Part shown: positions 1 through 64,000 of the stretch, in pieces
Layout of the letters: every line of letters begins with the position of its first letter
How positions within the stretch are numbered: position 1 is the first letter of the stretch
Virus record (IMG/VR): IMGVR_UViG_3300043446_003193
Location: 124,001-188,000 of that record
DNA: 64,000 bases
Direction: 5' to 3' (one strand)
The notes under the pieces: model-generated
The model's input: only the letters and a program-made list of their open reading frames with translations
The model's database searches: none
Told to the model about the DNA's origin: nothing
Program-made: the position numbers and the translations under genes

Positions 1-1878
1 TCCAATATATAAATCATCCCAAAGATGTGTAGGGTCTCCTAAACTATATGCACTATATGTTACATTAGTTGCAGGTATTACATTTTGATTTAATGAATTT
101 AAGTAAGATGCAGTTAATGAATTTACTGCGTTTGAAGCAGTTACATATGCTATTGGTGTCCAACTTGCAGTATAAGGTGAACCTGCTGAAACTTGTAAAA
201 CATATCCTGCATAAGATGAACTAATAGAAGGTAAGTCACCACCTATTGTACCAATTGCCCAACCTGCTGCCGCTTCAGGGAATGTAATTAGAGATGAAGT
301 GTTATCCGTTAATACAATTGTTTGAGGAATTATTTTCTCGTAATTACTGTCAAATGTTTGGATATTAACAAATCTATCTCCAAAATTATGTTCAAATCTC
401 CATTCTAAAGAAGATGTAAAACTTTGTTTAACTGTTCTACCATTCACTTCAATTATACCACCAATACCTGCTACCGCGTATCCAGCAACTGGTGTACCAA
501 ATTCTAAAACTAAAGTATTCACATCAGTTGCAGTAATGGTTTGTGGAAGAACTATTTGTCCGGAATTATTATAAACCGTTACATTTGGATATTGTACATT
601 TAAATTATGCGTGAATGTCCAAGTTGCTGCAGAGGTAGTTTGTGTATGTATTTTTCCACCTCCAGTTAATCCGGTCAATAGAGAACCATCACCTTTGAAT
701 GAACCAGTAAATGAACCAGTGAACGGGTCTGTTAAGGTTACAAATTGTGCAGATCCAGATATTAATGTAGGTTTTTCAGTTAATTCAGTAAATGTAATTG
801 GTGTACCTACTTGTCTATATCTTAAATCTAAAGATGCTGTTGTTTGTTCTGAACCACTAATAATTCCGCCTGGTTTATTTGCAATATTGTCCCAAGTTGT
901 TTGAGTTATTGAACCGCTTAAAACATATCTATTATCGTATGAAGCGGTCAATTGTGCAGATGAACTTACTAAACCATTTGATGCAGATATTGGGCCCGTT
1001 ACTTGTAAAGTACCATTAACTATTATTTTATTTCCACCCGTTTGAGTAATAATAGAATCGGAAATGTGGTCATCTCCACTTGCTACCGGAAGATATCCAG
1101 TTGTTAAACCAATTTCATTTCCCAAAGAACCCGTATTTTTAGGTCCTGCTATTAATATTGCCGAACTATATGCTGCTCCAGATGGATTTTCGTATATCCA
1201 ATGATTATTTACCGAATCCCACCAAAGAGAACCGGTTCCAGATGTACTTCCAGAATCTTGTACACTTATACCACCAAAACGAACTGCAGGTGTTGCTGTA
1301 TTTAATAAAACCGTATTTGTTCCAATACTTACTGCCGAACCCGTAATATTTTGAATTGATGATGTACCTTGAACAATTAAATTTTCAGTTACATATAAAG
1401 AACCACTCATTATTTGTGTTCCTTTAAATGTATTTGAACCAGTTGTTGCAAATGAAGATTCAATTACATCTAATCTTGTATCAATTGATGCGGATAAAAC
1501 ATTTGTACTTGCTGCACTTGCACTAAATGATGTTGCAACGGAGGAACTAAAGTCTCCAGTAACAGTTGAAACCGAAGCAGATAATGCTGAAATATTTGCA
1601 TTACTTGCACTTATTGATGTTGCAACGGAAGAAGAAAATGATTGTGTAAATGAATTAATAGCAGATAACGAAGTATCAACCGATGCCGATTTTGCTTCCA
1701 AAGAATTTAATCTCAATGCCTGTGAACCACTATCTGTTGATAATTCATTAAGCCTTTGATTAATTGAAGCGGAAGCAGCTAAAAACGAAGACGATACTGC
1801 TGTATATCTAGGTATTTCTGCTGTTTGTCCGGCTTGCTGTATTAAGGAACCGGTTATAATAGGACTATCTAAAATCAT
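1..1878 (-). CDS. Fibre/virion structural protein, truncated at the left window edge (not in ORF track)
   Basis: ATG at 1878 (MILDSPIITGSLIQQAGQ...). Segments I translated stay in this frame towards position 1. Shares ATTGSNTF, NLIVQG..NIG.N...RFGG..DSGS, QTTWDNIANKP and TWTFTHNL modules with the neighbouring fibre genes. Confidence 0.85.
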   Translation of the reverse strand, partial: MILDSPIITGSLIQQAGQTAEIPRYTAVSSSFLAASASINQRLNELSTDSGSQALRLNSLEAKSASVDTSLSAINSFTQSFSSSVATSISASNANISALSASVSTVTGDFSSSVATSFSASAASTNVLSASIDTRLDVIESSFATTGSNTFKGTQIMSGSLYVTENLIVQGTSSIQNITGSAVSIGTNTVLLNTATPAVRFGGISVQDSGSTSGTGSLWWDSVNNHWIYENPSGAAYSSAILIAGPKNTGSLGNEIGLTTGYLPVASGDDHISDSIITQTGGNKIIVNGTLQVTGPISASNGLVSSSAQLTASYDNRYVLSGSITQTTWDNIANKPGGIISGSEQTTASLDLRYRQVGTPITFTELTEKPTLISGSAQFVTLTDPFTGSFTGSFKGDGSLLTGLTGGGKIHTQTTSAATWTFTHNLNVQYPNVTVYNNSGQIVLPQTITATDVNTLVLEFGTPVAGYAVAGIGGIIEVNGRTVKQSFTSSLEWRFEHNFGDRFVNIQTFDSNYEKIIPQTIVLTDNTSSLITFPEAAAGWAIGTIGGDLPSISSSYAGYVLQVSAGSPYTASWTPIAYVTASNAVNSLTASYLNSLNQNVIPATNVTYSAYSLGDPTHLWDDLYIG

Positions 1879-1896
1879 TTCTCCGTTTTATTTAAG

Positions 1897-1905
1897 TATA
1901 AATAT
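1897..1905 (-). promoter_or_regulatory. Putative late promoter motif ATATTTATA
   Basis: Intergenic, 18 nt upstream of ATG 1878. Confidence 0.65.
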
Positions 1906-1912
1906 CTTTATG

Positions 1913-2236
1913 TTATGGTTTTGGGTATTTTGCTTTTACTTCTAAACATTTTTGTATATAAGCATCAATTTGTTCTTGATCTCCTTTTACAATCCCATCT
2001 AAATAATCCGTAATTGGTGGATATTCCAATTTTCTCCTTCTTTGATAATTCAATGCATTATATTCGGAAATCAATTCTGCTCTTTTTTCTTCAATATCGG
2101 ATGGTAATGTTATAATATTGCCATCCATATCTACAAGTTCTCCATTTATATTAGCACCCTTAATACCATATTTTTCATTTAATACTGAAATATCATCAAT
2201 ATAATCTATATCTATTATTTTATTTTTATTTATCAT
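1913..2236 (-). CDS. Putative tail-fibre assembly chaperone
   Basis: 107 aa directly after a fibre gene. C-terminal YQRRRKLEYPP...VKAKYPKP resembles small phage fibre-associated chaperones. Confidence 0.55.
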   Translation of the reverse strand: MINKNKIIDIDYIDDISVLNEKYGIKGANINGELVDMDGNIITLPSDIEEKRAELISEYNALNYQRRRKLEYPPITDYLDGIVKGDQEQIDAYIQKCLEVKAKYPKP

Positions 2237-2250
2237 AATTATTTATTTTT

Positions 2251-5200
2251 TTATATCCAATATCCCATTATCCATAATCCAATATAATGTGTACCTCCGG
2301 AATAACCAGTAGCTAAATTTGCATAAACACTTCCATTACTATTTACATTTATTATACCACTATCCATAAGACCGTAATATTGAACACCATTTGTTGTATT
2401 TGCGTTGGATGCATCACCATCATGCCATAATACAAATGATCCATAATCTGATCTAGTAAAAGTGCTTGCTGAATATGGGTATGGTCCTCCTGGTCCTGAC
2501 CAAGGATATGGAGTTGTATCAGTTGATGTACCAAATAAAGATACCGCATGATCACCTTGTCCTGCACCACCACTATATCCAGTAATATGATACCAACCCA
2601 ATACTTGAAGTGCTTTTACACCAGATGGTAAACCTAATCCGGTTGTTGAAAATGATGTTTGAACATTACCAGTTACCGATGCACACCATCCAATTGATGT
2701 TGTTAATACACAATATGTGTGTGCTTTGTAGTTTGCGGTACTAATAATTGGAACCGATGGACAAACAGCATTTGGATGTATTGATAATTTTGCCGTGTTA
2801 TTTGTATAGAATACGTGTCTAGAATTTGTTGCATCTCCACTAGAATGATATTGTATATCATAAATTGGTCCAGAAGTAAATCCATGTATAGTTGCTCCAG
2901 AATTAAATAAGTAAAGTTTTAATGAACCATCAGTATATCCACTTGAATAATCATTATTAAATCTTAATGCTGATGGTGTTGCTGTATTTACTTGTGCTGC
3001 ATTGTTTCCCGTATCAATTAAAATATTTCTTTTATCTTTAATTCTAAATCTTTCATCAAAAGTAGAACCATTCCACATTGTGAATATCATATCGGAACAG
3101 TTTGATCCTGCAGACCCACCTATATTACAAACTTTAATTTGTGCGTTACCAAGACCTGCACCGGCTGTACTGTTATCTACTCCAAAATCAATTCCGGTTG
3201 AAGTTCCTGCTGTATTACTACAATTTGTTAAAGTTATAGATGCCGCATATCCTCCAGCAGATACTCCATTTATATGTAACGTGCTTTCCGGAGATGCAGT
3301 TCCTAATCCCATTGCTCCTGAACCTTGACAGAAAAATATTACATTATTTCCTAATTCATTTATATAAAGTGGTTTTGAACCATGTGACTGTATCCAAGAA
3401 TAACTACAACAAGATACACCCATTCTCAAAGTTGCTCCAGTTGGTGAACCTAATCTTAACATACCCGTATTAGAGTCTCCAGTATTACCACATATATCTA
3501 ATAAAAACGATGGAGTACACGTTCCAATTCCAATTTTACCATCACCCTTTATAAACATTAAAGGTTTTGATACACCGCAGTTTGGCGTGGTACTTGTTCC
3601 AAAATAGATACCATTGTTAGGATCACTGCCGGAATAATCATATACTGCTATATGCAATGCTTCACCAAATGTTCCCGCAGTTTGACAAGTATATTCTTTA
3701 TATCCTATAAATCCATTTAATCCATTATCAGTAAATGCTATACCTTGCATTGCTCCATATGCCGAACTGCAGGTTCTCATTTCTATAAGTTGGTGATTAT
3801 CACTATCTATTAAAAGTAATGTATTTGCGTTTGGTGCACCTGCTCCATTTGGACAACTTGCATAAATGTGAACTTTTGCTAATGCAGAATTTGTTCCTAT
3901 ACCAATTTTTCCACCATCTCTTTGTAAATATAAATCTCTAACAACTCCAGCAGGTGTATATGATTGGATTACTGCTCCACATGCAGTTTGTCCACCAATT
4001 CTTAATTCTCCCGTTGAACTTCCAATTCTTGTATGCCAAACATCATAATCACAATAAACGTGTAAAATTGAAGTTGGGCAAGCGGTATTAATACCCACAT
4101 TACCATTTGGTAACCAAGATGTCCTTACAGTTCCACCAACATTATCAAAAACATATAAATTATCTGTACTATCATTATTTAATTGTAACCACCATTTAAT
4201 ATTTCCTGCGGTTGAAAATTGAATATTTGCTTCCGTATTTACATTACATGCTCTATCAATACGAATACCACCAACTCCATCTCCGGTTGTAGAATTATAT
4301 ACTGTAAATTGTAAACAAGGTGTTGATGTTCCTATACCAATTTTACCACCAATTATATTATTACCACCAAAACATGCATTACCAGTAGAACAAACTGTTC
4401 CAGAAGATAATATAGATGGTGAACATACTGCGGTAGAACCATATAATGTAGTTCCACTTAAAGTTCCTCCTACAAATGCACCGGCACATGATGTACCAAA
4501 ACAACCTATTGGTGAACATGCAATTGTAGATGCATAATTAGTTGTTCCACTCATTGTACCACCAATAAATGATGTAGCACATGCTGTACCAAAACATCCT
4601 ATTGGTGAACAAGATATAGTTGATGAATATGTTGTTGTACCTGTTATAGTACCAGTTCCTATTAAATTATTTTTAACACAAGTTGTTGTACCATCATCTA
4701 CAATGCAAGAATCTACAATATGAAAACCACTTTGTACTTTCGGAATGATATTTGTACTTAAACGAGTTTCATTGCCCAAATTATTATAAGTTTCTGGACC
4801 AGTGATCATTATTGATGATGTTAGTGCCGCTCCACTTACAATTTGGTGAACAAATATCCATTCATTATCAACAGAATCAAATAATAACGAACCAGAAACT
4901 TGCGGTGATGAACCACTATCAATTGCTGCCAATCCTGAAAATCTACTTGAAGGGTTTACAGAGTTTACTGTTATTAAATTAGTACCAATATTAAGAGTAC
5001 TTTGAGAAATATATTGTATTGATGATGAACCTTGTACTACTAAATTTTGACTAATATATAACGAACCTGTAATTGTTTGGTCGGCTTTATAAATATTTGA
5101 ACCAGTTGTTGCTAAACTTCCTGTCTTATTTTCTAATGAGTTTAATCTTGAAATATTAGATGCTGATACAGTTTCTAATGAATTAATTCTTGAAATATTA

Positions 5201-5643
5201 GATGCCGAAATTGTTTCCAATGAACCTATTCTACTTAAATTTGAAGCAGATATTGTTTCAATAGAATTTAATCTTGCCGAAGTAGAAGATGTAAATGTAT
5301 TGATATTAGTTATAGAAATATCAACACTTGAACTTTTACTCTCTAAACTATTTAATCTTCCAATATTAGAACCAGAAACTGTCTGTAAAGTAGTTAATTG
5401 AGATGAAACGGAAGAACTAAATGGATTAAATGAAGAAGTAAATACAAAAGCAGAAGCGGAATATCCATTTAATGTATTTGAATTGTCCGCAGTACCAGTT
5501 ATAGTAGTACTTCCTAAATTAATACTATTGATTTGTGAAAAGTTTGCAGTTGATCCTGAAAATGAAATAGTTCCGTCTGCAGATGCTGATATCTGTGCTA
5601 CTATATTTCCACAACTGTCTTTAAATCTATATTGTCCTGCCAT
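2251..5643 (-). CDS. Tail fibre / receptor-binding protein with Cys-rich distal region
   Basis: 1130 aa; coiled-coil repeats, ATTGSN module and repeated G(K/N)(I/V)GIGTxxP fibre repeats. Confidence 0.75.
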   Translation of the reverse strand: MAGQYRFKDSCGNIVAQISASADGTISFSGSTANFSQINSINLGSTTITGTADNSNTLNGYSASAFVFTSSFNPFSSSVSSQLTTLQTVSGSNIGRLNSLESKSSSVDISITNINTFTSSTSARLNSIETISASNLSRIGSLETISASNISRINSLETVSASNISRLNSLENKTGSLATTGSNIYKADQTITGSLYISQNLVVQGSSSIQYISQSTLNIGTNLITVNSVNPSSRFSGLAAIDSGSSPQVSGSLLFDSVDNEWIFVHQIVSGAALTSSIMITGPETYNNLGNETRLSTNIIPKVQSGFHIVDSCIVDDGTTTCVKNNLIGTGTITGTTTYSSTISCSPIGCFGTACATSFIGGTMSGTTNYASTIACSPIGCFGTSCAGAFVGGTLSGTTLYGSTAVCSPSILSSGTVCSTGNACFGGNNIIGGKIGIGTSTPCLQFTVYNSTTGDGVGGIRIDRACNVNTEANIQFSTAGNIKWWLQLNNDSTDNLYVFDNVGGTVRTSWLPNGNVGINTACPTSILHVYCDYDVWHTRIGSSTGELRIGGQTACGAVIQSYTPAGVVRDLYLQRDGGKIGIGTNSALAKVHIYASCPNGAGAPNANTLLLIDSDNHQLIEMRTCSSAYGAMQGIAFTDNGLNGFIGYKEYTCQTAGTFGEALHIAVYDYSGSDPNNGIYFGTSTTPNCGVSKPLMFIKGDGKIGIGTCTPSFLLDICGNTGDSNTGMLRLGSPTGATLRMGVSCCSYSWIQSHGSKPLYINELGNNVIFFCQGSGAMGLGTASPESTLHINGVSAGGYAASITLTNCSNTAGTSTGIDFGVDNSTAGAGLGNAQIKVCNIGGSAGSNCSDMIFTMWNGSTFDERFRIKDKRNILIDTGNNAAQVNTATPSALRFNNDYSSGYTDGSLKLYLFNSGATIHGFTSGPIYDIQYHSSGDATNSRHVFYTNNTAKLSIHPNAVCPSVPIISTANYKAHTYCVLTTSIGWCASVTGNVQTSFSTTGLGLPSGVKALQVLGWYHITGYSGGAGQGDHAVSLFGTSTDTTPYPWSGPGGPYPYSASTFTRSDYGSFVLWHDGDASNANTTNGVQYYGLMDSGIINVNSNGSVYANLATGYSGGTHYIGLWIMGYWI
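4420..4650 (-). repeat. Coding 93-nt (31-aa) Cys-containing tandem repeat
   Basis: GTT.Y.ST..CSPIGCFGT.CA..F.GGT.S repeated about 2.4 times. Confidence 0.8.
5125..5290 (-). repeat. Coding 42-nt (14-aa) tandem repeats
   Basis: RLNSIETISASNLS / RIGSLETISASNIS / RINSLETVSASNIS; related copies near 7765-7910. Confidence 0.8.
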
Positions 5644-5653
5644 TTATTTTTTA

Positions 5654-8191
5654 TTAATAATTATTACCTGATATTGTTATTTTTCCTGTTAAGCTTTCAA
5701 TTGAGAAAATTCTAACTTCTCCCCATACAAAAGATGATGAACCTAAACTTGAAGAGAAATCTACTTTTACTACACTTCTACATGTACCATCAATTGCAAC
5801 GGTCATTGGTGCATGTGTATTAATAGCACATCCAGAACCACCGGTTATTAGGTTACTATCTGTAATAGATGCTGTTCCTCCAACAAATCTATTAACACCA
5901 TATGTTCTTAAAGAAGTCTGTGTATAAGAATCACTTACACCTTGTAATCTTGAACCATATTCAATCGTAAAAATTAATTCTTGGAAACTATCATTATTAT
6001 CTATTGTAACTAAACAAACAGTTCTTGCAGTACCACTTCCAGTAGTTTTTTCAATATAAAATGGAATTTTATACCATTGTCCACCGGTATGGTAATCATA
6101 TCCTTTTCTTGATAATGAACCACCCGAACATATGGTACAAGCAAAACAAGATATACCGGTACTATCAATACGAAGTCTTTGGCCTCCATCTGCTACAGCT
6201 CCAGTTCCGTATAAAACATCTCCAGCTGTTCCTGCATTTGCTCTTGTATAAAATGTTATACCTTCATTATAATACTGCCTAATAAAACTACCATAATATC
6301 CATTATTCATTTGAACAATAGTATTAGCAATAGCTTGGGATGAGATAGCATTATGTCCTAATACTCCCATTTGTCCACTTGGTGTTGCACTTAAAGAATT
6401 ATAAGAATTAACACAATAAACAGAAGAAAATATTGATGTACTAGCAAATAATACAGGTGTACAAACTTGACAACTAAAACAAGCAATTCCTGTTGCTGCA
6501 AACGTCAATCTAGCTGTATAACAAGTACCTATGGATAGAGGAAACGCGCATCTGGTAGATATAAAGTAATCGTCATTGAATACTTGTATGTCGTTAGCAG
6601 CAAAGTGAGTATATCTATTTGAATCACTTTGACCCACTCCAATACCTGTAGCAGTTCCTCCGGTTATAACTTTTAATATTCCTCCTGCTGTATTTACACC
6701 TGCTCCTGAAGTCATGATATTCATTGCTGGTGCACAAACTTGACAACTAAAACAAGCTATACCTGTACTAGTAATACGCAATCTTTCAGTATTTAAGTAA
6801 GTAGCAAAGCGAATTGTATCTGCTACACCGAATCCTATATTTAATTCATTTCCAGAACCTAAAAAAAGTGTTTGCCCCAATGTTCCATCTGCTCTTTTTA
6901 TGAAAATTCCTTTATCATTTGATAAATTTATATTATCTGTTGTAGTAAGTGTTAATGCGCAAACATTACCAGAAAAACAAGCATTACCGCTTCTATCCAA
7001 TAACATTCTACTTGTATAAGTACCAACTCCATTATTTGTATAAACTTGTAAACCTGTTCCAGTTGATAATGCTACTTTCTCATTATATCCCGTTGTTATT
7101 TCAAAGTTGGTACCAGGACTATTAAGACTAAGTCCTGCTGTTGCTTGATTTGAATATCCCCATTGAATATACCCATCTGTAAACCCACCAACTGAACACC
7201 CTTTTATTGTTATTGATGAAGAATTGGTTGTGTTACCCACAACAAGATTACATGCTATTGTTGTAGTATTACCAAAACATGCGGTTCCTGTACCTATTAA
7301 ATTATTTTTAATACAGGTCGTAGTACCATTATCAAATATACAAGAATCAGTAATATGAAAACTATTAGTTGATTTTGGAATTATATTCGTAGTTAAACGA
7401 GTTTCATTACCGATATTATCGTAAGTTTCGGGACCAGTAATTACGGTAGAAGATGTTACAGCAGTGTTTCCTGCATGAACAAAAATCCATTCATTATCAG
7501 TTGAGTCAAAATAAAGTGAGCCACTCTTTCCCGCTGCACTACCACTATCAATTGCAGATATACCAGCAAATCTAACCGATGGGTTTGCGGTATTTAATAG
7601 GACGGTATTTGTACCAATATTAACCGCCGATGCAGTAATGTTTTGAAGTGAAGAACTACCTTGAACTACTAAGTTATTTTGAATATAAACAGTTCCACTT
7701 ATAATTTGGTCTCCGTTAAATGTGTTACTACCAGTAGTTGCTAATGAACCAGTTTTATTTTCTAACGAATTTAATCTTACAATATTTGAAGCGGATATTG
7801 TTTCAATAGAATTTAATCTTGCAGAAGTAGATGAAGTAAATGCTTCTACACTTCCTAATCTTGCGATGTTTGAAGCAGATATTATTTCAATAGAATTTAA
7901 TCTTGCCGTAGCAGATGCTGTAAATGTATTAGTTCCGGAATTACTTGCAGTAAATGAGTTTAATGAAGAAAGAATACCAACTACTTGTTCACTTCCACTA
8001 ACTAAAGTTGGAACACCTGTTAAGTTTGTATAACTAATAGAACCGGTTAATGCTGATGCAGATACTGCTCCTACAATACTTTGGTCACCTACGAATGTAT
8101 TTGAACCAGTTGTTGTATAAGCTCCTAAATCATTAAATGCATCACCATTTACCGAGAAACTACCAGTAATTATCGCTGAATCTATTCTCAT
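5654..8191 (-). CDS. Tail fibre protein, paralogue of 2251..5643
   Basis: 845 aa; N-terminal third closely similar to the 1130-aa gene (SGSL.FDS.DNEWIFVH, ITGPETY.N.GNETRL); ERLRI/GIACFS repeats distally. Confidence 0.75.
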   Translation of the reverse strand: MRIDSAIITGSFSVNGDAFNDLGAYTTTGSNTFVGDQSIVGAVSASALTGSISYTNLTGVPTLVSGSEQVVGILSSLNSFTASNSGTNTFTASATARLNSIEIISASNIARLGSVEAFTSSTSARLNSIETISASNIVRLNSLENKTGSLATTGSNTFNGDQIISGTVYIQNNLVVQGSSSLQNITASAVNIGTNTVLLNTANPSVRFAGISAIDSGSAAGKSGSLYFDSTDNEWIFVHAGNTAVTSSTVITGPETYDNIGNETRLTTNIIPKSTNSFHITDSCIFDNGTTTCIKNNLIGTGTACFGNTTTIACNLVVGNTTNSSSITIKGCSVGGFTDGYIQWGYSNQATAGLSLNSPGTNFEITTGYNEKVALSTGTGLQVYTNNGVGTYTSRMLLDRSGNACFSGNVCALTLTTTDNINLSNDKGIFIKRADGTLGQTLFLGSGNELNIGFGVADTIRFATYLNTERLRITSTGIACFSCQVCAPAMNIMTSGAGVNTAGGILKVITGGTATGIGVGQSDSNRYTHFAANDIQVFNDDYFISTRCAFPLSIGTCYTARLTFAATGIACFSCQVCTPVLFASTSIFSSVYCVNSYNSLSATPSGQMGVLGHNAISSQAIANTIVQMNNGYYGSFIRQYYNEGITFYTRANAGTAGDVLYGTGAVADGGQRLRIDSTGISCFACTICSGGSLSRKGYDYHTGGQWYKIPFYIEKTTGSGTARTVCLVTIDNNDSFQELIFTIEYGSRLQGVSDSYTQTSLRTYGVNRFVGGTASITDSNLITGGSGCAINTHAPMTVAIDGTCRSVVKVDFSSSLGSSSFVWGEVRIFSIESLTGKITISGNNY

Positions 8192-11100
8192 TATTCTCCT
8201 ATTTTATTTTCTAATTGTTTAACTTTTTCCGATAACTCTTTTACTGCTCCGATTAACAATGCTGTTACTTTTGAGTAATCTAACAACATTACTTCTTCGT
8301 ATGTATTTCCTATAAGTATTTCTTTTTTCGTCACTAATTCTGGTTGAACATCATAAACTTCTTGAGCAATCATACCAATTTGTTTAACTCCTTCGTTGTT
8401 GTATTCACTAACCCAATCAAAAGTATATCCGTTTAATTTCTCTACTTTGTCCAATGAGTTTTCAATCAATTCTAAATTAGTTTTTAAACGATTGTCAGAG
8501 GTTGTATTAAAGTTTTGTGCGTCTACATCACCCGTAACAACCAATGAACCAGTGAACTGATATGAACCATTGCCCATATCGTTTAGTCCGTTCATTATTC
8601 TCGGACCACCTTTAGAAAGTATTGCGTTTCCGGCTGTTGGTATTGCAAAAGTTAAAGTTAAAGTATTTGCATTTGTTGCCTTTATCGTTTGTGGTAATAA
8701 CATTTCATCGTTACTATCATAAACATTTACATTAACATATTTGTAGTTAAGTCCGTGATTAATTGTCCAAGTTGATGCCGATGTTGCTTGGTTATAAAGG
8801 TATCTGTCTCCGGATAAGTTTGAAATACCACCAACGGAAACATGCGCAAATCCATTTTCAGCAGATGCAAATGTAATTGTAAGTTGTGTATTAGAAACTT
8901 TTGTTATTTCATCTGGTATAATTACTTTACCACTATTATCATAAATTGTAACTGATGGATAATCGTATTCTAAATTATGCGTAACTGTCCAAGTTGTACT
9001 CGCTACACTTTGTGAATGTAAATATCTACCACTATCAATGTTTGCATTATCCAATATAAGAGAACCAGTAATAATTAATGAACCAGTGATTATTTCAGTA
9101 CCAATAAATGTATTTGAACCAGTAGTTGCTAATCTACTATATCCAATTAATGTATTTATATCGTTTCCAACTTCTACATATCTTAAATCATATGAAGATG
9201 TTAATTGAGCCGCTCCACTTACAATTCCTGCTGGTTTGTTTTCAATATTATCCCAAGTCGTTTGAGTGATACTTCCACTTAAAACATATCTTGTATCATA
9301 AGAAGATGTAAGTTGAGAAGAACCACTAATCAACCCTAAACCATTTGAAAATATTGAACCAGATACTCCGAAAGAACCAGTAACTTCTGCACCATTACCA
9401 CTCACTCTGAATTTTCTTAACCAAGTACTTCCGTTAAATTCTGCAACATTGAATCCACTACCACCACTATTTCTAGTATCAAATACAAATTCAGAAGAAC
9501 CTCTTTGTCCTAAATCTGCATAATTGTTACCAAACATTTGATAATATGGTCCGTATATTGTAGAACCATCAAACATTCCAAACAATGTATTTGCAGTTGC
9601 ACTATGTACTTGCAATTGTCCATTATTTCCTAAAACAATACTTCCAAGAGTTTTTATAGAACCGGTAAACGAATGTATATCATCTGAACTATCACCAAAT
9701 TTAGTAGAACCACTTTCATATGCTACAAAAGATGTAGTTAATTGTGTTTGTATTTGTTGAGCTACTAAAGTTCCAGTAATTGTTAAACTTCCAGTTATTA
9801 CCTGATTACCATTAAAATTATTTGAACCAGTTGTTGCTAAACTTCCACTTTTAAGTTCTAATGATGTTAATCTATTATTTACAGAAGAACTTAATGCAGT
9901 TATGTTTCCGTTACTTGCACTAAATGATGTTGCAACTGAAGAACTAAAATCTCCGGTAACAGTTGATACACTTGCACTTAAAGAAGTTATATTAGCATTA
10001 CTTGCTGAAATAGAAGTTGCAAAAGCTCCACTTACTGAACTCAATGATGCTGAAACTGAAGAACTTAATGAACTTAATTCCGCATCAGTTGCGTATGTTG
10101 TATTCAAAGAAGAACTCCAACTTTCTAAATTTACAAATCTACTATTTAATGAAGAACTAAATGTAGAATATCCAGTTGTTGAACTTAATGTAATTTGAGA
10201 TGAACCAGAAACTAATGTAGGTTTATTTGCTACATTTGTATAAGAAATATATGATGATGTTTGTGAATTTGATACCGATGCACTCACTATTGATTGCCAA
10301 CTTGCAAATCCATTTTGAACTTGTAAAGTATATCCTTCGTAAGAAGCACTAATAGATGGTAATCCACCACCAACACTTGCTACGACTGTACCAGTTGTTG
10401 GATAAGGGAAATAAATTATAGCTTGTCCACTATCTACGGTTTCAATTCTTGATGGTATAACTACATCTCCAGAAGGTCCAAATACTTCAAATACAGGATA
10501 TTTGTCACCAATATTATGTTGGAATATCCAAGTATCAGATGCAACTGATACTGTTAATCTTTTTGAAGTTCCTTGAGTTGATACACCACCAATACTTGCT
10601 ACTGCATAACCGGTTCTAGCTGATGAAAACACAATATCCATTGAAGAAGTAGTCATTGACTCAATTCTTAATGGCTGTATTACTTGATTATTATTATCAT
10701 AAACGGTTACTACCGGATGTAAATTTTCTAAATTATGTGTGAATGACCAAGTTTGAGCTGCTACCGATTGTGATAATTGTGCAAAGTTTACAGTGTCTAA
10801 TGCAATACCGGTACCAGTATTTGTACCAGTAAATGATATTGATGCTGTTCCACTTGCTAATACAACATTTATTCCAGAACCAGTTTCAAAATTTAATTGT
10901 CCTGCAGTTCCTAAAAATGTACTACCCGTTGCAATTGTTACACCACTTCCCGCTGCAATAATACCATATAATCCACTACCATCTCCACTAAATGCACCAG
11001 TAATTGCAGATGCAGAAACTGTTGATGCTGATATATGTGTAATGTTTAATGAATCAATTGATGTTCCACTTAATTGAGATGAACCAGATATTAATCCATC

Positions 11101-11520
11101 TGGTCTATTTGCAATATTATCCCAAGTTGTTTGTGTTATTGAACCACTTAAAACATATCTTGTATCATAAGAAGAAGTTAATTGAGAAGAACCAGAAACA
11201 ATACCGGATGGTTTATTTGCAATATTATCCCAAGTCGTTTGAGTAATACTTCCAATTAAAACATAACGGAAATCTAATGAAGATGTAACTTGATTTGAAG
11301 AACTTACAACATTTGCTAAATTTGGAGCAATAACATTTCCACTTACAAAAAGAGAACCAGAAATAGTTTGGTCACCAATAAAAGTATTTGAGCCGGTAAT
11401 AAAACCATTGACGTTTCTAGTTTCCCATAAACGAGTAGTCTCATTAAAAAATGGGATATGGTTCTGTTTTGGAGAACTTATATTAACTTCTATGGGTTTT
11501 CTACCTATTAACTTTGACAT
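8191..11520 (-). CDS. Fibre protein with C-terminal peptidase S74 intramolecular chaperone
   Basis: C-terminal TSDNRLKTN...LNGYTFDW...GMIAQEV...DYSKVTALLIGAVKEL is the S74 signature; four TW.(F/I/V).H(N/G)L-type domains. Confidence 0.8.
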   Translation of the reverse strand: MSKLIGRKPIEVNISSPKQNHIPFFNETTRLWETRNVNGFITGSNTFIGDQTISGSLFVSGNVIAPNLANVVSSSNQVTSSLDFRYVLIGSITQTTWDNIANKPSGIVSGSSQLTSSYDTRYVLSGSITQTTWDNIANRPDGLISGSSQLSGTSIDSLNITHISASTVSASAITGAFSGDGSGLYGIIAAGSGVTIATGSTFLGTAGQLNFETGSGINVVLASGTASISFTGTNTGTGIALDTVNFAQLSQSVAAQTWSFTHNLENLHPVVTVYDNNNQVIQPLRIESMTTSSMDIVFSSARTGYAVASIGGVSTQGTSKRLTVSVASDTWIFQHNIGDKYPVFEVFGPSGDVVIPSRIETVDSGQAIIYFPYPTTGTVVASVGGGLPSISASYEGYTLQVQNGFASWQSIVSASVSNSQTSSYISYTNVANKPTLVSGSSQITLSSTTGYSTFSSSLNSRFVNLESWSSSLNTTYATDAELSSLSSSVSASLSSVSGAFATSISASNANITSLSASVSTVTGDFSSSVATSFSASNGNITALSSSVNNRLTSLELKSGSLATTGSNNFNGNQVITGSLTITGTLVAQQIQTQLTTSFVAYESGSTKFGDSSDDIHSFTGSIKTLGSIVLGNNGQLQVHSATANTLFGMFDGSTIYGPYYQMFGNNYADLGQRGSSEFVFDTRNSGGSGFNVAEFNGSTWLRKFRVSGNGAEVTGSFGVSGSIFSNGLGLISGSSQLTSSYDTRYVLSGSITQTTWDNIENKPAGIVSGAAQLTSSYDLRYVEVGNDINTLIGYSRLATTGSNTFIGTEIITGSLIITGSLILDNANIDSGRYLHSQSVASTTWTVTHNLEYDYPSVTIYDNSGKVIIPDEITKVSNTQLTITFASAENGFAHVSVGGISNLSGDRYLYNQATSASTWTINHGLNYKYVNVNVYDSNDEMLLPQTIKATNANTLTLTFAIPTAGNAILSKGGPRIMNGLNDMGNGSYQFTGSLVVTGDVDAQNFNTTSDNRLKTNLELIENSLDKVEKLNGYTFDWVSEYNNEGVKQIGMIAQEVYDVQPELVTKKEILIGNTYEEVMLLDYSKVTALLIGAVKELSEKVKQLENKIGE

Positions 11521-11529
11521 CTTCTTCTA

Positions 11530-11877
11530 TTAGTTATTTGCGTTTTCAAGAACTGATAATACTACTTCTAATGATCCAGATTGTGTAGTTCTCATAATCA
11601 ATGCGTCATTTCTTTCTAAAATTACTTTACCAGGAAAAGGATTTAATGCTTCTCCAACTGGAATATGTGCGTTGTATATCAAAGATGATAATGCTAAAGA
11701 ACCACTCTTTTGAACTTGAACCGTTACAGTTTGTTCACTACCGGTAACATTCGTTACTGCAGCAGATAAAAGGATTGTAGCTAAGTCTTGGTCTTCCTGA
11801 TATATTGTGTTACTTCCACTTGCTAAAGTTTTAGTAATTACTCTGAATCTATTTAAAGGTAATTGACTAGTTGCCAT
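11530..11877 (-). CDS. Small virion structural protein
   Basis: 115 aa beta-rich (LNRFR...GKVILE...LSVLE); resembles small proteins that follow beta-helix structural genes in T4-like phages. Confidence 0.55.
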   Translation of the reverse strand: MATSQLPLNRFRVITKTLASGSNTIYQEDQDLATILLSAAVTNVTGSEQTVTVQVQKSGSLALSSLIYNAHIPVGEALNPFPGKVILERNDALIMRTTQSGSLEVVLSVLENANN

Positions 11878-11887
11878 AATTTATTTT

Positions 11888-14800
11888 TTAATTTTCTAAT
11901 GCTAAGTTTAATGGTGTAAATTGTGCCGATAATGCTTTTGTAAATGTTCTACCTTCAATTGTTCCGGTAGCTTGTCTAATTACAAAATCATTTCCTGCAT
12001 AAAAATCACCTGTTTCATCTCCTGATGTGTGGAATACTCTACCACCACTCACTTCGGAAATTCTAATATCATAATTTGTTTCTCCCACACCACCCTGATT
12101 TACAGGTAATGCTAAGAAGTTAACCCCTGCACCTGCATATGAAAAATCATGTGAAGTTGAAGTGATTAATGAACCAAACTCTTCTAAATATTCTTTTCCT
12201 GCTCCTTGAATAACAACTGTATCTATTGTGTTAATAATAACATCAAATAGTTGTCCAATTTTATTTTTTGCAGGAACACTTAAAGTTGTAAAATGTGAAT
12301 CTGGATCAGTTATAATATATTCTTTCATATATTGCCAAGCCAAAACAAAATCACCTGCTAAAGAGCCGGATGTATTTGATATTTGTGGTATCACCGTAAT
12401 TACTCCTTGTGTAAATGATGAAGTTGCTGCAACTGGTAAAGTATATAATCCAGTTCCAGAAATATCTTGTCCTTTAAATAATCCTTGTGTAAATTGTGAA
12501 GTTCTTGCTGCTTTTGGAACTAATAAATCAGCTGCAATAGCATCAACTACTAATCCACTATCTGTTATTGTAGAAGCATATCTACTACCACTTCCACTCA
12601 CATATGATGATGCATAACTACCTGATAAAGCTAGTTTGTTTATCATATATGTTTGTATATTACTCTTTTGTGCCGAAACTAAAAGAGAAGCATCGGTATC
12701 AATTGATGCACTTACTGCTGAAATATCAGGTTTAACTAACATTCTTAAACCTTCTGCTCTTAACCCATAATCACCAAATGTAGTATTTGAGTTTAATAAA
12801 GAAGCATGTCCTCCATCAATACAATATACACCAGTACTACTAAAGTTTGTAAAGAATGATACCAATTGTCCATATCCTCTACCTCTAATACAAATACCAA
12901 TACCATTAAATGCTACCTGTGTGTAAGCATCTACAATCATTGATTTAAGTGGTGAGTAAGGATGTAATACTGAATCATCTACAATCATTCCACCAGGTCC
13001 GTTTCCTACCAATGGATTATTATTTTCATAATCTAAAGGTACATAGAATTTATCAGCCGGCGTTGAAATTGCAGAACAGTTTTGAACATATGGAGAAGTT
13101 ACGATATAAGCGTTTGGTGCGAATGCAAAAAAGAATCCTTGTCTTGGGTCATCTAAATCATCAATTTCACAACCCTCTAATCTTAATCCCCAACAATATG
13201 TACCATTATTCATTAAGAATAAATTCTCACCTTTTGTTCCAGTTGTAGGTCTAACCACAACACTTCTCAAATCATCTCCCAATATAGAAACATTTGATGG
13301 AACTGTAATTGGTGCTTCCTCAACATAGTATCCACTTTTTACTTGAACACTTTGTCTATAAACAGGAAGACCAGGATTTGCTGCTAATGAAGCGGATGCA
13401 GCTGTTATTGCCGCTTTTATAGTTCTGAATGAAGTTGAAAGAGTTTTACCATCGTTTGTATCTAATCCATCTTCACTTACATACCAAACTTTTTCAGTTA
13501 CACCTATATCAGTTAATCCTGCACCAGAACCACTAAGAGCAGTTGCTATTAAAGTTCCACCAACTGTCAAACTATCTCTTAAACTAACTGAACCTGTAAT
13601 TAAAAGTGAACCGGATATTACAACTGAACCTGTAAATTCATGCTTATCGTCTCCGGTATTTCCAAATTTGTTTGAACCAGAAGTATATAGAACAGATGAA
13701 GAAACTAGGGTTACATGATATTCTTTTGCTGTAATAGTTCCAGTTACATCTAAATTACCACTTATTATTTGATTATCTCTAAATGTATTTGAACCCGTTA
13801 ATGCAATCTTATCAATGTTTGTGGTTTGTAATACATCTATTTGAACTGAACCTGAAACTAATGTAGGTTTTTGTCCAATGTTAGAATATAATACATTTGA
13901 TGCGGATGTTGCAGTTGATGCATTACCATACAAAGAACCACTAATTTGTGTAGCTTGTAAAATACTAGCGGATATTGTATTAGTTGAATATAATGAACCC
14001 GTTAATTGATAAGTTCCATTTAATGATTTTGAATTAACCCATTGTCCACCATTAAATACTAATGTATCTCCAGCGGAAATACCACTAATTGCTACATCTG
14101 ATAATCCTCCTAAAGTTACTGAAATTGGATTTGTTCCACTTGCACCAATTCCATTGATACTTCTAAATAATCCACCTTGTATAATTGCCGCAGTATTACT
14201 ATCTGCTAAATTGGTACAGTCTGCTCTTACTAAAAGATACGCTACAAATATTCCGTTTTGTGCCGTATTAGGTGCTTCAACAAATGATTCATTACTAATT
14301 GCGTTTTGTGCATTTAATAATGTAGTGTATTGGCCATTACCATAATAAACTATAAAAGCGTTTGTAGGTGAATTTGGTATCCAAAACACTCTTTGAATTG
14401 TCCATTGATAGTTATTTGGATTTGTACCATCTACGGTTGTTAATAAACCTGTTGTTTGATCAACATATTTTGTTGGGTCAATTACCGAATATCCCGAATT
14501 TCCTACTCCCGTATCAATTATAGAAGTTGAACCACTAAGATGATAACGATATATTTTTGAAGTATTTATTGCACTTTCAGAAATACTTGATGGGTGATTT
14601 GGATTATTAACATAGTTTGCACCTTGTTTATAAGAAACACCGGCTCCTTTTACAATACTTAATGTTGAACCACTTGGAGCCAATGTATGACCTGATATTT
14701 TTAAAGGTCCAAATGCTCTTGTAAAATCATCATTTTGTTGTTGTGCTCCGTATGCAATTTGTGGTGAATTATATACACCAGTTGATACACTTCCGCTTAA

Positions 14801-15562
14801 ATGAAGTACAACACCTAAACTTATTTCAGTATCCCATTGATTTATATCCGCACTACCCCAAGCATTAGTTTGTTGTACATCTTGTCCATATTCATCAATA
14901 CCAACATATGTTATTTTTGCCGAACCAGAATACTTTATCGGTAAATTGGTTTTTGCATCCCAACTTACTTTTTTAACTGTTGGAAATGGATCTTGAGTAA
15001 GGGATGCATTTAACTTAACAATAAGACCCTCACCTGCTGATATACTAAATGTAGTTGAACCAGGCGTAGAACTCAATACACCACCTTTAAGAACACCTGT
15101 GTAAAGATTACTTTCTAGCCATCTTAAACGAGTTACATTGGTATATCCTTCTCCGTTTTGTGAAAAGTATAAATCATTTGTTGAACCGGAAACATAAATA
15201 TAAGATGCTGAAATAGAAGTATCTATATTAGTAGATACTGGCATAAATTGAACATACCCCTTAATAGTTTCACTACCAGATACATTTAATGCTCCAGTTA
15301 AAGATGTTACACCAATTAAAGTATTTGAACCCGTTGTATATAATGATCCTGTAATTACTACATCTCCGATAGTATTTAATGACCCACTATTTTGTGTATT
15401 TGTTGTGAAAATCTCTTGAATAGTTTCACCATTGGAGCCAGATTTTTCAAAATAAATCTTACCATCGTAAGTATTTATCGCTAATTCTCCTAAATCTAAT
15501 TGAGCAGTAGTTGGACGGTTTCCAGCTACGGCACTCCTACGCAACTTAATTGTTTGGGCCAT
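11888..15562 (-). CDS. Fibre/spike with Mtd_N-like N-terminus and pectin-lyase-like beta-helix
   Basis: N-terminal IKLRRS...P...L.LGELAINTYDGKIYF; internal WYVS.DG.D.NDG...FRTIKAA...VKSGYYVE..PI.VP..VSI.GDDLR is a typical beta-helix cap. Confidence 0.7.
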   Translation of the reverse strand: MAQTIKLRRSAVAGNRPTTAQLDLGELAINTYDGKIYFEKSGSNGETIQEIFTTNTQNSGSLNTIGDVVITGSLYTTGSNTLIGVTSLTGALNVSGSETIKGYVQFMPVSTNIDTSISASYIYVSGSTNDLYFSQNGEGYTNVTRLRWLESNLYTGVLKGGVLSSTPGSTTFSISAGEGLIVKLNASLTQDPFPTVKKVSWDAKTNLPIKYSGSAKITYVGIDEYGQDVQQTNAWGSADINQWDTEISLGVVLHLSGSVSTGVYNSPQIAYGAQQQNDDFTRAFGPLKISGHTLAPSGSTLSIVKGAGVSYKQGANYVNNPNHPSSISESAINTSKIYRYHLSGSTSIIDTGVGNSGYSVIDPTKYVDQTTGLLTTVDGTNPNNYQWTIQRVFWIPNSPTNAFIVYYGNGQYTTLLNAQNAISNESFVEAPNTAQNGIFVAYLLVRADCTNLADSNTAAIIQGGLFRSINGIGASGTNPISVTLGGLSDVAISGISAGDTLVFNGGQWVNSKSLNGTYQLTGSLYSTNTISASILQATQISGSLYGNASTATSASNVLYSNIGQKPTLVSGSVQIDVLQTTNIDKIALTGSNTFRDNQIISGNLDVTGTITAKEYHVTLVSSSVLYTSGSNKFGNTGDDKHEFTGSVVISGSLLITGSVSLRDSLTVGGTLIATALSGSGAGLTDIGVTEKVWYVSEDGLDTNDGKTLSTSFRTIKAAITAASASLAANPGLPVYRQSVQVKSGYYVEEAPITVPSNVSILGDDLRSVVVRPTTGTKGENLFLMNNGTYCWGLRLEGCEIDDLDDPRQGFFFAFAPNAYIVTSPYVQNCSAISTPADKFYVPLDYENNNPLVGNGPGGMIVDDSVLHPYSPLKSMIVDAYTQVAFNGIGICIRGRGYGQLVSFFTNFSSTGVYCIDGGHASLLNSNTTFGDYGLRAEGLRMLVKPDISAVSASIDTDASLLVSAQKSNIQTYMINKLALSGSYASSYVSGSGSRYASTITDSGLVVDAIAADLLVPKAARTSQFTQGLFKGQDISGTGLYTLPVAATSSFTQGVITVIPQISNTSGSLAGDFVLAWQYMKEYIITDPDSHFTTLSVPAKNKIGQLFDVIINTIDTVVIQGAGKEYLEEFGSLITSTSHDFSYAGAGVNFLALPVNQGGVGETNYDIRISEVSGGRVFHTSGDETGDFYAGNDFVIRQATGTIEGRTFTKALSAQFTPLNLALEN

Positions 15563-15614
15563 ATCTATGGTTCTTATTACAGTATATACTAAAAAATGAC
15601 TTATATAAGTCTCT

Positions 15615-15623
15615 TATAAATAT
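15615..15623 (-). promoter_or_regulatory. Putative late promoter motif ATATTTATA
   Basis: Directly after a terminator, upstream of 15562. Confidence 0.65.
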
Positions 15624-15652
15624 AAAAGGATTGATGTTTCCACCAATCCTTT
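15624..15652 (-). terminator. Intrinsic terminator
   Basis: Minus strand AAAGGATTGGTG-GAAA-CATCAATCCTTTT: long stem, GAAA loop, U tract, downstream of 15680..17593. Confidence 0.75.
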
Positions 15653-15679
15653 CCAATTTAATTTTTTATGTTCGTTCTA

Positions 15680-17593
15680 TTAGAAATATCCACCATCAAT
15701 TTTAGATGAGAATTCTAATTTACCATCACTTTCTCTATATCCTAAAATACCAGTCAATACATTTGTAGTAGCTGTTGTAGAAACATATCCTAACTCATTT
15801 GAAGAGTTTCTGAATAATATTGCCGATGAGTTTGTATTTGCATCAGTTCCACCCGCATGCGCTAAAGTTACTTTACCTTTAATGTATGTTTGACCAGATG
15901 AACCGGTTACGATTAATGCGTCTGTGTAATAAGAGAATACTGTTCCGTTATCAATTAAATAAGAATCTCCAATTGCACTTGCTCCAGTTGCTTTTGGTAA
16001 AGTGTTTGGAGTTAAACTAATTTCAGAACCTTGAGTACCATAAGTAGTTGTAATTACTTTACCACTCTGTAAACTAGATGAAACTAATAAGAAATAATCA
16101 TTTGTTGAATCCCAAAGTAAAGATGAAGATATGTTATTAGAACCACTATCCATCATCTCAATACCTGCGTATCTTTGATAAGGTGCGTAAGCGTTTAATC
16201 TAATAATGTTATCATCAATTTCAAGAGTTGATGCGGATAATATGATTTGATTTGCCGAACCTAAAACAGTTAAGTTACCTGCAATAGTAGTTGAACCACT
16301 AACATATAAATTCTTACCGATACCAACACCACCACTTACGATTAATGCTCCATCGTTCCAAGTTGAGTTTTGAGTTGTATTAGAAATAGTTGTAATACCG
16401 GTTACTGATACATTACCTGCTGTTTCTAATTTAATCTTTTCAGAACCATTAGTTGTATCAATTGTAATGTACGGATTTGAAGCTTCTTTTAATACATAAG
16501 CGTTTGCAACATTATCTTCAATTACTTCATTGATTGATGTGATTGAATTACCAATAGTAACTAATTCTGAATTATCAGTTGTTGTGATTGCTACATAGTT
16601 ATTAGCTCCTTCAGCAATTGTTAATGCGTTTGATGTATTATCTTTTAATGCAATGTTAGTTGCTGCATTTGCTACATTAATTGTACCACCACTAACAAAA
16701 AGGTTATCGGTAATTCTAACATTACCTGCACTAACATTTATACCACCACTTACATTTAAAGAACCCGTTTGAGTTGTATTACCTAATTGAGATAATGAAC
16801 CTGTAAGAGCTACTGAAGATGAAATGAAAACTGATGCAGTTGCTGTTAATCTATCAGTTGAATCCGTACCAAATGTAGCAGAACCACTAACAGTAATATT
16901 GTTATAGATTTGAACATCGGATAAATTGATGTTTTGAATATTTGCAGTACCACTAACATGTAAGTTTCTCCAAGCTTGAGTACCACTACCTAAATCAAAT
17001 GCGTTATTAACATCTGGTAGGATTGATGAACTAACTTCACCACCAAAAATAATTTGGTCAGTATTAAAATCACCAATATTAATATTACCACCCAAAGTGA
17101 TATTACCTTTAATATTTGCGTTTCCTTGTAATTCTAAATTTGATGCAGAAATATCACCACTTGCAGAAATGTTTTGAGAAAGAGTTAAACTACCTGTTAA
17201 ATTTACAGAACCATTTAATTGATCAATTGTAAGTTTAGTAACACTTCTTCCTTCTAAGTTACCAGTTAAATCAATATTTGTATTTCCACCACCACCAACA
17301 TTACCTAATATATAAAGAGCTTGGTCATTAGTTGAATAAAATGGAGTACCATCTAATACAGAACCATAAGTTGCAGTTGCAATTGATGGTGCGTTTGTAC
17401 CGGTATAAATTTTTGATACCGCTACGTGCGCTCCAGCTACTCCCTCATCATTTACATTTGGGGAACCTATTAATACGAAAGGACCGTTTAAGTCATTAAT
17501 TGAGCCGGATGCGATAATTAATTCGGCGTTTCTAGCAGTAGTTGTTTTTACACTACCTATACTACCCCTACGATGTTTTATAATTTGAGCCAT
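15680..17593 (-). CDS. Fibre/adaptor protein (Mtd_N-like start, C-terminal IDGGYF)
   Basis: 637 aa; MAQIIKHRRG start, GALIVSGGVGIGKNLYVSG fibre repeat, ends KIDGGYF. Confidence 0.65.
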   Translation of the reverse strand: MAQIIKHRRGSIGSVKTTTARNAELIIASGSINDLNGPFVLIGSPNVNDEGVAGAHVAVSKIYTGTNAPSIATATYGSVLDGTPFYSTNDQALYILGNVGGGGNTNIDLTGNLEGRSVTKLTIDQLNGSVNLTGSLTLSQNISASGDISASNLELQGNANIKGNITLGGNINIGDFNTDQIIFGGEVSSSILPDVNNAFDLGSGTQAWRNLHVSGTANIQNINLSDVQIYNNITVSGSATFGTDSTDRLTATASVFISSSVALTGSLSQLGNTTQTGSLNVSGGINVSAGNVRITDNLFVSGGTINVANAATNIALKDNTSNALTIAEGANNYVAITTTDNSELVTIGNSITSINEVIEDNVANAYVLKEASNPYITIDTTNGSEKIKLETAGNVSVTGITTISNTTQNSTWNDGALIVSGGVGIGKNLYVSGSTTIAGNLTVLGSANQIILSASTLEIDDNIIRLNAYAPYQRYAGIEMMDSGSNNISSSLLWDSTNDYFLLVSSSLQSGKVITTTYGTQGSEISLTPNTLPKATGASAIGDSYLIDNGTVFSYYTDALIVTGSSGQTYIKGKVTLAHAGGTDANTNSSAILFRNSSNELGYVSTTATTNVLTGILGYRESDGKLEFSSKIDGGYF

Positions 17594-17626
17594 TTGCTTT
17601 ACTTTATTGTTATGGTTATTCTAATC

Positions 17627-17635
17627 TATAAATAT
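17627..17635 (-). promoter_or_regulatory. Putative late promoter motif ATATTTATA
   Basis: Intergenic, upstream of 17593. Confidence 0.65.
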
Positions 17636-17670
17636 GTTTTTTTCATATAAAAGTGATGATTTGGATTAAA

Positions 17671-18009
17671 TTAAAAAAATCCACCCAGATCTATAACACC
17701 TACATTCTGCATTGAACTATCTGCAACAGGTGAAGTAGTACCAACTGTTCCAACTCTTTGAATATAAACTGAAGCGGAAACTGCTGTTCTATTAATCGCA
17801 TCTAAACTTGCAGAAACTTGATTATCAACCACCGCCATTGCTCCACTTACAATTACTGAATACTCATCATCAGTTCTTGCCTTAAATGTTGATGATCCAG
17901 AAACTATTAATGCAGATCCGGTTGAATTTCCTACGATTACTACCGAACCTGTAATTGGAACATCAAAATTACTAAAATCTATTTGTTTAGGTTGAATTAA
18001 CTCTGCCAT
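17671..18009 (-). CDS. Small virion adaptor protein
   Basis: 112 aa, TGS/SGS-rich, ends VIDLGGFF. Confidence 0.55.
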   Translation of the reverse strand: MAELIQPKQIDFSNFDVPITGSVVIVGNSTGSALIVSGSSTFKARTDDEYSVIVSGAMAVVDNQVSASLDAINRTAVSASVYIQRVGTVGTTSPVADSSMQNVGVIDLGGFF

Positions 18010-18034
18010 TATCTACTTTGTGTATATTATTATC

Positions 18035-18043
18035 TATAAATAT
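18035..18043 (-). promoter_or_regulatory. Putative late promoter motif ATATTTATA
   Basis: Intergenic, upstream of 18009. Confidence 0.65.
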
Positions 18044-18049
18044 TATTAA

Positions 18050-19144
18050 TTATAGTTTCGTTATTGTTATATATCCTGAACCTGAATTATATCTACTTAA
18101 ATTTGTTATTGCACTTCCACTAAATGTAGATAATCCATCATAATTTCCATCAGATGTTGATATCGTAGTTGCAGTTGATATGATATAAGAACTACCACCC
18201 CCACCACCATCAGATGCAGGTTGAGAACTTCCCCAAGAACCGGCACCTCCGGCATATCCACCACCACCACCACCGGCAATAGGAGTTCCACCGCCACCAC
18301 CACCAAATCCACCTGCAGTTGCATTTGCGGGTGTATATGTTAATGCAGGTAATCCACCAACTGCACCACTTACAAATGCAAAACCTCCTGCACCATGTGA
18401 ACCCAGTTGTGTCATTGTAAATGTTCCGTCACCTCTCATACCATTTCCTAAAAATCCACCACCACCACCTCCATCGTAAAGATTTGAAGATACTACCGAT
18501 GCAGTATTTATATGAGAACGACCTCCTAAACTTCCTGTTCCACCGGGAGCGTTATGTCTTGATAATGAACCGGTTGTTGCGGTTGAACCATTACCTGCCA
18601 ACGAACCACTTTTTAGTATTCCACCAAATCCCATAACATCACCACTATATGCACCTTGCCCACCTGCACCACCTGCTACTAAATAAGGAGTATTTGAACC
18701 TGATAAAACAAAGAATGAACCTCCGCCTCCGCCTACACCAACATATGATAATCCAGATGTTGCTGTATTTAAACTTCTTTGACCAACAACCATTGTAAAC
18801 TTTTGTCCTTGTGTTAGAGGAACTCTGGCTTTAACAATTGCTCCCATAGAACCAGAATATATTCTTGGATATGAACTAATACCACTTGCTGCACCCGCTA
18901 CTTCAATTTCATAAGTTGCAGTTTCAGGTACTGTCCATATTTGATAACCTTGAAATGAACCAGTTGTAAAAAATAAAGGATTTAAAAAATAACTACCAGA
19001 TGTAGAACCCGTATATGCTGCTAATATCGCAGTACCCAAAGGACCGGTTGAACCACTAATTCCTACTGTTGTAAAAGTAAACGATGTAAATGGATATAAT
19101 GCTAAAGAACCTATTGTAAATCCATTTGAAAATTGTATTGCCAT
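18050..19144 (-). CDS. Glycine-rich domain protein (ALK/LTK-type Gly_rich), probable fibre tip
   Basis: GYQIWTVP...YEIEVAGA...VVGQ...GGGGGSF...LVAGGAGG...GGFGGGGG...GGGGGGY.GG pattern. Confidence 0.7.
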   Translation of the reverse strand: MAIQFSNGFTIGSLALYPFTSFTFTTVGISGSTGPLGTAILAAYTGSTSGSYFLNPLFFTTGSFQGYQIWTVPETATYEIEVAGAASGISSYPRIYSGSMGAIVKARVPLTQGQKFTMVVGQRSLNTATSGLSYVGVGGGGGSFFVLSGSNTPYLVAGGAGGQGAYSGDVMGFGGILKSGSLAGNGSTATTGSLSRHNAPGGTGSLGGRSHINTASVVSSNLYDGGGGGGFLGNGMRGDGTFTMTQLGSHGAGGFAFVSGAVGGLPALTYTPANATAGGFGGGGGGTPIAGGGGGGYAGGAGSWGSSQPASDGGGGGSSYIISTATTISTSDGNYDGLSTFSGSAITNLSRYNSGSGYITITKL

Positions 19145-19156
19145 AATTTATACTAT

Positions 19157-21649
19157 TTAGAATAATCTCGCAACACCTTTAATATTAAATGTTCCCGTTT
19201 CAGTTACTTTAATTTGTATATTTCCACCAGATTGTCCAATTGACATTGCAGGTGATGGTCCACCTGCGCCCGATGTTTGTTTACCATTTTGTGATATACC
19301 TGCGTTTACTCCATAAGATGCAAATTGATAGTTTGCAGAAGTTGCAGTTGAGTTTGTAGTATTTACCATCAAAATATCAAATGTTCCACCATTGTAAGAT
19401 GCAGTTGGATAACTCACCAATACATATGCTGTTGGGTTTGTTACTGCTGTATAACTAAATGCGGTTGATGTAGAACCCAATGAAGATTGTAATGTTGCAA
19501 TACTTGCTGATATATTTTGGTCAGATGTGGTAGTACTCGCCGATAATGCATAAAGTGAAGCACTTACCGTATTAAATGATGAACCAGTCCAACTATTAAA
19601 TGATGCGGTTGAAAGTAATGATGAAGTTTGAAATTGTGATGATACACCATTACTATTTCCTACCCAAGCATACCCACTTTGTAAACTTGCGGTAAATGAA
19701 CCACTTATATTAACTGCTCCTGTAATTTCAGCTATTCCATTGTTTTGAATATATAAACTACTACCACTTGTTAATGATAAAACAGAACCAGATGGTATTG
19801 ATAAAGATGAACTTATTAGTGCTACGGAACTTACAGTTAAAGAACCTGTAATAATTTGATTACCATTAAATGCGTTTGAACCGGTAGTTGCAAATGAAGA
19901 TGTTAATTGAGAACTTCCACTAATTACACCAGTAGGTAATAATGAAATAATTTGTGAACTACCACTAACAATACCTCTACCCGTTGTTTCATAACTTCCA
20001 CTTACAAACCCAAAAGAAGATATTTGTGCAGAACTACTAATTGTTCCGGCAGGCGTTCCTGCTACGGTTAAGTTTACTATTCTCGTATTAAATGAAGAAC
20101 TATCTGTTGTATATGATGATGTAAATGTATTAAATGATGAAGTTGTTGTATATCCCCAATTAGTTGTTTGCAACGATGAAGATATAATTCCTCTACCAAT
20201 TATTTCATAACTTCCACTTACAAAGCCAAATGAAGATATTTGTGTAGAACTACTAATTGTTCCAACAGGTATTGTTGAAGAACTAATAAATCCTAATGAG
20301 GTTATTTGTGCAGAAGAACTAATTGTTCCTGCAGGAGAGCTTCCACTTAAATCATATCTTGCATCAAGTGAAGATGTAAGTTGCGAAGAACCACTAATTG
20401 TTCCAGATGGTAATTGTGCTGAACTACTTATTATTCCTCTACCAATTATTTCATAACTTCCACTAACAAATCCAAATGATGTAATTTGTGTAGAAGAACT
20501 TATTAAATTAGATGGTAATGGTTGAACACTACCACTTAATGTATATCTTAAATCATATGAAGATGTTAATTGTGAAGAACTACTAATTGCTCCACTTAAA
20601 CTTGTCAAATATGAACCACTAACAAATCCCAAAGATGTAATTTGTGTAGATGAAGATATAATATTTCTACCAATTGTTTCATATGAACCCGTATTTGATT
20701 CTAATGAGTTTAATCTATCTACTAAACTTGCTGTTGAAAAACTTGCTGTAAAATTATTAAGTGATGATAAATCTACAAATGATTGTGTGGATACTTGAAC
20801 TCCGTTTATTGTTAATCCACCTACTATTTGAACACTACCACTTAAAATTTGAGTATCATTTAATTGGTCTCCAAATTGATTACTACCACTTGCATAAATT
20901 ACAGAAGATGTTTCATATAAAGTATGTAAATTAGTTACAGTTAAATTATCAATAGTTGTTCCATTTAATTGAGTACTACTACTGATTATTCCTCTACCTG
21001 TTGCTTCAAACTCAGTAATTTGTGCAGATGAACTATAAACTCCACTTCCACCCAATACTTGCGAACTTGCACTTACCACTCCCGTTGGTAATAAACTTAT
21101 GATAGAACCACTTAAAATACCTCTACCAGTAGTTTCGTAAGAACCACTCACAAAACCAAATGATGTTATTTGTGATGAACCACTAATTAATGCAGGTTTA
21201 TTTACAATTGTATCAAAATTAGTTGAACCGGTTATACCTGCCGCGGCGGATATTGGTGCTAATATATCAATTGTTGTACCACTAATACCATCAATTCTTC
21301 TTAAATATGCTCTATCATTTGCAGTTAATTGATTTGCAACAAATGATGTACCTGTTTGAGTATCTGTAAATGTGTTTGATCCAGTTATTGCAAATCCTAA
21401 ATCATTTATTTGTTGAGATGATGATATTGTCCCATTTGGTATATTTGTAGATGCTGTAAATGATGCGGTATAATTTTCTAATGAAGTTAATCTTTGATCA
21501 TCTAATGTATTTATACTATCTTTTACTGCATTACTAACAACACTTAATCCCAATTTATAGGTCGTACCTCTATCAATACCCACTATTTGAGTTTCAAGTG
21601 ATGCACTTGTGAGTGGTATTAGTTGCGATATTCTTTTTCCTTGACTCAT
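19157..21649 (-). CDS. Ser-rich repetitive fibre/decoration protein
   Basis: 830 aa; KRISQL N-terminal module and many GTISSSxQI / GFVSGSYE..GRGII repeats. Confidence 0.7.
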   Translation of the reverse strand: MSQGKRISQLIPLTSASLETQIVGIDRGTTYKLGLSVVSNAVKDSINTLDDQRLTSLENYTASFTASTNIPNGTISSSQQINDLGFAITGSNTFTDTQTGTSFVANQLTANDRAYLRRIDGISGTTIDILAPISAAAGITGSTNFDTIVNKPALISGSSQITSFGFVSGSYETTGRGILSGSIISLLPTGVVSASSQVLGGSGVYSSSAQITEFEATGRGIISSSTQLNGTTIDNLTVTNLHTLYETSSVIYASGSNQFGDQLNDTQILSGSVQIVGGLTINGVQVSTQSFVDLSSLNNFTASFSTASLVDRLNSLESNTGSYETIGRNIISSSTQITSLGFVSGSYLTSLSGAISSSSQLTSSYDLRYTLSGSVQPLPSNLISSSTQITSFGFVSGSYEIIGRGIISSSAQLPSGTISGSSQLTSSLDARYDLSGSSPAGTISSSAQITSLGFISSSTIPVGTISSSTQISSFGFVSGSYEIIGRGIISSSLQTTNWGYTTTSSFNTFTSSYTTDSSSFNTRIVNLTVAGTPAGTISSSAQISSFGFVSGSYETTGRGIVSGSSQIISLLPTGVISGSSQLTSSFATTGSNAFNGNQIITGSLTVSSVALISSSLSIPSGSVLSLTSGSSLYIQNNGIAEITGAVNISGSFTASLQSGYAWVGNSNGVSSQFQTSSLLSTASFNSWTGSSFNTVSASLYALSASTTTSDQNISASIATLQSSLGSTSTAFSYTAVTNPTAYVLVSYPTASYNGGTFDILMVNTTNSTATSANYQFASYGVNAGISQNGKQTSGAGGPSPAMSIGQSGGNIQIKVTETGTFNIKGVARLF
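19900..21200 (-). repeat. Coding Ser-rich repeats in the 830-aa gene
   Basis: Multiple SSSxQI(T/S)S(F/L)GFVSGSYE..GRGI units. Confidence 0.8.
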
Positions 21650-21650
21650 T

Positions 21651-22280
21651 TTATAATATTATTTCTTCATCATTTTCGGTTAATATATTGATATTATCTT
21701 CCGTATCTAATATAAATTGTACAAATTTACCTTTTACATAAATATTTGTCTTATTTTTATTAGTTTCATCAATTCCAATAAATTCATTAATTATTAAATG
21801 AACTCCTGTTTCGGATTGTTCAAAACTAAGATAAGTTGGTGTTCTAACTCCATTAACATATACATCAAAATTTGCTTCATATAATTCAGTAACCGCCTGT
21901 ATATAAACATTATTAAAAGTTAATCTAATCCTTCTGTCATCTAAAATATCAATATAATCTGGTTGACGAAATATCCAGTTTGCTGTAATATCTAATATTT
22001 CATCTCTAAATCCTAAAACTAAATCCTTTTCACTTCTTTTAATAGTAGTCGGAATTAACGCTTGACGAGTTTTAGAATTAAATGTTTTTCTGCTTCTACT
22101 ATCAAATGATGTTTCATAATCATAAGTTTGAACCGATGCCAAACTTCCAGAAAATGTTTCCCCTTGAATTTTTAAATCATTTGCAAGTTTGTCAATAAAA
22201 GATGCACCTGGTATTTTATTAATATCAGTTTTAGGTACTACCTTATCTAATTTTCTTGTATTTGAATTAAATATTTTCAT
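21651..22280 (-). CDS. Neck-associated structural protein
   Basis: FDVYVNG beta domain as in the two upstream genes; acidic C-terminal ILDTEDNINILTENDEEIIL. Confidence 0.5.
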   Translation of the reverse strand: MKIFNSNTRKLDKVVPKTDINKIPGASFIDKLANDLKIQGETFSGSLASVQTYDYETSFDSRSRKTFNSKTRQALIPTTIKRSEKDLVLGFRDEILDITANWIFRQPDYIDILDDRRIRLTFNNVYIQAVTELYEANFDVYVNGVRTPTYLSFEQSETGVHLIINEFIGIDETNKNKTNIYVKGKFVQFILDTEDNINILTENDEEIIL

Positions 22281-22603
22281 TACCCTCTATATTCTACGTC
22301 TGCAGAAAGATATACTTTATCTCTTTCGTTTAGAACGTATGGAAAATTTGATTTTTTAAATTTTATATTAACACCATCTGAACTTTCTTCAATAAGATAA
22401 TCTACTGGATTGATTATTACGGTATTTATGTAAACTAAAATTCTATTTTCGTTTTTTTGTCTTTTTATTTCTCTTAAATAGAGTTTAAAAAACCAAAATT
22501 TTGCAACAAAAGTATAATAAGTTTCATCAACACTTTTAAATGTACAAAGTGCTTGATTATCGGTATTGTAGGTATTAACCATATCCAAAAAACTATTCTT
22601 CAT
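22280..22603 (-). CDS. Neck-associated hypothetical protein
   Basis: 107 aa, ILVYIN motif paralogous to the C-terminal domain of 22603..23703; coupled start/stop. Confidence 0.5.
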   Translation of the reverse strand: MKNSFLDMVNTYNTDNQALCTFKSVDETYYTFVAKFWFFKLYLREIKRQKNENRILVYINTVIINPVDYLIEESSDGVNIKFKKSNFPYVLNERDKVYLSADVEYRG

Positions 22604-23703
22604 TATAAATCAATAAATTTACCTATTATTGCAACTTCATAACCAGTAGTTTCTACATTATATCCTAAAACTCCACTATCAAATGTTATTGTTAAATTAT
22701 TTCCTGTTATTAATTTTGAATACGCGCCAACTTCCTCATATACTCTAATACCATTTATATAAACTTTCAAATTATCGTTATTACCAACGGTTGATGAAAG
22801 GATTGACGGTACTGGTATAAATTTAATATCAGAAGTTATAAAAATATTTTGTGCACTTGCTGTTAATATTTTTGAATTATTAAGATTTAACCAATCAATT
22901 ATATCTTTATTATCATAATATGGTGATGGTTTTGTTAGCACTCCTTCTAATCTTCCGTTTCCTGTTACATCCGTTTCGGTAGTAATAACTACTTTCTTTG
23001 TAGACATTGATTTTTTAATAGTTGATTGTTCATCAAACTTTTCAGGAAGTAAATATGCTTTTACATTAAGATTGAATTCTACTCTATTGATTCTTTCAGT
23101 ACCTTCACCAACTTCATTTACAACATTGAACTCAGATACTTCTGTTCTAAATTTAAAACGGTCTTTATCTCCCCAATATTGTCCAGTATAGTTTAATTGT
23201 TCAATTACCTGATTTAATTGTTCAGTAAAGTTTGTCCAACCCATACATTCATAATTCACTTCCACATATTCTGGCATTTGAATTTTATAAATTTCGTATT
23301 TAGGTTTTGAAGTTGTACCTAATAATGTAAAACGGTCGTATCTATTATCTTTTGAATATTTTGTTACTCCTTGATATGAAACGTGTCTTTTTAACATCGG
23401 CATTGCTTCATCTTTTGCAATTGACGTTCTTCTAATCATCAATAATGGTAATTGTATTTTACCATGTATGTCTCTAAAAACACCTTGTCTTCTTGCACCA
23501 TTCCATCTTTCCGAATTACCATATATTACAGGTATTTTTAACGCTTTACCATTATCATCTAATGTTGGTAAAACAGTATCTTCTAAATAAGACATCATTG
23601 CATAATCAATATCAAAGAGAGATACACTTTGTTTAAAGTCTCCTTTGTTTGATTTTAGTTGATTTCCCCTATTTAATGTTTCTTTTAATGGATTTGTAGA
23701 CAT
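22603..23703 (-). CDS. Tail terminator / sheath-stabiliser-like protein (T4 gp15-like)
   Basis: KIPVIYG..ERW...LPLLMI...PEYVEVNYE pattern; third gene after the capsid gene. Confidence 0.55.
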   Translation of the reverse strand: MSTNPLKETLNRGNQLKSNKGDFKQSVSLFDIDYAMMSYLEDTVLPTLDDNGKALKIPVIYGNSERWNGARRQGVFRDIHGKIQLPLLMIRRTSIAKDEAMPMLKRHVSYQGVTKYSKDNRYDRFTLLGTTSKPKYEIYKIQMPEYVEVNYECMGWTNFTEQLNQVIEQLNYTGQYWGDKDRFKFRTEVSEFNVVNEVGEGTERINRVEFNLNVKAYLLPEKFDEQSTIKKSMSTKKVVITTETDVTGNGRLEGVLTKPSPYYDNKDIIDWLNLNNSKILTASAQNIFITSDIKFIPVPSILSSTVGNNDNLKVYINGIRVYEEVGAYSKLITGNNLTITFDSGVLGYNVETTGYEVAIIGKFIDL

Positions 23704-23704
23704 T

Positions 23705-24160
23705 TTAGTTTATTCTTTCTTCTATGTTAAGATTTGATTTAGATACCATAAATGTTTGACAAACAACACTAAAATTATTACCAGGTTGTCCACCTACTAA
23801 TTGTACTTCGGTTGTATTATCAATCTCATAGTATGCTGTATTGAAATAAATGATATCACCTATTTCTGGATATATTCCTTTTTCTTCTAACATCCATCTA
23901 TCCAATTTGAATGTTACATTTTGATCAGTTTCGGCTCCAAATCCTTCGTATCTAGCAGTTTCTGGATCTTTGTTAATTAAAGCAAATACTTCTACACCAG
24001 GATGCCAGGTTTTGTTTATAGATTCTCCATAAATGTTTACCTTTGTTTCATTTAAATTAATTTTAAATAAAACAACTTTATTTTGAACTACATCGTCTAC
24101 TACTTCTCTAGCAAGACTTTTAAATAATTCTATATCTCTACCTACTAAAAATTTTGGCAT
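23705..24160 (-). CDS. Neck/head-closure protein (T4 gp14-like)
   Basis: NIYGES...PEIGDIIYF...YYEI motifs; synteny. Confidence 0.6.
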   Translation of the reverse strand: MPKFLVGRDIELFKSLAREVVDDVVQNKVVLFKINLNETKVNIYGESINKTWHPGVEVFALINKDPETARYEGFGAETDQNVTFKLDRWMLEEKGIYPEIGDIIYFNTAYYEIDNTTEVQLVGGQPGNNFSVVCQTFMVSKSNLNIEERIN

Positions 24161-24161
24161 A

Positions 24162-25358
24162 TTATCCTACATATAATTTTAAAGGAACTTTTCTTAACAT
24201 TTCTTGGTGGTGATTTGATTCATGCGCTTGTTTTTCAAACACATTCTTTCTACTCATCTCTTCTAAATTTTCTCTTAATTGCGTTACTAATAAATCTTTT
24301 TCCACTTGTGCTTCTGCTCTTAACGCTGCACCATCCAATGCAATTTCTCCATCTGGAATAGGAACAGAGGAATATTTTTCTCTAATAGCTCCTAATAATT
24401 CTTTAGATAATGCAAGAGTATATTTTCTAATCCATTGTTTACCCACATCATTAATATTTGAATACTGAATAAAATCATATGGAATATCAGAATAATCAGA
24501 AAGTGAATCGGCTTGAATTGTTTGAGAATCATGTTCAAATTCATCTCTACTCATATATTCAAAATAAACTCTATTCATTCCTGTTCCAGTTGGTACTGGA
24601 AATATTTCTAATTTATTATCTACAATATTAAATGTATGTGCAGATTTTCTTATGTGATCATTAAATTCAATTTGTTGCATTCTTAGAACATCTTCATATA
24701 AAGGCATCATTAAGAATTGTGCTGCAGGTGAGTAGTTACCAAATCCTAATTCTGAAATTAAGTTTAGAGTACCTTGTGCACCAACTGAATATGGGTCAAA
24801 GAAACGAGTGATAGCAGGAATTGCTTCGTGATATACTCTGGTTACATCTATTGTTGAACTTCCTGAAAACAATGTTTGAAAAGATGAAGAAGTTTCAACA
24901 TCTATTGCCTGTTTCATAATATCATATATCTGAACTGATGCGGTTAAATCAACATATGCTTTCTTTATTGCGGTAGAACCACCCACACCCGCTTGAGTTC
25001 CGTATTGTTGTGCCATACGAATCGCAGTAGGAAGAAATGAACCATCAACAAGTGTTTGAGAAAAATTTGAAACTTTTCCCTTTGGTTGGCCTCTTAAAAT
25101 ATCAAGATTATTACGAAGGTTAAATTGATTTACTTGAGAAGAATATTCTGAAGTTGCTTCTTCAAAACAAGCCCAAATTTGTTCATTTTCCAATTCAATA
25201 TTTACAATTGGATAACCTAATCTTTTTGCTACCCAAGTTGCAGTTTTTGGTGCATCTAATCTAAATTCGCTATCGGAATCGTATAATCCAAAAGGAGTTG
25301 ATGAACCTGATATAAATGAGCCAGATATTGAACCAGACCAATAAGTGTTTGCAGACAT
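24162..25358 (-). CDS. Neck/adaptor protein (T4 gp13-like)
   Basis: RLGYPIVNIEL...WIRKYTLALSKELLG.IR.KY...LDG..L..EA..E motifs. Confidence 0.75.
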   Translation of the reverse strand: MSANTYWSGSISGSFISGSSTPFGLYDSDSEFRLDAPKTATWVAKRLGYPIVNIELENEQIWACFEEATSEYSSQVNQFNLRNNLDILRGQPKGKVSNFSQTLVDGSFLPTAIRMAQQYGTQAGVGGSTAIKKAYVDLTASVQIYDIMKQAIDVETSSSFQTLFSGSSTIDVTRVYHEAIPAITRFFDPYSVGAQGTLNLISELGFGNYSPAAQFLMMPLYEDVLRMQQIEFNDHIRKSAHTFNIVDNKLEIFPVPTGTGMNRVYFEYMSRDEFEHDSQTIQADSLSDYSDIPYDFIQYSNINDVGKQWIRKYTLALSKELLGAIREKYSSVPIPDGEIALDGAALRAEAQVEKDLLVTQLRENLEEMSRKNVFEKQAHESNHHQEMLRKVPLKLYVG

Positions 25359-25384
25359 AATAAAAATTTATAGTTTTATACTAC

Positions 25385-25393
25385 TATAAATAT
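25385..25393 (-). promoter_or_regulatory. Putative late promoter motif ATATTTATA
   Basis: After the capsid terminator, upstream of the neck gene. Confidence 0.65.
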
Positions 25394-25398
25394 AGAAA

Positions 25399-25432
25399 TA
25401 AAAAAAGAGGAGATATTTCTACCCCCTCTTTC
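25399..25432 (-). terminator. Intrinsic terminator after the major capsid gene
   Basis: Minus strand AAGAGGGGGTA-GAAA-TATCTCCTCTTTTTT. Confidence 0.85.
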
Positions 25433-25457
25433 TTTTTATTACTCTAATCCGTTAAGA

Positions 25458-27083
25458 TTATAAAGTGTTTAAACCGTTTACGATAATCTTACCGTAGAAT
25501 TCTGGTCTAACGATCTTCTTAGCGTAACGAGTCATAACTCCTCTTCTTGGAGTGAAGTTAGTTGGATCGTACACTAAAGGAGTCATAATCAATGGAACAT
25601 ATGGAGCGTATACAGCACCTGTCTCAAAGAAGTTAGAACCTTTAAATCCTAATAAGATAACGTTCTCAGTCATGTATGGGTTTTTGTAAACATCATATCT
25701 GTTAGAGATAGAACCGATGTTAGTTACACCTGCAGCAAATTGTAAAGCATCTTTACCAGGATTTGCAGAGAAACCGTTCATTGATTCCAAAATAGTTGCA
25801 ACGTTTGGAGATACTACTACGAAGTTAGCACCACCTCTCATTGTTAACTGATGGATTTTGTTAGATACCTTTTGTAATTTGATACCTAAAGTTTGATACC
25901 AAGTACTCTTAGTGTATGCAGAAGCAGCTGCTGCGTTAGAATCTACCGCGAATGCTCCAGTTGCACTATTGTAATCGTATCCAACTCTTGCATCCCAATA
26001 ATCAGTTGTGAATGCGTTTTGTTGTAACATTTCTAAGATTTCCAAATCAATTTCTAAAGAAATGTACTCAGATAACATTTGAGTTAACTCAGCTTCAGCG
26101 TCTACACTATGGTAAGCATTTAAGTCTTGAGCTAATTCAGGAGTCCAAATTGCTTTCAACTTACGAGTCTTAGCAACGATTGGTTCTGATTTCAATTCTA
26201 ATTCAATTTCTGGAATGTCTAAGTTTGAACCTTTATCTTCAAAGTCACCTCTGTTTTCAGCAGATGGTTGCTTATGATAAGATAATGTAGCACCACCAGC
26301 ACTTACACCACCTGCAGATCCTGTACCGTAGAATTCTACTGAAGTACCATTGATCTTAGTGTATTTAGGATAGTAGTTGTTAGCTGTGATAGAACCAGAT
26401 TGTAAGATTTCAAATGCTCTTACACCGTTCCAATCAGCATCAGTTGGTAAAGTTACAGTTACTTTTTTGATACCACCAGCTGCTAAAGAAGCAGATAAGT
26501 CAGCGTCAAAATTGATATCAGCCCAAGATGCAGTTGCAACTGTTGCGTCTAACGCTGCTGATGTATCGTTGATTGTATAACCAAATCTTCCAGCTCCGTA
26601 AAGACCACCTTCAGCAACTTGAGTAGAACCCAATTTGTTACCGTGAGATGCTTCAGAGTTGTAAGTTAAGTTATCCTTACCGAAAGTACCACCTTTACCG
26701 AATAATGAATTACCGTTAAAGTCTGGGTTACCAGCTTGTGAAGTACCATATTTGAAGTCCATGTAGAAAATAAGACCTGAAGGTAAGTTCATAGGTTGTA
26801 CTGAAACGAATTCTTTAGCTGCGATAGAACCGAAGATTCTTCTTACTAAAGGTAACGCAACACCAGCCCATTCTTCAGAACCTGCTGAAGTACCTGTTCT
26901 TGTAGCCTCATCCAATAATTGCTTAGCTTGGTTTTCTAACATTACTGCCATACCATGCTTAGTAGTTTCTGAACCTACTCCTTCAAGTAAGCCAGTTTTT
27001 TCCCATTTGCTTTTCAAACCTCTAGTTTGCTCAAGCATTACGCTCTGTGGGTTAGCGCCTGTCATTAATTTTTTTAAGTCCAT
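25458..27083 (-). CDS. Major capsid protein (T4 gp23 family)
   Basis: LPLVRR, VSVQPMNLPSGLIFY, AKTRKLKA.WT.ELAQDL.A.H..DAEAEL, YAPYVPL, F.PRRGVMTRY are gp23 signatures. Confidence 0.97.
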   Translation of the reverse strand: MDLKKLMTGANPQSVMLEQTRGLKSKWEKTGLLEGVGSETTKHGMAVMLENQAKQLLDEATRTGTSAGSEEWAGVALPLVRRIFGSIAAKEFVSVQPMNLPSGLIFYMDFKYGTSQAGNPDFNGNSLFGKGGTFGKDNLTYNSEASHGNKLGSTQVAEGGLYGAGRFGYTINDTSAALDATVATASWADINFDADLSASLAAGGIKKVTVTLPTDADWNGVRAFEILQSGSITANNYYPKYTKINGTSVEFYGTGSAGGVSAGGATLSYHKQPSAENRGDFEDKGSNLDIPEIELELKSEPIVAKTRKLKAIWTPELAQDLNAYHSVDAEAELTQMLSEYISLEIDLEILEMLQQNAFTTDYWDARVGYDYNSATGAFAVDSNAAAASAYTKSTWYQTLGIKLQKVSNKIHQLTMRGGANFVVVSPNVATILESMNGFSANPGKDALQFAAGVTNIGSISNRYDVYKNPYMTENVILLGFKGSNFFETGAVYAPYVPLIMTPLVYDPTNFTPRRGVMTRYAKKIVRPEFYGKIIVNGLNTL

Positions 27084-27106
27084 TGTATGTACTTTTAATT
27101 GTTTGT

Positions 27107-28324
27107 TTATTTAATAATACCTGCTAATTTCTTAAATCTGTCAGAAAAATCAGCTGATTCAGCAATTACTTGCTTAGCTGCTGCTGGCTTAGTAGATTTT
27201 ACTGCTTTGCTAGCGATTCCTTCAGAAATAGATTTTTTAGTAGATTTGTTAGATGAAGAATATTTGAAATTCTCTGCTAATGTAGAGTAAACCAATTTAA
27301 CTTCTCTAACTGATTTTGTTCTATCCAAAGTTTCAATCACTTTAACTTTTTGTTCGTTAGTCATGTTGTGTGCTCTGAATAATTTGTTAGCGAATAACAA
27401 CTTAGCGTTCAATAAGTTCACTTCGTTGATTGTTTTTTGTAAAGACTTGATAGTTTTGTAAGCTTCGTTAAGTTCTTTTTCTTTTTCTTCTTCTTCAGCT
27501 TCGTCAACTTTCTCTTTATCGTCTTTCATATCCGCTTCCATTTCACGTAAGATTTCTTCTAAATCAACAACGTCTTTGTCATCTTCTTTAGATTCTTCTT
27601 CGTTGGTTACAACCACTTTAGGGTCTTCACCTTTGTCTGTACCTGCTTCAGAACCATCTGCTAAATTTTCGTTTTTAGCTTCTTCATCTTCTTCAGCTTC
27701 GTACATAGGTTTTTCTTCTTCTTCAGAATCTTCACCTTCTAATTGAGCTTCTAATTCTCTGATGATAGCTTCTAAGTCCATGTCATCTTCTGTTTCTTCT
27801 TCTTCAGAACCAGTTACGTCATAGTCTTCACCATCTTCTTCTCCTGTCTCATCCGCACCCGCAGTAAATGCTGGTAATTCTTCTTCAGAATCTTCTCCTT
27901 CTAATTCTGCTAATCTAGCTTTTAATTGAGCGATTTCGTCTTGTTTTGCAACTTCGTCATCACCAGCTTGATCATCAGCGAAAGGATTTTCTTCTTCAGA
28001 GATATCTGCTACCTTTTTGAAATCATCAACTTGTGCACCTGGTTCGCCAGATGTTGTTTCAGTTGAACCTGCTTCAAATTCAGTATCAGCGTCTAATGTA
28101 GGATTAGATGTAGATGCACCAATGTTTGATGAATCTAATTCTTCGTCAACTTTTTCAGCTTCTTTATCTTCAGCTTCAGCTTCTGCTCTTAACTTTGCAG
28201 ATAAGATAGATTGAAGTCTTGGAGTGAAAGCCTCTTCAAGTGCGATTTTTGCGTTTGCTAAAGCAGTTTCTTTTACAGCTTTGGCATCAGCGATTGCTTC
28301 TTTCAATAATTTTGAATTTGCCAT
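27107..28324 (-). CDS. Prohead core scaffold protein (gp22-like)
   Basis: Very acidic coiled-coil protein directly upstream of the capsid gene; ends FKKLAGIIK. Confidence 0.75.
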   Translation of the reverse strand: MANSKLLKEAIADAKAVKETALANAKIALEEAFTPRLQSILSAKLRAEAEAEDKEAEKVDEELDSSNIGASTSNPTLDADTEFEAGSTETTSGEPGAQVDDFKKVADISEEENPFADDQAGDDEVAKQDEIAQLKARLAELEGEDSEEELPAFTAGADETGEEDGEDYDVTGSEEEETEDDMDLEAIIRELEAQLEGEDSEEEEKPMYEAEEDEEAKNENLADGSEAGTDKGEDPKVVVTNEEESKEDDKDVVDLEEILREMEADMKDDKEKVDEAEEEEKEKELNEAYKTIKSLQKTINEVNLLNAKLLFANKLFRAHNMTNEQKVKVIETLDRTKSVREVKLVYSTLAENFKYSSSNKSTKKSISEGIASKAVKSTKPAAAKQVIAESADFSDRFKKLAGIIK

Positions 28325-28470
28325 CTTTTTTCCTTAAATTTTGTTGTGAAGTTATTCTTGTAGGGAACTCCAATGTAATTATGTTGATTGTTCGGTCACA
28401 CCTTATAAGAGAAGGGTATTCATTAACCAACGATGTCTTGTAATCTTATAATAAAAATAAGATATTTGAG

Positions 28471-28479
28471 AATAAATAT
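28471..28479 (-). promoter_or_regulatory. Putative late promoter motif variant ATATTTATT
   Basis: Upstream of the scaffold-capsid unit. Confidence 0.55.
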
Positions 28480-28489
28480 ATAAAATTTT

Positions 28490-28510
28490 TAGAAAACTAA
28501 AGAAAATTAG
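28490..28510 (+). repeat. AGAAAACTAA-AGAAAATTAG tandem (candidate operator)
   Basis: TAGAAAACTAAAGAAAA (17 nt) is identical to 55574-55590. Confidence 0.7.
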
Positions 28511-28686
28511 TGATTATACTTATTTTTTCTTATAGTTTCTTCTTTTTGTAACCTTTTTTTAATAGAAGGTTTAGTAAAGTTCTTTCTTTCTCTAAGTTCT
28601 TCTATTTGTTTTATGGACTGAACTTTCTTTTTATATTCCTTTAATGCCCACTCTATGTTTCCGTTTTTCACGTTAACTATTAACAT
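28507..28686 (-). CDS. rpsU: 30S ribosomal protein bS21 (phage-encoded; 59 aa, absent from ORF track)
   Basis: My translation: MLIVNVKNGNIEWALKEYKKKVQSIKQIEELRERKNFTKPSIKKRLQKEETIRKNKYNH*. It has the S21 pattern V...NIE.ALK..K.K......ELR.R..F.KPS..R, with an MLI(I/V) start as in Bacteroidota S21. Confidence 0.9.
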   Translation of the reverse strand: MLIVNVKNGNIEWALKEYKKKVQSIKQIEELRERKNFTKPSIKKRLQKEETIRKNKYNH

Positions 28687-28692
28687 AACTAA

Positions 28693-28992
28693 TTAATATG
28701 GTGTTTGATATTCCAATTGTTTTTTTAATTCTCTTTCGTATTCCTTTTCAATTTTATCTAAATCATCTTTAGCAGATTTAATATCTTCTTGATGTTTTTT
28801 TAATTGATAAAGATATTGGTTTTTTCTATCTTCGTTTTGTTCATCAAAATATGCTTTACTCATCATTTTTTGACGAGTTGTTAATCCTTCATATTTTCTT
28901 ATAGCATCAATGTATGCAGATGATGCTTTTCTAAAACCGGCTCTTATTTTAACTGCTTCTTCTTTTAAAGGAATTAGATTTATTAGTTTCAT
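28693..28992 (-). CDS. Putative internal head protein
   Basis: Coiled-coil 99 aa beginning MKLINLIPLKEE. Confidence 0.5.
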   Translation of the reverse strand: MKLINLIPLKEEAVKIRAGFRKASSAYIDAIRKYEGLTTRQKMMSKAYFDEQNEDRKNQYLYQLKKHQEDIKSAKDDLDKIEKEYERELKKQLEYQTPY

Positions 28993-29363
28993 TATTGTAA
29001 ATTAACTAATTTATATTTTGTAGAATATAATAAAGTTACAATCGTATCAATATCGTTTTGTAACCAACTCATTTGTAACTTTTCATCTTTTCTTAATTTC
29101 TCAACTGCTTTACAAAGTTTTTCAAAATAAGAAATTATATTTTTGATATCATTGTTAGTATCAATACCACTTACTGGTTGAACTTTGATTAATCCGTACT
29201 GTCCTTGATATGCTTCCACTAATCCATCTACTAATCCACCAATTGAATCGTAATATGTACCTAAAGCCAAATGAGCAGATAATGCACCAACACCTTTAAC
29301 TCCCCAATGGAAAGCATGTGCTTGTGTTCTACTGTGTAATAATAATGATGCTAATTGTTCCAT
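28992..29363 (-). CDS. Ferritin/Dps-like four-helix protein (DUF5856-like)
   Basis: QAH.FHW...HLALG.YYD.I..LVD.LVE.YQG.YG...LQN.ID.I..L...T.YKL pattern. Confidence 0.75.
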   Translation of the reverse strand: MEQLASLLLHSRTQAHAFHWGVKGVGALSAHLALGTYYDSIGGLVDGLVEAYQGQYGLIKVQPVSGIDTNNDIKNIISYFEKLCKAVEKLRKDEKLQMSWLQNDIDTIVTLLYSTKYKLVNLQ

Positions 29364-29792
29364 TTATTTACAAGTTTTACATTCGTTAATTCCCAGTCTT
29401 TGTTTCATCACATCTTCAGAAATATCTGCTATTTCAAAATATCTTCCTAATACATGTCCCATATCTTCATAAAGAGCCTCTAATCTTTGTTGTTGTGCTC
29501 TAGCTTCTACTGCTTCCTTTTCAAATGAAGTTTGTAACTTTTTAAGTTCATTCATATTTCTCTTAATAGTTACTCTATCAAACCAATCTCCACCTTCTCT
29601 TAAAGTATATTCTTGTGCTGCATCTGCAATACCACCCAATGTTTCTGCAATTTGCATAATATCAGATTTTCTACTCATACCTTCTCTATGTTGGTTATAT
29701 GTAGAAATTATTTCTAAGAAGTGTTTTTTTAATTCAGAAGGCAATTGTTCTAATTGTTCTTCTTCTTTCAATAAATCTTTTAACTTTATCAT
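29364..29792 (-). CDS. Putative internal head protein
   Basis: 142 aa helical, begins MIKLKDLLKEEE. Confidence 0.5.
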   Translation of the reverse strand: MIKLKDLLKEEEQLEQLPSELKKHFLEIISTYNQHREGMSRKSDIMQIAETLGGIADAAQEYTLREGGDWFDRVTIKRNMNELKKLQTSFEKEAVEARAQQQRLEALYEDMGHVLGRYFEIADISEDVMKQRLGINECKTCK

Positions 29793-30067
29793 CTATGTAC
29801 GATTTTATACTTTTTTAATCTTTGTACTGCCTGAGATAAGTCCTGTGGAGTCATATCTAATGCGTCTACTAATTTAGCAATAACTAATTGTTCTTTTTTT
29901 CTTGGTAAGTTATATGATTTAATAACTTGCAATGCTCTATCTAAAAATCTTTCTACTTTAGAAGGTAGATTAACATCCATATCTTCCAAATCTTCATTCA
30001 TTTCTTCTTTTGAAAGAACTACTGCAGTTGTATAATTAGCCGGTATTAAGTTTATTAACTTTGCCAT
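29789..30067 (-). CDS. Putative internal head protein
   Basis: 92 aa, begins MAKLINLIP; ATGA overlap with the next gene. Confidence 0.5.
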   Translation of the reverse strand: MAKLINLIPANYTTAVVLSKEEMNEDLEDMDVNLPSKVERFLDRALQVIKSYNLPRKKEQLVIAKLVDALDMTPQDLSQAVQRLKKYKIVHR

Positions 30068-30068
30068 A

Positions 30069-30659
30069 TTAGTTTAATTCAATTATGATTTCTCTCATTA
30101 AATCCTGTGATTTACACCACTTACCACATTCTTCTGCCATCTGTTTCCATTGTTTAGATTCGTTCATTGGTGCCATAAATGCTCCATGTGTAGATGGATT
30201 AGAAACAAAATCCCAACCTACTAATTCAAAATCTTCTTGAACCATTACAGTTCCATCTCTTAATTCTTTAACAGACCCTAAACCTCTTGATGAAATACCT
30301 AAACGAATATTATTCTTTAATAATTCTTTTAATATGTTACCAGATGGAGTTGAAAGTATTTCTACTACACCACATACATCATCACCTTCCCAAAAAATTT
30401 CTCTAATATTGTGAGATACATTTTTTAAGTTAATTACTGGAGAATCCGGATGGTCTAATTCACCCAACGCTCTTCTTTCTTTAATGAGTTGTTCGTATTT
30501 TTTACACTCTCTTTCCAATATTTCACGTGGATATCTTCTACCATTTTGGTTTGCAGCCCCAGCTCTTTGAAGAATGCCCTTAACTAAATAAGTACCATTT
30601 TCTTCTTGTTGAAGTTTTGCTTCAAATAAGTGTGTTTCTATTAATAGTCCTTTGTTCAT
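30069..30659 (-). CDS. Prohead core protease (T4 gp21 family)
   Basis: NQNGRRYP, ALGELDHP, INL.NVSH, TPSGNI, LGISSRGLGS, DFVSNPST..AF signatures. Confidence 0.95.
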   Translation of the reverse strand: MNKGLLIETHLFEAKLQQEENGTYLVKGILQRAGAANQNGRRYPREILERECKKYEQLIKERRALGELDHPDSPVINLKNVSHNIREIFWEGDDVCGVVEILSTPSGNILKELLKNNIRLGISSRGLGSVKELRDGTVMVQEDFELVGWDFVSNPSTHGAFMAPMNESKQWKQMAEECGKWCKSQDLMREIIIELN

Positions 30660-30952
30660 TAGTCTTTTTTTCTTAATGCTGCTAAATCAGAACCTTCAAT
30701 TTCTCCGTCTTTATCAACATCAATTTGTTTTTGCTTATCAGTCAATTCTGCTTCATTATATCCTCTTAATCTACCTTCTGATTTTGCTTTATAAGCAGTA
30801 TCAACCGCATTAAAGAATTTTTTCTTATCATCATCACTCATAGAGCTGATATCTTTGCCACTCTTATCTAACATATGTTTAAACAATTGCTGATAATCGT
30901 TTTCTTCTTTAACTACCTGACGGATAAGTTCTTTTAATTGTGATGTTTTCAT
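30659..30952 (-). CDS. Putative internal head protein with EF-hand-like loop
   Basis: MKTSQLKELIRQVVKEE start; C-terminal DVDKDGEIEGSD. Confidence 0.55.
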   Translation of the reverse strand: MKTSQLKELIRQVVKEENDYQQLFKHMLDKSGKDISSMSDDDKKKFFNAVDTAYKAKSEGRLRGYNEAELTDKQKQIDVDKDGEIEGSDLAALRKKD

Positions 30953-31549
30953 TTATTCTGATATTTTACGAATTTGTTGCTCTAATTTTATCAATCTTTC
31001 CTTTATAGTATAAATATGTTTATTTGTTCTTTTCCAAAAATTCTGATTACTTACACCACTTTCTTGCTTTATTTTACCATACCAATTCAAAAACCTTTCC
31101 ATTTCAGCAAGTTGTTTACTTATATTAGAAATTCCTTTTCCTATTTTGTGTGTTGCAGGAACATTTTCTTTTTTAAGTTCTAACCAACGATTTTCTTTAA
31201 CAACACTATATCCAGTTAAATCTGCTTGCCTTTTTCCTTTAGATTTTTCATCACCTTTTTTAGTGAACGCATATGGAGTATTATAAGGACCAGCCGCATC
31301 GCTAGTTGTCATTTCATCAACCATTCGTTCTCTAACCATTTTACGAATGATTTCTTTTATTTTTTGAAGTTCTTCTTCCTTTTTATCAGGTAATCCAGCG
31401 TGTTTTGTAGATGCAAAATCTTTAGCATCTTTATCGGACATTGAATCTGCTGCTTTTTGTACTTCTGGAGATGGGTTTTCCATATCACCTTTTTGAGCGG
31501 CATGAACCATTCCCATAAATCTTTGTTGTGCTTTAGATACTGCTGGCAT
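30953..31549 (-). CDS. DUF3008-like multi-module head protein
   Basis: MPAVSKAQQRFMG...DFASTKH.GLP.K N-terminal module followed by further modules after Glu sites. Confidence 0.6.
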   Translation of the reverse strand: MPAVSKAQQRFMGMVHAAQKGDMENPSPEVQKAADSMSDKDAKDFASTKHAGLPDKKEEELQKIKEIIRKMVRERMVDEMTTSDAAGPYNTPYAFTKKGDEKSKGKRQADLTGYSVVKENRWLELKKENVPATHKIGKGISNISKQLAEMERFLNWYGKIKQESGVSNQNFWKRTNKHIYTIKERLIKLEQQIRKISE

Positions 31550-31565
31550 TTTTAATAAATTTAAA

Positions 31566-31802
31566 TTATTGTAATACTATAACCGAACCGGTTAAATTAA
31601 TTAATGCTGCAGGATAACAAGGAAATATCTGATGGTTATCTATTGAAGCCAAACTTATACTACCACCACCCTCTAATGCTATACTTCCACTAGGATTTCC
31701 TTCCCCTCTCATTATACCCCAAACATTTGGATAGTTTGTACCTGGACCTAATGCAACTGAAGAAGATACTATTGTTACTTTGTATGCTCTATAATTTGTC
31801 AT
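31566..31802 (-). CDS. Small hypothetical (likely exterior head) protein
   Basis: 78 aa beta-rich, contains SSS, SGS and TGS. Confidence 0.5.
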   Translation of the reverse strand: MTNYRAYKVTIVSSSVALGPGTNYPNVWGIMRGEGNPSGSIALEGGGSISLASIDNHQIFPCYPAALINLTGSVIVLQ

Positions 31803-31805
31803 TTT

Positions 31806-32681
31806 TTATTTTTTTATTGATTCCTTTAATTCTTTTAATAATTCATAACTCATCATCAATGCAGATAAATGTTGTTCTTTAATCTTTTTTACAGATTTAA
31901 TTTTTTTAATATTTGCAATTGTTTCTGCTAATTTGATTTTAGTAACTTTATCTGAAATTTTTGAACCAACTTCTTTTAAATTAGTAACTATGTTTGAAAC
32001 TTCATTACTAACATATTCATTTAACTTACCAGTATTATTGATATTGTTGATATATTCTCTCAATAATCCTTTTTGTTCTTCAGTAAGGTTTTTGTATTTT
32101 GTATTAAAACTTTCTACTAATAACTTGTAAGATACTGCTCTTAAATCCTCATCTTGTTTTTTATATTCTTCTAAAACAGCATCTTTCATTTTAGAATCTT
32201 TATTTTGAATAGAAGAGTTGATAATATTTTCTGCAATTGTAAAACGAGATGAAACTATATCAGTTGGGTCAAATTGTTCATCTGATGTAACTGTTTCAAA
32301 AATTTTATAAATAGATGCTAATGTTTTATAATTAGAAATTGGAGATTTAATAAACTCATCTAAATTATAAGTTTCTTTAATCTCTTTAATAAGATTATAT
32401 TTTTCTTTTGTAAGTTTTTTCTCGTCTAATCTTTTACGAGCTTCTAAAATCGTATTGATGAATTGATCAGCTTTTGATTCTGAATTATATTTTTCATTAA
32501 TAAGATATTGGTATAATTTCAATTCTTTTGATAATTCTTTTTTAGAATTAAAATATTCTTTTAGAATTTTTTCTGCTACGGACTTATTTGCAGACATTAT
32601 TTCTGCGGTAATTTGTCTTACTAGTAATTCAAATATAAAACCAGTATTTTTAAATTTAGAATGTTTAATTTTTTTCATCAA
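31806..32681 (-). CDS. Conserved head-morphogenesis protein downstream of portal
   Basis: 291 aa helical, KHSKFKNTG.IFELLVR; ATG at 32678 is the likelier start. Confidence 0.55.
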   Translation of the reverse strand: MMKKIKHSKFKNTGFIFELLVRQITAEIMSANKSVAEKILKEYFNSKKELSKELKLYQYLINEKYNSESKADQFINTILEARKRLDEKKLTKEKYNLIKEIKETYNLDEFIKSPISNYKTLASIYKIFETVTSDEQFDPTDIVSSRFTIAENIINSSIQNKDSKMKDAVLEEYKKQDEDLRAVSYKLLVESFNTKYKNLTEEQKGLLREYINNINNTGKLNEYVSNEVSNIVTNLKEVGSKISDKVTKIKLAETIANIKKIKSVKKIKEQHLSALMMSYELLKELKESIKK

Positions 32682-32699
32682 TTGATATAGTTAATCAGA

Positions 32700-32708
32700 T
32701 ATAAATAT
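32700..32708 (-). promoter_or_regulatory. Putative late promoter motif ATATTTATA
   Basis: Intergenic, upstream of 32681. Confidence 0.65.
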
Positions 32709-32725
32709 ATTTTTCTATTAGTTTA

Positions 32726-34474
32726 TTACTCTTTTGTTAAATCTTCTGTCAAAATCTTCTTTTTGTTACCATTCATATCTTTGAAAACTTCTAAATATGA
32801 ATTTTTTGGAACATATTTTTTAACAGAACCTTCTTTCGCTTTAAGAGTTTTTATTCCTAATGGGTCTCTACCTTCTGGATGGTCATCCTTACCATATCTA
32901 ACTGGGTCTTTAGGTCTACCAACCCCATCTTCCTCTAATTCTGCTTTTAATTTATTTAATTCTTCTTCAACATTTGTAGGGCCTTCGGTTCCAGTTTCTT
33001 TTGCTGGATCTACACCCTGTGTTTCAATTGATGTTAAACGGAATGTTTGTTTAGTATCTTCTAATATTGAAAGTGTTTGCTCATCTTGTTCATCTTTAGC
33101 CATTCCCATTATAGCTTGATACATCCATTCTTTAGAGAACATTTTTGTTTGTTGCATTTGTTGAATTAATGCAACTTTAGATGTATACAACTCTACTTTC
33201 TCTTGCTCATAAATTTTAGATGGAATAGTTAATTCCAATGTAAAGTTTGTTAAACGGTCATCATCAATACCTTGTGCGTATAAGTGGATGATTGCAATTT
33301 TGGTTAATTCAGAAACCATAACTCTTTGTATTCTCTCAATGGTTTTTGCAAATCTAACATCCATCGCTGCAAGAGTTGCTTTACCATTTGTATCTTCTTC
33401 ATATCCTAAATATGCTTTTGGAATTTGAAGTGCTGCCATCAATTTATTTTTAAGATAATTGATGTCTTCAATCATATTGTATTCCAACCCTTTTAGAGTA
33501 TCAATTGAAGTACCATTATCATTACCTCTTACTGGCATATAATAATCTTCAATCAAATTCTGTATATTGTATTTTAAATTATATTCACCCGTTCTTTCAT
33601 CAACAAATGGAACTTTTTTAGATGCATTTATAATTTTTTGCATGTAGTTATCTACCTCATTTGGTGGAATATTACCTACATCAATTTTAAAGATTCGTTT
33701 TTCAGGTGCTCTCATTACTCTATGAATCAACATAGCATCTTCCATCAACATCAATTGTTTCCAAACTCTTCTTGCACCTTCTAACATTGATTTACCATAT
33801 GGAAGGAAGTTGGAATCGTTATTTAAACGGAAGTGAGCAACTTCATAATTTTCAAATTCTTTTTTAGGAGTTTGTCCATAAGAACCCAATGGGTTTTGAT
33901 ATGGAGCGTATACAAATTTAACTCTTTGTGGATTTTGTTGGTCAAACCCTTCAACTCTACTAACTTCATATGAAGAAAGTGGCATAACATTTACAATACC
34001 AATTCCTTCTTCTGCTGCGATTTCTAATTGTAAATATAAATCACCATATTTTACTAAATTTCTTGTCCATGGCCATAAGTTAAATTCAACATTTAAAATA
34101 TCGTAGAAAAGATTTTCTAATATTTGTTTTACATTATCATCTTCGTGATGAATTTTTAAAACATTACCCATTTCATTTCTAGCAGTACACTCATCTGCAT
34201 ATGTATTTAATGCTGATGATAGTATTGGGTCTGTATCCATTGAATCGTAATCTCTGAACAAGTCAATTCTAACTTGTTGATATGCCATTGATGATTCAAT
34301 GTTACCAGTTCCATAATTTGTAACCTTTAATTTCATAAAGCGGTCAACAAGATTAGTGGTCATATTTTGCCACTCATCTGTATCAATTACTTTAACTCCC
34401 TTTTCGGTTTTACGAACTATGGTGTTTGTTGAAAATAATTTTTGTAACCTGCCTAATACTGATTTATCTGCCAT
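32726..34474 (-). CDS. Portal protein (T4 gp20 family)
   Basis: LMLMEDAMLIHR.MRAPE.RIF.IDVGN.P, EDYY.P.RG...T.IDTL.G, EDI.Y...KL..AL.IP. Confidence 0.95.
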   Translation of the reverse strand: MADKSVLGRLQKLFSTNTIVRKTEKGVKVIDTDEWQNMTTNLVDRFMKLKVTNYGTGNIESSMAYQQVRIDLFRDYDSMDTDPILSSALNTYADECTARNEMGNVLKIHHEDDNVKQILENLFYDILNVEFNLWPWTRNLVKYGDLYLQLEIAAEEGIGIVNVMPLSSYEVSRVEGFDQQNPQRVKFVYAPYQNPLGSYGQTPKKEFENYEVAHFRLNNDSNFLPYGKSMLEGARRVWKQLMLMEDAMLIHRVMRAPEKRIFKIDVGNIPPNEVDNYMQKIINASKKVPFVDERTGEYNLKYNIQNLIEDYYMPVRGNDNGTSIDTLKGLEYNMIEDINYLKNKLMAALQIPKAYLGYEEDTNGKATLAAMDVRFAKTIERIQRVMVSELTKIAIIHLYAQGIDDDRLTNFTLELTIPSKIYEQEKVELYTSKVALIQQMQQTKMFSKEWMYQAIMGMAKDEQDEQTLSILEDTKQTFRLTSIETQGVDPAKETGTEGPTNVEEELNKLKAELEEDGVGRPKDPVRYGKDDHPEGRDPLGIKTLKAKEGSVKKYVPKNSYLEVFKDMNGNKKKILTEDLTKE

Positions 34475-34494
34475 TTTGTTTTATATAATTTTTT

Positions 34495-34525
34495 TGAAGA
34501 TACGAAAAATAATTGGAATTACCAA
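34495..34525 (-). promoter_or_regulatory. Bacteroidota-type promoter (variant) upstream of portal
   Basis: Minus strand TTG-N20-TATCTTCA. Confidence 0.5.
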
Positions 34526-35586
34526 GCTCTACAACTCCAATATCTTGCTTTCCATCTTGGGCCTGGATTATCACAATTATGTCTCGCTCTAAAATTCTTT
34601 CTTCTTTCTGGATTATCTTTTTTAATAACCATTCTCTTTCCTTTTGCAGATGTACCACCAAATCCAAAGTTTACTTTAACAACATTTCCTTTGTCGTTTT
34701 TAACATATACTTTAAATTTCTTTACATCACCTTGCATTGGTTTACCTAATTTAACACTTCTACCTTGATATTCTGCTTCATATACACAATTACAATTTGC
34801 CTCTGCAAGTTGTTTGGTATATTCTCTCATAAATTTAATAAAATCATGAGTATCTTGTTCGTTTTCTACATCATACTCATCAATTTCTGTTGCGTCATCT
34901 CCATAGTATCCACCAGGTTGGTCGTTTTCTTTTACAGGTACACAGTTTGGAACCATTTTACCATTTTTCATTTTACCACCAATTTCTCTATATCCATCCC
35001 AACATTCATGTAATGCATTTAGTTCTCCTAAACTTTCATCACATTTTCTCCAACCACCACCTTTTTCTTTGTAGTTTTTTGCGGCCCATCCATTTGCATA
35101 TGCTGATGGGTATACATCAAATTTAGACTTAGCAGCGGATTTAGATGCTGCCCATTTACCAGGGTCTGTTGGGCAATTCTTTTCTAAGAATAAATTTAGT
35201 TTTTCTTCTATATTCATAGTTTCATTTTTTTTCTTTCCTGCGCAATGTGCTTTTTGACTAAAACCTTTTGGATTATTACAGTCTATACTATTTTTATATT
35301 TTTGACTCCAATCTTCATTTTTTGGTTTAGTAGAAACATATATAGGTGTTTTACCTTGTCCACTACTATCTTTACCACCTCTTCCCGCATCGTTTTGTGC
35401 AGCTCTCTTTCTACGAGTTGCACTTTCTTTCTCTTTCTTACTCATTCCGGCAGCTTTTGCAGCGGGAACACATTTGGCATATCCACTTTTATCTCCAGAA
35501 GTTCCACATGGTGGGTGTTTACCATCAACTTTCTTGCCGATGTTTACCCATTTTTCTTTAAACCATTTATTTAAATCTTCGTTCAT
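34519..35586 (-). CDS. Multi-module basic Cys/Trp-rich protein (candidate polyprotein)
   Basis: 355 aa made of about five short basic modules separated by acidic xxE linkers. Confidence 0.7.
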   Translation of the reverse strand: MNEDLNKWFKEKWVNIGKKVDGKHPPCGTSGDKSGYAKCVPAAKAAGMSKKEKESATRRKRAAQNDAGRGGKDSSGQGKTPIYVSTKPKNEDWSQKYKNSIDCNNPKGFSQKAHCAGKKKNETMNIEEKLNLFLEKNCPTDPGKWAASKSAAKSKFDVYPSAYANGWAAKNYKEKGGGWRKCDESLGELNALHECWDGYREIGGKMKNGKMVPNCVPVKENDQPGGYYGDDATEIDEYDVENEQDTHDFIKFMREYTKQLAEANCNCVYEAEYQGRSVKLGKPMQGDVKKFKVYVKNDKGNVVKVNFGFGGTSAKGKRMVIKKDNPERRKNFRARHNCDNPGPRWKARYWSCRAW

Positions 35587-35603
35587 CTATAAGAGTTTCA
35601 ACA

Positions 35604-35612
35604 TATAAATAT
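35604..35612 (-). promoter_or_regulatory. Putative late promoter motif ATATTTATA
   Basis: Intergenic, upstream of 35586. Confidence 0.65.
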
Positions 35613-35617
35613 AAAAT

Positions 35618-37225
35618 TTATCCAATTAACCAGGTTAAATTTTCTGTTCCTTTTTTTCCTAAATCCATTTCATATGGATTTTGTTTTAAATGGTTAGTGG
35701 ATATTAATCCTTCATATTTGTTTATTTGTGTTGCACCTAACATACTTTTAGTTAAGTCAATACCTTCTTGTTTTAAACGAAGTGCTGTATTTCTAACCCA
35801 AAGTCCAATTGCCATAGCCATTGTCAAGTCATCATTATAACCCTTCATAGCTTCTGCTCTTCCAGCTTGCCAAATAAATGTAAATAATTCATCTATCAAT
35901 CTACCAGAACGAATAAGGATATCTTTATCGTTTATGTAGGTATCTAATGTTGAAATAATAAGAGGACGAGTTTTTGATGTAGTAGAGAATCCTGCAACCA
36001 TTTTCTTTTCATCTCTATAAAATTTACTACTCATTTGTTTTTCTACATCAATATATTTTAAATCAACACTCATATAAAATAGATTTCCGTATCCTCTATC
36101 TATACATTGTTGAATTGTAGACCATCCTACGTTTGAGTTTTCTACTACTAGTAATGCGTTGTTCCATTCGGTTGCAACGGCTACTAAAAAGTTTCCAAAG
36201 TCTTTTGTTTCAATTTTACCTCTATATTCTGCAACTTGAGAACTATCCTCAATATCAATAACCTGAAAAGTAGAATAATCCGAACCATCTCCTCTCGCTA
36301 CGTCGGCCACTACCATATATTGTCTATTATAATTTGGATGTTCCCATTTCCAATAGTTACCATCAAACCCAGTTTTTTCTATCGGGTCCATCACATATGT
36401 ATCTTTATACCACATCAATAATTGAGGATCTATTACAGTGTCACCAGAAGATACGAAGTCACAGTCACATTCTTGTGCTGCACCTTTAACTCCTAAGATT
36501 CTTGTTTGTTCATCTCTCCACGCTTGATTTCTTTCAGGGTGTACAGTCCAATGTAGATTAATACAATTAAACCCGTTTGAACCATTTTCTCCTTCAACCC
36601 ACATTTTATGGAACCAGTTACCCACACCATTAGGAGTAGATAATACAATAGCAGCACCACCCGTTGAAAGTGTTGACTGTGCTGATAACCAAATTTCATC
36701 AATATCTCTAATGAATGCGGCCTCATCCACAACTAATAGGGATAGGGCTTCCGAACGTCCTGCATCAGGAGAACTTGCAATTGCTTTTACTTGAGAACCA
36801 TTTTTTAATTTAAGAGAAAGTTTGTTATCTTCAGCTGCTGCGGTTGAACCATCTCTTAACCAAACAGGAAGAAGGTCATGCATTACTCTAACCTTTTCAA
36901 CAAGGTTTTTGGCTACCGTAACTTTTGTTGCAATAACCAATGCATTAAAATCTTGATTAAATAACATTTTCCAAAGAATGTATCCTGCAGAAAGTGTTGA
37001 AAGACCTAACTGACGGGATTTAAGAATAATGTTAAAACGATTATCTTTAAAATCTGTTAAACATCCCTCCTGGAAAGGATAAAGGTGAAAGGGTATTTTT
37101 CCTCTCACCGGGTGCTGAATTACACAATATTTTTTCATAAAGTAAATGGGGTCTCCCGCACACTTACGATATTCTTCAGCGATTATCTCTTTCAGGCTCT
37201 TCTTTGGTTGAGCTTGAGCTTGCAT
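35618..37225 (-). CDS. Terminase large subunit (T4 gp17 family)
   Basis: Walker A ILKSRQLGLST, Walker B LLVVDEAAF, STPNG, RNase H-like ADVARGDGSDYS and NDDL.MA. Confidence 0.96.
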   Translation of the reverse strand: MQAQAQPKKSLKEIIAEEYRKCAGDPIYFMKKYCVIQHPVRGKIPFHLYPFQEGCLTDFKDNRFNIILKSRQLGLSTLSAGYILWKMLFNQDFNALVIATKVTVAKNLVEKVRVMHDLLPVWLRDGSTAAAEDNKLSLKLKNGSQVKAIASSPDAGRSEALSLLVVDEAAFIRDIDEIWLSAQSTLSTGGAAIVLSTPNGVGNWFHKMWVEGENGSNGFNCINLHWTVHPERNQAWRDEQTRILGVKGAAQECDCDFVSSGDTVIDPQLLMWYKDTYVMDPIEKTGFDGNYWKWEHPNYNRQYMVVADVARGDGSDYSTFQVIDIEDSSQVAEYRGKIETKDFGNFLVAVATEWNNALLVVENSNVGWSTIQQCIDRGYGNLFYMSVDLKYIDVEKQMSSKFYRDEKKMVAGFSTTSKTRPLIISTLDTYINDKDILIRSGRLIDELFTFIWQAGRAEAMKGYNDDLTMAMAIGLWVRNTALRLKQEGIDLTKSMLGATQINKYEGLISTNHLKQNPYEMDLGKKGTENLTWLIG

Positions 37226-37872
37226 TATTTTTTAAATTTAATCTTCCAATATACACCTGCCCCAACATATGGTGATAAAGAACCATTTGTTCCATCAACC
37301 GTTCTGTTTGCAACGCCGGCACCTAATTGGTAAATTTTATCTTTTTTAGTTTTTACTATAACACCTGCACCTATATTAGATACCACATCTGCTTTATTAA
37401 ATCCACCATTGAATCCATAATATACTTGTGTTTTAGGTAATTCTTTAACAATAAGAGTTTCTTTAATTTCTCTTTGTTTTACACTTGCATTGAAAGTTCT
37501 ACCTAAAATTTTATTTTGTGTAATAGTATCTGTTACTGCTACTGTACCCAATGAATCAGGCAATCTTAAAGTATCTTTATAAACATTTTTAGCAAAGAAA
37601 TCTTTTAATAACGCTGCTGTGTCTACTATTGTAGGAATTACAACTTCTTTTTCAACAATTGTTTCGTGATAAATATCTGCACCTTTTTTAGTTACAACTT
37701 TAGTTTTTACAACTTCAAATGTATCAATATCATGTTTAATAACTTCATATTTTTTACCATCAATTCTAACAGTTCTTCCTGGCATTTTACCACCTGGATT
37801 AAAATACTCCAATAATACGATTACAACTAATACCGCAATTGCGATGTTTTTTAAATTTAATAATTTTTTCAT
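37225..37872 (-). CDS. Membrane-anchored protein, candidate lysis/spanin-like
   Basis: N-terminal hydrophobic helix, extended stalk, C-terminal amphipathic beta-strands ending YVGAGVYWKIKF. Confidence 0.55.
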   Translation of the reverse strand: MKKLLNLKNIAIAVLVVIVLLEYFNPGGKMPGRTVRIDGKKYEVIKHDIDTFEVVKTKVVTKKGADIYHETIVEKEVVIPTIVDTAALLKDFFAKNVYKDTLRLPDSLGTVAVTDTITQNKILGRTFNASVKQREIKETLIVKELPKTQVYYGFNGGFNKADVVSNIGAGVIVKTKKDKIYQLGAGVANRTVDGTNGSLSPYVGAGVYWKIKFKK

Positions 37873-37876
37873 AATT

Positions 37877-38545
37877 TTATTTTTTAATTAATTCTGGATG
37901 ATTTAACTCAACCAACTTTTCTTCTAATAACCTTTTTCTTTCAATCAATAATTCTATTGCTTCATAAGAATTATCAATATCTTTTTTTAAATCTTTTTTT
38001 ACTTTTTCAATGTCAACATCCCAATCCCATTTTGAAATTGTACCATCTTCATTAACCATTTCAATTTGTTGTTTCACTCCACCTAAAGCCTCTTCCAATC
38101 TATCTTTATATTCTCTTATAAAAGCCAATTTATTTCTGGTTATTTTATAATCTTCATAGTACGGATATGTACCATCTATCTTTAGATTTGTTTCTAGTTT
38201 TGCTAAACAATTTGTACATAATCCTGTTTTACGGATTAGTTTTTTGTCTGCCCAACTATATTTTCCAGTCTCACATTTTTCATCAGAACAAGTATTTAAT
38301 TTTTGTAAATACTGTCTAACATCATCCATTTGTGAATGAGCGATTTTAAAACCTTCTTTTTGTTCCCAAGTCTTACCATCAGAATCGGTCCAGATTTCTC
38401 CAACCTTTCTTTTTTGCTCACTTTCTTTTTCATAACCAAATACTCTTTGAGTATTATCTTCTCTTCCAAAAACCGTGTCTATAATGAGTTTACGAGATTT
38501 GTGCATCCCTTTTGCTTTCTCATCAAAACTTTTTCTTTTTGCCAT
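37877..38545 (-). CDS. Hypothetical protein with putative Zn site
   Basis: CSDEKC...LCTNC; lies upstream of the terminase. Confidence 0.6.
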   Translation of the reverse strand: MAKRKSFDEKAKGMHKSRKLIIDTVFGREDNTQRVFGYEKESEQKRKVGEIWTDSDGKTWEQKEGFKIAHSQMDDVRQYLQKLNTCSDEKCETGKYSWADKKLIRKTGLCTNCLAKLETNLKIDGTYPYYEDYKITRNKLAFIREYKDRLEEALGGVKQQIEMVNEDGTISKWDWDVDIEKVKKDLKKDIDNSYEAIELLIERKRLLEEKLVELNHPELIKK

Positions 38546-38564
38546 TGTAACTGTTTAATTTATA

Positions 38565-38573
38565 TATAAATAT
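38565..38573 (-). promoter_or_regulatory. Putative late promoter motif ATATTTATA
   Basis: Intergenic, upstream of 38545. Confidence 0.65.
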
Positions 38574-38581
38574 ATATTGTC

Positions 38582-41500
38582 TTATTCATAAAAAATACCA
38601 AGTATCTGATTTAATGGTGCGAATGTACCTGTAAGTTTATATGTTTTTCCATTATAAAAGAATACCAGTCCTTCATTTGCCACTATTCTTTCAATTCCAC
38701 CCAATCTATTCAATCTACTCAATTCTTGTTTTAATTTTTGAATTTGTGCAGGATTGCCAGAAGTTTTAACTTGATCGGCAACTGTTTTTAATCGTGATTT
38801 CATTGAACGAATTGCCTTATCAGGATGAACCGTCAATACACTACCAACAAATTCTAAAACATCTGCACCTACTCCTAAAAATATTTCTTCAAATGGTTTG
38901 ATATTATCTTTTTGTTGTTTTGCAACATTTACTTTATCATTATTCATTGCCCAGTCTTGTAACTTAGGATTTGATATTGTATTTAATCTAAAAGATTTAT
39001 CACCAAATGCCCATCTTCTAATTAAAGCTTCTTTTGTAAGTTTATCAACTTTAACAGGTGCGTTTGATGTAATCCACCAATCCCACCAACTTTGATGATA
39101 ATCTGCTACATTATCTGAATCTTTTAATCCAAATTCGGATTGTAATTTTGAAATCTTAGAAAGATATTTTGATTGTTTAGAACTTAAATCTTCTGATTTT
39201 GGAATTTCAGTTATTGGTGGTCCTTGAATTGTGTATTTAGATTGAACATCTGCATTTACTTGCTTAATCATACCTGCTAATACACTCTCTGCTCCATCCA
39301 CCTTACCAACAGCGTTTCCTTTTTCATCATATTCTATACAATTGTGAAATACTAAAAGTGCTTGTCCGTAAGGAATAACATTTACCGAAGTTGGCCAAAT
39401 TACTTCAATATTCATAAATTTGGTTCCTTCACCAAATACTTTTTCTCTTTGTTTTTGAGATAATGCAGATACTGCTGCTGAAAGGTCTTTCATTGCGTAA
39501 TTATATGCATCTGTTAAACCACCTCTTCCGCCAAATTTTGATGCAACATCTTCAATGCCCATTGCACTTGCTCCACCATTTGATAAATGTCCTTTATTTC
39601 TAGCTGCAATTAATCTACCATTTTTCCAGCTGATTGCTAACGCCTGTCCATCGGTTTTTTCTCTTACTACACCTAAATCCCCATTAAGTGCTTTTGTAAC
39701 GATATCTTTAAGGTGTCCAAATGTCAAATCCATATCATCAAATGGATGACTCATATGACCATATGCCCCACCTTCCATTAATAGACCTTCTTTTAAAAAT
39801 TCAGTTGGTTTTTCATCAAATCTAGGTAGGTTTCTTGCAGAATATTTTACAGTATATTGGGTTTCATCTTCATCACCCCATATTGCATCTGCTATTGGAA
39901 AATCCATCTGCGTATATCCACCACTATAATACCAATCATCTCCTTTATTTACACCATCGTCTGCGTCTAATTTTCTAGTATGTCCTTTTGGTAAATAAGC
40001 ACCATCGGCTTGAGAATCTGCATCAGCTAATCCACTTATTTCATTTATATACATTTCAATATCTTCGTATAATTTTGAAATTTGTTCGTCAAAGTTAGGT
40101 TTGATGTTTAATTCTTTTTCCATTTTAGTTATCTCATCATATCCCATATTTCTCAATGATCTTGCAACATCATTTGCTTTATATCCGTTTGGATTTCCGA
40201 ATAAGTATGCATTTATTCTTTTTCTGAATGTTGAATTTTTATATGCATCAATTAAATTTTTAAAATGAACATCATTGGAACCCATTTCATCTATTTTACG
40301 AAATGTAGTTGCCTGTCTTCCATTTATTGTTGGCATTCCATGATCATCCTTTCCAATATCTTTAACTTGTACCTTTTTATTTTTAAACTTACCCATTAAA
40401 ATAGTATCACCCGTATCAACATCTACATTAACATCTTCTTTGTTAATTTCAATTGCTGCCAGTTGCTTTTTAGCAGATGCTAACGAATCATGAGTTCCTA
40501 ATCTATCTCCACCATTTTTTGGATATACAACATATTTGTCACCAACTTTTTTTATGGTTTCGTTTACATTTTCATTGTAGATTTGTTTGTTGATTCTACC
40601 ATATTCTCTCATTAGAATTCCTGCAACTGCATGTGCTTGGTTTTCTATTGGAGAACCATCTGCACCATCTTTTTCTAAATTTCTAACTAACCCCAATTCA
40701 TCTTGCTTTCTATGAACCATTTCATGTGCAAGAGTTCTTAGGATATCTGCTGTTAATCTACCTTCGGTTGCAACATATATGGATTTATCTTCAGGATTAT
40801 ATCCACCTAAACTTGTTTTTACTTCTGCGAATTCTCTTCCACCAACTAATGTAACATTTGGTGTTTCTTTTAATTTTAATCTTTTAGTTGCAAATTCTAC
40901 AAAATGTTGAATAGATTGTTGTTTTGTTTCTGATAAATTTTCATTTAAAGAAAACTTACTAATCATTTTTTTATTATTCCAACTATCTGCTATTTTTTCC
41001 GCAATTTCAGGAGTAATATCCATATTTTCTATTCTTTCTGCAATTGCGGCTGCAAATATATTTAGTGCACTTGCTTCATCAATATCTTCGGCAAAAATAG
41101 CAGCTTTTCCTACACCAGTTGCAACTACTTCTGTTACAGCATGTGGTATCAATTCCATAGCCGTATGTTTTACCAACCCAGCAGCACCATGTGCCAATCC
41201 GCCACCAACTGCTGCAAATAATGCTGTTGTAGCTATTTTAATACCAACGGATTTTAAAGCTTTTTTCTGCTTATCATCTAATTTACCACCAGCCATTAAA
41301 GTTTTTACACTACTACCAGCTGTTTTAAATGTATCATATTCATGCTTCAAACCATGCATAATTGCATGTCCAGCACCTTTTGCTTTGTCCATTATAGCCT
41401 GACCCCAACTTCTTCTCTCATCGTGTCCTTCTTTTTTATTTAATAACTTAGAAAAAGTTTGTTTTTCTTCTTTACTCCAATTTTTTACTTTTTCTTGTAT

Positions 41501-42667
41501 TCTTTTTACTTGACCTTCTTTTGTATTTCCTGATTTTTCTTTTTGTGCATTTTTTTCAGCATCAGATTTTAATTCTACACCAGATAATTTTTGTTCTGGA
41601 GGCGGACCTTGTTGGGTATCAGAATCGGTTCCTATTGGAGAAGTTTTTTCTTTATCTATTTTTCCTTGAGTGGTTTGTCCTTGTTTTGTTGGTTGTCCAG
41701 GCTCAGATGGTTTAGCTGCTTGAGTTGCTGCTTTTCCAGGTTCTTCTTTTTTCTTTGGTTGATTAGCAGGAGCATCGGCTGGCCCAGCTATTTTAGCAGC
41801 TTGAATATGTGCAGGATGCTCTTTAGGTAATCGTAATGCATCTCTTGCTTTAATTTTCTTTTGTTGTCCTTTTGAATTTGTATATGTTATATCAACGTCT
41901 AATGCAGGATTTTCAGCTTCTCCAAAATATTGATTTGTAAATTCTTCAAACATTTCATTGGTAATGTAGTTTTGAATTATTTCAGAAATAGGATCATATA
42001 CATAATCATCGTCTGTTGTAGCTACTGCTCTAATTTCTTTATTCTTTTTTTCAATAGCCTCTACATCTTCTTTTGAAGGGTATCCTCTATATAATTCTTC
42101 GTTAAGTTTGGTTGTTATCATTTTGAATATTTCTCTATCAAATTTTGGATATGCTTTTAAGAAAAACTTTTTAGCTTTTTCTTTATCATTACTTCCCAAT
42201 CCTTTTCTAACTTGAGTTCCACTAATTGGATTTGGTTCTGGAGGGATAGGATATGTATAACCAATTTCATCATAACCATATCCAGATTTTCCGTTATATG
42301 GTTTGAAATATTTACCTTGTAACCTTGTTGCATCTTTTTCACCAACTGCTGCAATATAAGCAGTAGTTTTTCCATCAAACTTTCCAAGTATTTCTACCGG
42401 TCTATATGGGTTAGAAACTTTAACAAATTTTGAAGCAGGAACTCCAAACATTGTAGTTGCTATTTCTTTTTTTTCTTTAAAAGTAAATGGTGATTTATCT
42501 GAAGATGTATCATTAGAACTTGCTATATAGACATTTGCTTCTCCAAACTGAGAAACTAATCTTTGATACGCATCATAATGTCCTCTGTGAAATGGTTGAA
42601 AACGACCACCGTATATTACGATAGTTTTTTTAACCTCTGGTTTATTCACTTCTTTTATTAAATTCAT
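38582..42667 (-). CDS. Multidomain protein: HxGH nucleotidyltransferase + HExxH metallopeptidase-like + RNA-ligase-like (DUF6267-like) domain
   Basis: YGGRFQPFHRGH at the N-terminus; LRTLAHEMVH mid-protein; C-terminal GHMSHPFD...EKTDG...EGLVF...YKLTG. Confidence 0.75.
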   Translation of the reverse strand: MNLIKEVNKPEVKKTIVIYGGRFQPFHRGHYDAYQRLVSQFGEANVYIASSNDTSSDKSPFTFKEKKEIATTMFGVPASKFVKVSNPYRPVEILGKFDGKTTAYIAAVGEKDATRLQGKYFKPYNGKSGYGYDEIGYTYPIPPEPNPISGTQVRKGLGSNDKEKAKKFFLKAYPKFDREIFKMITTKLNEELYRGYPSKEDVEAIEKKNKEIRAVATTDDDYVYDPISEIIQNYITNEMFEEFTNQYFGEAENPALDVDITYTNSKGQQKKIKARDALRLPKEHPAHIQAAKIAGPADAPANQPKKKEEPGKAATQAAKPSEPGQPTKQGQTTQGKIDKEKTSPIGTDSDTQQGPPPEQKLSGVELKSDAEKNAQKEKSGNTKEGQVKRIQEKVKNWSKEEKQTFSKLLNKKEGHDERRSWGQAIMDKAKGAGHAIMHGLKHEYDTFKTAGSSVKTLMAGGKLDDKQKKALKSVGIKIATTALFAAVGGGLAHGAAGLVKHTAMELIPHAVTEVVATGVGKAAIFAEDIDEASALNIFAAAIAERIENMDITPEIAEKIADSWNNKKMISKFSLNENLSETKQQSIQHFVEFATKRLKLKETPNVTLVGGREFAEVKTSLGGYNPEDKSIYVATEGRLTADILRTLAHEMVHRKQDELGLVRNLEKDGADGSPIENQAHAVAGILMREYGRINKQIYNENVNETIKKVGDKYVVYPKNGGDRLGTHDSLASAKKQLAAIEINKEDVNVDVDTGDTILMGKFKNKKVQVKDIGKDDHGMPTINGRQATTFRKIDEMGSNDVHFKNLIDAYKNSTFRKRINAYLFGNPNGYKANDVARSLRNMGYDEITKMEKELNIKPNFDEQISKLYEDIEMYINEISGLADADSQADGAYLPKGHTRKLDADDGVNKGDDWYYSGGYTQMDFPIADAIWGDEDETQYTVKYSARNLPRFDEKPTEFLKEGLLMEGGAYGHMSHPFDDMDLTFGHLKDIVTKALNGDLGVVREKTDGQALAISWKNGRLIAARNKGHLSNGGASAMGIEDVASKFGGRGGLTDAYNYAMKDLSAAVSALSQKQREKVFGEGTKFMNIEVIWPTSVNVIPYGQALLVFHNCIEYDEKGNAVGKVDGAESVLAGMIKQVNADVQSKYTIQGPPITEIPKSEDLSSKQSKYLSKISKLQSEFGLKDSDNVADYHQSWWDWWITSNAPVKVDKLTKEALIRRWAFGDKSFRLNTISNPKLQDWAMNNDKVNVAKQQKDNIKPFEEIFLGVGADVLEFVGSVLTVHPDKAIRSMKSRLKTVADQVKTSGNPAQIQKLKQELSRLNRLGGIERIVANEGLVFFYNGKTYKLTGTFAPLNQILGIFYE

Positions 42668-42670
42668 GTC

Positions 42671-42679
42671 TATAAATAT
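42671..42679 (-). promoter_or_regulatory. Putative late promoter motif ATATTTATA
   Basis: Ends 3 nt before ATG 42667. Confidence 0.55.
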
Positions 42680-42720
42680 CTTAAATGTTGTACTTTTAGC
42701 TTTTTAGTAACTTTTTTAAT

Positions 42721-42751
42721 CAAACATAGTGAAAATTTTTGAAATTTCCAA
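42721..42751 (-). promoter_or_regulatory. Bacteroidota housekeeping-sigma promoter
   Basis: Minus strand TTG-N20-TATGTTTG, a full match to the -33 TTG / -7 TAnnTTTG consensus, upstream of 42667. Confidence 0.7.
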
Positions 42752-44140
42752 TTAAAGTTTTACATTTATCATCCAAGCATTTTCTGCAAATTGTTCTTTT
42801 GATACTAATTCGTATTGAACTTGATTTATACCATCTTCCTTATAATTTATTTTTCCTTCCTGCATTTCCTTAACAAATCTTCTTTCGTTTTTTGCAGTTG
42901 GTTCACCCTTTATCCATTCTCCATTTACAAATCCCTCACTAGGATGTGGTAATGCGTAAAATCTTCCATTTCTTCTATATGGTGTATTATTACTACTTAC
43001 TTTAAATGTTTCATTTGTTATCTCTACATTATGTATCAATAAATCAGAAATTACATTATTTTTATCTTTTAAAAAATCAGATATATTTTCAGGTAAAACT
43101 ACATCATTGTAAATTTTAATATCTGCAATCTTTCCTTTTAAATAATTTGCTATAATTGGATTACATTCACTGCATGGATTTTTACCAATTAAAATATCAT
43201 TATTATATTTTTTTAATTTACCTTCAAATTCATGCGGTTTATATTCCAATGTTTCTGTTCTTGTATTTTTAATTAAATTACTATTACAATAAAAATATAT
43301 TTTATTTTCTTTAGAGTCTACCGAAACTGTTATCCATGTCCATTCTCCAAATCCTCTTTTTATCCATGCATAAATTTGATTATCGTTTTGAGAATATAAA
43401 GAAGCGGATATTGCTCTAGAATTATTAAATCCTATAAAATAAGATTCTTTTTTATCTATACTTAAAATTGGATATTCTACATATCGTTTATCTTTTATAC
43501 CTATTAACCATTCTTTATATTTTTCAGGCTGATCTTCAATTTTACACAAAATAGATAATGTATGTGATTGGGATAATAATTCCGATATACCAGTATCTTT
43601 TGGAATCGTTATATAAGAATTCTCTCCATCAAAATTAAAACAAGGAATATCATTGTATTCAAAAAATAAATTATCTTCTGTTAATCCTTCAAAACGACAT
43701 CTCCAAAATAGGTCATCATCTTCCATACCCCAATCCCAATATTCATTAGAGTAACCATTTGTTGCTTCTACCTGTTCTTTATTCATTAATACAACACCAC
43801 CGAAGTATTGTTCATAGTTTAATCTATATTTGTATTTAGATACGGCGGTTGCAATATGTGTTGGAAACTTGTCTGGATATGAATAATCACAACTATCGTT
43901 TTCCGGTAACATATCTACATCGTGAAAAGCAACATAATCACATCCATCTTCAAATGCATGTTTGGCTGCAATATTTTTCATCGCACCTCTATTGAATAAT
44001 TTATCATCCGTTTGGTGTACAATATAAAATTGATGTGGAATTCCTTTTTTGTTTAAAAATTTTGTAAGATGAGGAACTAACATTTTAAGATGATATTCCC
44101 TATCTCTATAAGGAACACATATTCCGAGTTTTTTTATCAT
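42752..44140 (-). CDS. GT7 (beta-1,4-galactosyltransferase-like) glycosyltransferase with inserted LamG/ConA-like domain
   Basis: VPYRDR..HL, FNRG, FHDVD, YFGGV, NGYSN.YW.WG.EDDD GT7 motifs; insert with FNFDG..SYI...W..ITV...GKIADIKIYN; GT7 C-terminus resumes at RF..LPH...DGIN.V.Y. Confidence 0.85.
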   Translation of the reverse strand: MIKKLGICVPYRDREYHLKMLVPHLTKFLNKKGIPHQFYIVHQTDDKLFNRGAMKNIAAKHAFEDGCDYVAFHDVDMLPENDSCDYSYPDKFPTHIATAVSKYKYRLNYEQYFGGVVLMNKEQVEATNGYSNEYWDWGMEDDDLFWRCRFEGLTEDNLFFEYNDIPCFNFDGENSYITIPKDTGISELLSQSHTLSILCKIEDQPEKYKEWLIGIKDKRYVEYPILSIDKKESYFIGFNNSRAISASLYSQNDNQIYAWIKRGFGEWTWITVSVDSKENKIYFYCNSNLIKNTRTETLEYKPHEFEGKLKKYNNDILIGKNPCSECNPIIANYLKGKIADIKIYNDVVLPENISDFLKDKNNVISDLLIHNVEITNETFKVSSNNTPYRRNGRFYALPHPSEGFVNGEWIKGEPTAKNERRFVKEMQEGKINYKEDGINQVQYELVSKEQFAENAWMINVKL

Positions 44141-44142
44141 AA

Positions 44143-44607
44143 CTATTTTCCTTTAGGAGACACATAAATTGTATCTCTTATAAGTATTTGTTTTTCCGTA
44201 TAAGGAGCATATACGGATGTATTATAACATTTAATATCTAAAAAATGACCAGCTTTTGTTGTTGGCATATTGACATATTCTATATTATTTATTTCTATTT
44301 CATTTAATTTATAATCTAATATTTTTATATTATTTCCTTCCTTTATTTGGGTATATAATTCATTTATTCTTATTTCCAATATTTCATCTGATTCATTTTT
44401 ATATAAAACATATGAATCTGGATGAAAAATAATTCCATCAATTTTGTAATAGTTTGGTTCTTTCAAAACTTTAGTAAACTCTATTGTTGCGGTTTTATAT
44501 TTTTCCTCAACAGGGCAATATCCTGTTAATGAGTTTACCTTTGGCTTTAAATCAATAATATTTTTAATTATTAATTCGTTATATTTTATATTCTCAAATA
44601 AATTCAT
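44143..44607 (-). CDS. Hypothetical protein
   Basis: 154 aa ORF packed between the Hint-domain gene and the GT7 gene. Confidence 0.6.
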   Translation of the reverse strand: MNLFENIKYNELIIKNIIDLKPKVNSLTGYCPVEEKYKTATIEFTKVLKEPNYYKIDGIIFHPDSYVLYKNESDEILEIRINELYTQIKEGNNIKILDYKLNEIEINNIEYVNMPTTKAGHFLDIKCYNTSVYAPYTEKQILIRDTIYVSPKGK

Positions 44608-44609
44608 AA

Positions 44610-47600
44610 TTAAGGAGTTATTTTACCACCTGGCCCTAAAACGTTGTGTACTAATATATTATTTGCAAAGTAAGTATCATTTGTTTCAACATCTAATGAA
44701 ATAAATTCATCTAATTCATCAACTCTTATTTTTTCTTCAATCATTTCCCAGTTACCATCTAAATTATACATCATATCACCAACTATAACGTCTTCTGCTC
44801 TTAAAAATTTATATTCATTATCTCTTTTTATAAAAATAGGATGTTCAAAAGTTATTTTTAATTTATCATTTATTACATAATGATAATGCCAGACTCCACT
44901 TGTAACAGATTTTACGGCACTCATAGAATCTACATAATCAAAAGTATTTGTAGAAAATGTTTTCCATGCATCTTCTTCTTCAGAAAATCCATCAATAGAA
45001 ATATTTTTTAATAAATCCCCTTCTATCAAATCTTCAACATTTTTTTCACTACCATCCCACATTAAAATTTTTGTACCTTTTGCTAAACACGTTCCGCCAC
45101 CTGTACAATCACAACCTGCTCCTGTGTATTTATATATCAAACAAGAGGAATTTGCTGTTCCAGAACACCCACTTTCAGATACTGCATATATTTCATAATA
45201 TATTGGGTTATCACATGCAATACTACTTATACTAAAAGCATATGATGTACCAAATGAACGAGAACCTTGATTTAATATACTACCTTCCGGTCCATAATCA
45301 AATGTACATTTATACCAAACTACATAATAAGTCGCCGCATTTTGTGCGTTTGCAGTACCTGTTCTGGAAAATGCGTATGTTAAAGTACCACAAGTTGGAG
45401 TATCCAATGAAACAGTAGGTGCAGTTATATTTCCAGATGCAGCTACTGCATTATATGAAATTGCACTATTTGTTGCGGTTGTTGATAATAATGTATCTGA
45501 TGAATTATATATTTTCGCTCTAAAATACATAGTAGTACCACTTGTTAGTGATATAAAAGCAGCATAATTAGTATTTGCTGTAATACTTGTAAATGTTTCT
45601 GCCGCCGTCCAAGTTGAATTATCCGTACTTTTTTCTATTACCAATTTTGTAGCAGTATCAATTTGACCAACCGAATATGTAGCAGTTACTCCACCACATA
45701 CTACTGATTTAGATACAAATGATAATGTATTTACTACACCTCTATTTCTTAATACAATATAATAATCAGTTCCTTGAGAAGTATCTGTTGATGATTTTTG
45801 CCCATGTATACGATATGTAGTTGTTACTCCTAAAGTAGCACTACTTACAACTCTTGCAGCTAAATAGTAATTACCATTTGTATATGGTAGACTGTTTCCA
45901 GAAGTATCACCTGTATTATATAATTGGAAGGTTTTTATATTTAGCGCACCTTCACCCTGTTGTGGAGATGTATTATCTGCTGTTTCCCAAAGTCCATTAT
46001 ATGTGTTTTGAAACATTCTAAACATACCATATGCGCCGGTTCCTGGTGCATTTCCGGAATCTACTGATACTGTCATTGTAGTATACGCACCTGGGAAATT
46101 ACTCCAAGTGTATTTATTATCCATTGATAATACGGTATGTATGGATGCCAAAGCCTTTGTGTTCGGTTCTAAATTATCAAATGTAATTACAGAAGAATTT
46201 GTACTAAATGTACCGCCAGTTCTACCACTCCAGGTATCTAAATTTATAATTCTAGTAGGAGTATATGTTGGTCCTTGATATGCGTATATACCATATAGTG
46301 TTGCAGGGGTATTTAATGTAAAAGTATAATCTAAATCTTCAACTAATTGATTTGCAGTCCAACTAGAATATTTTATTGTACCCCAGTCATCGGTTGCTTT
46401 TACTCTCATTTTATATGTACTACCAAAACTCAAACCAGTAAATGTAATACCCGATTGTGTTGTAAGAACAGTACCATTAGTATCTGCTATTTGGTATTCA
46501 ACTGTTATATTATCAGCAGTTAAATCAATAGTTCCATCATTTGAATCATATGTTAATAATCCTGCATATATACTCATTTCAGTATATCCTTTTGTAAATG
46601 CTACACTAGGAGTTCCTGTTATTGATGCTAATCTTTTACCCTTTACTGTTATTGAAATATCTTTAGACCTTTCACTACCAGCATTAATATATAAAGTCCA
46701 TGCATTAGTTGTACCGGAGTAAGTATATAAGTTACCCCACCATGTATAAGTTACTGTTCCTCTTGATGAAGAACTTAAAGTAGTTTTTGATGTTGTTGCC
46801 AACTTTCTACAAAATGTAGTACTGGTATTTGTTCTTATCAAATAAGTGCCATTATACGGGTTTGCACCATTAAAACTAAGTGGAGATGCTTGCATTCTAT
46901 TATTATCTAACCAAACATACCAATATCCACCCTGTGAGTTTGTCTCAGTTGGACCGTTTGTTGTATATGATGCATCTAATGTAAAATTAACTCCTCTAAT
47001 AGCATATCCGTCAACAAACCCACTTCCTCCTTTTACCACATCAATTGTTCCAGGTTCTCTAGTAACAGTAACTGTTTTATTAGTTAAAGTATGATAATAA
47101 TATAATCCTGAACTTATTGTATATGTTAAATAAACCGAACCATATCCATCACCAATTGTAGATGAATTACAAATTGCATCATATAAACTAAGTGCAGAAA
47201 AAGAAAAAGAAGCTACTGAATCTGGGTCTATTTGTGCATCAGTTAAACTTTGTCCTCCCGCACTTCCCCCATTTGGATAATATGCATCCAATCTTGCAGA
47301 TATTTTAGTGAAATTGCCAGATGATCTGGTTACTGAAAAAACAACAGACTGAACTTGAGAAAGTGTACCGGAATTTATGTTAGATGTTAAAGAATATCCG
47401 TATCCTTGATTTGGATACCCATATACTGTCACACTTGTTTCATTAAAATCAGATTGTCTATATGTACCACCAGATGCTTTTACATGATAATACCAAGTTT
47501 GATCAGCAGATGGAGCAGTCCAACCATTATGTGCTGTTGTATAAGTACCACTATTCAAATCTGCATAAGTTCCTCCAGACCCTACTTTGTATTGAAAGTT

Positions 47601-49406
47601 ATCATAAGTAAATGCAGTTGCTAATGATTTTGTTATACTAATAGAACCATTTGAATATTCTCTTCCAGTTACCCAACTTGCACCCAATCCAATTTGACTT
47701 TGATTTATTTTAAAACGAACACTAAAATTATCAGTTAATACAAATCCATTTCCATCTGTAATTGTGGCCGTATGTGTTGATGTTCCATCATTTGCAGATG
47801 TCGCAGGATTATTAACAGTTATAGTAATTACTCCAGATGCCGTTTTTGCTCCTGATGCGGAAACCGTGCTATCGGTTGACGTAGCAGAAACACTTGTAAC
47901 AGAAAATCCATTATCATTTGAACCATTAATAGTAACCGTTCCTGTAAAAGTTCTATTAGCTCCTGTTAAAACATAATCTTGATCATCAATTGTTAAAACT
48001 CCCTTTTGTGGTATTAATATATCTCCGGTTTCTGTATATCCGGATACAAATGTAGAATTGCCATCGCTTCTTCTTGCTCTTACTCTTGCTTTTGCATATT
48101 GTGCAGTTGTAGTTTTACCTGCAATAGTTACCGAAGGTGTTACATTTGTACCGGCTGCAACCAAAGAAGTCCATGCTCCATAAGAACCACCACTATCTTT
48201 AACAGCATAATCTATATCATAATTTAAAGTAGTTCCACTTACAGCTGCAGTCAAAGCAGTGACCGTTACACCAAATGATTGTCCAAAAGCAGAATATGCT
48301 GCACTAATAGATGGTGAAACCATAGCAACAGTTACATTCGTAGTTGTATGATTTCTAACACTACTATTACTACTATTTGTAATATTTACTCTAAGAGATT
48401 GACTACCTAAAGTATTATAATAAATTGATAAATTTTGAGAAGTTGATGTAGAAATACTTGCTCCTGTTAATACCCAATTATAAGATATTGCAATAGAATC
48501 GGGATTATATAAAACTGTTGAAGTAACAGAATATGCAACAAAAGGTTCTACACTCGTAGAAGCACCAATTGATACCGCCATTGGTCTTCTAAATGTAGTT
48601 GCCGTAGTACTTGCCGTATCAAATGGGTTTGCCGAATCTTTGACCACAATAGTATAATCATCATCGGCCGTATTACTTGAATTATTAAAAGTTGCAGTAT
48701 TTACATCTGCAGAACCATAACCTGCTCCATTAAAATTATAATAATACGGAGAAACACCACCTGCAACATTCACAGTAAAATCTACGGAACCGGTAGTATA
48801 ATTATACGTTCCTGCGCCAGTAAATGATGGAGAAGTTGTAACTGATGTAATTGTTAAATCAACTGCATTTACAAAAACTGTTTTAGAATCATTTGCTTGT
48901 TTATTTGAAGAGTTTATTCTAAGTTCTAATCGTAATGTGTTTGTAGAATTTGGTACAATATATGTATTACTATTATCAACATAAAAGTCAGAAGCATTAG
49001 TTACATTTCCGGTAAGAGTTGCAGGAAATACATTTGTTCCAGTATATACACCATTTACCCAGATTTTAATATATGCCGTTTCTCCGGACTGCATACCCGT
49101 CACAGTATATGTAAAATCTAATCTTTTACCTGATTGAGCATTTGTATTAGCAGGACTAGTTAAAGTATTTATTGTAATTGCAGGAACTTTACCTTCAAAT
49201 TCTACAAACTCATATTGACTTCCAGTAGGCCTTGCTCCAGTACTTGGGTTTAATACTCCGACAGTATTTGGTAAATCTCTGACAGTATTTGGGTCAACTG
49301 TACCGGTCAAAAATTGATTTGCAACATATGAACCACTTACTGTCGTAGTTGCAGTGTTAAGACCGGCAGAAGAACCTAAATCTCCAATTCGTATATTACT
49401 TGCCAT
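44610..49406 (-). CDS. Large Ig/FN3-like repeat tail protein with C-terminal Hint domain
   Basis: S/T-rich beta-sandwich repeats; GGT|CLAKGTKILMWDG...T.EHP...TYFANNILVHN. Confidence 0.8.
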   Translation of the reverse strand: MASNIRIGDLGSSAGLNTATTTVSGSYVANQFLTGTVDPNTVRDLPNTVGVLNPSTGARPTGSQYEFVEFEGKVPAITINTLTSPANTNAQSGKRLDFTYTVTGMQSGETAYIKIWVNGVYTGTNVFPATLTGNVTNASDFYVDNSNTYIVPNSTNTLRLELRINSSNKQANDSKTVFVNAVDLTITSVTTSPSFTGAGTYNYTTGSVDFTVNVAGGVSPYYYNFNGAGYGSADVNTATFNNSSNTADDDYTIVVKDSANPFDTASTTATTFRRPMAVSIGASTSVEPFVAYSVTSTVLYNPDSIAISYNWVLTGASISTSTSQNLSIYYNTLGSQSLRVNITNSSNSSVRNHTTTNVTVAMVSPSISAAYSAFGQSFGVTVTALTAAVSGTTLNYDIDYAVKDSGGSYGAWTSLVAAGTNVTPSVTIAGKTTTAQYAKARVRARRSDGNSTFVSGYTETGDILIPQKGVLTIDDQDYVLTGANRTFTGTVTINGSNDNGFSVTSVSATSTDSTVSASGAKTASGVITITVNNPATSANDGTSTHTATITDGNGFVLTDNFSVRFKINQSQIGLGASWVTGREYSNGSISITKSLATAFTYDNFQYKVGSGGTYADLNSGTYTTAHNGWTAPSADQTWYYHVKASGGTYRQSDFNETSVTVYGYPNQGYGYSLTSNINSGTLSQVQSVVFSVTRSSGNFTKISARLDAYYPNGGSAGGQSLTDAQIDPDSVASFSFSALSLYDAICNSSTIGDGYGSVYLTYTISSGLYYYHTLTNKTVTVTREPGTIDVVKGGSGFVDGYAIRGVNFTLDASYTTNGPTETNSQGGYWYVWLDNNRMQASPLSFNGANPYNGTYLIRTNTSTTFCRKLATTSKTTLSSSSRGTVTYTWWGNLYTYSGTTNAWTLYINAGSERSKDISITVKGKRLASITGTPSVAFTKGYTEMSIYAGLLTYDSNDGTIDLTADNITVEYQIADTNGTVLTTQSGITFTGLSFGSTYKMRVKATDDWGTIKYSSWTANQLVEDLDYTFTLNTPATLYGIYAYQGPTYTPTRIINLDTWSGRTGGTFSTNSSVITFDNLEPNTKALASIHTVLSMDNKYTWSNFPGAYTTMTVSVDSGNAPGTGAYGMFRMFQNTYNGLWETADNTSPQQGEGALNIKTFQLYNTGDTSGNSLPYTNGNYYLAARVVSSATLGVTTTYRIHGQKSSTDTSQGTDYYIVLRNRGVVNTLSFVSKSVVCGGVTATYSVGQIDTATKLVIEKSTDNSTWTAAETFTSITANTNYAAFISLTSGTTMYFRAKIYNSSDTLLSTTATNSAISYNAVAASGNITAPTVSLDTPTCGTLTYAFSRTGTANAQNAATYYVVWYKCTFDYGPEGSILNQGSRSFGTSYAFSISSIACDNPIYYEIYAVSESGCSGTANSSCLIYKYTGAGCDCTGGGTCLAKGTKILMWDGSEKNVEDLIEGDLLKNISIDGFSEEEDAWKTFSTNTFDYVDSMSAVKSVTSGVWHYHYVINDKLKITFEHPIFIKRDNEYKFLRAEDVIVGDMMYNLDGNWEMIEEKIRVDELDEFISLDVETNDTYFANNILVHNVLGPGGKITP

Positions 49407-52400
49407 TAGATAAAACCTGTTTTAAAGTATTTACTTCTTTTTTTAAATTTTGTATTTGTTTAACCATAATTGGAATTAGTTCATTATATTTTATGGTTAA
49501 ATACTCTCCCATTATTCTTCCATCTGTTAAATTTGGATATATTTTTTCAACATCTTGTGCAATAAATCCATAATGTTTTTTATTTTCACTATCAGAATTC
49601 CAACTATATGCAACCGGATGTAATCTATCCATATCTTCAATTTCAGTTTCATCTATATCAACTATATTTTTTTTCAATCTTATATCAGAACTAAGTGATG
49701 TTGAAAAACCGGCAATATCACCTTTTACATGCAATTCTCCATAGTGAGCAAAATATCCTGCAGATTTTATATTTGCATTAGCAGCTGTTGGTGTAGCAAT
49801 ATCTTCAACTTTAAGAAAATTACCAGTACTATCCTGTGAACTATTAAATAATGCCTGTAATCCTCTTTCTGAAATTTCTACTTGTTTTGTTAATGAAGTA
49901 GCTGTTAAAGATAATCCTTTTGCATAATAATTTGTTGAAGATGGTGAATATGAATCTACTCCAATACTTTCTGCCCAAATTGCATATCCAGCTGGTATAG
50001 TACCAAATCCAAATAAAGTAAATGAATCATAATAATCAATATGCCATCTTGTTTTTCTATAATTCGCAACCAAACCATTTGATTTTGTAGTGGATATTTG
50101 TAATGGGTTTGTTGTTTTACCAAGAGTTATAAATTGAAAAGAAGTATCTGCAAATTCTTCTTGAGTACTTGTAGTAGATGGAGAAACTGTTCTAGAAATT
50201 GAACCAATTGATGTTCCACCATAAGATAATGTACTTGTTACAGTTGCAGTACCAGTAACCGAATCAAAAGAAGTATAAAAATCAATATATTGTCCATCCA
50301 TTTGTGAAAGAGTAGTATATGATGTTCCTTTTTTAGTATTAAAATATGATATAAAAGCAGTAACAGCTGCTTCAGCACTACCACCTATCCATCCTCTAGT
50401 GATAGAAGAATAATAATTTAAATTCGTTGGGTCTTGACTTAAATTATATTTTATATGATATGCAATATTTAGAGCTGCTTGATCAACAGTTGAAAAAGTA
50501 CCAGTAGAAGCTACATATGTATACTCCATTGTTGGAGCATTGTTCCATTCTAAATCAATTCTATATTTAACCGATGCGTTAATTGAATATGTTGATGTAG
50601 CAGATAAACTGGTATACATATTAGTACTTGTTGCCGACAAAGTAGCTACCGTAGAACCATTAACATTATACAAATACAAATTTTGTGGTGTTGAAGTTCC
50701 TATACTAAAATAAGTTTGAGCGGTAGTTGCCGTTATTGCACTACCTGCTCCTGGAACTGTTGTTAACAATTCACCTGGATGAATAAGTACACGGTTTCCT
50801 GCATAGGTACTTTCCCCTGTAATTTGAATATAATTATCAGCCCCAGTTCCTCCAGCATTTAAAGTAATTTTATCTTTAGAAATGCTATTTTGACCAATAA
50901 CCCACCCACCAATAGTACCATCAGTAGCAGTTATTTTTCCAGATATGTTCGCGTTGGAAGCTACTAAAGCACCTGCAGTATCTACTCTAAATGGAGCAGA
51001 GTTAAATGCCGTATTACCCGCATGAAATCCTGCAATTGACATTACCGCTTGTGAATTACCGGATGAATTACCTGCTATTACTCTTGATTGACCACCATCT
51101 AATATCACACCATTTGTTGCAGTACCACCAATTAATTTTCCTGCTTGAATTTCAAATCCACCAATTGATCCAGTTTGAGCAGTTAATGTTGTTGCAGATA
51201 TTGCACCACCAATATCAACTATATTTGTTGCAGATGCATCGTATTTAAAATAATTACTACCACTAACAAAACTTACTTTTGGTACAAATGAACTTCCACT
51301 AATTCCTAACCAAATACCATTAGTACCATATGATTGAACTCCTTGACCTATTGAAACAAATGGTTTGGTAGTTCCACCTGCTAATGTTATATTTGCAGCA
51401 GAACCAGATGCATTAGTACCAATATTTAAAGTATTTTTAACATACGATTCATCAAATATTGCAATCTTAGCTGCAACAAAGAAATCTTGTGTTCCCAAAT
51501 ATTCCCAATAAGAATTGCTTGCTCCATCGGTAGGTGCATTTCCAGTTGTTTGCTGTAATGTTGCGTAATATTTTGTAACACCTCCTGAACTTTGATAAAC
51601 GGCATCTCTTCTTGAAGAACCCGCAACAGTTGTGTAATAATAAGTTGTGCCTGCTGCATATTCTCCTCTTAACACAATACCAGGACCCGTCGCTCCGGTA
51701 TTTCCATCAGTACCATCCGATGAAACATTTACATTATGTGTTTTATAAAAAGTTGTAGAAGTTCCTTCCGAATCTACATATGATCCGGTAATGCTTACAA
51801 TTAATCCACTTGTAGAAGATGGTGTAGAAGGTGTTATTGTTGTATATCCATCACCATCTACACCGGCATTTGTACCATTTGTTACAGAAGATATTCTAAA
51901 TGAAGGTATAACATATGGAGAAGTGGCATCATACGCATATGCACTACCACCTTCATTTACATATAATTTAAATGAAGAAGGAGTACCATATGAACCTGCT
52001 GTACTTTTTGTAATAGTTTGTCCATCTTTTTCAATTGATACAACTACCGCCGGTGGTGCCGCTAATGCTTTAGAAACGGTAGCTACAACATTTTTAGTAC
52101 CAGATGTACCTTCACTATCGGTATAGTTTACAGGTATTGTTACTTGAGCAGTTGAACCAGTTATTGAAGATGCCGTTGATGTTATTGTTATAACATTTGA
52201 CGAAACTGTTCCTGCCAATCCATTTGTATATGTTGGTGTACCTATTGAAGTAAATCTACTTGTACCAGATTCCAAAGCAGTTATCGTTAATGCGGTTGGA
52301 GTAGCAGAACCACTTGTTTTTGAATTTGCATTTATTGATTGTGCAGATGGAGATACTGCTACTAATACATTTGGTGTACCTGCTTTAGCTTTTGAATATG

Positions 52401-55400
52401 TTACTAATTTTACAAATGTACTATCACTTCCTCTACCATCTCTGTAAGTTACTTTTAAATTTATACTACCACTATCAGCGGATAACGCGGTTATAGAATA
52501 GTTGTTATTTGTAAGTACTGCTGTTACATTTGAAGATGATGAAATACTTGCACTAAATTTATTGTTTCCAATTGTAGATGCGTATGAAATATCTTCACTT
52601 CCAACTTTTACTGATATAGAACCACTACTTGCTAAAAACCCACCAAAAACAGTTCCACCAGAATATGCAGGAAATGTTGTATTTTCGTTTGATACTGTCA
52701 CTGCAATTTGTGATTCAGCTATTACCGGAGTAATTGTAATTGTATCACTATAAACTGCATTATTTAAATCATAAGCAGTAAATGTATATGTTGTTGCGCC
52801 AGATGAATATGAATAATCACTACCATTTATACTATATGATTGTACACCGGTGGTATTATTGTTAGAACCAACGGTCAAAGCTGGTTTACTACTACCACTA
52901 GTTACAGTAATTTCATTTGTAGTACTTCCTAAATTATTTCTTTTTACATCAATTGTTATAGTTTGTCCAGATGGTGATAAACTCAAATCGGTCATTTTAT
53001 AAAAAAACTGATTAGCGTTAGAAACTGCATTTAAGTTTTTACTCTTATCACCTTTTAATACACCTTCCAATTGTACCGAAGATGAATATCCTCCTTTATT
53101 AAAATAATAAGTTCCTTTATGTGTAAGTTGGGTAGGAGTAGCATATGACCAAGATGCTACATTTGTACCTAGCATTGCAACATCGTGTTGATCATCTCCA
53201 CTAAAAACACGATAAACAGACTCGGTAGATTTTCCTATATATTCGGTAGATATTAAAGCTAATTTTGGTAAATAAGAACCAGAAGTTATGTAAATACTAC
53301 CAGAAACAATGTTATTTGTTAGCTTTATATCAATAAAATCATTAAGTTGTGCAGGAACATTATTATCGTCTGGATCATACACAAATTGATTTTTATTAGC
53401 AATTGCAATGAAATTTTGACCATCAATACCATCTGCACCAACAGCTCCTTGATCAACTCTATAAATGTTTACCAAATCTCTTACATCTTCGCAAGATGCC
53501 GTATATTGAACTCTACTAATTTTTGATGAAGATATTGATCCAGTAAAATTAGAAACCAAAAGAGTTGCGGATGTTTCCGTTACATTTGTTAATAAACCAG
53601 GATAAAAAGGTTCAGATGCATAAACCGATGGATTAATGTAATCACCATTTGCATCAAATGCTGAAGAGTAGAATGTTACAGAACCGGTTAATCCTATTTT
53701 TGAAATATCAAAATTTATTGAAGATACTCCAATTGTTTCTCCTGAGCCAGAAAAACTAAATAGTGTATTATCTGGAGTTACTGTTAATGATTTTTGAACA
53801 ATTGTATCTGTTCCACCAGTAAATGTAATTTCTTTTTCTAAAGTAACAGGTACATAATTGTTATTAATATCGTAAAATTCAAAACGAAAATCGTAAGTAT
53901 CATTATTTACTTTAGTCGGAACATTTACATTTAGAGTAACTTCATTAGGAGAAAAGTTTGTTTCTTGAGAAGCTCGTAAACTTATGTTTGATAAATACCA
54001 TTCTCCTTGATGAATATTAAAAAATATTTGTCCCTGCCCATCAGTATCTGGTTTAAAATTTATTTGTTGTTTATCAAATCTTCTAAAAGATTCACTAACA
54101 TTAAATTCACCTAAAAGTTTTCCATATCCAAGATCAGAGTCCTCAACTACGAATGCCGGTCCAACACCAAACACATTTAATTTTCCATAACCAAAAGAAG
54201 ATGATTGCAATAAAAGACTGAAATCTAATTGATATTCAGTATTACTTAGAAAATCAATATCATTGTGATTATAAAAAACTCTCTGTGGATGTTGTGTTGT
54301 ATTTAAAGTATTATCGTCTTGTAGTTTTACTGAAGATGCTAATACTGAATCATTTTGTGTAGCAGTATAATATGTATTTTCTTCATGTTTTTTATATTTC
54401 CAAAAATCATCTATTATTTTTTGAGATGAAAATTGTCCTATTCTAACATTTACACTTCCACTATATGCATCAGTTTGAAATAGTTCATTTGATTCTAACT
54501 GAATATCTTCTAATAAACTATAATTTCCAATATCTGATTTTCTTTTACCAAATATTTTCAAACGATTTACATCACCACTAAATGTTTCCAAATTAGCTAT
54601 TTTTATTTTAGCATAAGAAGAACTAATTGCAGAGTTTGTTAAAGTTACACTTTCGTTATATGGTAATGTAAATGATGCGGAAGAAAAATCAGTTACATAT
54701 TGTACGGCGTTTGTGGCATTTGAAGATGTTTCATAATAAGGAATTGTTGCTAATGCTTTTTTAGAATTAACAACATCTTTTATAATTGTAGAATATGATT
54801 GATTTAATCCAGTTATCGTAATTGTTTCACCTTCCATAGATGATGAAAAATTACTTCCACTAATTTTTAATTCATAAATTGTATCACCTTTGAAAGTTCT
54901 AAAATTTGAACCAGATGTAGGTTGTACCGAAACACCATCAACACTTCCACTAATAGTTACTCTATTTACAGTTCTATTGTATATTGGTAAAATTGTTTCA
55001 GTTATATCTACCGTCGGTCTACGATAGAAACGAATCTTTGTTGTATTTGCAATAATAGGATTTACATTCACTACTTTTTGCCATCTAACATTATATTGAT
55101 TTTCCCAGTTTGAAGGGATTGGTGTTAGTAATCCATTAGCATCTTCATATTCACTTAATTCTCCTAATATAGTAATTGTACATGGACCAAATGCAGTATC
55201 TGGATAAACATATACTGCCACTACTTTTGAAGTTCCTTCATAATATTCAGGAATACCTTCTCCTGGTTCGTGATAAATTACATTTCCTAATGCATCTTTA
55301 ATTTCTATCTTTATAAGAGTATCGGCAACTAATTCAGGAGAACCCTGAATTAAAAAAGAGTTTTTACCACCAGAAAAAGTTCCAGGTAGTTCGGTGATTC

Positions 55401-55491
55401 TAAAGTATCTACTATTTGGATCAGTATCTTCTAAAAATATATTATATCTCTCTAAATTTTCTGGAAATAGAGTCTTTTTAAGAATGGCCAT
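49396..55491 (-). CDS. Giant tail/central fibre protein with C-terminal peptidase S74 chaperone
   Basis: 2031 aa; G.IGG(F/W).I repeats; ends SSDIRLKKNI...PVAYSWN...GFIAQDV...YNELIPIMV. Confidence 0.8.
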   Translation of the reverse strand: MAILKKTLFPENLERYNIFLEDTDPNSRYFRITELPGTFSGGKNSFLIQGSPELVADTLIKIEIKDALGNVIYHEPGEGIPEYYEGTSKVVAVYVYPDTAFGPCTITILGELSEYEDANGLLTPIPSNWENQYNVRWQKVVNVNPIIANTTKIRFYRRPTVDITETILPIYNRTVNRVTISGSVDGVSVQPTSGSNFRTFKGDTIYELKISGSNFSSSMEGETITITGLNQSYSTIIKDVVNSKKALATIPYYETSSNATNAVQYVTDFSSASFTLPYNESVTLTNSAISSSYAKIKIANLETFSGDVNRLKIFGKRKSDIGNYSLLEDIQLESNELFQTDAYSGSVNVRIGQFSSQKIIDDFWKYKKHEENTYYTATQNDSVLASSVKLQDDNTLNTTQHPQRVFYNHNDIDFLSNTEYQLDFSLLLQSSSFGYGKLNVFGVGPAFVVEDSDLGYGKLLGEFNVSESFRRFDKQQINFKPDTDGQGQIFFNIHQGEWYLSNISLRASQETNFSPNEVTLNVNVPTKVNNDTYDFRFEFYDINNNYVPVTLEKEITFTGGTDTIVQKSLTVTPDNTLFSFSGSGETIGVSSINFDISKIGLTGSVTFYSSAFDANGDYINPSVYASEPFYPGLLTNVTETSATLLVSNFTGSISSSKISRVQYTASCEDVRDLVNIYRVDQGAVGADGIDGQNFIAIANKNQFVYDPDDNNVPAQLNDFIDIKLTNNIVSGSIYITSGSYLPKLALISTEYIGKSTESVYRVFSGDDQHDVAMLGTNVASWSYATPTQLTHKGTYYFNKGGYSSSVQLEGVLKGDKSKNLNAVSNANQFFYKMTDLSLSPSGQTITIDVKRNNLGSTTNEITVTSGSSKPALTVGSNNNTTGVQSYSINGSDYSYSSGATTYTFTAYDLNNAVYSDTITITPVIAESQIAVTVSNENTTFPAYSGGTVFGGFLASSGSISVKVGSEDISYASTIGNNKFSASISSSSNVTAVLTNNNYSITALSADSGSINLKVTYRDGRGSDSTFVKLVTYSKAKAGTPNVLVAVSPSAQSINANSKTSGSATPTALTITALESGTSRFTSIGTPTYTNGLAGTVSSNVITITSTASSITGSTAQVTIPVNYTDSEGTSGTKNVVATVSKALAAPPAVVVSIEKDGQTITKSTAGSYGTPSSFKLYVNEGGSAYAYDATSPYVIPSFRISSVTNGTNAGVDGDGYTTITPSTPSSTSGLIVSITGSYVDSEGTSTTFYKTHNVNVSSDGTDGNTGATGPGIVLRGEYAAGTTYYYTTVAGSSRRDAVYQSSGGVTKYYATLQQTTGNAPTDGASNSYWEYLGTQDFFVAAKIAIFDESYVKNTLNIGTNASGSAANITLAGGTTKPFVSIGQGVQSYGTNGIWLGISGSSFVPKVSFVSGSNYFKYDASATNIVDIGGAISATTLTAQTGSIGGFEIQAGKLIGGTATNGVILDGGQSRVIAGNSSGNSQAVMSIAGFHAGNTAFNSAPFRVDTAGALVASNANISGKITATDGTIGGWVIGQNSISKDKITLNAGGTGADNYIQITGESTYAGNRVLIHPGELLTTVPGAGSAITATTAQTYFSIGTSTPQNLYLYNVNGSTVATLSATSTNMYTSLSATSTYSINASVKYRIDLEWNNAPTMEYTYVASTGTFSTVDQAALNIAYHIKYNLSQDPTNLNYYSSITRGWIGGSAEAAVTAFISYFNTKKGTSYTTLSQMDGQYIDFYTSFDSVTGTATVTSTLSYGGTSIGSISRTVSPSTTSTQEEFADTSFQFITLGKTTNPLQISTTKSNGLVANYRKTRWHIDYYDSFTLFGFGTIPAGYAIWAESIGVDSYSPSSTNYYAKGLSLTATSLTKQVEISERGLQALFNSSQDSTGNFLKVEDIATPTAANANIKSAGYFAHYGELHVKGDIAGFSTSLSSDIRLKKNIVDIDETEIEDMDRLHPVAYSWNSDSENKKHYGFIAQDVEKIYPNLTDGRIMGEYLTIKYNELIPIMVKQIQNLKKEVNTLKQVLSNGK

Positions 55492-55502
55492 TAATCTTTT
55501 TA

Positions 55503-55511
55503 CATAAATAT
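55503..55511 (-). promoter_or_regulatory. Putative late promoter motif variant ATATTTATG
   Basis: Upstream of 55491. Confidence 0.55.
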
Positions 55512-55532
55512 TCTCAAAAAAATAATCTTCAC

Positions 55533-55541
55533 ATATTTATA
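55533..55541 (+). promoter_or_regulatory. Putative late promoter motif ATATTTATA (plus strand)
   Basis: Upstream of the only plus-strand gene, 55602. Confidence 0.6.
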
Positions 55542-55544
55542 TAA

Positions 55545-55594
55545 AGAAAACTAATAAATACTATATTGTATTATAGAAAACTAAAGAAAACTAA
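55545..55594 (+). repeat. Three AGAAAACTAA direct repeats (candidate operator)
   Basis: Copies start at 55545, 55575 and 55585. Confidence 0.8.
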
Positions 55595-55601
55595 ATAAGT
55601 T

Positions 55602-55787
55602 ATGAAATACGCAATGTTGCAAATTAAAAAAGAAACCCATGAACTTCTCAAATCATATTGTGAAGAACACGGGTTTAAAATGGGTAGTTTAGTTGAAAAT
55701 CTAATCAAAAAACACGTTGGTGTTTCAAAACCTCAATCAGGTGTGTTGAAGGCTGATAAAGTTACTGTTAGAAATCAATCTTACTAA
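55602..55787 (+). CDS. Small DNA-binding regulator, ribbon-helix-helix-like
   Basis: Only credible plus-strand gene. A short beta strand (YAMLQI) precedes two helices (ETHELLKSYCEEHG.KM..LVE.LI); it has its own upstream ATATTTATA motif. Confidence 0.7.
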   Translation: MKYAMLQIKKETHELLKSYCEEHGFKMGSLVENLIKKHVGVSKPQSGVLKADKVTVRNQSY

Positions 55788-58700
55788 ATCCATTCTCTTT
55801 TTTTATTTCTATTAATCCATCTACGATATCTCTCATAGCATCTAAGTGAGAAATAACCCAAATGAAATCAAATTGAGTTTTAAGATATTGCATCATTCCG
55901 AATAGGGATGATAGATTATCACTATCTAATGTACCAAATCCCTCATCAATCACTAAGAAGTTTGGTCTAGGTAATCCACATATGTTTATCAATGCAACTC
56001 TGATTGCTAAACCACTAATAAACTTTTCCATACCACTACACATTTCTAATGCCCATTCTTGATCCTCGTAAACTATCTTTGCGTTGATATTCTTGCCATC
56101 TACTTCCATTACAACCCCGAAATCAACTACTTGTCCTAAGATATTATTTACTTCCGTTTGAATAACCGGTAATGCTTTAGAAATTAATTCATATGGAATA
56201 CCATCTCTCTTTACAGCATCTAAATAATAGGTGTATAGGCGGTTCTTTTCTTCTAAATCCTTAACTTCATCCATTTTAGCTTTGATACCGTCTATAAACG
56301 ATTGCAATTGAGAAATAGAACCATTTACAGAAGTTATATCTTTATTAATTTGTTTAATTACTTTATCAACTTCTGATTTAAGAATTTCTTTTTCTTTAAT
56401 TTGTTTTTCTAATTGTTTGTTTGTTTCAATTGTATCTTCGTTTTCGTAATATTTTTCAATATCTTCTTCAACTTTATCCAATTGAGTTTGTAATAATTCT
56501 TCTTTTGTTTCTAAACCTTTGTATTCCATTTCGGCTTTCTCTAATATAACTTTTATTCTGGAATATCTTGTTTTGATTTCTTGTAATTCATTATATTGTT
56601 CTTCTACACCTTCCATAGTATCCAATGTTTGTTGAATACCTGTACAATTAACCAATGCTTCTCTAAATTCTTCTTTCAATTGAGGTAATAATTCTTTTAC
56701 TCTCATTGCATCTTTTACAAAAGTATTATCACAACAAAACTCACAATTTGGGTCGTATTTATGATTATTCAAATGTGCAATCGTTTCTTCTGCAGAACTT
56801 ACATGCACTTTTGCAATATCATAAGTTTTAGTTGCTTCGGTTAATGCTTTTTGTTCTTTTTGATAATTTGAATATGCCGTTTCAATATCAACGCCGCCAA
56901 ATGATTTCTTATCTTCTATTGATTGTGATAATTCATTAAGGGTATTGGTATGATTTTCTATTTTAGTTTCAGTATTGGTATATTCCGTTTCTAAATCTTC
57001 AATTTGTTTTGTAATTAATTTTCTTTTATCTTCCAAAGTGGGTAAATCTAAATTAGAATCAATTGGTGCAAGTTGTCTTGTTAATCCTAACACCTCGTTC
57101 TCAATACTTTCTTTTATTTTTGCTTCAGAATTTAATTGTTGTTGTAATTCTTTTAATTCACCTTTTTTATATTTAATCTCAATACCTTTATTTGCCAATT
57201 CTGTTGTAAAATCAGTTTTCTTAAAATTTTTGATAAGAACACTTACTTCTCTAATATCTTCTACTGCTGTATCAAACAACTTATCAAAGATATTCAATCC
57301 CATAAATTGTGCCAATAAATCTTTTCTTTCACTTTGTGATTTATCAATGAATAGTGCATTATTCCCTTGCAGAGATAATGCAGTTAATACGAAATCCTCA
57401 TACTTACCAACATATTGTTCAATGATGGTGTTTGTATCTCTTCTTTCTGTTCCATTAAGTGAAGTTCTTTCATCTCCATCCATTTTATAGAACTCAACAT
57501 CTACTTTTACATTCTTTCCTTTGTTGATTGTTTTAGCAGTTCTTTCAATAAAATATCTTTCACCATTAATATCAAATTCTAACTTACATTTGAAATCGGT
57601 TTTACGATTATTCATTATGTTTGCTGCTTTGAATGCTCTACTACTCTTATCGTATAAACAAAATGAAATAGAGTCAAATAGAGATGATTTACCACTTGCA
57701 TTTGGTGCAAATAATCCCATCAATCCGTTTAATTTACTGAAATCAATAACATTGTCCTCACCATAGGAGAACATGTTACTAAACTCAAACTTTATAGGTT
57801 TCCATTGGATATTTCTTGCAACATCATCTAATACAATTCTACTATTAATATCTCTATTGATTGTTTCCAATTCAGATAAATCTTTATCTGTCACAAATGG
57901 CATCATTCTCTTAACATAATCATGTATTAAAGAGTTTTGATGGTTTACATCTGTAATATCTTCAAAATCTAATTTGTTTTGTCTATTTCCGGTCTTTAAT
58001 TTGGAAAGTGAATCCGTTCTAATGATTGTAAAATCTTCAAGTCCGTATCTCATCTTAATTTCTGTCAATACTTTCTTTGTATCGGCAGTATCGGTATTAG
58101 ATAAACGAACTCTCAATCTTGCATTCTTTGGCATATTGTTTACAACCGGAACTACACCATTATCTACATCCAAAGTATAATAACCATAATCGTTTGGTAA
58201 ATCAACACTCTCATAAGTTAGAGTATCCATATCCCAAACTAAGAAACCATGTTTATCTAATGTTTCACCGAAGTTTTGTTGAACCAATGAACCAGCATAA
58301 ACTACCTTACAACCTGCCGGACTAATCATCTCTTGTCTTTTATGAATATCACCCAATAGAGCTAAATCATATCCATCAAATATATCGGTTGTAAAATGTC
58401 TACTACTAACCACATAACCCACATCCGTAATAGAATTATCCACGGGGCCGTGGAATAATGCAATCTTTGTTTTTGCATCAATATCTTCTGCTTTAGGCCA
58501 ATTATCTTTATTATCAAAAATAGAATAAACAGCGAATGCAGTATCACCATATTTCCAAACTTGTGTATCTCTTAAATAATAAAAATTATCCAAATTCAAT
58601 GCTTCTACAATTGGAGTAAGAACATCAATTCTATCCAAATTATTCATATTACAATCGTGATTACCTGTAATAAGAATTGTAGGTGCTAATTTTGCACACT

Positions 58701-58914
58701 CCGTAAATAACCAACTAATCTCTCTAACTAATTCAGGAGACATTTCCAATTTAGCATGAGCAATATCACCTGCTAAATAAATGATTGCATTTTCCGTTCC
58801 TCTATTACGGATTTCCTCAAACATTTTTTCAAATACTTGTCTATACTCTTTGTGTCGTTTCACGTTACGGATATGTACGTCCGCAATATGGTAAATTGTT
58901 TTTAATTTACTCAT
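55768..58914 (-). CDS. Fused SbcD/Mre11 (gp47) - SbcC/Rad50 (gp46) recombination nuclease
   Basis: Phosphoesterase motifs ADVH, GDIAH, GNHD, GDIH; Walker A NASGKSS, Zn hook CEFC, signature SGME, Walker B IDEGFG, ISH. Confidence 0.92.
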   Translation of the reverse strand: MSKLKTIYHIADVHIRNVKRHKEYRQVFEKMFEEIRNRGTENAIIYLAGDIAHAKLEMSPELVREISWLFTECAKLAPTILITGNHDCNMNNLDRIDVLTPIVEALNLDNFYYLRDTQVWKYGDTAFAVYSIFDNKDNWPKAEDIDAKTKIALFHGPVDNSITDVGYVVSSRHFTTDIFDGYDLALLGDIHKRQEMISPAGCKVVYAGSLVQQNFGETLDKHGFLVWDMDTLTYESVDLPNDYGYYTLDVDNGVVPVVNNMPKNARLRVRLSNTDTADTKKVLTEIKMRYGLEDFTIIRTDSLSKLKTGNRQNKLDFEDITDVNHQNSLIHDYVKRMMPFVTDKDLSELETINRDINSRIVLDDVARNIQWKPIKFEFSNMFSYGEDNVIDFSKLNGLMGLFAPNASGKSSLFDSISFCLYDKSSRAFKAANIMNNRKTDFKCKLEFDINGERYFIERTAKTINKGKNVKVDVEFYKMDGDERTSLNGTERRDTNTIIEQYVGKYEDFVLTALSLQGNNALFIDKSQSERKDLLAQFMGLNIFDKLFDTAVEDIREVSVLIKNFKKTDFTTELANKGIEIKYKKGELKELQQQLNSEAKIKESIENEVLGLTRQLAPIDSNLDLPTLEDKRKLITKQIEDLETEYTNTETKIENHTNTLNELSQSIEDKKSFGGVDIETAYSNYQKEQKALTEATKTYDIAKVHVSSAEETIAHLNNHKYDPNCEFCCDNTFVKDAMRVKELLPQLKEEFREALVNCTGIQQTLDTMEGVEEQYNELQEIKTRYSRIKVILEKAEMEYKGLETKEELLQTQLDKVEEDIEKYYENEDTIETNKQLEKQIKEKEILKSEVDKVIKQINKDITSVNGSISQLQSFIDGIKAKMDEVKDLEEKNRLYTYYLDAVKRDGIPYELISKALPVIQTEVNNILGQVVDFGVVMEVDGKNINAKIVYEDQEWALEMCSGMEKFISGLAIRVALINICGLPRPNFLVIDEGFGTLDSDNLSSLFGMMQYLKTQFDFIWVISHLDAMRDIVDGLIEIKKENGFSKIDF

Positions 58915-59870
58915 AAACTATTTATTTTATTTAACAATAATTCTTCCGAAGTAAATTCTTTAGTTTTCTTTAGTTCTTCGTAGAATTTTTCATACCCCAT
59001 ATCGGCGGCATCTTTATCTTTTAAATACATCATTTTAACCTGTATTCCATTCTTTCTAAAATACTCTGCTGCTTTCAATGCCTCACTTATCGCATCGTTA
59101 TCTAATGAAATAATGATATCACTAACACCACTCATAAAGATTTTCTCAACTAATGATTTTGAAGGAAACTTACCTAATAGTGGAATGGCATTTCTTTTAA
59201 TTGTAATTGCATCAAATACACCCTCACAAAGTATAATTGGTTCATTCCAATTTACCTGAGAATCAAAACAAATTATATTTTTACTAATTGGTGGGTTTTT
59301 ATATTTCATCTTCTCTTCTGGATAATAAGAACGAGAAACAAAATAATTTAATGAACCATCGGAATTATAAGAAGGTATAATAACCCTTCTAGCGTATAAT
59401 CCTTCCATACAATATCCTATATTATATTTTATAATATCTTTTTCAGTAATACCCCTTTCAGTAAGATAATGCATGGCATGTTTATATTCAGGATTAAACC
59501 CTTTAGGAACCTCATTAAGAGGTTTAAATTCTTTTGGTAGGGAAATGAACACCTTTGTATCGGCATCCTCTAATTGTGGGTTATATTGAGAATCTCCATA
59601 TATTTCTCTAATAATAGAAATAGTCTTTCTATCAACATCCAACTTTTTTAATAAGGATGTTAGTTTTTTACCACCACTATTACACGTCCAACAATGCCAC
59701 TTTTGAGTTTCGGTATTAACTTGTAACTTTTGTTTGTGGTGATTACAAAACGGGCAATAAAATGCCAATTCGTTACCCCTTAATACGGAATAACTACCCA
59801 ACGCATTAGATAGCGTGGTCGTAACTATATTTTTATCAGTTTGCTTCAACACAACTGTAATATACAACAA
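58911..59870 (-). CDS. DNA primase (Zn finger + TOPRIM)
   Basis: CPFC...HCWTC, ILCEGVFD, LDND, KD motifs; the true start may be the in-frame GTG at 59852. Confidence 0.9.
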   Translation of the reverse strand: MLYITVVLKQTDKNIVTTTLSNALGSYSVLRGNELAFYCPFCNHHKQKLQVNTETQKWHCWTCNSGGKKLTSLLKKLDVDRKTISIIREIYGDSQYNPQLEDADTKVFISLPKEFKPLNEVPKGFNPEYKHAMHYLTERGITEKDIIKYNIGYCMEGLYARRVIIPSYNSDGSLNYFVSRSYYPEEKMKYKNPPISKNIICFDSQVNWNEPIILCEGVFDAITIKRNAIPLLGKFPSKSLVEKIFMSGVSDIIISLDNDAISEALKAAEYFRKNGIQVKMMYLKDKDAADMGYEKFYEELKKTKEFTSEELLLNKINSL

Positions 59871-59888
59871 ATATTTGATATTACCAAA
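59857..59888 (-). promoter_or_regulatory. Bacteroidota-type promoter (variant) upstream of primase
   Basis: Minus strand TTTG-N20-TATATTAC; shares TTGGTAAT with the portal-upstream site. Confidence 0.5.
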
Positions 59889-59905
59889 TATTTACATAAG
59901 TATTT

Positions 59906-60319
59906 TTACTCAGAAAACCAAGAATCCGGTATTTCTTTATCTGCATACTTAAATCCGTGTTTATCACACCAATCTCCGTATGTAGTTTTGGATTTTTTGT
60001 TGATTTTATTCTTAGAATTGGAAAATACGAATCGTATATCTAAATTAGGATTTTGTTCCTTTACCAGTAAGTGTTTCTTACGGTCTGCAATTACAAACCT
60101 ACCCTTTGTTTCTACTCTTATCCCGTTTGGTAACTTAAAATCAGGATTGTAAGTATGTTCAGAAGCAGGTATAGTATAAGATACTTTTTCGGATTCATAT
60201 TGAACCTCAATACCCCTAGCTGAAATTTGATTAGAAATGTTTTCTTCAAGACCTGACTTAAACCCATACTTTTTTGCAACCCATTTAGGATTGTTCTTTT
60301 TTGTAACTTTTTTAGCCAT
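59906..60319 (-). CDS. T7 endonuclease I-like Holliday junction resolvase
   Basis: FKSGLEE...YE...Y.PDF.LPNGI.VETKGRF...DRKKH. Confidence 0.9.
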   Translation of the reverse strand: MAKKVTKKNNPKWVAKKYGFKSGLEENISNQISARGIEVQYESEKVSYTIPASEHTYNPDFKLPNGIRVETKGRFVIADRKKHLLVKEQNPNLDIRFVFSNSKNKINKKSKTTYGDWCDKHGFKYADKEIPDSWFSE

Positions 60320-60324
60320 TAAGT

Positions 60325-60537
60325 TTATTTAGTTTTTAATGTGTCTGAGTATTTTTTCTCATTCACTTCTCCACCTCTACCTGTTTTAAATTTAGCCGCA
60401 GTTAATACTTGCTCATCTGCTTTTTTCAAATCATTTGTAGTATATGGAGTTTTTGCTGCAACACCAGCGTCAAATCCAATTTTATCAACACCTAATGCTG
60501 ATTGTTGTGCTTTGTATGTATCTAATATTGTTGCCAT
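60325..60537 (-). CDS. Hypothetical protein
   Basis: 70 aa with an upstream ATATTTATA motif. Confidence 0.65.
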   Translation of the reverse strand: MATILDTYKAQQSALGVDKIGFDAGVAAKTPYTTNDLKKADEQVLTAAKFKTGRGGEVNEKKYSDTLKTK

Positions 60538-60554
60538 CTGTTTTGTATTTTAAA

Positions 60555-60563
60555 TATAAATAT
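60555..60563 (-). promoter_or_regulatory. Putative late promoter motif ATATTTATA
   Basis: Upstream of 60537. Confidence 0.65.
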
Positions 60564-60567
60564 AAGA

Positions 60568-61521
60568 TTATGTGTCAAATCGTACAATAAAATTAACTGT
60601 CAAATCATGTTCTGACTTTATTGGTTGTGGTAATTTTGCAACCGCCAATAAATCACAGTTATCATCATACAATCCAATTGTTGTAATAAATGGTGCTAAA
60701 AAAGAGCCAGTTGAATCTACCGAACTACTAACATCCCAATGATCAAACCCACCTGATATAGCGGAATTTACAGATGAACCAAATCTATAATCTAATATAT
60801 CACCATTTTCTAATACTGATTTTTTACGAATGTATTTTGCGGGTTGGGTTGTATATAATTTTTGTATTTTATTATCTGCTGTGTTTAATTCATATTCTCC
60901 ACCAACACTAACTATTGCAGTTGGATTTGTTGAAACATTGAATTCATCTTGCTCACAAATCAAAAGATATTCGTGCTCATAAATTGTTTCGGTAGATTTA
61001 TATTGTATATCCCATGTACCACCTAATTTTGAATTAGAACCACTTGTAATTACAACCAATCCTTGATTGTAAAATACATTTCCAATTCTATGATTACTTC
61101 CGCTCAATACTAAATTACTATACTTATCATCTACATAGTAAGTTCCACCATCATTTAATAAAACCGAACCCTTTTTTATTCCATCACCAATACAATTTTG
61201 TGGTATTGATATTACTTTTGCTGAACCACTTAAAAATCTTTCTGGATTTGTTTCATCATATACATTTGTTTTACTACCTAATCTATAAAATGGGTCATTT
61301 TCTTTTCCATTATAAAATTGGGCTCTAAGCTGTCCAAATACAGAATATTTGTTATATATTGACCCACTTAATAATCCGGTAGTAATTGTATTTGCATCAT
61401 TAGATGTATAGTTACCATCTACTGCTTCCAATAGTGTAACTCCTGCTGATGTTTTATCCCATTCTTTATAAGCTTTGAATGGTCTAATACTAATATCTGA
61501 TTTAGGTATTCTTTTTAACAT
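60568..61521 (-). CDS. Baseplate/tail structural protein
   Basis: Ends PFITTIGLYDD...LLAVAKL..PI; paralogous to 61595..62818. Confidence 0.6.
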   Translation of the reverse strand: MLKRIPKSDISIRPFKAYKEWDKTSAGVTLLEAVDGNYTSNDANTITTGLLSGSIYNKYSVFGQLRAQFYNGKENDPFYRLGSKTNVYDETNPERFLSGSAKVISIPQNCIGDGIKKGSVLLNDGGTYYVDDKYSNLVLSGSNHRIGNVFYNQGLVVITSGSNSKLGGTWDIQYKSTETIYEHEYLLICEQDEFNVSTNPTAIVSVGGEYELNTADNKIQKLYTTQPAKYIRKKSVLENGDILDYRFGSSVNSAISGGFDHWDVSSSVDSTGSFLAPFITTIGLYDDNCDLLAVAKLPQPIKSEHDLTVNFIVRFDT

Positions 61522-61527
61522 ATCGTA

Positions 61528-61536
61528 TATAAATAT
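61528..61536 (-). promoter_or_regulatory. Putative late promoter motif ATATTTATA
   Basis: After a terminator, 6 nt before ATG 61521. Confidence 0.65.
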
Positions 61537-61545
61537 CTCAAAACT

Positions 61546-61570
61546 AAAAACCCACCAAATTAAGGTGGGT
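61546..61570 (-). terminator. Intrinsic terminator
   Basis: Minus strand ACCCACC-TTAATTT-GGTGGGTTTTT. Confidence 0.8.
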
Positions 61571-61594
61571 CATAGTTTTTATTTTATTCTCCGA

Positions 61595-62818
61595 TTAGAA
61601 GTCTAATTTAACTTTGATTGCAATCTCTTTATCAAAAGATTTTTCAATTGGTTTTGAAGTTTTAGCTACTGCTAATAATTCATTTGCGTCATCATACAAT
61701 CCAACAGTTGTAATGAAAACCTTAGGGTCTTTTTCAAATGTTGATTGAACGAATTGTCCAACTGAACCAGTTACGAATGTTGGGTTATTTGAGAAGTTAA
61801 ATTCTCTATTGTTTGCTCTTACGAAATAATGAGAGGTTGAAACATTCTCAGTTCTACGAGCTTGGAAATCTGCACCTAAATTAATTGCTTTAAATAAATT
61901 GATAGAACCAGTTAAGTTGTGATAAACACCACTTTGAGAACTAGTTGCACCCGCTAAATTACCACCAACACTTGCACTTATTGCAGATGGGTTTAATAAG
62001 ATAACACCCATATCAGGATAGAATAAACCATATCCTTTACCATTTGATGCTGTGTATGTACTAATAGATGATGTTAAAGCAGAACCAATGTTTAATGAAC
62101 CACTAACAATATTATAAACTCTACCTGCAGTTGTTACATTCTCATCTGTACCACCACTATCATCAATTAATGTAATTAAACCAACTGAACCAGAAAGTTT
62201 CAATGAGAAGTTTCCTGGGTCCAATCTTTCTTTATATCTTGCTCTATTTACATTAATTGCGTAGAAATTAGTTAAATCGTGTCCAGCTGCAGTTGAACCA
62301 CTATATACACTAAAGTACGGGTCAGCAGAATCTAATAATACATTTCTAAATTGGTTATAAACCGCTTTAGTAGGCATTGTAGATGAATCATCTTGTGTTA
62401 ATGTTGGTGCACCATATCCATCAACATCACCATACGCAATTGAGAATTGAACCTCTGCTGTATCTGATGATGGAGTTGCGTTATAAACATCAATATAGTA
62501 CTTACCACTTGCATCTGCAACTTGTGTTGAAGATGTATAGGCAACTGTCAATGAACCGGTATCACCACTCCATATACCAGAAGTTACTATTTCTGTTTTG
62601 TTAGTTACTTTATCAATTGCACCAAATTTTTTATAAATACCATTTGAAATAGTATTTGTATCTGCACTAATTTGTTCTCCTTGTCCTAAAAATGTGTTTA
62701 CGATTCTAACTAATTCGTTAGTATCTACCGGAGTACCTGTTGTATTTGCAGCAGTCGCTAAGTACTGTGATAAGTTACTTGCTAAAAGGGCTCCTCTATT
62801 GTCTCTTATTAATGCCAT
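61595..62818 (-). CDS. Baseplate/tail structural protein
   Basis: EFNFSNNPT...VFITTVGLYDDANELLAVAK.SKPI.K C-terminal domain. Confidence 0.6.
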   Translation of the reverse strand: MALIRDNRGALLASNLSQYLATAANTTGTPVDTNELVRIVNTFLGQGEQISADTNTISNGIYKKFGAIDKVTNKTEIVTSGIWSGDTGSLTVAYTSSTQVADASGKYYIDVYNATPSSDTAEVQFSIAYGDVDGYGAPTLTQDDSSTMPTKAVYNQFRNVLLDSADPYFSVYSGSTAAGHDLTNFYAINVNRARYKERLDPGNFSLKLSGSVGLITLIDDSGGTDENVTTAGRVYNIVSGSLNIGSALTSSISTYTASNGKGYGLFYPDMGVILLNPSAISASVGGNLAGATSSQSGVYHNLTGSINLFKAINLGADFQARRTENVSTSHYFVRANNREFNFSNNPTFVTGSVGQFVQSTFEKDPKVFITTVGLYDDANELLAVAKTSKPIEKSFDKEIAIKVKLDF

Positions 62819-62826
62819 AGTTTATA

Positions 62827-63450
62827 TTATTGAACGTAAGTTACTGTTACTGGAATAGTTTGTGAACCACCCGTTTCATTACCATAAACTGTGATTGTAG
62901 TTTTGATAGTAGATGTTAATGAACGGTTAGGAATAAATTTGAAAGATAAACCTTTAGCGATAGCTGCTGTTGCAGATACATCATCACCAATGAATACTGG
63001 TACTGAACCTACGTCAGATGTTACACCTTCACCTACAATATCACCTGCGTTTTTATTTGCCAATAGAATTGTATATCCTAAACTTCTATTTCCCGCTGGA
63101 GATGTAGTTGGTGATAAAGCAACTTCACCACTTCTTTGATTTACTGAAATATTAGGAACACCAAATTCAACAACAGGAATTCTAGTTGTGCTTTTTGGTA
63201 ATGTTACTAATTTGTATTTCATTACTTGAGTTTCATCTGGATTAGCTTCCAACACTGGCATATTTTTAATTGCCGCGTCGTAATATGCAGAACCCAATGG
63301 ATGAGCTGGCTCATATAAACTGTAATCAATTTCATCATCTGCTAAAGCAAATTGAGTGATGTTAATTCCTCCACCTGCTGCTAATTTCTCTCTACCTTTT
63401 TTGGTAAGAATAGCATCTACTGTTAATTCGGTGTTACTTAAATATCCCAT
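62827..63450 (-). CDS. Baseplate wedge-like structural protein
   Basis: DAILTKKGRE.LA...ITQFALADDEIDY N-terminus typical of baseplate/collar-like proteins. Confidence 0.55.
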   Translation of the reverse strand: MGYLSNTELTVDAILTKKGREKLAAGGGINITQFALADDEIDYSLYEPAHPLGSAYYDAAIKNMPVLEANPDETQVMKYKLVTLPKSTTRIPVVEFGVPNISVNQRSGEVALSPTTSPAGNRSLGYTILLANKNAGDIVGEGVTSDVGSVPVFIGDDVSATAAIAKGLSFKFIPNRSLTSTIKTTITVYGNETGGSQTIPVTVTYVQ

Positions 63451-63471
63451 AGTATTGTATTAATCGTTTGA

Positions 63472-63480
63472 TATAAATAT
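63472..63480 (-). promoter_or_regulatory. Putative late promoter motif ATATTTATA
   Basis: Upstream of 63450. Confidence 0.65.
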
Positions 63481-63498
63481 AATAATTTTCAAATTCCG

Positions 63499-64000
63499 TT
63501 ATTCTACTTCCAAAATTGGTTCACTTGCATCTCTACCTGCCTTATTAACTCTCAATGTATTAGGATTAGTAGTAAATACTTCTACTGGAGGAGTACCGTC
63601 TAATGTAGTCGCTGCAGTATTTTTGGAACCTCTAAAGAAAGAATTTTCTAATCCTCTTGTTAAATCGGAAGTATTTCTAAAGTGAGTAGGTAAGTATCCA
63701 TTTAATGGAGTTACACTAACAATACTTCCAGTTCCTGCATTTATAGTTTTTGAACCAGAAAATGGTTGTACATTTAAATATGTTTCATAATATACAGAAG
63801 ATGTTAGTTCAACTCCACCTCTTTCATCTCCCTTACCATTAACAACCACTTTATATTTAACAATATCTCTTCTTTTTTGTTCTTTAATTAAATCAACTTT
63901 GATTCTTTCTTTTACCGTTCTATTATTTTCATCAATATATGTTCTAATAGCATATCCGTTTTGTGCATATATTCCGAATCCAATTGTTTCATAATCAGTT
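63499..64000 (-). CDS. Structural protein, 5'-truncated at the right window edge
   Basis: The frame of the tracked 116-aa ORF stays open to 63999 (TDYETIGFGIYAQNGY...). Confidence 0.75.
   Translation of the reverse strand, partial: TDYETIGFGIYAQNGYAIRTYIDENNRTVKERIKVDLIKEQKRRDIVKYKVVVNGKGDERGGVELTSSVYYETYLNVQPFSGSKTINAGTGSIVSVTPLNGYLPTHFRNTSDLTRGLENSFFRGSKNTAATTLDGTPPVEVFTTNPNTLRVNKAGRDASEPILEVE

What the first reader, a model, noticed from the sequence alone, without database searches (positions are those of the whole stretch)
11530..22280. Gene order mirrors a possible peptide-socket daisy chain for branched fibres
Seen, in transcription order: the 209-aa gene ends with acidic ILDTEDNINILTENDE and the next gene starts with a KRISQL module. 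The 112-aa gene ends IDLGGFF and the next starts with an Mtd_N-like IKHRRG domain. That protein ends IDGGYF and the next again starts IKLRRS (Mtd_N-like). Inference: each C-terminal peptide docks the N-terminal domain of the following product, building a multi-tier appendage, probably neck-attached since the series follows the gp13/14/15-like genes.
Basis: inference. Interest (0 to 1): 0.6.

Follow-up and report, generated by a model that had tools for sequence, protein, structure and literature searches.

The report
Serial tail-fibre joints, T4 gp36–gp37 style
An uncultured 209-kb T4-like phage appears to build a long fibre from separate proteins, each docking its short C-terminal tail onto the N-terminal domain of the next, which is the joint phage T4 uses once (gp36 to gp37) and this phage uses at least twice.

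Summary

**Joints 112→637 and 637→1224**
- The 112-aa protein ends IDLGGFF and the 637-aa protein ends IDGGYF.
- Each is followed by a gene that starts MAQ.IK.RR(G/S).
- These are the only such motifs in the 209-kb genome.
- The order holds in every related metagenomic locus where the downstream gene is visible.
- A blind IMG/VR scan for I-D-G-G-T-F-stop gave 123 hits, all at ORF ends. About 70% are followed by this N-domain, against 5% of other ORFs.
- The same pair occurs at T4 gp36→gp37, where binding is established, and at BPP-1 Bbp9→Mtd.
- The 1224-aa N-domain is homologous to the T4 gp37 N-terminus (hhalign probability 96.9%).
- A 3+3 complex model places residues 104-112 of the 112-aa protein on residues 2-26 of the 637-aa protein. 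Its ipSAE is 0.65, against 0.00 for the best control.

**Joint 209→830**
- The acidic 21-aa tail of the 209-aa protein occurs if and only if a KRIS(Q/E)L fibre gene follows: 47 of 47 loci with the tail, 0 of 26 without.

**Not supported**
- "Branched" and "neck-attached" are not shown.
- Pfam's Mtd_N model does not hit the window's proteins. Only profile-profile and weak fold evidence link them.

**Verdict:** a new, iterated variant of a known kind of joint. Binding is inferred, not measured.

The parts
22603..23703 (-). 366-aa gp15-like protein (tail sheath stabiliser/terminator). Context only: it follows the gp13-like (24162-25358) and gp14-like (23705-24160) genes.
   Evidence: Atlas neighbours include a cluster carrying PF16724 T4-gp15_tss, score 0.97. 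hhalign to T4 gp15 is weak: 24% identity over 160 columns, probability 3%. gp13 is supported by PF26809 on homologues and gp14 by phrog_679.
22280..22603 (-). 107-aa conserved protein of unknown role, present in every relative between the gp15-like and 209-like genes.
   Evidence: Synteny. No Pfam or PHROG hit.
21651..22280 (-). 209-aa adaptor candidate: low-confidence N-terminal half, a beta-sandwich at about residues 100-190, and a C-terminal acidic tail.
   Evidence: AF2 mean pLDDT 63. The sandwich scores 76-87 and the tail (192-209) below 50. No significant PDB match. 76 homologues.
21654..21716 (-). 21-aa acidic tail (residues 189-209, ...LDTEDNINILTENDEEIIL). Proposed docking peptide for the 830-aa fibre.
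   Evidence: It is a clean presence/absence element on several backbones, including a subfamily only 28-38% identical in the body. Loci with the tail always carry a KRIS(Q/E)L gene 1-4 nt downstream: 6/6 and 41/41. None of 26 loci without the tail does.
19157..21649 (-). 830-aa fibre. Its N-terminal KRISQL module (about 40 residues, nt 21530-21649) is conserved; the rest is variable.
   Evidence: Homologous genes are 304-1428 aa long, share the N-terminus and have divergent bodies and C-termini.
18050..19144 (-). 364-aa glycine-rich protein with an ALK/LTK TNF-like plus glycine-rich domain. It is a variable third gene of the 830 cassette and a possible tip adhesin.
   Evidence: Pfam PF12810, E 3.4e-8. 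PDB LTK 7nx0, E 3.7e-5. Relatives replace it with a 255-aa weak fibrinogen_C-like gene, a 151-aa gene, or nothing.
17671..18009 (-). 112-aa chain starter. It has no RRG N-domain. Its tail, residues 104-112 (GVIDLGGFF, nt 17674-17700), is the proposed plug.
   Evidence: 120 homologues at 45-93% identity, with D107 and G109 invariant. In the complex model, residues 104-112 form the whole confident interface.
17594..17670 (-). 77-nt spacer before the 637-aa gene. It holds CATCA..CTTTTATAT, as does the next spacer.
   Evidence: The 9-mer is not enriched in the window (4 matches against 3.1 expected).
15680..17593 (-). 637-aa middle segment. It has an N-terminal Mtd_N-like domain (residues 1 to about 110, nt 17264-17593) as socket, a variable shaft, and a conserved C-terminal tail (...GILGYRESDGKLEFSSKIDGGYF, nt 15683-15757).
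   Evidence: Both ends are conserved, while the middle varies from 637 to 809 aa or is split into 1307+535 aa. hhalign to Mtd_N-positive sequences gives probability 84.5%. AF2 pLDDT 78; VIA Z 4.3, rmsd 2.5 A over 44 residues against Mtd residues 5-48. Interface residues are 2-11, 14-15, 18, 21-23 and 26.
15563..15679 (-). 117-nt spacer before the 1224-aa gene.
11888..15562 (-). 1224-aa distal segment. Its N-terminal gp37-N-like domain covers residues 1-66 (nt 15365-15562). It has no DGGxF tail, and its C-terminus matches tail-fibre PHROGs.
   Evidence: hhalign against T4 gp37 residues 1-100: probability 96.9%, E 1.3e-10. tblastn hits annotated gp37 proteins. 446 relatives in IMG/VR. phrog_17885 and others.
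11530..11877 (-). 115-aa protein always encoded after the 1224-like gene. It may be a further partner or an assembly factor.
   Evidence: Synteny. The same pair occurs in Prochlorococcus phage P-SSM2, genes 293 and 294. phrog_1276.

Best explanation
The region encodes a multi-segment fibre assembled end to end by repeated use of one kind of joint.

**The joint.** A short C-terminal tail has the form hydrophobic-Asp-(Leu/Gly)-Gly-x-aromatic followed by the free carboxyl end. It is carried by a trimeric upstream protein. It lies against the first beta-strand, with its basic K/R-R-G/S patch, and the adjacent elements of the small trimeric N-terminal domain of the protein encoded next. That domain belongs to the Mtd_N / T4 gp37-N superfamily.

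**The main chain.** The 112-aa protein, which has a tail only, plugs into the 637-aa protein, which has both socket and tail. The 637-aa protein plugs into the 1224-aa protein, which has a socket only. This gives a polar, serial chain 112→637→1224 and is the T4 gp36→gp37 joint used twice.

**The second device.** The 209-aa protein carries an optional 21-aa acidic tail that recruits the 830-aa KRISQL fibre, plus a variable third protein, as an add-on cassette.

**Status of each step.**
- Shown: the motifs, their adjacency, their conservation, their polarity, homology of the 1224-aa N-domain to gp37-N, and the perfect co-occurrence of the acidic tail with the KRISQL gene.
- Modelled: the 112/637 interface.
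- Inferred: physical binding at all three joints, the trimeric 3:3 stoichiometry, and where the chain is anchored on the virion.
For: 1. Window and genome: the two tails and the two N-motifs are unique in the genome and adjacent.

2. Same phage family:
- In every one of about 28 loci where the downstream gene is visible, the 112-like gene is followed by the MAQIIKHRRG gene.
- In every one of at least 15 loci, the IDGG.F end is followed by MAQTIKLRRS. This holds even where the 637 equivalent is split in two.
- The shafts vary widely while the ends stay conserved.

3. Other lineages show chains of 3-5 genes with cognate junction types, starters without an N-domain and enders without a tail.

4. 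Reverse test:
- The DNA pattern for IDGGTF-stop gave 123 IMG/VR matches, all at the ends of ORFs.
- 79 of the 114 downstream ORFs carry the N-domain, against 54 of 1097 other ORFs (odds ratio 44, p 1e-59).
- There are about 20 distinct N-domain clusters, and ten junctions have a TAATG overlap.
- 8 of 10 tested downstream N-termini hit Pfam Mtd_N above the cut-off.

5. Cultured phages with the same pair:
- T4 gp36 ...DFGYY → gp37 ...IQFKRSK..GELAINL.
- Salmonella phage STP4-a, Synechococcus phage S-CBS2 (three tiers) and Ralstonia phage PY059YO380.
- BPP-1 Bbp9 ...DLGGIA → Mtd.
- PMC3004832 states that trimeric gp36 binds the N-terminal region of gp37.

6. Homology: 1224-type N-domain against gp37-N, probability 96.9%, and against the Mtd_N-positive set, 94.6%. 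637 N-domain against the Mtd_N-positive set, 84.5%.

7. Complex prediction:
- The model supports binding; it does not show it.
- ipSAE 0.65, best of 3 controls 0.00.
- The pass mark was reached by 58 of 80 solved complexes and 2 of 110 mismatched pairs.
- The runs agree in at least 60% of their contacts, and the partner's pLDDT is at least 38.
- The interface is tail residues 104-112 against residues 2-26 of the 637-aa protein.

8. Joint 209→830: tail and KRISxL gene co-occur in 6/6 plus 41/41 loci and in 0/26 loci without the tail. The tail is far better conserved than the protein body and is predicted to be disordered.
Against: - No binding has been measured.
- The complex job used my own alignments and a 3+3 set-up unlike its calibration. 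The 112-aa protein's own fold was uncertain (pLDDT 39-45).
- Only one of the three joints could be modelled.
- The counts are not corrected for phylogeny. The upstream IDGGTF proteins fall into 31 similarity clusters, one of which holds 77 members. Among the small clusters, 16 are never followed by the N-domain.
- In the forward direction, outside this phage family, only 21 of 66 N-domain genes are preceded by a tail. In 38 the upstream gene ends in an S74-type coiled coil. The socket therefore does not always have an adjacent plug.
- The 112-aa family shows no similarity to T4 gp36 beyond the tail.
- Pfam Mtd_N does not hit the window's proteins, and the fold match is weak.
- The gp36-gp37 interface is not solved at atomic level, so even the precedent does not prove that the tail is the contact.
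Confidence: 0.65

Rival explanations
1. Tandem paralogues or fold caps. The N-terminal motif and the C-terminal motif are simply the conserved start and end of one fibre fold. Arrays of duplicated fibre genes then place an end next to a start without any contact between neighbouring products, and each fibre attaches independently to the virion through its N-domain.
For: Several middle proteins carry both motifs (637-aa; S-CBS2 gp051; L062 and L087). All these genes sit in fibre gene arrays. Synteny by descent explains much of the within-family conservation. Many N-domain genes have no tail-bearing upstream gene.
Against: - Polarity: chain starters (112, 84 and 70 aa; T4 gp36; Bbp9) have the tail but no N-domain. 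Chain enders have the N-domain but no tail.
- The type of tail matches the type of the following N-domain across lineages.
- The tail-bearing proteins are otherwise unrelated, from 49 to 3410 aa.
- T4 gp36 is known to bind the gp37 N-terminal region.
- The complex model passed its controls.
Confidence: 0.15
2. The tail is a signal for something else, such as an assembly chaperone, a protease or a third structural protein. On this view the downstream N-domain protein is adjacent for reasons of co-expression only.
For: In at least eight IDGGTF loci the downstream gene is instead a roughly 70-aa coiled-coil protein, so the tail can be associated with other partners. Phage fibres often need chaperones encoded directly downstream, as with T4 gp38.
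Against: The downstream proteins are long fibres with a structural N-domain, not chaperones. Ten junctions have a TAATG overlap, which fits equimolar partners. The complex model places the tail on the N-domain, with zero-scoring controls.
Confidence: 0.1
3. For the 209→830 joint only: cassette hitch-hiking. The 21 codons of the acidic tail belong to a mobile fibre cassette whose recombination boundary lies inside the 3' end of the 209-like gene. Tail and fibre then co-occur without touching.
For: Co-occurrence is the only evidence for this joint. The tail and the KRISxL gene are separated by only 1-4 nt. All cases lie within one phage family.
Against: - The tail is much better conserved than the body across subfamilies that are 28-38% identical, which indicates selection on the peptide.
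- It is predicted to be flexible and exposed.
- The fibre's N-terminal 40 residues are conserved while the rest varies from 304 to 1428 aa, the usual sign of an attachment module.
Confidence: 0.25

Closest known systems
Phage T4 long tail fibre distal half: gp36 → gp37 joint (genes 34-35-36-37 in assembly order)
   Same: - Gene order equals assembly order.
- gp36 ends ...QDFGYY, and gp37 starts with the homologous N-domain..IQFKRSK..GELAINL.
- Trimeric gp36 binds the N-terminal region of gp37 (PMC3004832).
- The 1224-aa N-domain also hits annotated gp37 proteins directly.
   Different: - Here the joint is used at least twice in series, because the middle protein carries both socket and tail.
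- The 112-aa starter is not a gp36 homologue (no PF03903 hit).
- No gp35-like knee-cap or gp34-like proximal rod was identified.
- The genes follow the neck genes, not the T4 position.
Bordetella phage BPP-1 Bbp9 tail fibre → Mtd (type member of Pfam Mtd_N, PF18454)
   Same: - Bbp9 ends ...GLADLGGIA directly upstream of mtd, which starts ..VQFRGGT.
- Sequences that hit Mtd_N follow IDGGTF tails in many phages.
- Profile-profile similarity to both window N-domains.
- Mtd residues 5-48 superpose on the 637 model: Z 4.3, rmsd 2.5 A, 44 residues.
   Different: - The window's proteins do not reach the Pfam Mtd_N threshold.
- Mtd is a terminal receptor-binding protein diversified by a retroelement.
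- No such cassette was noticed among the genes examined here. It was not specifically searched for.
Branched tailspike/fibre assemblies such as CBA120 TSP1-4 (recalled from general knowledge; the related G7C and K1-5 systems likewise)
   Same: Several receptor-binding proteins are hung on one another through N-terminal adaptor modules. Variable distal parts sit on conserved attachment modules.
   Different: In those systems the N-terminal domains of one spike bind the N-terminal region of another, giving side branches. Here the evidence is for C-terminus-to-N-terminus serial joints. The only link found is a weak fold row to CBA120 TSP2 (Z 3.4).
Flavobacterium phage vB_FspM_immuto and Microcystis phage Mel-JY01 (nearest cultured relatives by major capsid protein, 53-55% identity)
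   Same: Distant T4-like head and neck genes.
   Different: In the immuto genome, none of the ORF termini checked downstream of the capsid gene shows the tail or N-domain motifs. Mel-JY01 was not examined for them.

Membership tests
T4 gp36/gp37-type fibre joint | The downstream protein starts with a domain homologous to the N-terminal region of T4 gp37. | tested here: met
   1224-aa protein: hhalign probability 96.9%, E 1.3e-10, 37% identity over 62 columns, plus tblastn hits to annotated gp37 proteins. The 637-aa protein is linked only indirectly: probability 80.6% to the 1224-type profile.
T4 gp36/gp37-type fibre joint | The gene directly upstream ends in a short Asp-x-Gly-aromatic tail at the free C-terminus. 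| tested here: met
   ...IDLGGFF and ...IDGGYF in the window. ...DFGYY in T4 and ...DFGYYS in STP4-a.
T4 gp36/gp37-type fibre joint | The upstream partner is a gp36 homologue (Pfam PF03903). | tested here: not met
   No Pfam hit for the 112-aa or 637-aa protein. hhalign of the 112 family against T4 gp36 gives probability 0.1%.
T4 gp36/gp37-type fibre joint | The upstream trimer physically binds the N-terminal region of the downstream trimer. | not testable with these tools
   Prediction only: ipSAE 0.65 against 0.00 for the best of 3 controls. The pass mark was reached by 58 of 80 solved and 2 of 110 mismatched pairs. The runs agree in at least 60% of contacts, and the partner's pLDDT is at least 38.
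T4 gp36/gp37-type fibre joint | A gp35 knee-cap and a gp34 proximal rod link the chain to baseplate protein gp9. | not tested
   No search for gp34, gp35 or gp9 homologues in the genome was run. None appeared in the Pfam or PHROG scans of the neighbouring genes.
Pfam Mtd_N (PF18454) | HMM score above the gathering cut-off (26.3 bits). | tested here: not met
   No hit, even at E up to 10, for the N-terminal fragments of the 637-aa and 1224-aa proteins. 8 of 10 analogous N-termini from other phages do hit.
Pfam Mtd_N (PF18454) | Profile-level homology to sequences that are Mtd_N members. | tested here: met
   1224-type profile against the Mtd_N-positive set: probability 94.6%, E 6.9e-8. 637-type profile: probability 84.5%, E 6.9e-6.
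Pfam Mtd_N (PF18454) | The same fold as Mtd residues 1-48 in the crystal structure. | tested here: inconclusive
   Foldseek found nothing at E of 0.001 or better. VIA-align gave Z 4.3, rmsd 2.5 A, 44 residues and 18% identity, with model residues 5-60 on Mtd residues 5-48. The collagen XVIII trimerisation domain scored similarly, at Z 4.7.
Neck fibres (T4 fibritin-like whiskers) | Attachment to the gp13/gp14/gp15 neck. | not testable with these tools
   The only evidence is gene position after the gp13-, gp14- and gp15-like genes. The 209-aa model has no significant structural match.

The most novel reading that the evidence does not exclude
The tail and socket form a portable, general-purpose fibre connector used across myo-, sipho- and podovirus-like phages.
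- The plug is the hydrophobic-Asp-(Leu/Gly)-Gly-x-aromatic C-terminal tail.
- The socket is the Mtd_N / gp37-N trimeric domain.
- T4 gp36→gp37, BPP-1 Bbp9→Mtd and hundreds of uncultured phages would all use it.
- It can be iterated two to four times, with cognate subtypes, to concatenate or swap fibre segments.
- In this phage family a second, unrelated plug, the acidic TENDEEIIL tail, adds an optional extra fibre to the same adaptor region and gives a truly branched appendage.

I found no paper that describes this motif pair.
Probability: 0.4. Interest if true: 0.75.

Novelty: new variant of a known kind. Interest (0 to 1): 0.6.

Why it matters
- If the tail-and-socket joint is real, it gives a sequence rule for reading fibre architecture straight from gene order in uncultured phages: which proteins are stacked, in what order, and which one is distal and so likely to bind the receptor.
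- It would explain how fibre segments can be exchanged between phages without breaking assembly, because the ends are conserved and the middles are free to vary.
- It would point to the still unsolved atomic contact between T4 gp36 and gp37 and between BPP-1 Bbp9 and Mtd.
- It would offer a defined handle for host-range engineering of laboratory phages by swapping distal segments at the joint.

Tried and rejected
**No result**
- Pfam and PHROG scans of the termini gave no hit for the window's N-domains or for the 112, 209 and 830-aa proteins.
- PDB sequence searches with the 1224-aa N-terminus, the 637-aa protein and the N-domain profile found nothing relevant.
- tblastn of the whole 637-aa protein against cultured phages found no match.
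- A single-sequence search for the 830-aa N-module in IMG/VR found nothing. The tail-pattern scan replaced it.
- Foldseek on the 637 N-domain model and on the 209-aa model found nothing significant.
- The atlas search found nothing for the 209-aa protein.
- Paper searches for the motif, for Mtd_N and for Bbp9 found nothing relevant.

**Rejected**
- A recent duplication of the junction DNA does not explain the two similar junctions.
- The shared 9-mer in the two spacers is not an enriched promoter motif: 4 matches against 3.1 expected.
- The nearest cultured relative, Flavobacterium phage immuto, was checked for the chain. None of the ORF termini examined shows the motifs.

I corrected the pattern and re-sent it to the same tool.
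- One alignment had a wrong coordinate and was rebuilt.

**Not used**
- Read laying, the look-up of sequencing runs and the search of protein representatives.
- Any genetic code other than table 11.


Full report
**Setting**

The window is bases 124,001-188,000 of a single 209,443-bp contig. GC is about 32%, and every gene in the region lies on the minus strand.

It is a distant T4-like myovirus:
- Major capsid protein: Pfam Gp23, E 1e-77, at 25458-27083.
- gp13-like adaptor at 24162-25358: phrog_211 here, PF26809 on homologues.
- gp14-like protein at 23705-24160: phrog_679.
- A 366-aa protein at 22603-23703 whose atlas neighbours include a T4-gp15_tss cluster. Direct hhalign to T4 gp15 is weak.

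The nearest cultured relatives by capsid protein are Microcystis phage Mel-JY01 (55%) and Flavobacterium phage vB_FspM_immuto (53%). Downstream of the region studied, the genome carries about a dozen more fibre-like genes before the tail sheath gene.

**Observation**

In transcription order the ORFs are 366, 107, 209, 830, 364, 112, 637, 1224, 115 and 1109 aa.
- The 209-aa protein continues five residues past the string quoted, ending ...TENDEEIIL.
- In the whole genome only the 112-aa and 637-aa ORFs end in D(L)GG(F/Y)F, and only the 637-aa and 1224-aa ORFs start with I-K-x-R-R-(G/S).
- The two junctions share only short motifs, so they are not a recent duplication.

**Conservation within the phage family**

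The 112-aa protein has 120 metagenomic homologues at 45-93% identity. The end G-V-I-D-L-G-G-F-F is almost invariant.

In about 28 loci where the next gene is visible:
- That gene always starts MAQIIKHRRG.
- Its product ends IDGG(Y/F/G/V)F and is always followed by MAQTIKLRRS.
- The shaft between the conserved ends varies: 637, 666, 684, 707, 721 or 809 aa.
- In two lineages it is split into 1307 + 535 aa. The tail stays on the second piece, next to the MAQTIKLRRS gene (L001, L024).

Conserved ends with free middles are what attachment interfaces look like.

**Other lineages, forward test**

The first 70 residues of the 1224-aa protein have 446 relatives in IMG/VR. I examined the best 80 loci.
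- Outside this family, 15 upstream genes end strictly in D-(G/A)-G-x-(F/Y) and 6 in looser variants.
- 38 end in an S74-type coiled coil, and 7 end otherwise.
- Several lineages show chains of three to five genes with matched junction types:

| Upstream end | Next protein's start |
|---|---|
| DLGGFF / DLGTF | IIKHRRG..GE.IVASGS |
| IDGGxF | IKLRRS..GELAINTYDGK |
| DLDFNI | IFKLRRGSGSVSL.DGELY |
| RYKGDP...FS | KS.RLL.SRRYTHD |

- Chain starters (112, 84 and 70 aa) have a tail but no N-domain. Chain enders have an N-domain but no tail.

**Reverse test**

I scanned IMG/VR for DNA encoding I-D-G-G-T-F followed by TAA. This variant does not occur in the window's own family.
All lie at the end of an ORF of 49 aa or more.
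- Of 114 with a visible downstream ORF, 79 start with a basic patch plus a GE(L/P)A turn. By eye about four more do.
- Among other ORFs of 100 aa or more in the same loci, 54 of 1097 do (odds ratio 44, Fisher p 1e-59).
- The downstream N-termini form about 20 clusters at 60% identity.
- The upstream proteins range from 49 to 3410 aa, but 77 of them fall into one loose similarity cluster. Among the small clusters, 16 are never followed by the domain. The p-value therefore overstates independence.
- Gaps run from -1 to 167 nt, and ten junctions have a TAATG overlap.
- Eight of ten tested downstream N-termini hit Pfam Mtd_N above the cut-off.

**Link to known systems**

- T4 gp36 ends ...VQDFGYY, and gp37 starts MATLKQIQFKRSKIAGTRP...GELAINLKD.
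- The 1224-type N-domain profile aligns to gp37 residues 5-66 with probability 96.9%, E 1.3e-10. The domain also hits annotated gp37 proteins by tblastn.
- Leiman et al. 2010 state that trimeric gp36 binds the N-terminal region of gp37, and that gp35 then binds gp36 (PMC3004832).
- The atomic interface is not available. No PDB chain matches the domain, and a 2026 preprint models this part only at low resolution.
- The same pair is present in Salmonella phage STP4-a, in the siphovirus S-CBS2 as a three-tier chain (gp050 → gp051 → gp052), and in Ralstonia phage PY059YO380.
- It is also present in BPP-1, where the Bbp9 fibre ends ...GLADLGGIA directly before Mtd.
- Both window N-domains resemble Mtd_N-positive sequences at profile level: probability 94.6% and 84.5%.
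- Pfam's own Mtd_N model does not hit them.
- An AF2 model of 637 residues 1-140 (pLDDT 78) superposes on Mtd residues 5-48 only weakly: Z 4.3, rmsd 2.5 A, 44 residues.
- The 112-aa family is not a gp36 homologue.

**Complex prediction**

The job used three copies of 637 residues 1-140 with three copies of the 112-aa protein, each with my own alignments.
- Verdict: the model supports binding; it does not show it.
- ipSAE 0.65, best of 3 controls 0.00.
- The pass mark was reached by 58 of 80 solved complexes and 2 of 110 mismatched pairs.
- The runs agree in at least 60% of their contacts.
- The partner's pLDDT is at least 38, so its own fold is uncertain. The other chains score 89.
- The confident interface is residues 104-112 of the 112-aa protein against residues 2-11, 14-15, 18, 21-23 and 26 of the 637-aa protein.
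- The register is 4/106, 6/108, 8/109-110 and 10/111, and each tail touches two copies of the N-domain.
The calibration holds only roughly for this set-up.

**The 209→830 joint**

The 209-like family has 76 homologues. They come with or without a 21-aa tail (...L.TED.....TEND(E/N)II(L/I)) on several backbones, including a subfamily only 28-38% identical in the body.
- The tail is predicted to be disordered, behind a beta-sandwich.
- All six context look-ups of tail-bearing members show a K(R/K)IS(Q/E)L fibre gene 1-3 nt downstream.
- None of 26 loci without the tail has one.
- A blind pattern scan for the tail found 43 further tails. All 41 with a visible downstream ORF are followed by that module, and 13 unrelated pattern hits are not.
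- The fibres share about 40 N-terminal residues and then vary from 304 to 1428 aa.
- All cases lie within one phage family, and no complex could be modelled. This joint rests on co-variation alone.

**What is not supported**

- Nothing shows branching. The 112→637→1224 chain is serial. A branch would exist only if the 209-like protein anchors both the 830 fibre and the 112 starter, which is speculation.
- Neck attachment rests on gene position only. In T4 the homologous joint belongs to the baseplate-attached long fibre.

**Conclusion**

It is an iterated variant of the T4 gp36→gp37 joint, not a new principle. The broader rule, a tail-and-socket connector shared by T4, BPP-1 and many uncultured phages, appears to be undescribed in the papers I could search. 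It deserves an experimental test.

Noticed in passing
window 18050-19144 (-): A 364-aa glycine-rich protein resembles the TNF-like plus glycine-rich domain of the animal receptor kinases LTK and ALK (Pfam PF12810, E 3.4e-8; PDB 7nx0, E 3.7e-5). Relatives have in its place a 255-aa weak fibrinogen_C-like protein, a 151-aa protein, or nothing. All versions start MAI.F..G.TIG. It may be a swappable tip adhesin of the 830-aa fibre.
   Followed up: partly
window 11530-15562 (-); L237 (Prochlorococcus phage P-SSM2 genes 293 and 294): The 1224-aa fibre ends ...FTPLNLALEN and is always followed by a 115-aa protein (phrog_1276). P-SSM2 has the same pair: its fibre ends ...TPLILALGGE and is followed by a 113-aa protein. 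This may be yet another conserved joint, or a fibre with its assembly factor.
   Followed up: partly
L001 10382-15938; L024; L057; L077; L070: A fourth recurrent junction type: the upstream protein ends ...RYKGDP.PV......FS and the next starts M..KS.RLL.SRRYTHD. In L001 and L024 it splits the equivalent of the 637-aa protein into two genes.
   Followed up: no
L111, L119, L152, L168, L172, L188, L226, L228: In at least eight unrelated IMG/VR contigs, a protein ending ...W..xIDGGTF is followed not by an Mtd_N-like fibre but by a roughly 70-aa predicted coiled-coil protein. This is a second recurrent partner of the same tail.
   Followed up: no
genome -24409..21649 in window coordinates (window 1-21649 and about 24 kb beyond its left end): About fourteen fibre-like genes of 530-1224 aa stand in a row between the neck genes and the tail sheath gene. 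Several start M.IDS.IITGS, and two end in the S74 chaperone domain. Glycosyltransferase-sized genes are interspersed. This is an unusually large fibre arsenal for one phage.
   Followed up: partly
window 15620-15628 and 17645-17653 (-): Both spacers before the RRG-type genes contain CATCA..CTTTTATAT at a similar distance from the start codon. The 9-mer is not enriched in the window (4 matches against 3.1 expected), so a promoter role is unproven.
   Followed up: yes
L001 2917-3093; L231 1879-2055; L232 2099-2287: Relatives of this phage encode a ribosomal protein S21 homologue (PF01165) just upstream of the scaffold and capsid genes.
   Followed up: no
window 22280-23703 and 21651-22280 (-): The C-terminal part of the gp15-like protein, the 107-aa protein and the 209-aa protein end in similar-looking stretches (..VY.NG......Y....I.F......V.I.GKF..). 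This may be a shared small beta-sandwich domain. It was seen by eye only.
   Followed up: no

What the first reader, a model, noticed from the sequence alone, without database searches (positions are those of the whole stretch)
28325..28470. Long structured leader with an SD-like site ahead of the scaffold-capsid unit
Seen: about 145 nt of non-coding leader, the longest intergenic stretch in the window. Minus-strand pairings include ATCTTAT/ATAAGAT, GTTGGTT/AATCAAC enclosing CCTT/AAGG, and GGAGTT/AACTTC. TAAGGA lies 6 nt before the ATG, whereas the capsid gene has no SD. It sits immediately downstream of bS21. Established: Bacteroidota ribosomes occlude the anti-SD using bS21, bS18 and bS6. 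Inference: a cis-regulatory RNA that may tie head production to ribosomes carrying the phage bS21.
Basis: partly seen in the sequence, partly recalled or inferred. Interest (0 to 1): 0.65.

Follow-up and report, generated by a model that had tools for sequence, protein, structure and literature searches.

The report
Conserved structured leader of phage scaffold-capsid mRNA
The non-coding stretch ahead of the head-scaffold gene of this T4-like freshwater phage is a real folded RNA leader, kept almost unchanged in hundreds of related phages and matching no Rfam family, but it also occurs in complete phage genomes that have no ribosomal protein bS21 gene, so it cannot depend on that protein.

Summary
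Window 28325-28506 (minus strand) is a 182-nt gap between a phage bS21 gene and a gp22-like scaffold gene. It holds a late-promoter-like box (ATATTTATT, 28479-28471) followed by a leader of about 140 nt with three hairpins, all supported by compensatory changes.

- **Conservation.** The central hairpin (28431-28383) has near-invariant internal loops. It is the best conserved DNA in the region: median 96% identity, against 79-80% for the bS21 and capsid genes.
- **Expression.** Metatranscriptome contigs from four studies cover the leader, scaffold and capsid genes but almost none of the bS21 gene.
- **Spread.** Every related locus with enough upstream sequence has exactly one copy, always before the scaffold gene. 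Diverged versions occur across a wide T4-like lineage, including cultured Flavobacterium phage immuto and Microcystis phage Mel-JY01.
- **Novelty.** Rfam 15 has no match, and 154 Flavobacteriales genomes have none.

bS21 is often adjacent, but the leader persists in two near-complete metagenomic genomes and in complete phage immuto, none of which has a bS21 gene. The SD-like site is missing from a quarter of close relatives.

My best reading is a cis-acting control element of the late scaffold-capsid mRNA, whose invariant loop is recognised by a trans factor. Scaffold autoregulation, as in P22, is my leading guess and is untested.

The parts
28507..28686 (-). Phage bS21 gene (59 aa). It is the upstream neighbour and not part of the leader.
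   Evidence: Pfam Ribosomal_S21, E 5.5e-13. Closest bacterial homologues are almost all from Bacteroidota, 53-60% identity. RNA-library contig depth here is about 1, against hundreds over the leader.
28490..28505 (-). Upstream motif TTTCTTTAGTTTTCTA, a possible operator or UP-like element.
   Evidence: Nearly invariant in relatives. A second copy lies at window 55570-55589, upstream of the 2031-aa tail-fibre-like gene and next to a divergent RHH-like ORF.
28471..28479 (-). Late-promoter-like box ATATTTATT. The inferred transcription start is near 28465.
   Evidence: The consensus ATATTTATA occurs 38 times on the sense strand, 31 of them in the 7% of the genome that is non-coding, and only 2 times antisense. 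Copies lie 3-35 nt before ATGs. All 7 copies of the variant ATATTTATT are intergenic. RNA contigs vanish upstream of about 28481. The start site itself is inferred by analogy with T4 late promoters.
28443..28463 (-). HP1: hairpin ATCTTAT/ATAAGAT, predicted to sit at the 5' end of the transcript.
   Evidence: 5 of 7 pairs show compensatory changes (TT/AA, TC/GA, CC/GG, CT/AG, AACTCAC/GTGAGTT).
28383..28431 (-). Core hairpin. P1 is GTTGGT/ATCAAC. The 5' loop is UAAUGAAU. P2 is ACCCUU/AAGG(U)GU with a variable apical loop. The 3' loop is GACCGAACA.
   Evidence: P1 has 4 compensatory pairs. P2 is rewritten as CTAC/GTAG in L025 and TCTT/AAGA in the L321 clade, and the bulge shifts in L020, L330 and L285. 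The loops are almost invariant (UAAYGAAU / GAMCGAACA). Median 96% nt identity, the highest in the region. One copy per genome.
28347..28372 (-). HP3: hairpin UGGAGUU/AACUUCA with conserved AUU 5' flank and AAUAA at the 3' end of the loop.
   Evidence: One compensatory pair and one G-U to A-U change in the close clade. About 25 different complementary arm pairs in the wide family; found in 55 of 55 distinct leaders against 5.8 expected in shuffles.
28325..28346 (-). Unpaired A-rich tail with SD-like TAAGGA (28336-28331), 6 nt before the ATG.
   Evidence: Read directly from the sequence. TAAGGAR is present in 62 of 82 distinct close leaders, 3-10 nt from the ATG, and absent in 20.
27107..28324 (-). 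gp22-like scaffold gene (405 aa, acidic). This is the regulated gene.
   Evidence: No Pfam or PHROG hit. It lies between the prohead protease (30659-30069, PHROG E 4.6e-53) and the capsid gene. Its N-terminal ~40 aa and C-terminal ~110 aa are conserved in distant T4-like phages. The scaffold role is inferred from position and composition.
25458..27083 (-). Major capsid protein gene (gp23 family), 23 nt after the scaffold stop and probably co-transcribed.
   Evidence: Pfam Gp23, E 1.2e-77. No promoter box and no SD in the 23-nt spacer.
25400..25435 (-). Intrinsic terminator that closes the scaffold-capsid unit.
   Evidence: Terminator scan: 16-pair stem plus T7 run; 0.0 expected in shuffles.

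Best explanation
The region is the 5' untranslated leader (about 140 nt) of the late scaffold-capsid mRNA.

**Proposed sequence of events**
- Transcription starts a few bases after a T4-type late-promoter box (ATATTTATT, 28479-28471).
- It runs through the scaffold and capsid genes to a terminator at 25435-25400.
- The leader folds into a 5'-terminal hairpin (HP1), a central hairpin whose internal loops are almost invariant, and a third hairpin (HP3).
- It ends in an unpaired A-rich ribosome-loading stretch.

**How I think it works**
- It acts in cis after transcription.
- The 5' hairpin protects this very abundant mRNA.
- The invariant loop of the central hairpin is a docking site for a trans-acting factor that sets how much scaffold, and with it capsid protein, is made.
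- My leading candidate for that factor is free scaffolding protein acting through its conserved N-terminus, as in phage P22.

**Shown:** the structure, its conservation, its single gene context, and its presence in RNA libraries.

**Inferred:** the start site, the stabilising role, and the existence and identity of the factor.
For: **Structure**
- Four helices with compensatory changes.
- The same helices come from RNAalifold on an unfitted alignment.
- G-U pairs work only on the gene strand, which points to RNA rather than DNA.

**Selection**
- The core has median 96% identity, against 79% for the bS21 coding sequence and 80% for the capsid gene.
- Indels that are not multiples of three rule out a conserved ORF through the core.

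**Transcript**
- Ordinary late genes have the box 3-35 nt from the ATG; here it is 146 nt away.
- There is a terminator after the capsid gene.
- In four metatranscriptomes from four studies, contigs cover the capsid gene, the scaffold gene and the leader. One contig spans 28295-28417 at depth 803. Depth falls to 0.6-1.2 over 28482-29151.

**Specificity**
- Exactly one model hit per related locus, always before the scaffold gene (61 hits; 63).
- One copy in the genome.
- None in 154 Flavobacteriales genomes.

**Wide family**
- It includes LR756508, Mel-JY01 and immuto, and 55 distinct leaders in total.
- In those leaders the core-type hairpin begins 4-11 nt after the promoter box.

**Possible cognate protein**
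- The scaffold N-terminus (..LLKEAIADAKAV..) is conserved across the same range while the middle of the protein is not.
Against: - There is no direct evidence for any bound factor.
- The scaffold protein is strongly acidic, which does not favour RNA binding.
- No alternative pairing that would hide the ribosome-binding stretch was seen, so the way binding would change output is unknown.
- Folding energy is no better than shuffles (z = 0.18).
- RNA evidence comes from assembled contigs, which show neither strand nor ends, and DNA carry-over cannot be fully excluded.
- The start site is inferred, not mapped.
- Sequence conservation of GAAUAC next to the promoter in most family members could partly reflect a transcription-initiation signal rather than an RNA function.
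Confidence: 0.5

Rival explanations
1. The leader and its SD-like site couple scaffold and capsid translation to ribosomes that carry, or are remodelled by, the phage bS21 encoded just upstream. Alternatively, bS21 itself binds the leader.
For: - The order bS21, leader, scaffold, capsid is widespread: 119 of 139 close loci, 37 of 54 distant loci, and LR756508.
- The host type is SD-blind. This rests on Jha 2020 (PMC7797042), McNutt 2023 (PMC9976891) and Arpin 2026 (PMC13000457).
- The SD-like site is commoner where bS21 is adjacent (56 of 66 against 6 of 16). Independent pairs on the capsid tree lean the same way (4.9 against 0.5).
- Core-type hairpins were detected in 30 of 35 bS21-adjacent distant leaders, against 8 of 15 without.
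Against: - The leader is intact in genomes with no bS21 at all: G159, G163 and cultured phage immuto.
- The SD-like site is lost in 20 of 82 close leaders and absent in immuto.
- The association is not significant once relatedness is allowed for, and the two features are physically linked.
- bS21 RNA is at least 100-fold below leader RNA in the libraries.
- The SD-like site pairs over 6-7 nt, not the 13-bp helix that displaces bS21 on rpsU mRNA.
- In the wide family SD is the norm for other genes too.
Confidence: 0.12
2. A factor-independent expression cassette, like the T7 gene 10 leader. A 5' hairpin gives mRNA stability and an unstructured A/U-rich enhancer gives very high translation, with no regulatory input.
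For: - It heads the most abundantly needed late proteins.
- A 5'-proximal hairpin sits right after the promoter box in nearly all family members.
- The ribosome-loading region is open and A-rich, which suits Bacteroidota-type initiation (Baez 2019, PMC6847099, listed).
Against: - Stability hairpins need shape, not sequence. Here about 17 loop nucleotides are nearly invariant while the stems are free to change.
- The flanks GAAUAC and GU.ACCGA persist across phages whose capsid proteins are only about 50% identical.
Confidence: 0.2
3. A riboswitch. The central hairpin is an aptamer for a small molecule or ion that reports the state of the infected cell.
For: Invariant internal-loop nucleotides framed by covarying helices are typical of small aptamers.
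Against: - No Rfam family matched, even at E up to 10.
- It has a single gene context, is found only in phages, and has no bacterial copies in 154 genomes.
- No expression platform or alternative pairing with the ribosome-binding stretch was seen.
- The lower internal loop is not conserved in distant members.
Confidence: 0.08
4. A processing site (RNase III or RNase E type) or a separate small RNA released from the gap, rather than a translational leader.
For: - Irregular hairpins with internal loops serve as RNase III sites in T7 late mRNAs (my own knowledge, not checked here).
- Contig coverage in the leader is patchy.
Against: - The stems are only 6 bp each, short for RNase III.
- A contig runs unbroken from the core into the scaffold coding region (28295-28417).
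- There is no terminator between the leader and the ATG.
Confidence: 0.06

Closest known systems
Translational autoregulation of phage P22 scaffolding protein (gp8)
   Same: A scaffold gene whose output is thought to be controlled after transcription. The protein's N-terminus is implicated in that control. Here the scaffold N-terminus and the leader are conserved over the same phage range.
   Different: As far as I know, no defined RNA operator has been described for P22. The scaffold here is unrelated in sequence and very acidic. Binding is untested.
T7 gene 10 (capsid) leader and other 5'-hairpin mRNA stabilisers (ompA, T4 gene 32 leader)
   Same: A long leader on the main head-protein mRNA, with a hairpin at or near the 5' end followed by an open A/U-rich ribosome-loading stretch with or without SD.
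   Different: No sequence relationship. Here the loop sequences, not just the shapes, are under strong selection, and there are three hairpins. This comparison rests on my own knowledge, not on a tool result.
rpsU (bS21) SD-dependent autoregulation in Bacteroidia
   Same: The same kind of host and an SD-like site in an otherwise SD-free gene set, with a bS21 gene next door.
   Different: In rpsU the SD lies on the bS21 mRNA itself and forms a 13-bp helix with the anti-SD that excludes bS21. Here the site is 6-7 nt, sits on the scaffold mRNA, is dispensable in many relatives, and the phage bS21 gene has no SD of its own.
bS21-encoding freshwater Bacteroidetes phages (Chen et al. 2022, PMC9723584)
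   Same: bS21 lies among head genes (protease, capsid) in freshwater phages with Bacteroidota hosts, and head genes are highly expressed late.
   Different: Those phages are 293-331 kb with bS21 on the opposite strand. The paper never uses the words intergenic, UTR, promoter or motif. In the RNA libraries laid here bS21 is far below the head genes.
Rfam phage-associated and Bacteroidota cis-regulatory motifs
   Same: The same general kind: a short structured non-coding element found by comparative analysis.
   Different: No Rfam 15 family matches the window, the leader region at E up to 10, or ten distant family members.

Membership tests
Any Rfam 15 family | Covariance-model score at or above the family's gathering threshold | tested here: not met
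   0 hits in the whole window. In the 701-nt region only chance hits appeared, with E 3.5-9.5 and scores far below threshold. 0 hits in ten distant leader loci.
Structured cis-regulatory mRNA leader (generic) | Conserved secondary structure supported by compensatory base changes | tested here: met
   99.2% of cells paired, 8 pairs with changes on both sides, 0 of 500 shuffles as good, slid controls 35-44%. Core: 7 of 16 pairs compensatory. RNAalifold agrees.
Structured cis-regulatory mRNA leader (generic) | Lies on the mRNA, between the promoter and the start codon of the regulated gene | tested here: inconclusive
   Promoter-like box at 28479-28471. RNA-library contigs run from the core into the coding region and stop upstream. 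Contigs show neither ends nor strand, and no 5' mapping is available.
Riboswitch | Aptamer joined to an expression platform with mutually exclusive pairings | tested here: not met
   No alternative pairing with the ribosome-binding stretch appears in single-sequence or alignment folds.
Riboswitch | Specific binding of a small ligand | not testable with these tools
   Needs in-line probing, SHAPE or ITC.
Bacteroidia rpsU-type SD/anti-SD autoregulation | Extended SD (a helix of about 13 bp with the 16S 3' tail) on the regulated mRNA | tested here: not met
   Only TAAGGA(R), 6-7 nt, is present, and it is absent in 20 of 82 relatives. The 16S 3' end of a Flavobacteriaceae genome is ...ACACCTCCTTT.
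Bacteroidia rpsU-type SD/anti-SD autoregulation | Dependence on the bS21 status of the ribosome | not testable with these tools
   Indirect only: the leader occurs in three phage genomes that lack bS21.
Intrinsic terminator (for HP1) | GC-rich stem followed by a U run | tested here: not met
   No terminator-like site in 27000-30000. The HP1 stem is AT-rich and is followed by UUACAAG in the window. Some relatives do have a U run.
T4-type late promoter | A single conserved -10-like box, strand-specific and enriched just upstream of late genes | tested here: met
   ATATTTATA: 38 sense-strand copies (31 in the 7% of the genome that is non-coding) against 2 antisense. The variant ATATTTATT is intergenic in 7 of 7 copies, including 28479-28471. 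Promoter activity itself is untested.
Ribosomal RNA mimic (r-protein operator type) | Sequence resemblance or complementarity to a 16S or 23S rRNA segment | tested here: not met
   Shared 8- and 9-mers with Algibacter 16S and 23S, in either sense, do not exceed shuffle expectations. Structural mimicry cannot be excluded.
P22-type scaffold autoregulation | Free scaffold protein lowers translation or stability of its own mRNA | not testable with these tools
   Only circumstantial: the scaffold N-terminus and the leader are conserved together.

The most novel reading that the evidence does not exclude
The leader, together with the phage bS21 gene that so often sits just upstream, forms an ancient head-gene expression module of T4-like phages. 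In it the invariant loop of the leader is read by ribosomes (or 30S platforms) that contain phage bS21, or by bS21 itself. This gives the scaffold-capsid mRNA privileged initiation late in infection. Lineages that lost bS21 would rely on the host protein.
Probability: 0.1. Interest if true: 0.9.

Novelty: new variant of a known kind. Interest (0 to 1): 0.62.

Why it matters
Scaffold and capsid proteins are the most heavily produced phage proteins, and their ratio decides whether heads assemble correctly. How T4-like phages outside E. coli set that ratio is unknown.

This is a sequence-defined RNA element with strong covariation. It was found in well over a hundred distinct environmental phage contigs and in two cultured phages, which grow on Flavobacterium and Microcystis. 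It therefore gives a concrete, testable handle on late-gene control.

It also bears on the open question of what phage-encoded bS21 is for. The element marks the gene next to bS21 in most of these phages. Natural bS21-less and SD-less variants already exist as controls.

If it turns out to be only a stabiliser and enhancer, it is still a useful expression part for Bacteroidota, where SD-based tools fail.

Tried and rejected
- **Rfam:** no match at gathering thresholds or at E up to 10.
- **tRNA or tmRNA:** none in the window.
- **Sigma-70 promoter and terminator scan of 27000-30000:** no more than chance.
- **Thermodynamic stability:** no better than shuffles (z = 0.18), so the case rests on covariation.
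- **Conserved small ORF through the leader:** rejected, because the indels are not multiples of three.
- **Bacterial origin or copies:** the core model found nothing in 3 plus 151 Flavobacteriales genomes, while the positive control scored 79.9 bits. This is a sample, not proof of absence.
- **rRNA mimicry or complementarity by shared k-mers:** within chance.
- **Second copies of the core in the phage genome:** none.
- **Full-length model R1 on immuto and LR756508:** no hit. Reading the sequences then showed diverged members.
- **bS21 and SD co-occurrence as evidence of function:** not significant after allowing for relatedness.
- **Transcript 5' end:** could not be read from the RNA data, because only assembled contigs were available.

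Full report
**Setting**

The window is bases 124001-188000 of a 209,443-bp IMG/VR virus record rated 100% complete, with 32% G+C. Almost all genes lie on the minus strand.

Around the finding the gene order is:
- portal, 34474-32726 (PHROG E 2.4e-66);
- prohead protease, 30659-30069 (E 4.6e-53);
- a DUF5856 gene, 29363-28992;
- a 99-aa ORF;
- bS21, 28686-28507 (Pfam E 5.5e-13);
- the 182-nt gap;
- a 405-aa acidic protein, 28324-27107, with no family match;
- the gp23-type major capsid protein, 27083-25458 (Pfam E 1.2e-77).

The 405-aa protein is called scaffold by position, by composition, and because its N- and C-terminal parts recur before the capsid gene of other T4-like phages. That assignment is an inference.

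**Host type**

Only 13 of 185 predicted genes have GGAG, GAGG or AGGA at -18..-4, against a 5.5% background. Upstream regions are A-rich at -11..-13 and at -3. This is the pattern described for Bacteroidia (papers listed). The nearest bacterial bS21 proteins are almost all from Bacteroidota, at 53-60% identity.

**The observation**

All the pairings and the TAAGGA site are present at the stated places. The capsid gene indeed has no SD-like sequence. The gap is the longest within the packed late-gene block. It is not the longest in the whole window, whose first 1.9 kb is ORF-poor.

**Conservation in close relatives**

A search with the capsid protein returned 80 viral contigs at 78-98% identity. 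Of these, 43 showed bS21, gap, scaffold, capsid in that order, with the gap held at 172-194 nt.

The gap aligns almost base for base. Measured against 33 distinct loci, median nucleotide identity to the window was:

| Segment | Median identity |
|---|---|
| 49-nt core | 96% |
| Promoter region | 91% |
| HP3 segment | 92% |
| First 150 nt of the scaffold gene | 90% |
| bS21 coding sequence | 79% |
| Scaffold interior | 75% |
| Capsid gene | 80% |

(all). A non-coding stretch that outlasts its coding neighbours is under its own selection.

**Structure**

On a plain MAFFT alignment of 29 leaders, the four helices gave 99.2% paired cells, against 35-44% when partners were slid. Eight pairs had changes on both sides, and no shuffle in 500 did as well. 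RNAalifold predicted the same helices from that alignment without being told them.

- **HP1.** It varies freely but stays paired: ATCTTAT/ATAAGAT, ATCTCAT/ATGAGAT, ATCCCAT/ATGGGAT, ATCCTAT/ATAGGAT, AACTCAC/GTGAGTT.
- **P1.** In 32 distinct cores gathered through the capsid gene, not through the motif, the outer helix shows four compensatory positions.
- **P2.** The inner helix is rewritten as CTAC/GTAG in one lineage and TCTT/AAGA in another. Its one-base bulge slides in three more.
- **Internal loops.** These are nearly fixed: UAAYGAAU on the 5' side and GAMCGAACA on the 3' side. The U-to-C change faces a G, so part of the 'loop' is probably paired.
- **Strand and coding.** Several pairs are G-U on the gene strand, which would be C-A on the other strand. 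This points to RNA made in the sense of the genes. Loop-length changes of one or two bases exclude a conserved reading frame.

**Transcript**

The genome has a clear late-promoter word, ATATTTATA. There are 38 sense-strand copies, 31 of them in the 7% of the genome that is non-coding, and only two antisense copies. The copies usually lie 3-35 nt before a start codon. The variant ATATTTATT is intergenic in all seven cases. One copy is at 28479-28471, 146 nt before the scaffold ATG.

This leader is therefore several times longer than an ordinary late leader in this phage, and HP1 would begin within a few bases of the inferred start. A strong terminator follows the capsid gene at 25435-25400.

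Assembled contigs from four metatranscriptomes of four studies lie on the capsid gene, the scaffold gene and the leader. One contig joins the core to the coding region at depth 803. The bins over bS21 and the genes upstream read 0-1.2. Contigs cannot give ends, strand or true levels. Even so, a drop of two orders of magnitude at the promoter box, in libraries that hold near-identical strains, fits a separate and very active late unit.

**Specificity**

- A covariance model of the whole leader hit once in each of the 61 related loci with enough upstream sequence, always before the scaffold gene.
- A core-only model did the same in 63 loci of a second set.
- The core-only model hit once in the phage genome.
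- It hit nowhere in 154 Flavobacteriales genomes.
- Rfam 15 has nothing similar.
- The paper that described bS21 phages of freshwater Bacteroidetes does not mention intergenic regions, UTRs or motifs.

**A much wider family**

In the 484-kb uncultured phage LR756508 a bS21 gene (Pfam E 3.5e-10) is followed by a 205-nt gap, then the scaffold and capsid genes. The gap reads GAATAC-[ACGTCAT...ATGACGT]-AACGAC, then TGGAGCT/AGTTCCA. It has the same plan with both helices fully rewritten.

Using that capsid protein, 80 more contigs at 49-66% identity were fetched. Of 69 loci with a scaffold ORF, 60 have at least 90 nt before it. These gaps share:
- a TATATTTATA-type box;
- 4-11 nt later, R-A-W-A-Y (usually GAAUAC) followed by a hairpin and then GU(A)ACCGA-like sequence;
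- a 7-bp hairpin with AUU before it and AAUAA closing its loop, with about 25 different complementary arm pairs;
- an SD-type site in 44 of 59.

The third hairpin was found in 55 of 55 distinct leaders, against 5.8 expected in dinucleotide shuffles. The core type was found in 43, against 10.9. Both together were found in 43, against 1.4.

Two cultured phages belong to the family:
- **Microcystis phage Mel-JY01** has AAATGAATAC-[TCTA..TAGA]-GTGAGAAAAC, then TAGAGTT/AACTCTA, then TGGAGA.
- **Flavobacterium phage vB_FspM_immuto_3-5A** has a member over which the database record places a 30-aa CDS.

The window's clade differs from most of the family by an extra 5' hairpin (HP1) and a lower helix (P1) around the core.

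**The bS21 link**

Adjacency is common, and it was already known that bS21 tends to lie a few genes from the protease and capsid genes. But the link is not obligatory.

- Twenty of 139 close loci lack an adjacent bS21. In them the DUF5856 gene, often with its own terminator, abuts the promoter region.
- Two near-complete genomes with the leader have no S21 match in six frames, while the window's genome and another bS21-bearing genome did match.
- The complete immuto genome has no S21 either, and its leader has no SD-like site.

All four combinations of bS21 and SD-like site occur (56, 10, 6 and 10 of 82 distinct leaders). On a capsid tree, pairs that differ in bS21 tend to differ in the SD-like site in the same direction (4.9 against 0.5 of 8). 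The sign test gives a median p of 0.125, and the two features are 200 nt apart, so they are inherited together.

In the wide family 43% of other genes carry an SD core. For many members the SD is simply the normal ribosome-binding site. In the SD-blind clade it may be a decaying inheritance.

**What it most likely does**

The combination points to recognition by a specific partner that travels with these phages:
- one gene context;
- phage-only distribution;
- a position at or near the mRNA 5' end;
- free-changing stems with fixed loop and flank sequence;
- an always-open ribosome-loading stretch.

I therefore read it as a cis-acting leader that stabilises the late scaffold-capsid mRNA and carries an operator for a trans factor.

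The scaffold protein is my first candidate. Its N-terminal forty residues are conserved over the same range as the leader while the rest drifts. P22 scaffold is reported to autoregulate its translation through its N-terminus. The protein's acidity argues against this, and nothing here tests binding.

A plain stability and enhancer cassette, a riboswitch, a processing site, and the bS21-coupled model remain as rivals, with the weights given above.

**Novelty and verdict**

The feature is real, strongly selected and widespread. It matches no Rfam family and is not described in the papers I could search. It is a new family within a known kind, the structured phage mRNA leader or operator.

The proposed dependence on phage bS21 and the SD-like site is contradicted by natural variants, though a looser evolutionary association is real.

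Noticed in passing
window 55492-55601 (minus strand) and 55602-55787 (+): The only plus-strand gene in the window is a 61-aa ORF with a weak, sub-threshold RepB-RCR_reg (ribbon-helix-helix-like) match (E 0.0017). It is divergent from a 2031-aa tail-fibre-like gene with a Peptidase_S74 C-terminus. The 110-nt gap between them holds three TTAGTTTTCT repeats and an ATATTTATT-type box. The same motif pair sits upstream of the scaffold leader (28505-28471), so the two may share an operator.
   Followed up: partly
L193 2938-3094 (Flavobacterium phage vB_FspM_immuto_3-5A, MW353176.1 about 125425-125581): The record annotates a 30-aa hypothetical CDS (immuto35A_202) across what is a diverged member of this leader family. 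It also names the scaffold gene 'DNA polymerase phi-like protein'. Both look like annotation artefacts.
   Followed up: partly
whole genome G000; within the window e.g. 63480, 61536, 42679, 38573, 32708, 25393, 18043, 17635, 15623: The late-promoter word ATATTTATA is strand-specific and intergenic (38 sense copies, 2 antisense). A second class, TTTGG-N17-19-TCGTATATT, precedes genes in the other half of the genome and resembles Bacteroidota -33/-7 promoters.
   Followed up: partly
window 25400-25435 (minus strand): A strong intrinsic terminator lies directly after the capsid gene, followed by a late-promoter box for the next gene.
   Followed up: yes
L100 4258-4487 and L045 2609-2836: Two relatives carry deletions at the edges of the leader. 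L100 loses the tail and the start of the scaffold gene. L045 loses the promoter region and the 5' arm of HP1, fusing the leader to the end of bS21. These may be assembly errors or defective variants.
   Followed up: no
L085, L117, L148, L176 (upstream of the leader): In bS21-less relatives the DUF5856 gene is followed by a hairpin with a T run (e.g. AATCCCAAAGAAATTTGGGATTTTT), placed directly before the TTTCTTTAGTTTTCT motif. In other words, the bS21 gene sits where a terminator sits in other relatives.
   Followed up: partly
window 1-1912: This stretch has only short, doubtful ORFs and gaps of up to 386 nt. It has no Rfam or tRNA hit. I did not examine it further.
   Followed up: no

What the first reader, a model, noticed from the sequence alone, without database searches (positions are those of the whole stretch)
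28507..28686. Unannotated ribosomal protein bS21 inside the head operon
Seen: a 59-aa ORF below the track cutoff, between the internal-protein genes and the scaffold. Established: large freshwater phages predicted to infect Bacteroidota are known to encode bS21 next to head genes and express it late, so this places the phage in that group. Inference: its divergent C-terminus (EETIRKNKYNH) could change anti-SD sequestration and favour phage late mRNAs. A few genes here have SD-like sites (AGGAG before 8191, GGAG before 1878).
Basis: partly seen in the sequence, partly recalled or inferred. Interest (0 to 1): 0.6.

Follow-up and report, generated by a model that had tools for sequence, protein, structure and literature searches.

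The report
Phage-encoded ribosomal protein bS21 gene
A 59-codon gene in the head-gene block of a 209-kb T4-like phage does encode ribosomal protein bS21, a known trick of aquatic phages; this copy lacks the tyrosine that its Bacteroidota-type relatives use to hide the ribosome's anti-Shine-Dalgarno tail.

Summary
Window 28507-28686 (minus strand) is a 59-aa ORF that passes the curated cut-offs of Pfam Ribosomal_S21 (48.8 vs 27 bits) and TIGR00030 (41 vs 28.95 bits). It is under strong purifying selection (dN/dS about 0.1). In all 80 related IMG/VR loci it holds the same place: last gene of the portal/protease block, on the same strand as the head genes, about 190 nt upstream of the scaffold-like gene and the gp23 capsid gene.

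Its nearest cellular relatives are all Bacteroidota bS21 (50-65% identity). The phage's start sites avoid Shine-Dalgarno (SD) motifs and carry the Bacteroidota adenine peak at -14 to -11. A Bacteroidota host is therefore likely.

The phage does not fit the published 293-331 kb bS21 phage clades. It is 209 kb, the gene is co-oriented with the head genes, and Tyr54 is absent.

Three differences from host-type rpsU stand out. There is no SD leader (0/75 phage vs 68/80 bacterial). Arg replaces the anti-SD-stacking Tyr54 (75/75 vs 0/80). The C-terminal part is shorter and more basic.

Most likely it is a late-made bS21 that enters host 30S subunits free of host feedback and alters initiation. Whether it frees the anti-SD is untested. 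Phage bS21 is a known kind; this is a variant of it. No expression data could be obtained.

The parts
28507..28686 (-). bS21 (rpsU-like) gene, 59 aa
   Evidence: ORF. Pfam PF01165 48.8 bits vs cut-off 27. TIGR00030 41 bits vs 28.95. dN/dS 0.096. AF2 model has three helices, pLDDT 78.
28687..28692 (-). 6-nt spacer before the bS21 start; no Shine-Dalgarno box
   Evidence: Sequence. 0 of 75 phage copies have GGAG, GAGG or AGGA upstream, against 68 of 80 Bacteroidota rpsU genes with GGAGG.
28693..28992 (-). 99-aa accessory ORF, present only in a minority of relatives
   Evidence: tblastn synteny table: found in roughly a dozen of 80 loci. Elsewhere the DUF5856 gene abuts bS21. No family above threshold.
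28992..29363 (-). DUF5856 gene, the near-constant upstream neighbour of bS21
   Evidence: PF19174 53.7 bits and phrog_858. Adjacent to bS21 in nearly all 80 loci.
29364..30067 (-). two small ORFs (142 and 92 aa) of unknown function after the protease gene
   Evidence: ORFs. Conserved in relatives. No family above threshold.
30069..30659 (-). gp21-type prohead core serine protease
   Evidence: PF03420 103.7 bits and phrog_207 182 bits.
32700..32709 (-). nearest upstream copy of the phage's recurrent promoter-like motif TATATTTATA; candidate start of the transcription unit that ends with bS21
   Evidence: The motif core (ATATTTAT) occurs in 28 of 60 intergenic segments, 10.9x enriched. This copy lies 28 nt upstream of gene 31806-32681. 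No RNA data.
28471..28480 (-). promoter-like motif TATATTTATT, just downstream of the bS21 stop and 156 nt upstream of the scaffold-like gene
   Evidence: Its position is conserved in the 50-sequence alignment.
28325..28470 (-). long, very conserved leader of the scaffold/capsid unit. Three hairpins at about 28443-28463, 28383-28431 and 28347-28372, and a conserved TAAGGA box at 28331-28336
   Evidence: Mean pairwise identity of the core is 94.5%, against 86% for the bS21 coding sequence and 70% for the scaffold-like gene. 98.5% of cells are paired. Five pairs have compensatory changes against 2.2 in shuffles, reached in 1 of 500 shuffles. No Rfam match.
27107..28324 (-). acidic 405-aa scaffold-like gene
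   Evidence: Position directly before gp23 and D/E-rich composition. No HMM hit. Syntenic in all loci long enough to show it.
25458..27083 (-). gp23-type major capsid protein
   Evidence: PF07068 262.3 bits and phrog_138. Nearest records are Microcystis phage Mel-JY01 at 55% and Flavobacterium phage immuto at 53%.

Best explanation
Shown: this is a real, selected, phage-borne copy of small-subunit ribosomal protein bS21. It derives from the Bacteroidota bS21 radiation. It is fixed as the last gene of the portal/protease block of a 209-kb T4-like phage.

Inferred mechanism: it is transcribed with the head genes from the phage's own TATATTTATA-type promoters and made when capsid proteins are needed. 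It then binds the platform of host (Bacteroidota) 30S subunits in place of, or in addition to, host bS21.

The phage copy has no SD leader, so its synthesis escapes the host feedback loop. In that loop, bS21-free ribosomes with an exposed anti-SD boost translation of rpsU.

The clade has Arg where every Bacteroidota bS21 examined has Tyr54, the residue that stacks on A1534. Its C-terminal part is also shorter and more basic, like that of SD-using bacteria. Ribosomes carrying it are therefore expected to hold the 16S 3' tail differently from host ribosomes, giving a phage-specific initiation preference.

The direction of that change is not settled by sequence. The anti-SD may be kept hidden and the supply merely topped up, or it may be partly freed.
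For: Identity.

Selection and spread.

Fixed co-oriented position in 80 of 80 loci, and in sister clades at 54-75% identity.

Bacteroidota affinity:
- The best 80 bacterial loci are all Bacteroidota.
- In the unbiased library search the commonest residue at the Tyr54 offset among the top 150 is Tyr (72), which is the Bacteroidota signature.
- The phage clade is one long branch next to Saprospiraceae and Flavobacteriales (SH-aLRT 99).

Host-like start sites:
- A reaches 63-73% at -13..-11 and 61% at -3. AGGAG occurs upstream of 1.9% of genes, the same as the in-gene control.
- Mean anti-SD pairing energy is -1.0 kcal/mol upstream of genes against -2.6 inside genes.
- This matches F. johnsoniae.

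No SD leader: 0 of 75 phage copies against 68 of 80 bacterial genes. Arg against Tyr at position 54: 75 of 75 against 0 of 80.

Part after KPS: pI 11.2, net charge +5.8 and 17 aa in phage; pI 10.3, +3.2 and 22 aa in Bacteroidota.

Published experiments:
- Tyr54 stacks on A1534 and helps turn the 3' tail toward bS18 and bS6 (PMC7797042).
- Y54A raises SD-led rpsU'-gfp about 3-fold and deletion of the C-terminal region 4-5-fold. Ribosomes without bS21 or its C-terminal region initiate less well on SD-less mRNAs (PMC9976891).
- A pelagiphage bS21 enters E. coli ribosomes, as cited.

Promoter-like motif and operon layout.
Against:
- Arg can also stack on bases, so Y54R need not behave like Y54A.
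- Three other phage-borne Bacteroidota-type bS21 keep Tyr54, as do the published clades. Losing Tyr is therefore not needed for the general phage strategy.
- Phage genes avoid SD, so a freed anti-SD has no obvious broad client.
- The closest cultured relative that has an S21 at this position infects Microcystis, although its S21 is of a different, non-Bacteroidota type.
- The bacterial scan was seeded by two peptide patterns and is biased toward relatives that share them.
Confidence: 0.55

Rival explanations
1. Anti-SD-freeing switch. The Arg54, short and basic C-terminus gives ribosomes whose 16S 3' tail is no longer sequestered. Late in infection a few phage mRNAs with SD-like boxes are then translated better (the scaffold-like gene with conserved TAAGGA, and a baseplate-module gene with GGGAGG).
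For: Tyr54 is replaced in 75 of 75 copies, and the C-terminal part resembles SD-using lineages. Y54A and C-terminal deletion free the anti-SD in F. johnsoniae. TAAGGA at -14..-9 of the scaffold-like gene is kept in at least 90% of 50 leaders, and an AAGGA box persists in a sister clade at 54% S21 identity. A baseplate-module gene carries a -12 kcal/mol box in 43 of 80 relatives.
Against: Genome-wide, SD pairing upstream of genes is depleted, not enriched. The capsid gene has no SD (-0.6 kcal/mol). The strong box of the baseplate gene lies in the Lys-Gly-Arg codons of the overlapping upstream gene, and the S21-less phage immuto encodes the same peptide, so coding constraint explains much of it. 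A freed anti-SD would also boost host rpsU mRNA.
Confidence: 0.2
2. Simple top-up. The phage copy works like host bS21 and keeps the anti-SD hidden. It only keeps all 30S subunits replete once host gene expression collapses, so that SD-less phage late mRNAs initiate efficiently.
For: Ribosomes lacking bS21 or its C-terminal region initiate less well on SD-less mRNAs. Phage start sites are SD-less and A-rich. The gene has no SD leader, so it is not damped by replete ribosomes.
Against: A pure top-up should keep a host-like sequence. Instead the clade sits on a long branch (1.64 changes per column) with fixed changes: Trp13 where bacteria have Arg14, Glu/Asp17 where they have Arg18, loss of the residue aligned to bacterial position 10, Arg53 where they have Tyr54, and loss of the acidic tail. 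All of this is under purifying selection.
Confidence: 0.2
3. Packaged internal protein. The small basic protein, encoded among prohead-core genes, is loaded into the capsid and injected with the DNA to act on ribosomes from the start of infection.
For: It sits between the prohead protease, small ORFs and the scaffold-like gene. The idea was raised by Chen et al..
Against: No capsid-targeting or conserved protease-site signature was found. No virion proteome is available. Sequence conservation follows bS21 rRNA-binding motifs.
Confidence: 0.08
4. Non-ribosomal RNA-binding role, for example binding the very conserved structured leader just downstream to control scaffold and capsid synthesis.
For: The leader is the most conserved stretch of the module and has covarying hairpins. 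The title and abstract of one paper listed (PMC12054373) report evidence that bS21 is a component of the OLE ribonucleoprotein complex.
Against: Adjacency is the only link. The leader is explained more simply as a promoter plus a 5' UTR. No binding data.
Confidence: 0.05
5. Functionless passenger gene picked up from a host.
For: Small host-derived genes are common in large phages.
Against: dN/dS is 0.096. The position is fixed in 80 of 80 loci and in sister clades. The clade is monophyletic and far from any bacterial sequence.
Confidence: 0.02

Closest known systems
bS21-encoding freshwater phage clades a-e predicted to infect Bacteroidetes (Chen et al. 2022, PMC9723584)
   Same: bS21 of Bacteroidota type lies within a few genes of TerL, portal, prohead protease and MCP. 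GC is about 32%. The genome carries many tRNAs. The proposed role is substitution into host ribosomes late in infection.
   Different: Those genomes are 293-331 kb, bS21 is on the opposite strand to the structural genes, and Tyr54 or another aromatic residue is kept. Here the genome is 209 kb, the gene is on the same strand and packed into the operon, and Arg sits at that position. A TerL phylogeny against those genomes was not possible.
Flavobacterium johnsoniae bS21 and its Y54A and C-terminal-deletion mutants (PMC7797042, PMC9976891)
   Same: The 7JIL bS21 chain is among the two best solved-structure matches (33.3 bits). They share the MLI(I/V) N-terminus and the RKNFTKPS core.
   Different: The host gene has a strong SD for autoregulation, Tyr54, and a 22-aa, less basic tail. 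The phage gene has none of these.
Microcystis phage Mel-JY01 RpsU (PP395634) and uncultured phage LR756508
   Same: Their MCPs are about 55% identical to this one. In both, an S21 gene lies on the same strand upstream of the MCP, and in Mel-JY01 it sits between the annotated prohead protease and the MCP.
   Different: Their S21 proteins are 75-79 aa and only distantly similar (36% over 33 aa for Mel-JY01). Mel-JY01's best solved-structure matches are Firmicutes and Proteobacteria types, not Bacteroidota. The Mel-JY01 host is a cyanobacterium.
Flavobacterium phage vB_FspM_immuto (MW353176)
   Same: T4-like head module with MCP 53% identical; the host is a Flavobacterium.
   Different: No S21 anywhere in its 160-kb genome.
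Pelagibacter phage HTVC008M bS21 (Mizuno et al. 2019, as cited in PMC9976891)
   Same: A T4-like aquatic myophage that carries bS21. It is the only case with evidence of incorporation into ribosomes (E. coli).
   Different: No detectable match to this protein in the phage collection at E 1e-3. The host phylum is different.

Membership tests
Ribosomal protein bS21 (Pfam PF01165 / TIGR00030) | Score above the curated family cut-offs over nearly the whole profile | tested here: met
   48.8 bits vs 27 (profile 2-54 of 55) and 41 bits vs 28.95.
Ribosomal protein bS21 (Pfam PF01165 / TIGR00030) | Small basic helical protein with the conserved (F/Y)xKPS motif | tested here: met
   59 aa with FTKPS at residues 37-41. 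AF2 gives helices 11-25, 27-33 and 42-57 at pLDDT 78. Foldseek found nothing at E <= 0.001; its 18 weak rows are all ribosome structures, and the low-numbered ones aligned at 54-59 columns to chains of bS21 size.
Ribosomal protein bS21 (Pfam PF01165 / TIGR00030) | Binds the platform of the 30S subunit | not testable with these tools
   Needs ribosome purification or cryo-EM.
Bacteroidota-type, anti-SD-sequestering bS21 | Nearest cellular relatives are Bacteroidota; shared N-terminal and core signature | tested here: met
   The best 80 bacterial loci are all Bacteroidota at 50-65% identity. The 7JIL (F. johnsoniae) chain is among the two top solved-structure matches. Tyr is the commonest residue at the position-54 offset among the top 150 library hits.
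Bacteroidota-type, anti-SD-sequestering bS21 | Signature Tyr54 that stacks on A1534 | tested here: not met
   Arg in 75 of 75 phage loci and in 117 of the 120 listed clusters; Tyr in 80 of 80 bacterial loci. An aromatic residue occurs 4-5 positions later in 114 of 120 clusters.
Bacteroidota-type, anti-SD-sequestering bS21 | C-terminal domain less basic than in other phyla | tested here: not met
   Part after KPS: pI 11.2 and net +5.8 in phage against 10.3 and +3.2 in Bacteroidota. The end RKNK(Y/F) aligns with the RKRKF end of Staphylococcus bS21.
Bacteroidota-type, anti-SD-sequestering bS21 | Strong SD upstream of rpsU (autoregulation) | tested here: not met
   0 of 75 phage copies against 68 of 80 bacterial genes with GGAGG. 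Three other phage-borne copies also lack it.
Chen et al. 2022 bS21 phage clades a-e | bS21 within a few genes of TerL, portal, protease and MCP | tested here: met
   TerL 35618-37225, portal 32726-34474, protease 30069-30659, MCP 25458-27083.
Chen et al. 2022 bS21 phage clades a-e | bS21 encoded on the strand opposite the structural genes | tested here: not met
   Same strand in the window and in all 80 related loci.
Chen et al. 2022 bS21 phage clades a-e | Genome of 293-331 kb | tested here: not met
   209,443 bp with a CheckV completeness of 100%. Related contigs reach 240 kb.
Chen et al. 2022 bS21 phage clades a-e | TerL falls inside clades a-e | not tested
   Their genomes were not found in the collections searched. 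Their supplements held none of the IMG/VR identifiers I tried.
Chen et al. 2022 bS21 phage clades a-e | bS21 transcribed together with late structural genes | not testable with these tools
Only the operon layout and a promoter-like motif are available.
T4-like (gp20/gp21/gp23) head module | gp23 MCP, gp21 protease and T4-type portal in one block | tested here: met
   PF07068 262 bits, PF03420 104 bits and portal phrog_213 225 bits. Portal_T4 and Phage_T4_gp13 are on record for a close relative.

The most novel reading that the evidence does not exclude
A whole lineage of T4-like phages of Bacteroidota carries a bS21 that joins a Bacteroidota-type N-terminal half to an 'SD-competent' basic tail lacking Tyr54. 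When it replaces host bS21 late in infection, it would convert SD-blind host ribosomes into ribosomes with an exposed anti-SD. That would act as a translational timing switch for the few phage messages with SD-like boxes, such as the scaffold-like gene behind its conserved structured leader.
Probability: 0.18. Interest if true: 0.75.

Novelty: new variant of a known kind. Interest (0 to 1): 0.45.

Why it matters
Phage-encoded bS21 is the commonest ribosomal protein in viruses, yet its effect on the ribosome has never been shown for a Bacteroidota phage. In Bacteroidota, bS21 is the protein that decides whether the anti-SD is hidden, and mutating Tyr54 changes which mRNAs are chosen. This abundant, uncultured phage lineage offers a natural allele with that residue replaced and the tail shortened. 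Close phage and host relatives keep the tyrosine. The existing F. johnsoniae reporter, ribosome and cryo-EM systems could test directly whether a phage can re-programme start-site selection by swapping one small ribosomal protein. If the allele behaves like wild type, the finding is an ordinary further example of a known phage auxiliary gene.

Tried and rejected
I did not try to reach reads another way, so 'late expression' is inferred from layout only.
- Fold search: Foldseek against PDB gave no hit at E <= 0.001. For a 59-aa extended helical protein this says little.
- Rfam: no family at E <= 1 in 27000-31000. The simple scan found no intrinsic terminator there.
- Strong-SD client genes: three genes outside the window have boxes of -10.7 to -12 kcal/mol and no Pfam or PHROG annotation. 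The best one is a baseplate-module gene whose box lies in the Lys-Gly-Arg codons of the overlapping upstream gene. I therefore downgraded it as evidence for SD use.
- DUF5856-bS21 pairing as a conserved couple: the S21-flanking genes tested in Mel-JY01 and LR756508 are not DUF5856.
- Donor family: the careful tree did not finish, and the quick tree leaves Saprospiraceae against Flavobacteriales unresolved.
- Environment: sample identifiers carry no description, so 'freshwater' is unverified. The only hint is a GOLLD RNA in the genome.
- Chen et al. supplements held none of the IMG/VR identifiers I tried.
- Complex prediction was not used, because bS21 contacts are mainly with rRNA.
- The alternative alignment that puts Tyr57 or Phe58 on Tyr54 needs a 3-4-residue insertion. 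I rejected it because KR and Q after KPS, and the R/K-x-K-aromatic end, align without gaps to Saprospiraceae bS21, which has both Tyr54 and Phe58.

Full report
**1. The observation**

Window 28507-28686 on the minus strand is an ATG-to-TAA ORF of 59 codons. It scores 48.8 bits against Pfam Ribosomal_S21 (cut-off 27; profile positions 2-54 of 55). It scores 41 bits against the NCBIfam equivalog TIGR00030 (cut-off 28.95), and it hits the PHROG annotated as ribosomal protein S21.

The window is bases 124001-188000 of an IMG/VR virus record of 209,443 bp that CheckV rates 100% complete. This is the only S21 in that record.

The gene is real and selected:
- The word search returned 229 protein clusters. 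The best 120 are 80-93% identical and, apart from two longer gene calls, 58-59 aa long. They lie on contigs of up to 240 kb.
- The IMG/VR scan confirmed 127 loci.
- dN/dS over 56 distinct coding sequences is 0.096.
[quoted passage not shown] Foldseek gave no significant match; its 18 weak rows are all ribosome structures.

**2. Surroundings**

All long ORFs of the window lie on the minus strand. Along that strand the order is as follows:
- TerL (35618-37225)
- T4-type portal (32726-34474)
- three genes of unknown function
- gp21-type prohead protease (30069-30659)
- ORFs of 92, 142, 123 (DUF5856) and 99 aa
- bS21
- a 182-nt gap
- an acidic 405-aa scaffold-like gene
- the gp23 capsid gene
- a gp13-like neck gene

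bS21 starts 6 nt after the preceding stop codon.

In 80 of 80 IMG/VR loci the order and strand are the same. The 99-aa ORF is found in only roughly a dozen of them. A gap of about 190 nt always follows bS21. "Inside the head operon" is therefore right in layout.

A motif TATATTTATA recurs in the genome's intergenic regions; its core ATATTTAT is in 28 of 60 segments. It sits 27-36 nt before several structural genes. The nearest copy upstream of bS21 is at 32709. Another copy lies just after the bS21 stop, at 28480-28471. I infer that bS21 ends one late transcription unit and that the scaffold/capsid unit begins right behind it.

**3. Whose bS21 is it?**

- The best solved-structure matches are a 63-residue bS21 chain of entry 9i5v (34.5 bits; its organism is not given in the output) and the chain of 7JIL, the Flavobacterium johnsoniae ribosome (33.3 bits). 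Firmicutes chains follow at 26-29 bits.
- The scan of 185,579 species genomes returned only Bacteroidota among its best 80: Polaribacter, Myroides/Paenimyroides, Flavobacterium, Saprospiraceae and Chitinophagia, at 50-65% identity. That scan is seeded by two peptide patterns, so it is biased.
- The unbiased HMMER search of 1.84 billion representatives found 334 proteins at E <= 0.001. Among the top 150, Tyr, the Bacteroidota signature, is the commonest residue at the position-54 offset (72 of 150).
- In a quick maximum-likelihood tree the phage sequences form one clade (SH-aLRT 99) on a long branch. That branch joins an unresolved fork with Saprospiraceae and Flavobacteriales.

The phage's own start sites look Bacteroidota-like:
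- Over 207 crude gene calls, adenine reaches 63-73% at -13 to -11 and 61% at -3. SD words are no more frequent than inside genes.
- Predicted pairing to the anti-SD is weaker upstream of genes (mean -1.0 kcal/mol) than inside them (-2.6).
- Baez et al. describe the same adenine peak at -14 to -11 and A-3 in F. johnsoniae.

One 5-kb contig of this clade was binned into a Flavobacteriaceae MAG.

A Bacteroidota host is thus likely but not shown. The cultured relatives split:
- Flavobacterium phage immuto (MCP 53% identical) has no S21.
- Microcystis phage Mel-JY01 (MCP 55%) has an annotated RpsU between the protease and the MCP, but of a different, non-Bacteroidota type.
- The 484-kb phage LR756508 has a third type, about 2 kb upstream of its MCP.

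 The slot is old in this group of T4-like phages, and its occupant differs between them.

**4. How the phage copy differs from host-type rpsU**

(a) Leader. 68 of 80 Bacteroidota rpsU genes carry GGAGG upstream. None of 75 phage copies has even GGAG, GAGG or AGGA. Three other phage-borne Bacteroidota-type copies also lack it.

(b) Tyr54. All 80 bacterial proteins have Tyr at KPS+14. All 75 phage loci, and 117 of the 120 listed clusters, have Arg. The three other phage-borne copies (LR756504, LR756502, MT837542) keep the KA(I/V)YVQ motif, as do the published clades.

(c) Tail. The part after KPS is 17 aa, pI 11.2 and net +5.8 in phage. It is 22 aa, pI 10.3 and +3.2 in Bacteroidota. It ends RKNK plus Phe or Tyr in 114 of 120 clusters. 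This end aligns with the RKRKF end of Staphylococcus bS21 and with the R-x-K-Phe that follows Tyr54 in Saprospiraceae.

(d) N-terminal helix. The clade has fixed Trp13 where bacteria have Arg14, and Glu/Asp17 where they have Arg18. It lacks the residue aligned to bacterial position 10.

Sister clusters at 54-75% identity also have Arg at that position. Where enough DNA is held, they sit in the same head-module slot. The Arg-type tail is therefore a trait of this phage lineage.

**5. What is known**

- Tyr54 stacks on A1534 where the 16S 3' tail turns toward bS18 and bS6, and it is uniquely conserved in the phylum. The strong SD of rpsU was proposed as an autoregulatory element (PMC7797042).
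- In F. johnsoniae, Y54A raises SD-led rpsU'-gfp about 3-fold and deletion of the C-terminal region 4-5-fold. Ribosomes lacking bS21 or its C-terminal region initiate less well on SD-less mRNAs. The authors speculate on phage bS21 exchange (PMC9976891).
- Chen et al. showed late co-expression of bS21 with structural genes in their clades. They also found a prohead protease within ten genes of bS21 in 310 of 900 published bS21 phages.

I found no paper that tests a Bacteroidota phage bS21.

**6. Mechanism**

Shown: identity, selection, fixed co-oriented position, absence of the SD leader, Arg for Tyr54, a shorter and more basic tail, and SD-avoiding A-rich phage start sites.

Inferred: late synthesis, entry into host 30S, escape from host feedback, and altered handling of the 3' tail.

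I commit to [quoted passage not shown] at about 0.55. Within it, sequence cannot decide between a top-up that keeps the anti-SD hidden and a variant that frees it.
- For freeing: the tested role of Tyr54 and the tail typical of SD-using bacteria.
- Against freeing: Arg can stack on bases, the phage's genes avoid SD, and a freed anti-SD would also boost host rpsU.

The candidate SD clients are few. The scaffold-like gene has a conserved TAAGGA at -14..-9 (-5.1 kcal/mol), and an AAGGA box persists in a sister clade. A baseplate-module gene outside the window has a -12 kcal/mol box in 43 of 80 relatives. That box lies in the Lys-Gly-Arg codons of the overlapping upstream gene, which weakens it as evidence.

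**7.

- Right on the gene, its place and the likely host phylum.
- Wrong that this places the phage in the published group (strand, size, Tyr54).
- Half right on the C-terminus: conserved within the clade, yet different from host bS21 exactly at the anti-SD contact.
- The quoted SD-like sites exist but are at chance level.

**8. Novelty**

Phage bS21 next to head genes is a known kind, and relatives of this gene are already labelled S21 by JGI. What appears new is the variant: an abundant lineage whose copy has lost Tyr54 and the SD leader and has a general-type basic tail. I score interest at 0.45.

**9. By-products**

- The 145-nt stretch between the promoter-like motif and the scaffold-like gene's start is the most conserved DNA of the module. 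Its core is 94.5% identical on average, against 86% for the bS21 coding sequence.
- It has three hairpins, two of them with compensatory changes.
- It has no Rfam match.
- Elsewhere the genome carries 19 tRNA genes by ARAGORN (one of undetermined identity), a tmRNA and a full-length GOLLD RNA.

Noticed in passing
window 28325-28506 (minus strand): The non-coding gap after bS21 is the most conserved stretch of the head module. Its core is 94.5% identical on average across about 50 relatives. It holds a promoter-like TATATTTATT followed by a leader of about 145 nt with three hairpins. Two hairpins show compensatory changes (5 pairs against 2.2 in shuffles). A conserved TAAGGA box lies before the scaffold-like gene's ATG. 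There is no Rfam match. The leader is nearly intact in a sister clade at 75% S21 identity and partly kept at 54%.
   Followed up: partly
window 63481, 60564, 38574, 35613, 32709, 28480, 25394, 15624 (minus strand, first base of motif): A recurrent intergenic motif TATATTTATA lies mostly 27-36 nt upstream of structural genes. Its core is in 28 of 60 intergenic segments of the genome, 10.9x enriched. It is probably the phage's late promoter element. It resembles the Bacteroidota -7 box TAnnTTTG (my recollection, not checked here) with the last G replaced.
   Followed up: partly
window about 25400-25428 (minus strand): A G+C-rich hairpin followed by seven T lies right after the capsid gene and just before the next promoter-like motif. 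It looks like the terminator of the scaffold/capsid unit.
   Followed up: no
outside the window: G000:C1 about 13965-20832 (locus L261): A translation-related RNA island: 19 tRNA genes by ARAGORN (one of undetermined identity), a tmRNA (Rfam 79.6 bits) and a full-length GOLLD RNA (RF02032, 267 bits against gathering 150) embedded among the tRNAs. By its Rfam name GOLLD is 'lake- and Lactobacillales-derived', which gives an indirect hint of a lake origin.
   Followed up: partly
outside the window: G000:C1 195079-196146 (locus L167) and relatives L176-L255: A 355-aa baseplate-module gene is preceded by AAAGGGAGGGC (-12 kcal/mol with the anti-SD). The box is kept in 43 of 80 relatives and resembles the host rpsU leader. 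It lies in the Lys-Gly-Arg codons of the overlapping upstream gene. The S21-less phage immuto has AAA GGA AGA there, so only the synonymous G choices make it a perfect SD.
   Followed up: partly
window 28693-28992: The 99-aa ORF directly upstream of bS21 is an accessory insertion. It was found in only roughly a dozen of the 80 related loci; elsewhere DUF5856 abuts bS21.
   Followed up: partly
L163 4185-4412 (Mel-JY01) and L166 1489-1728 (LR756508): Related T4-like phages hold S21 genes of quite different types (75 and 79 aa) at a similar place upstream of their capsid genes. Flavobacterium phage immuto has none. This suggests replacement or fast divergence of the occupant of a stable slot.
   Followed up: partly
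L172 (GCA_009923175.1, contig RFUC01000128.1): A 5-kb contig of this phage clade (protease, DUF5856, bS21) is deposited inside a 'Flavobacteriaceae bacterium' MAG, and its bS21 is named as that bacterium's ribosomal protein. It is a likely binning artefact and a weak hint of host association.
   Followed up: no
window 38582-42667, 44610-49406, 49396-55491, 55768-58914: Very large genes: 1361 aa with an N-terminal cytidyltransferase-like part; 1598 aa with no family; 2031 aa with a tail-fibre C-terminus; and a 1048-aa ORF that matches SbcD-like then SbcC-like nuclease families, apparently fused.
   Followed up: no
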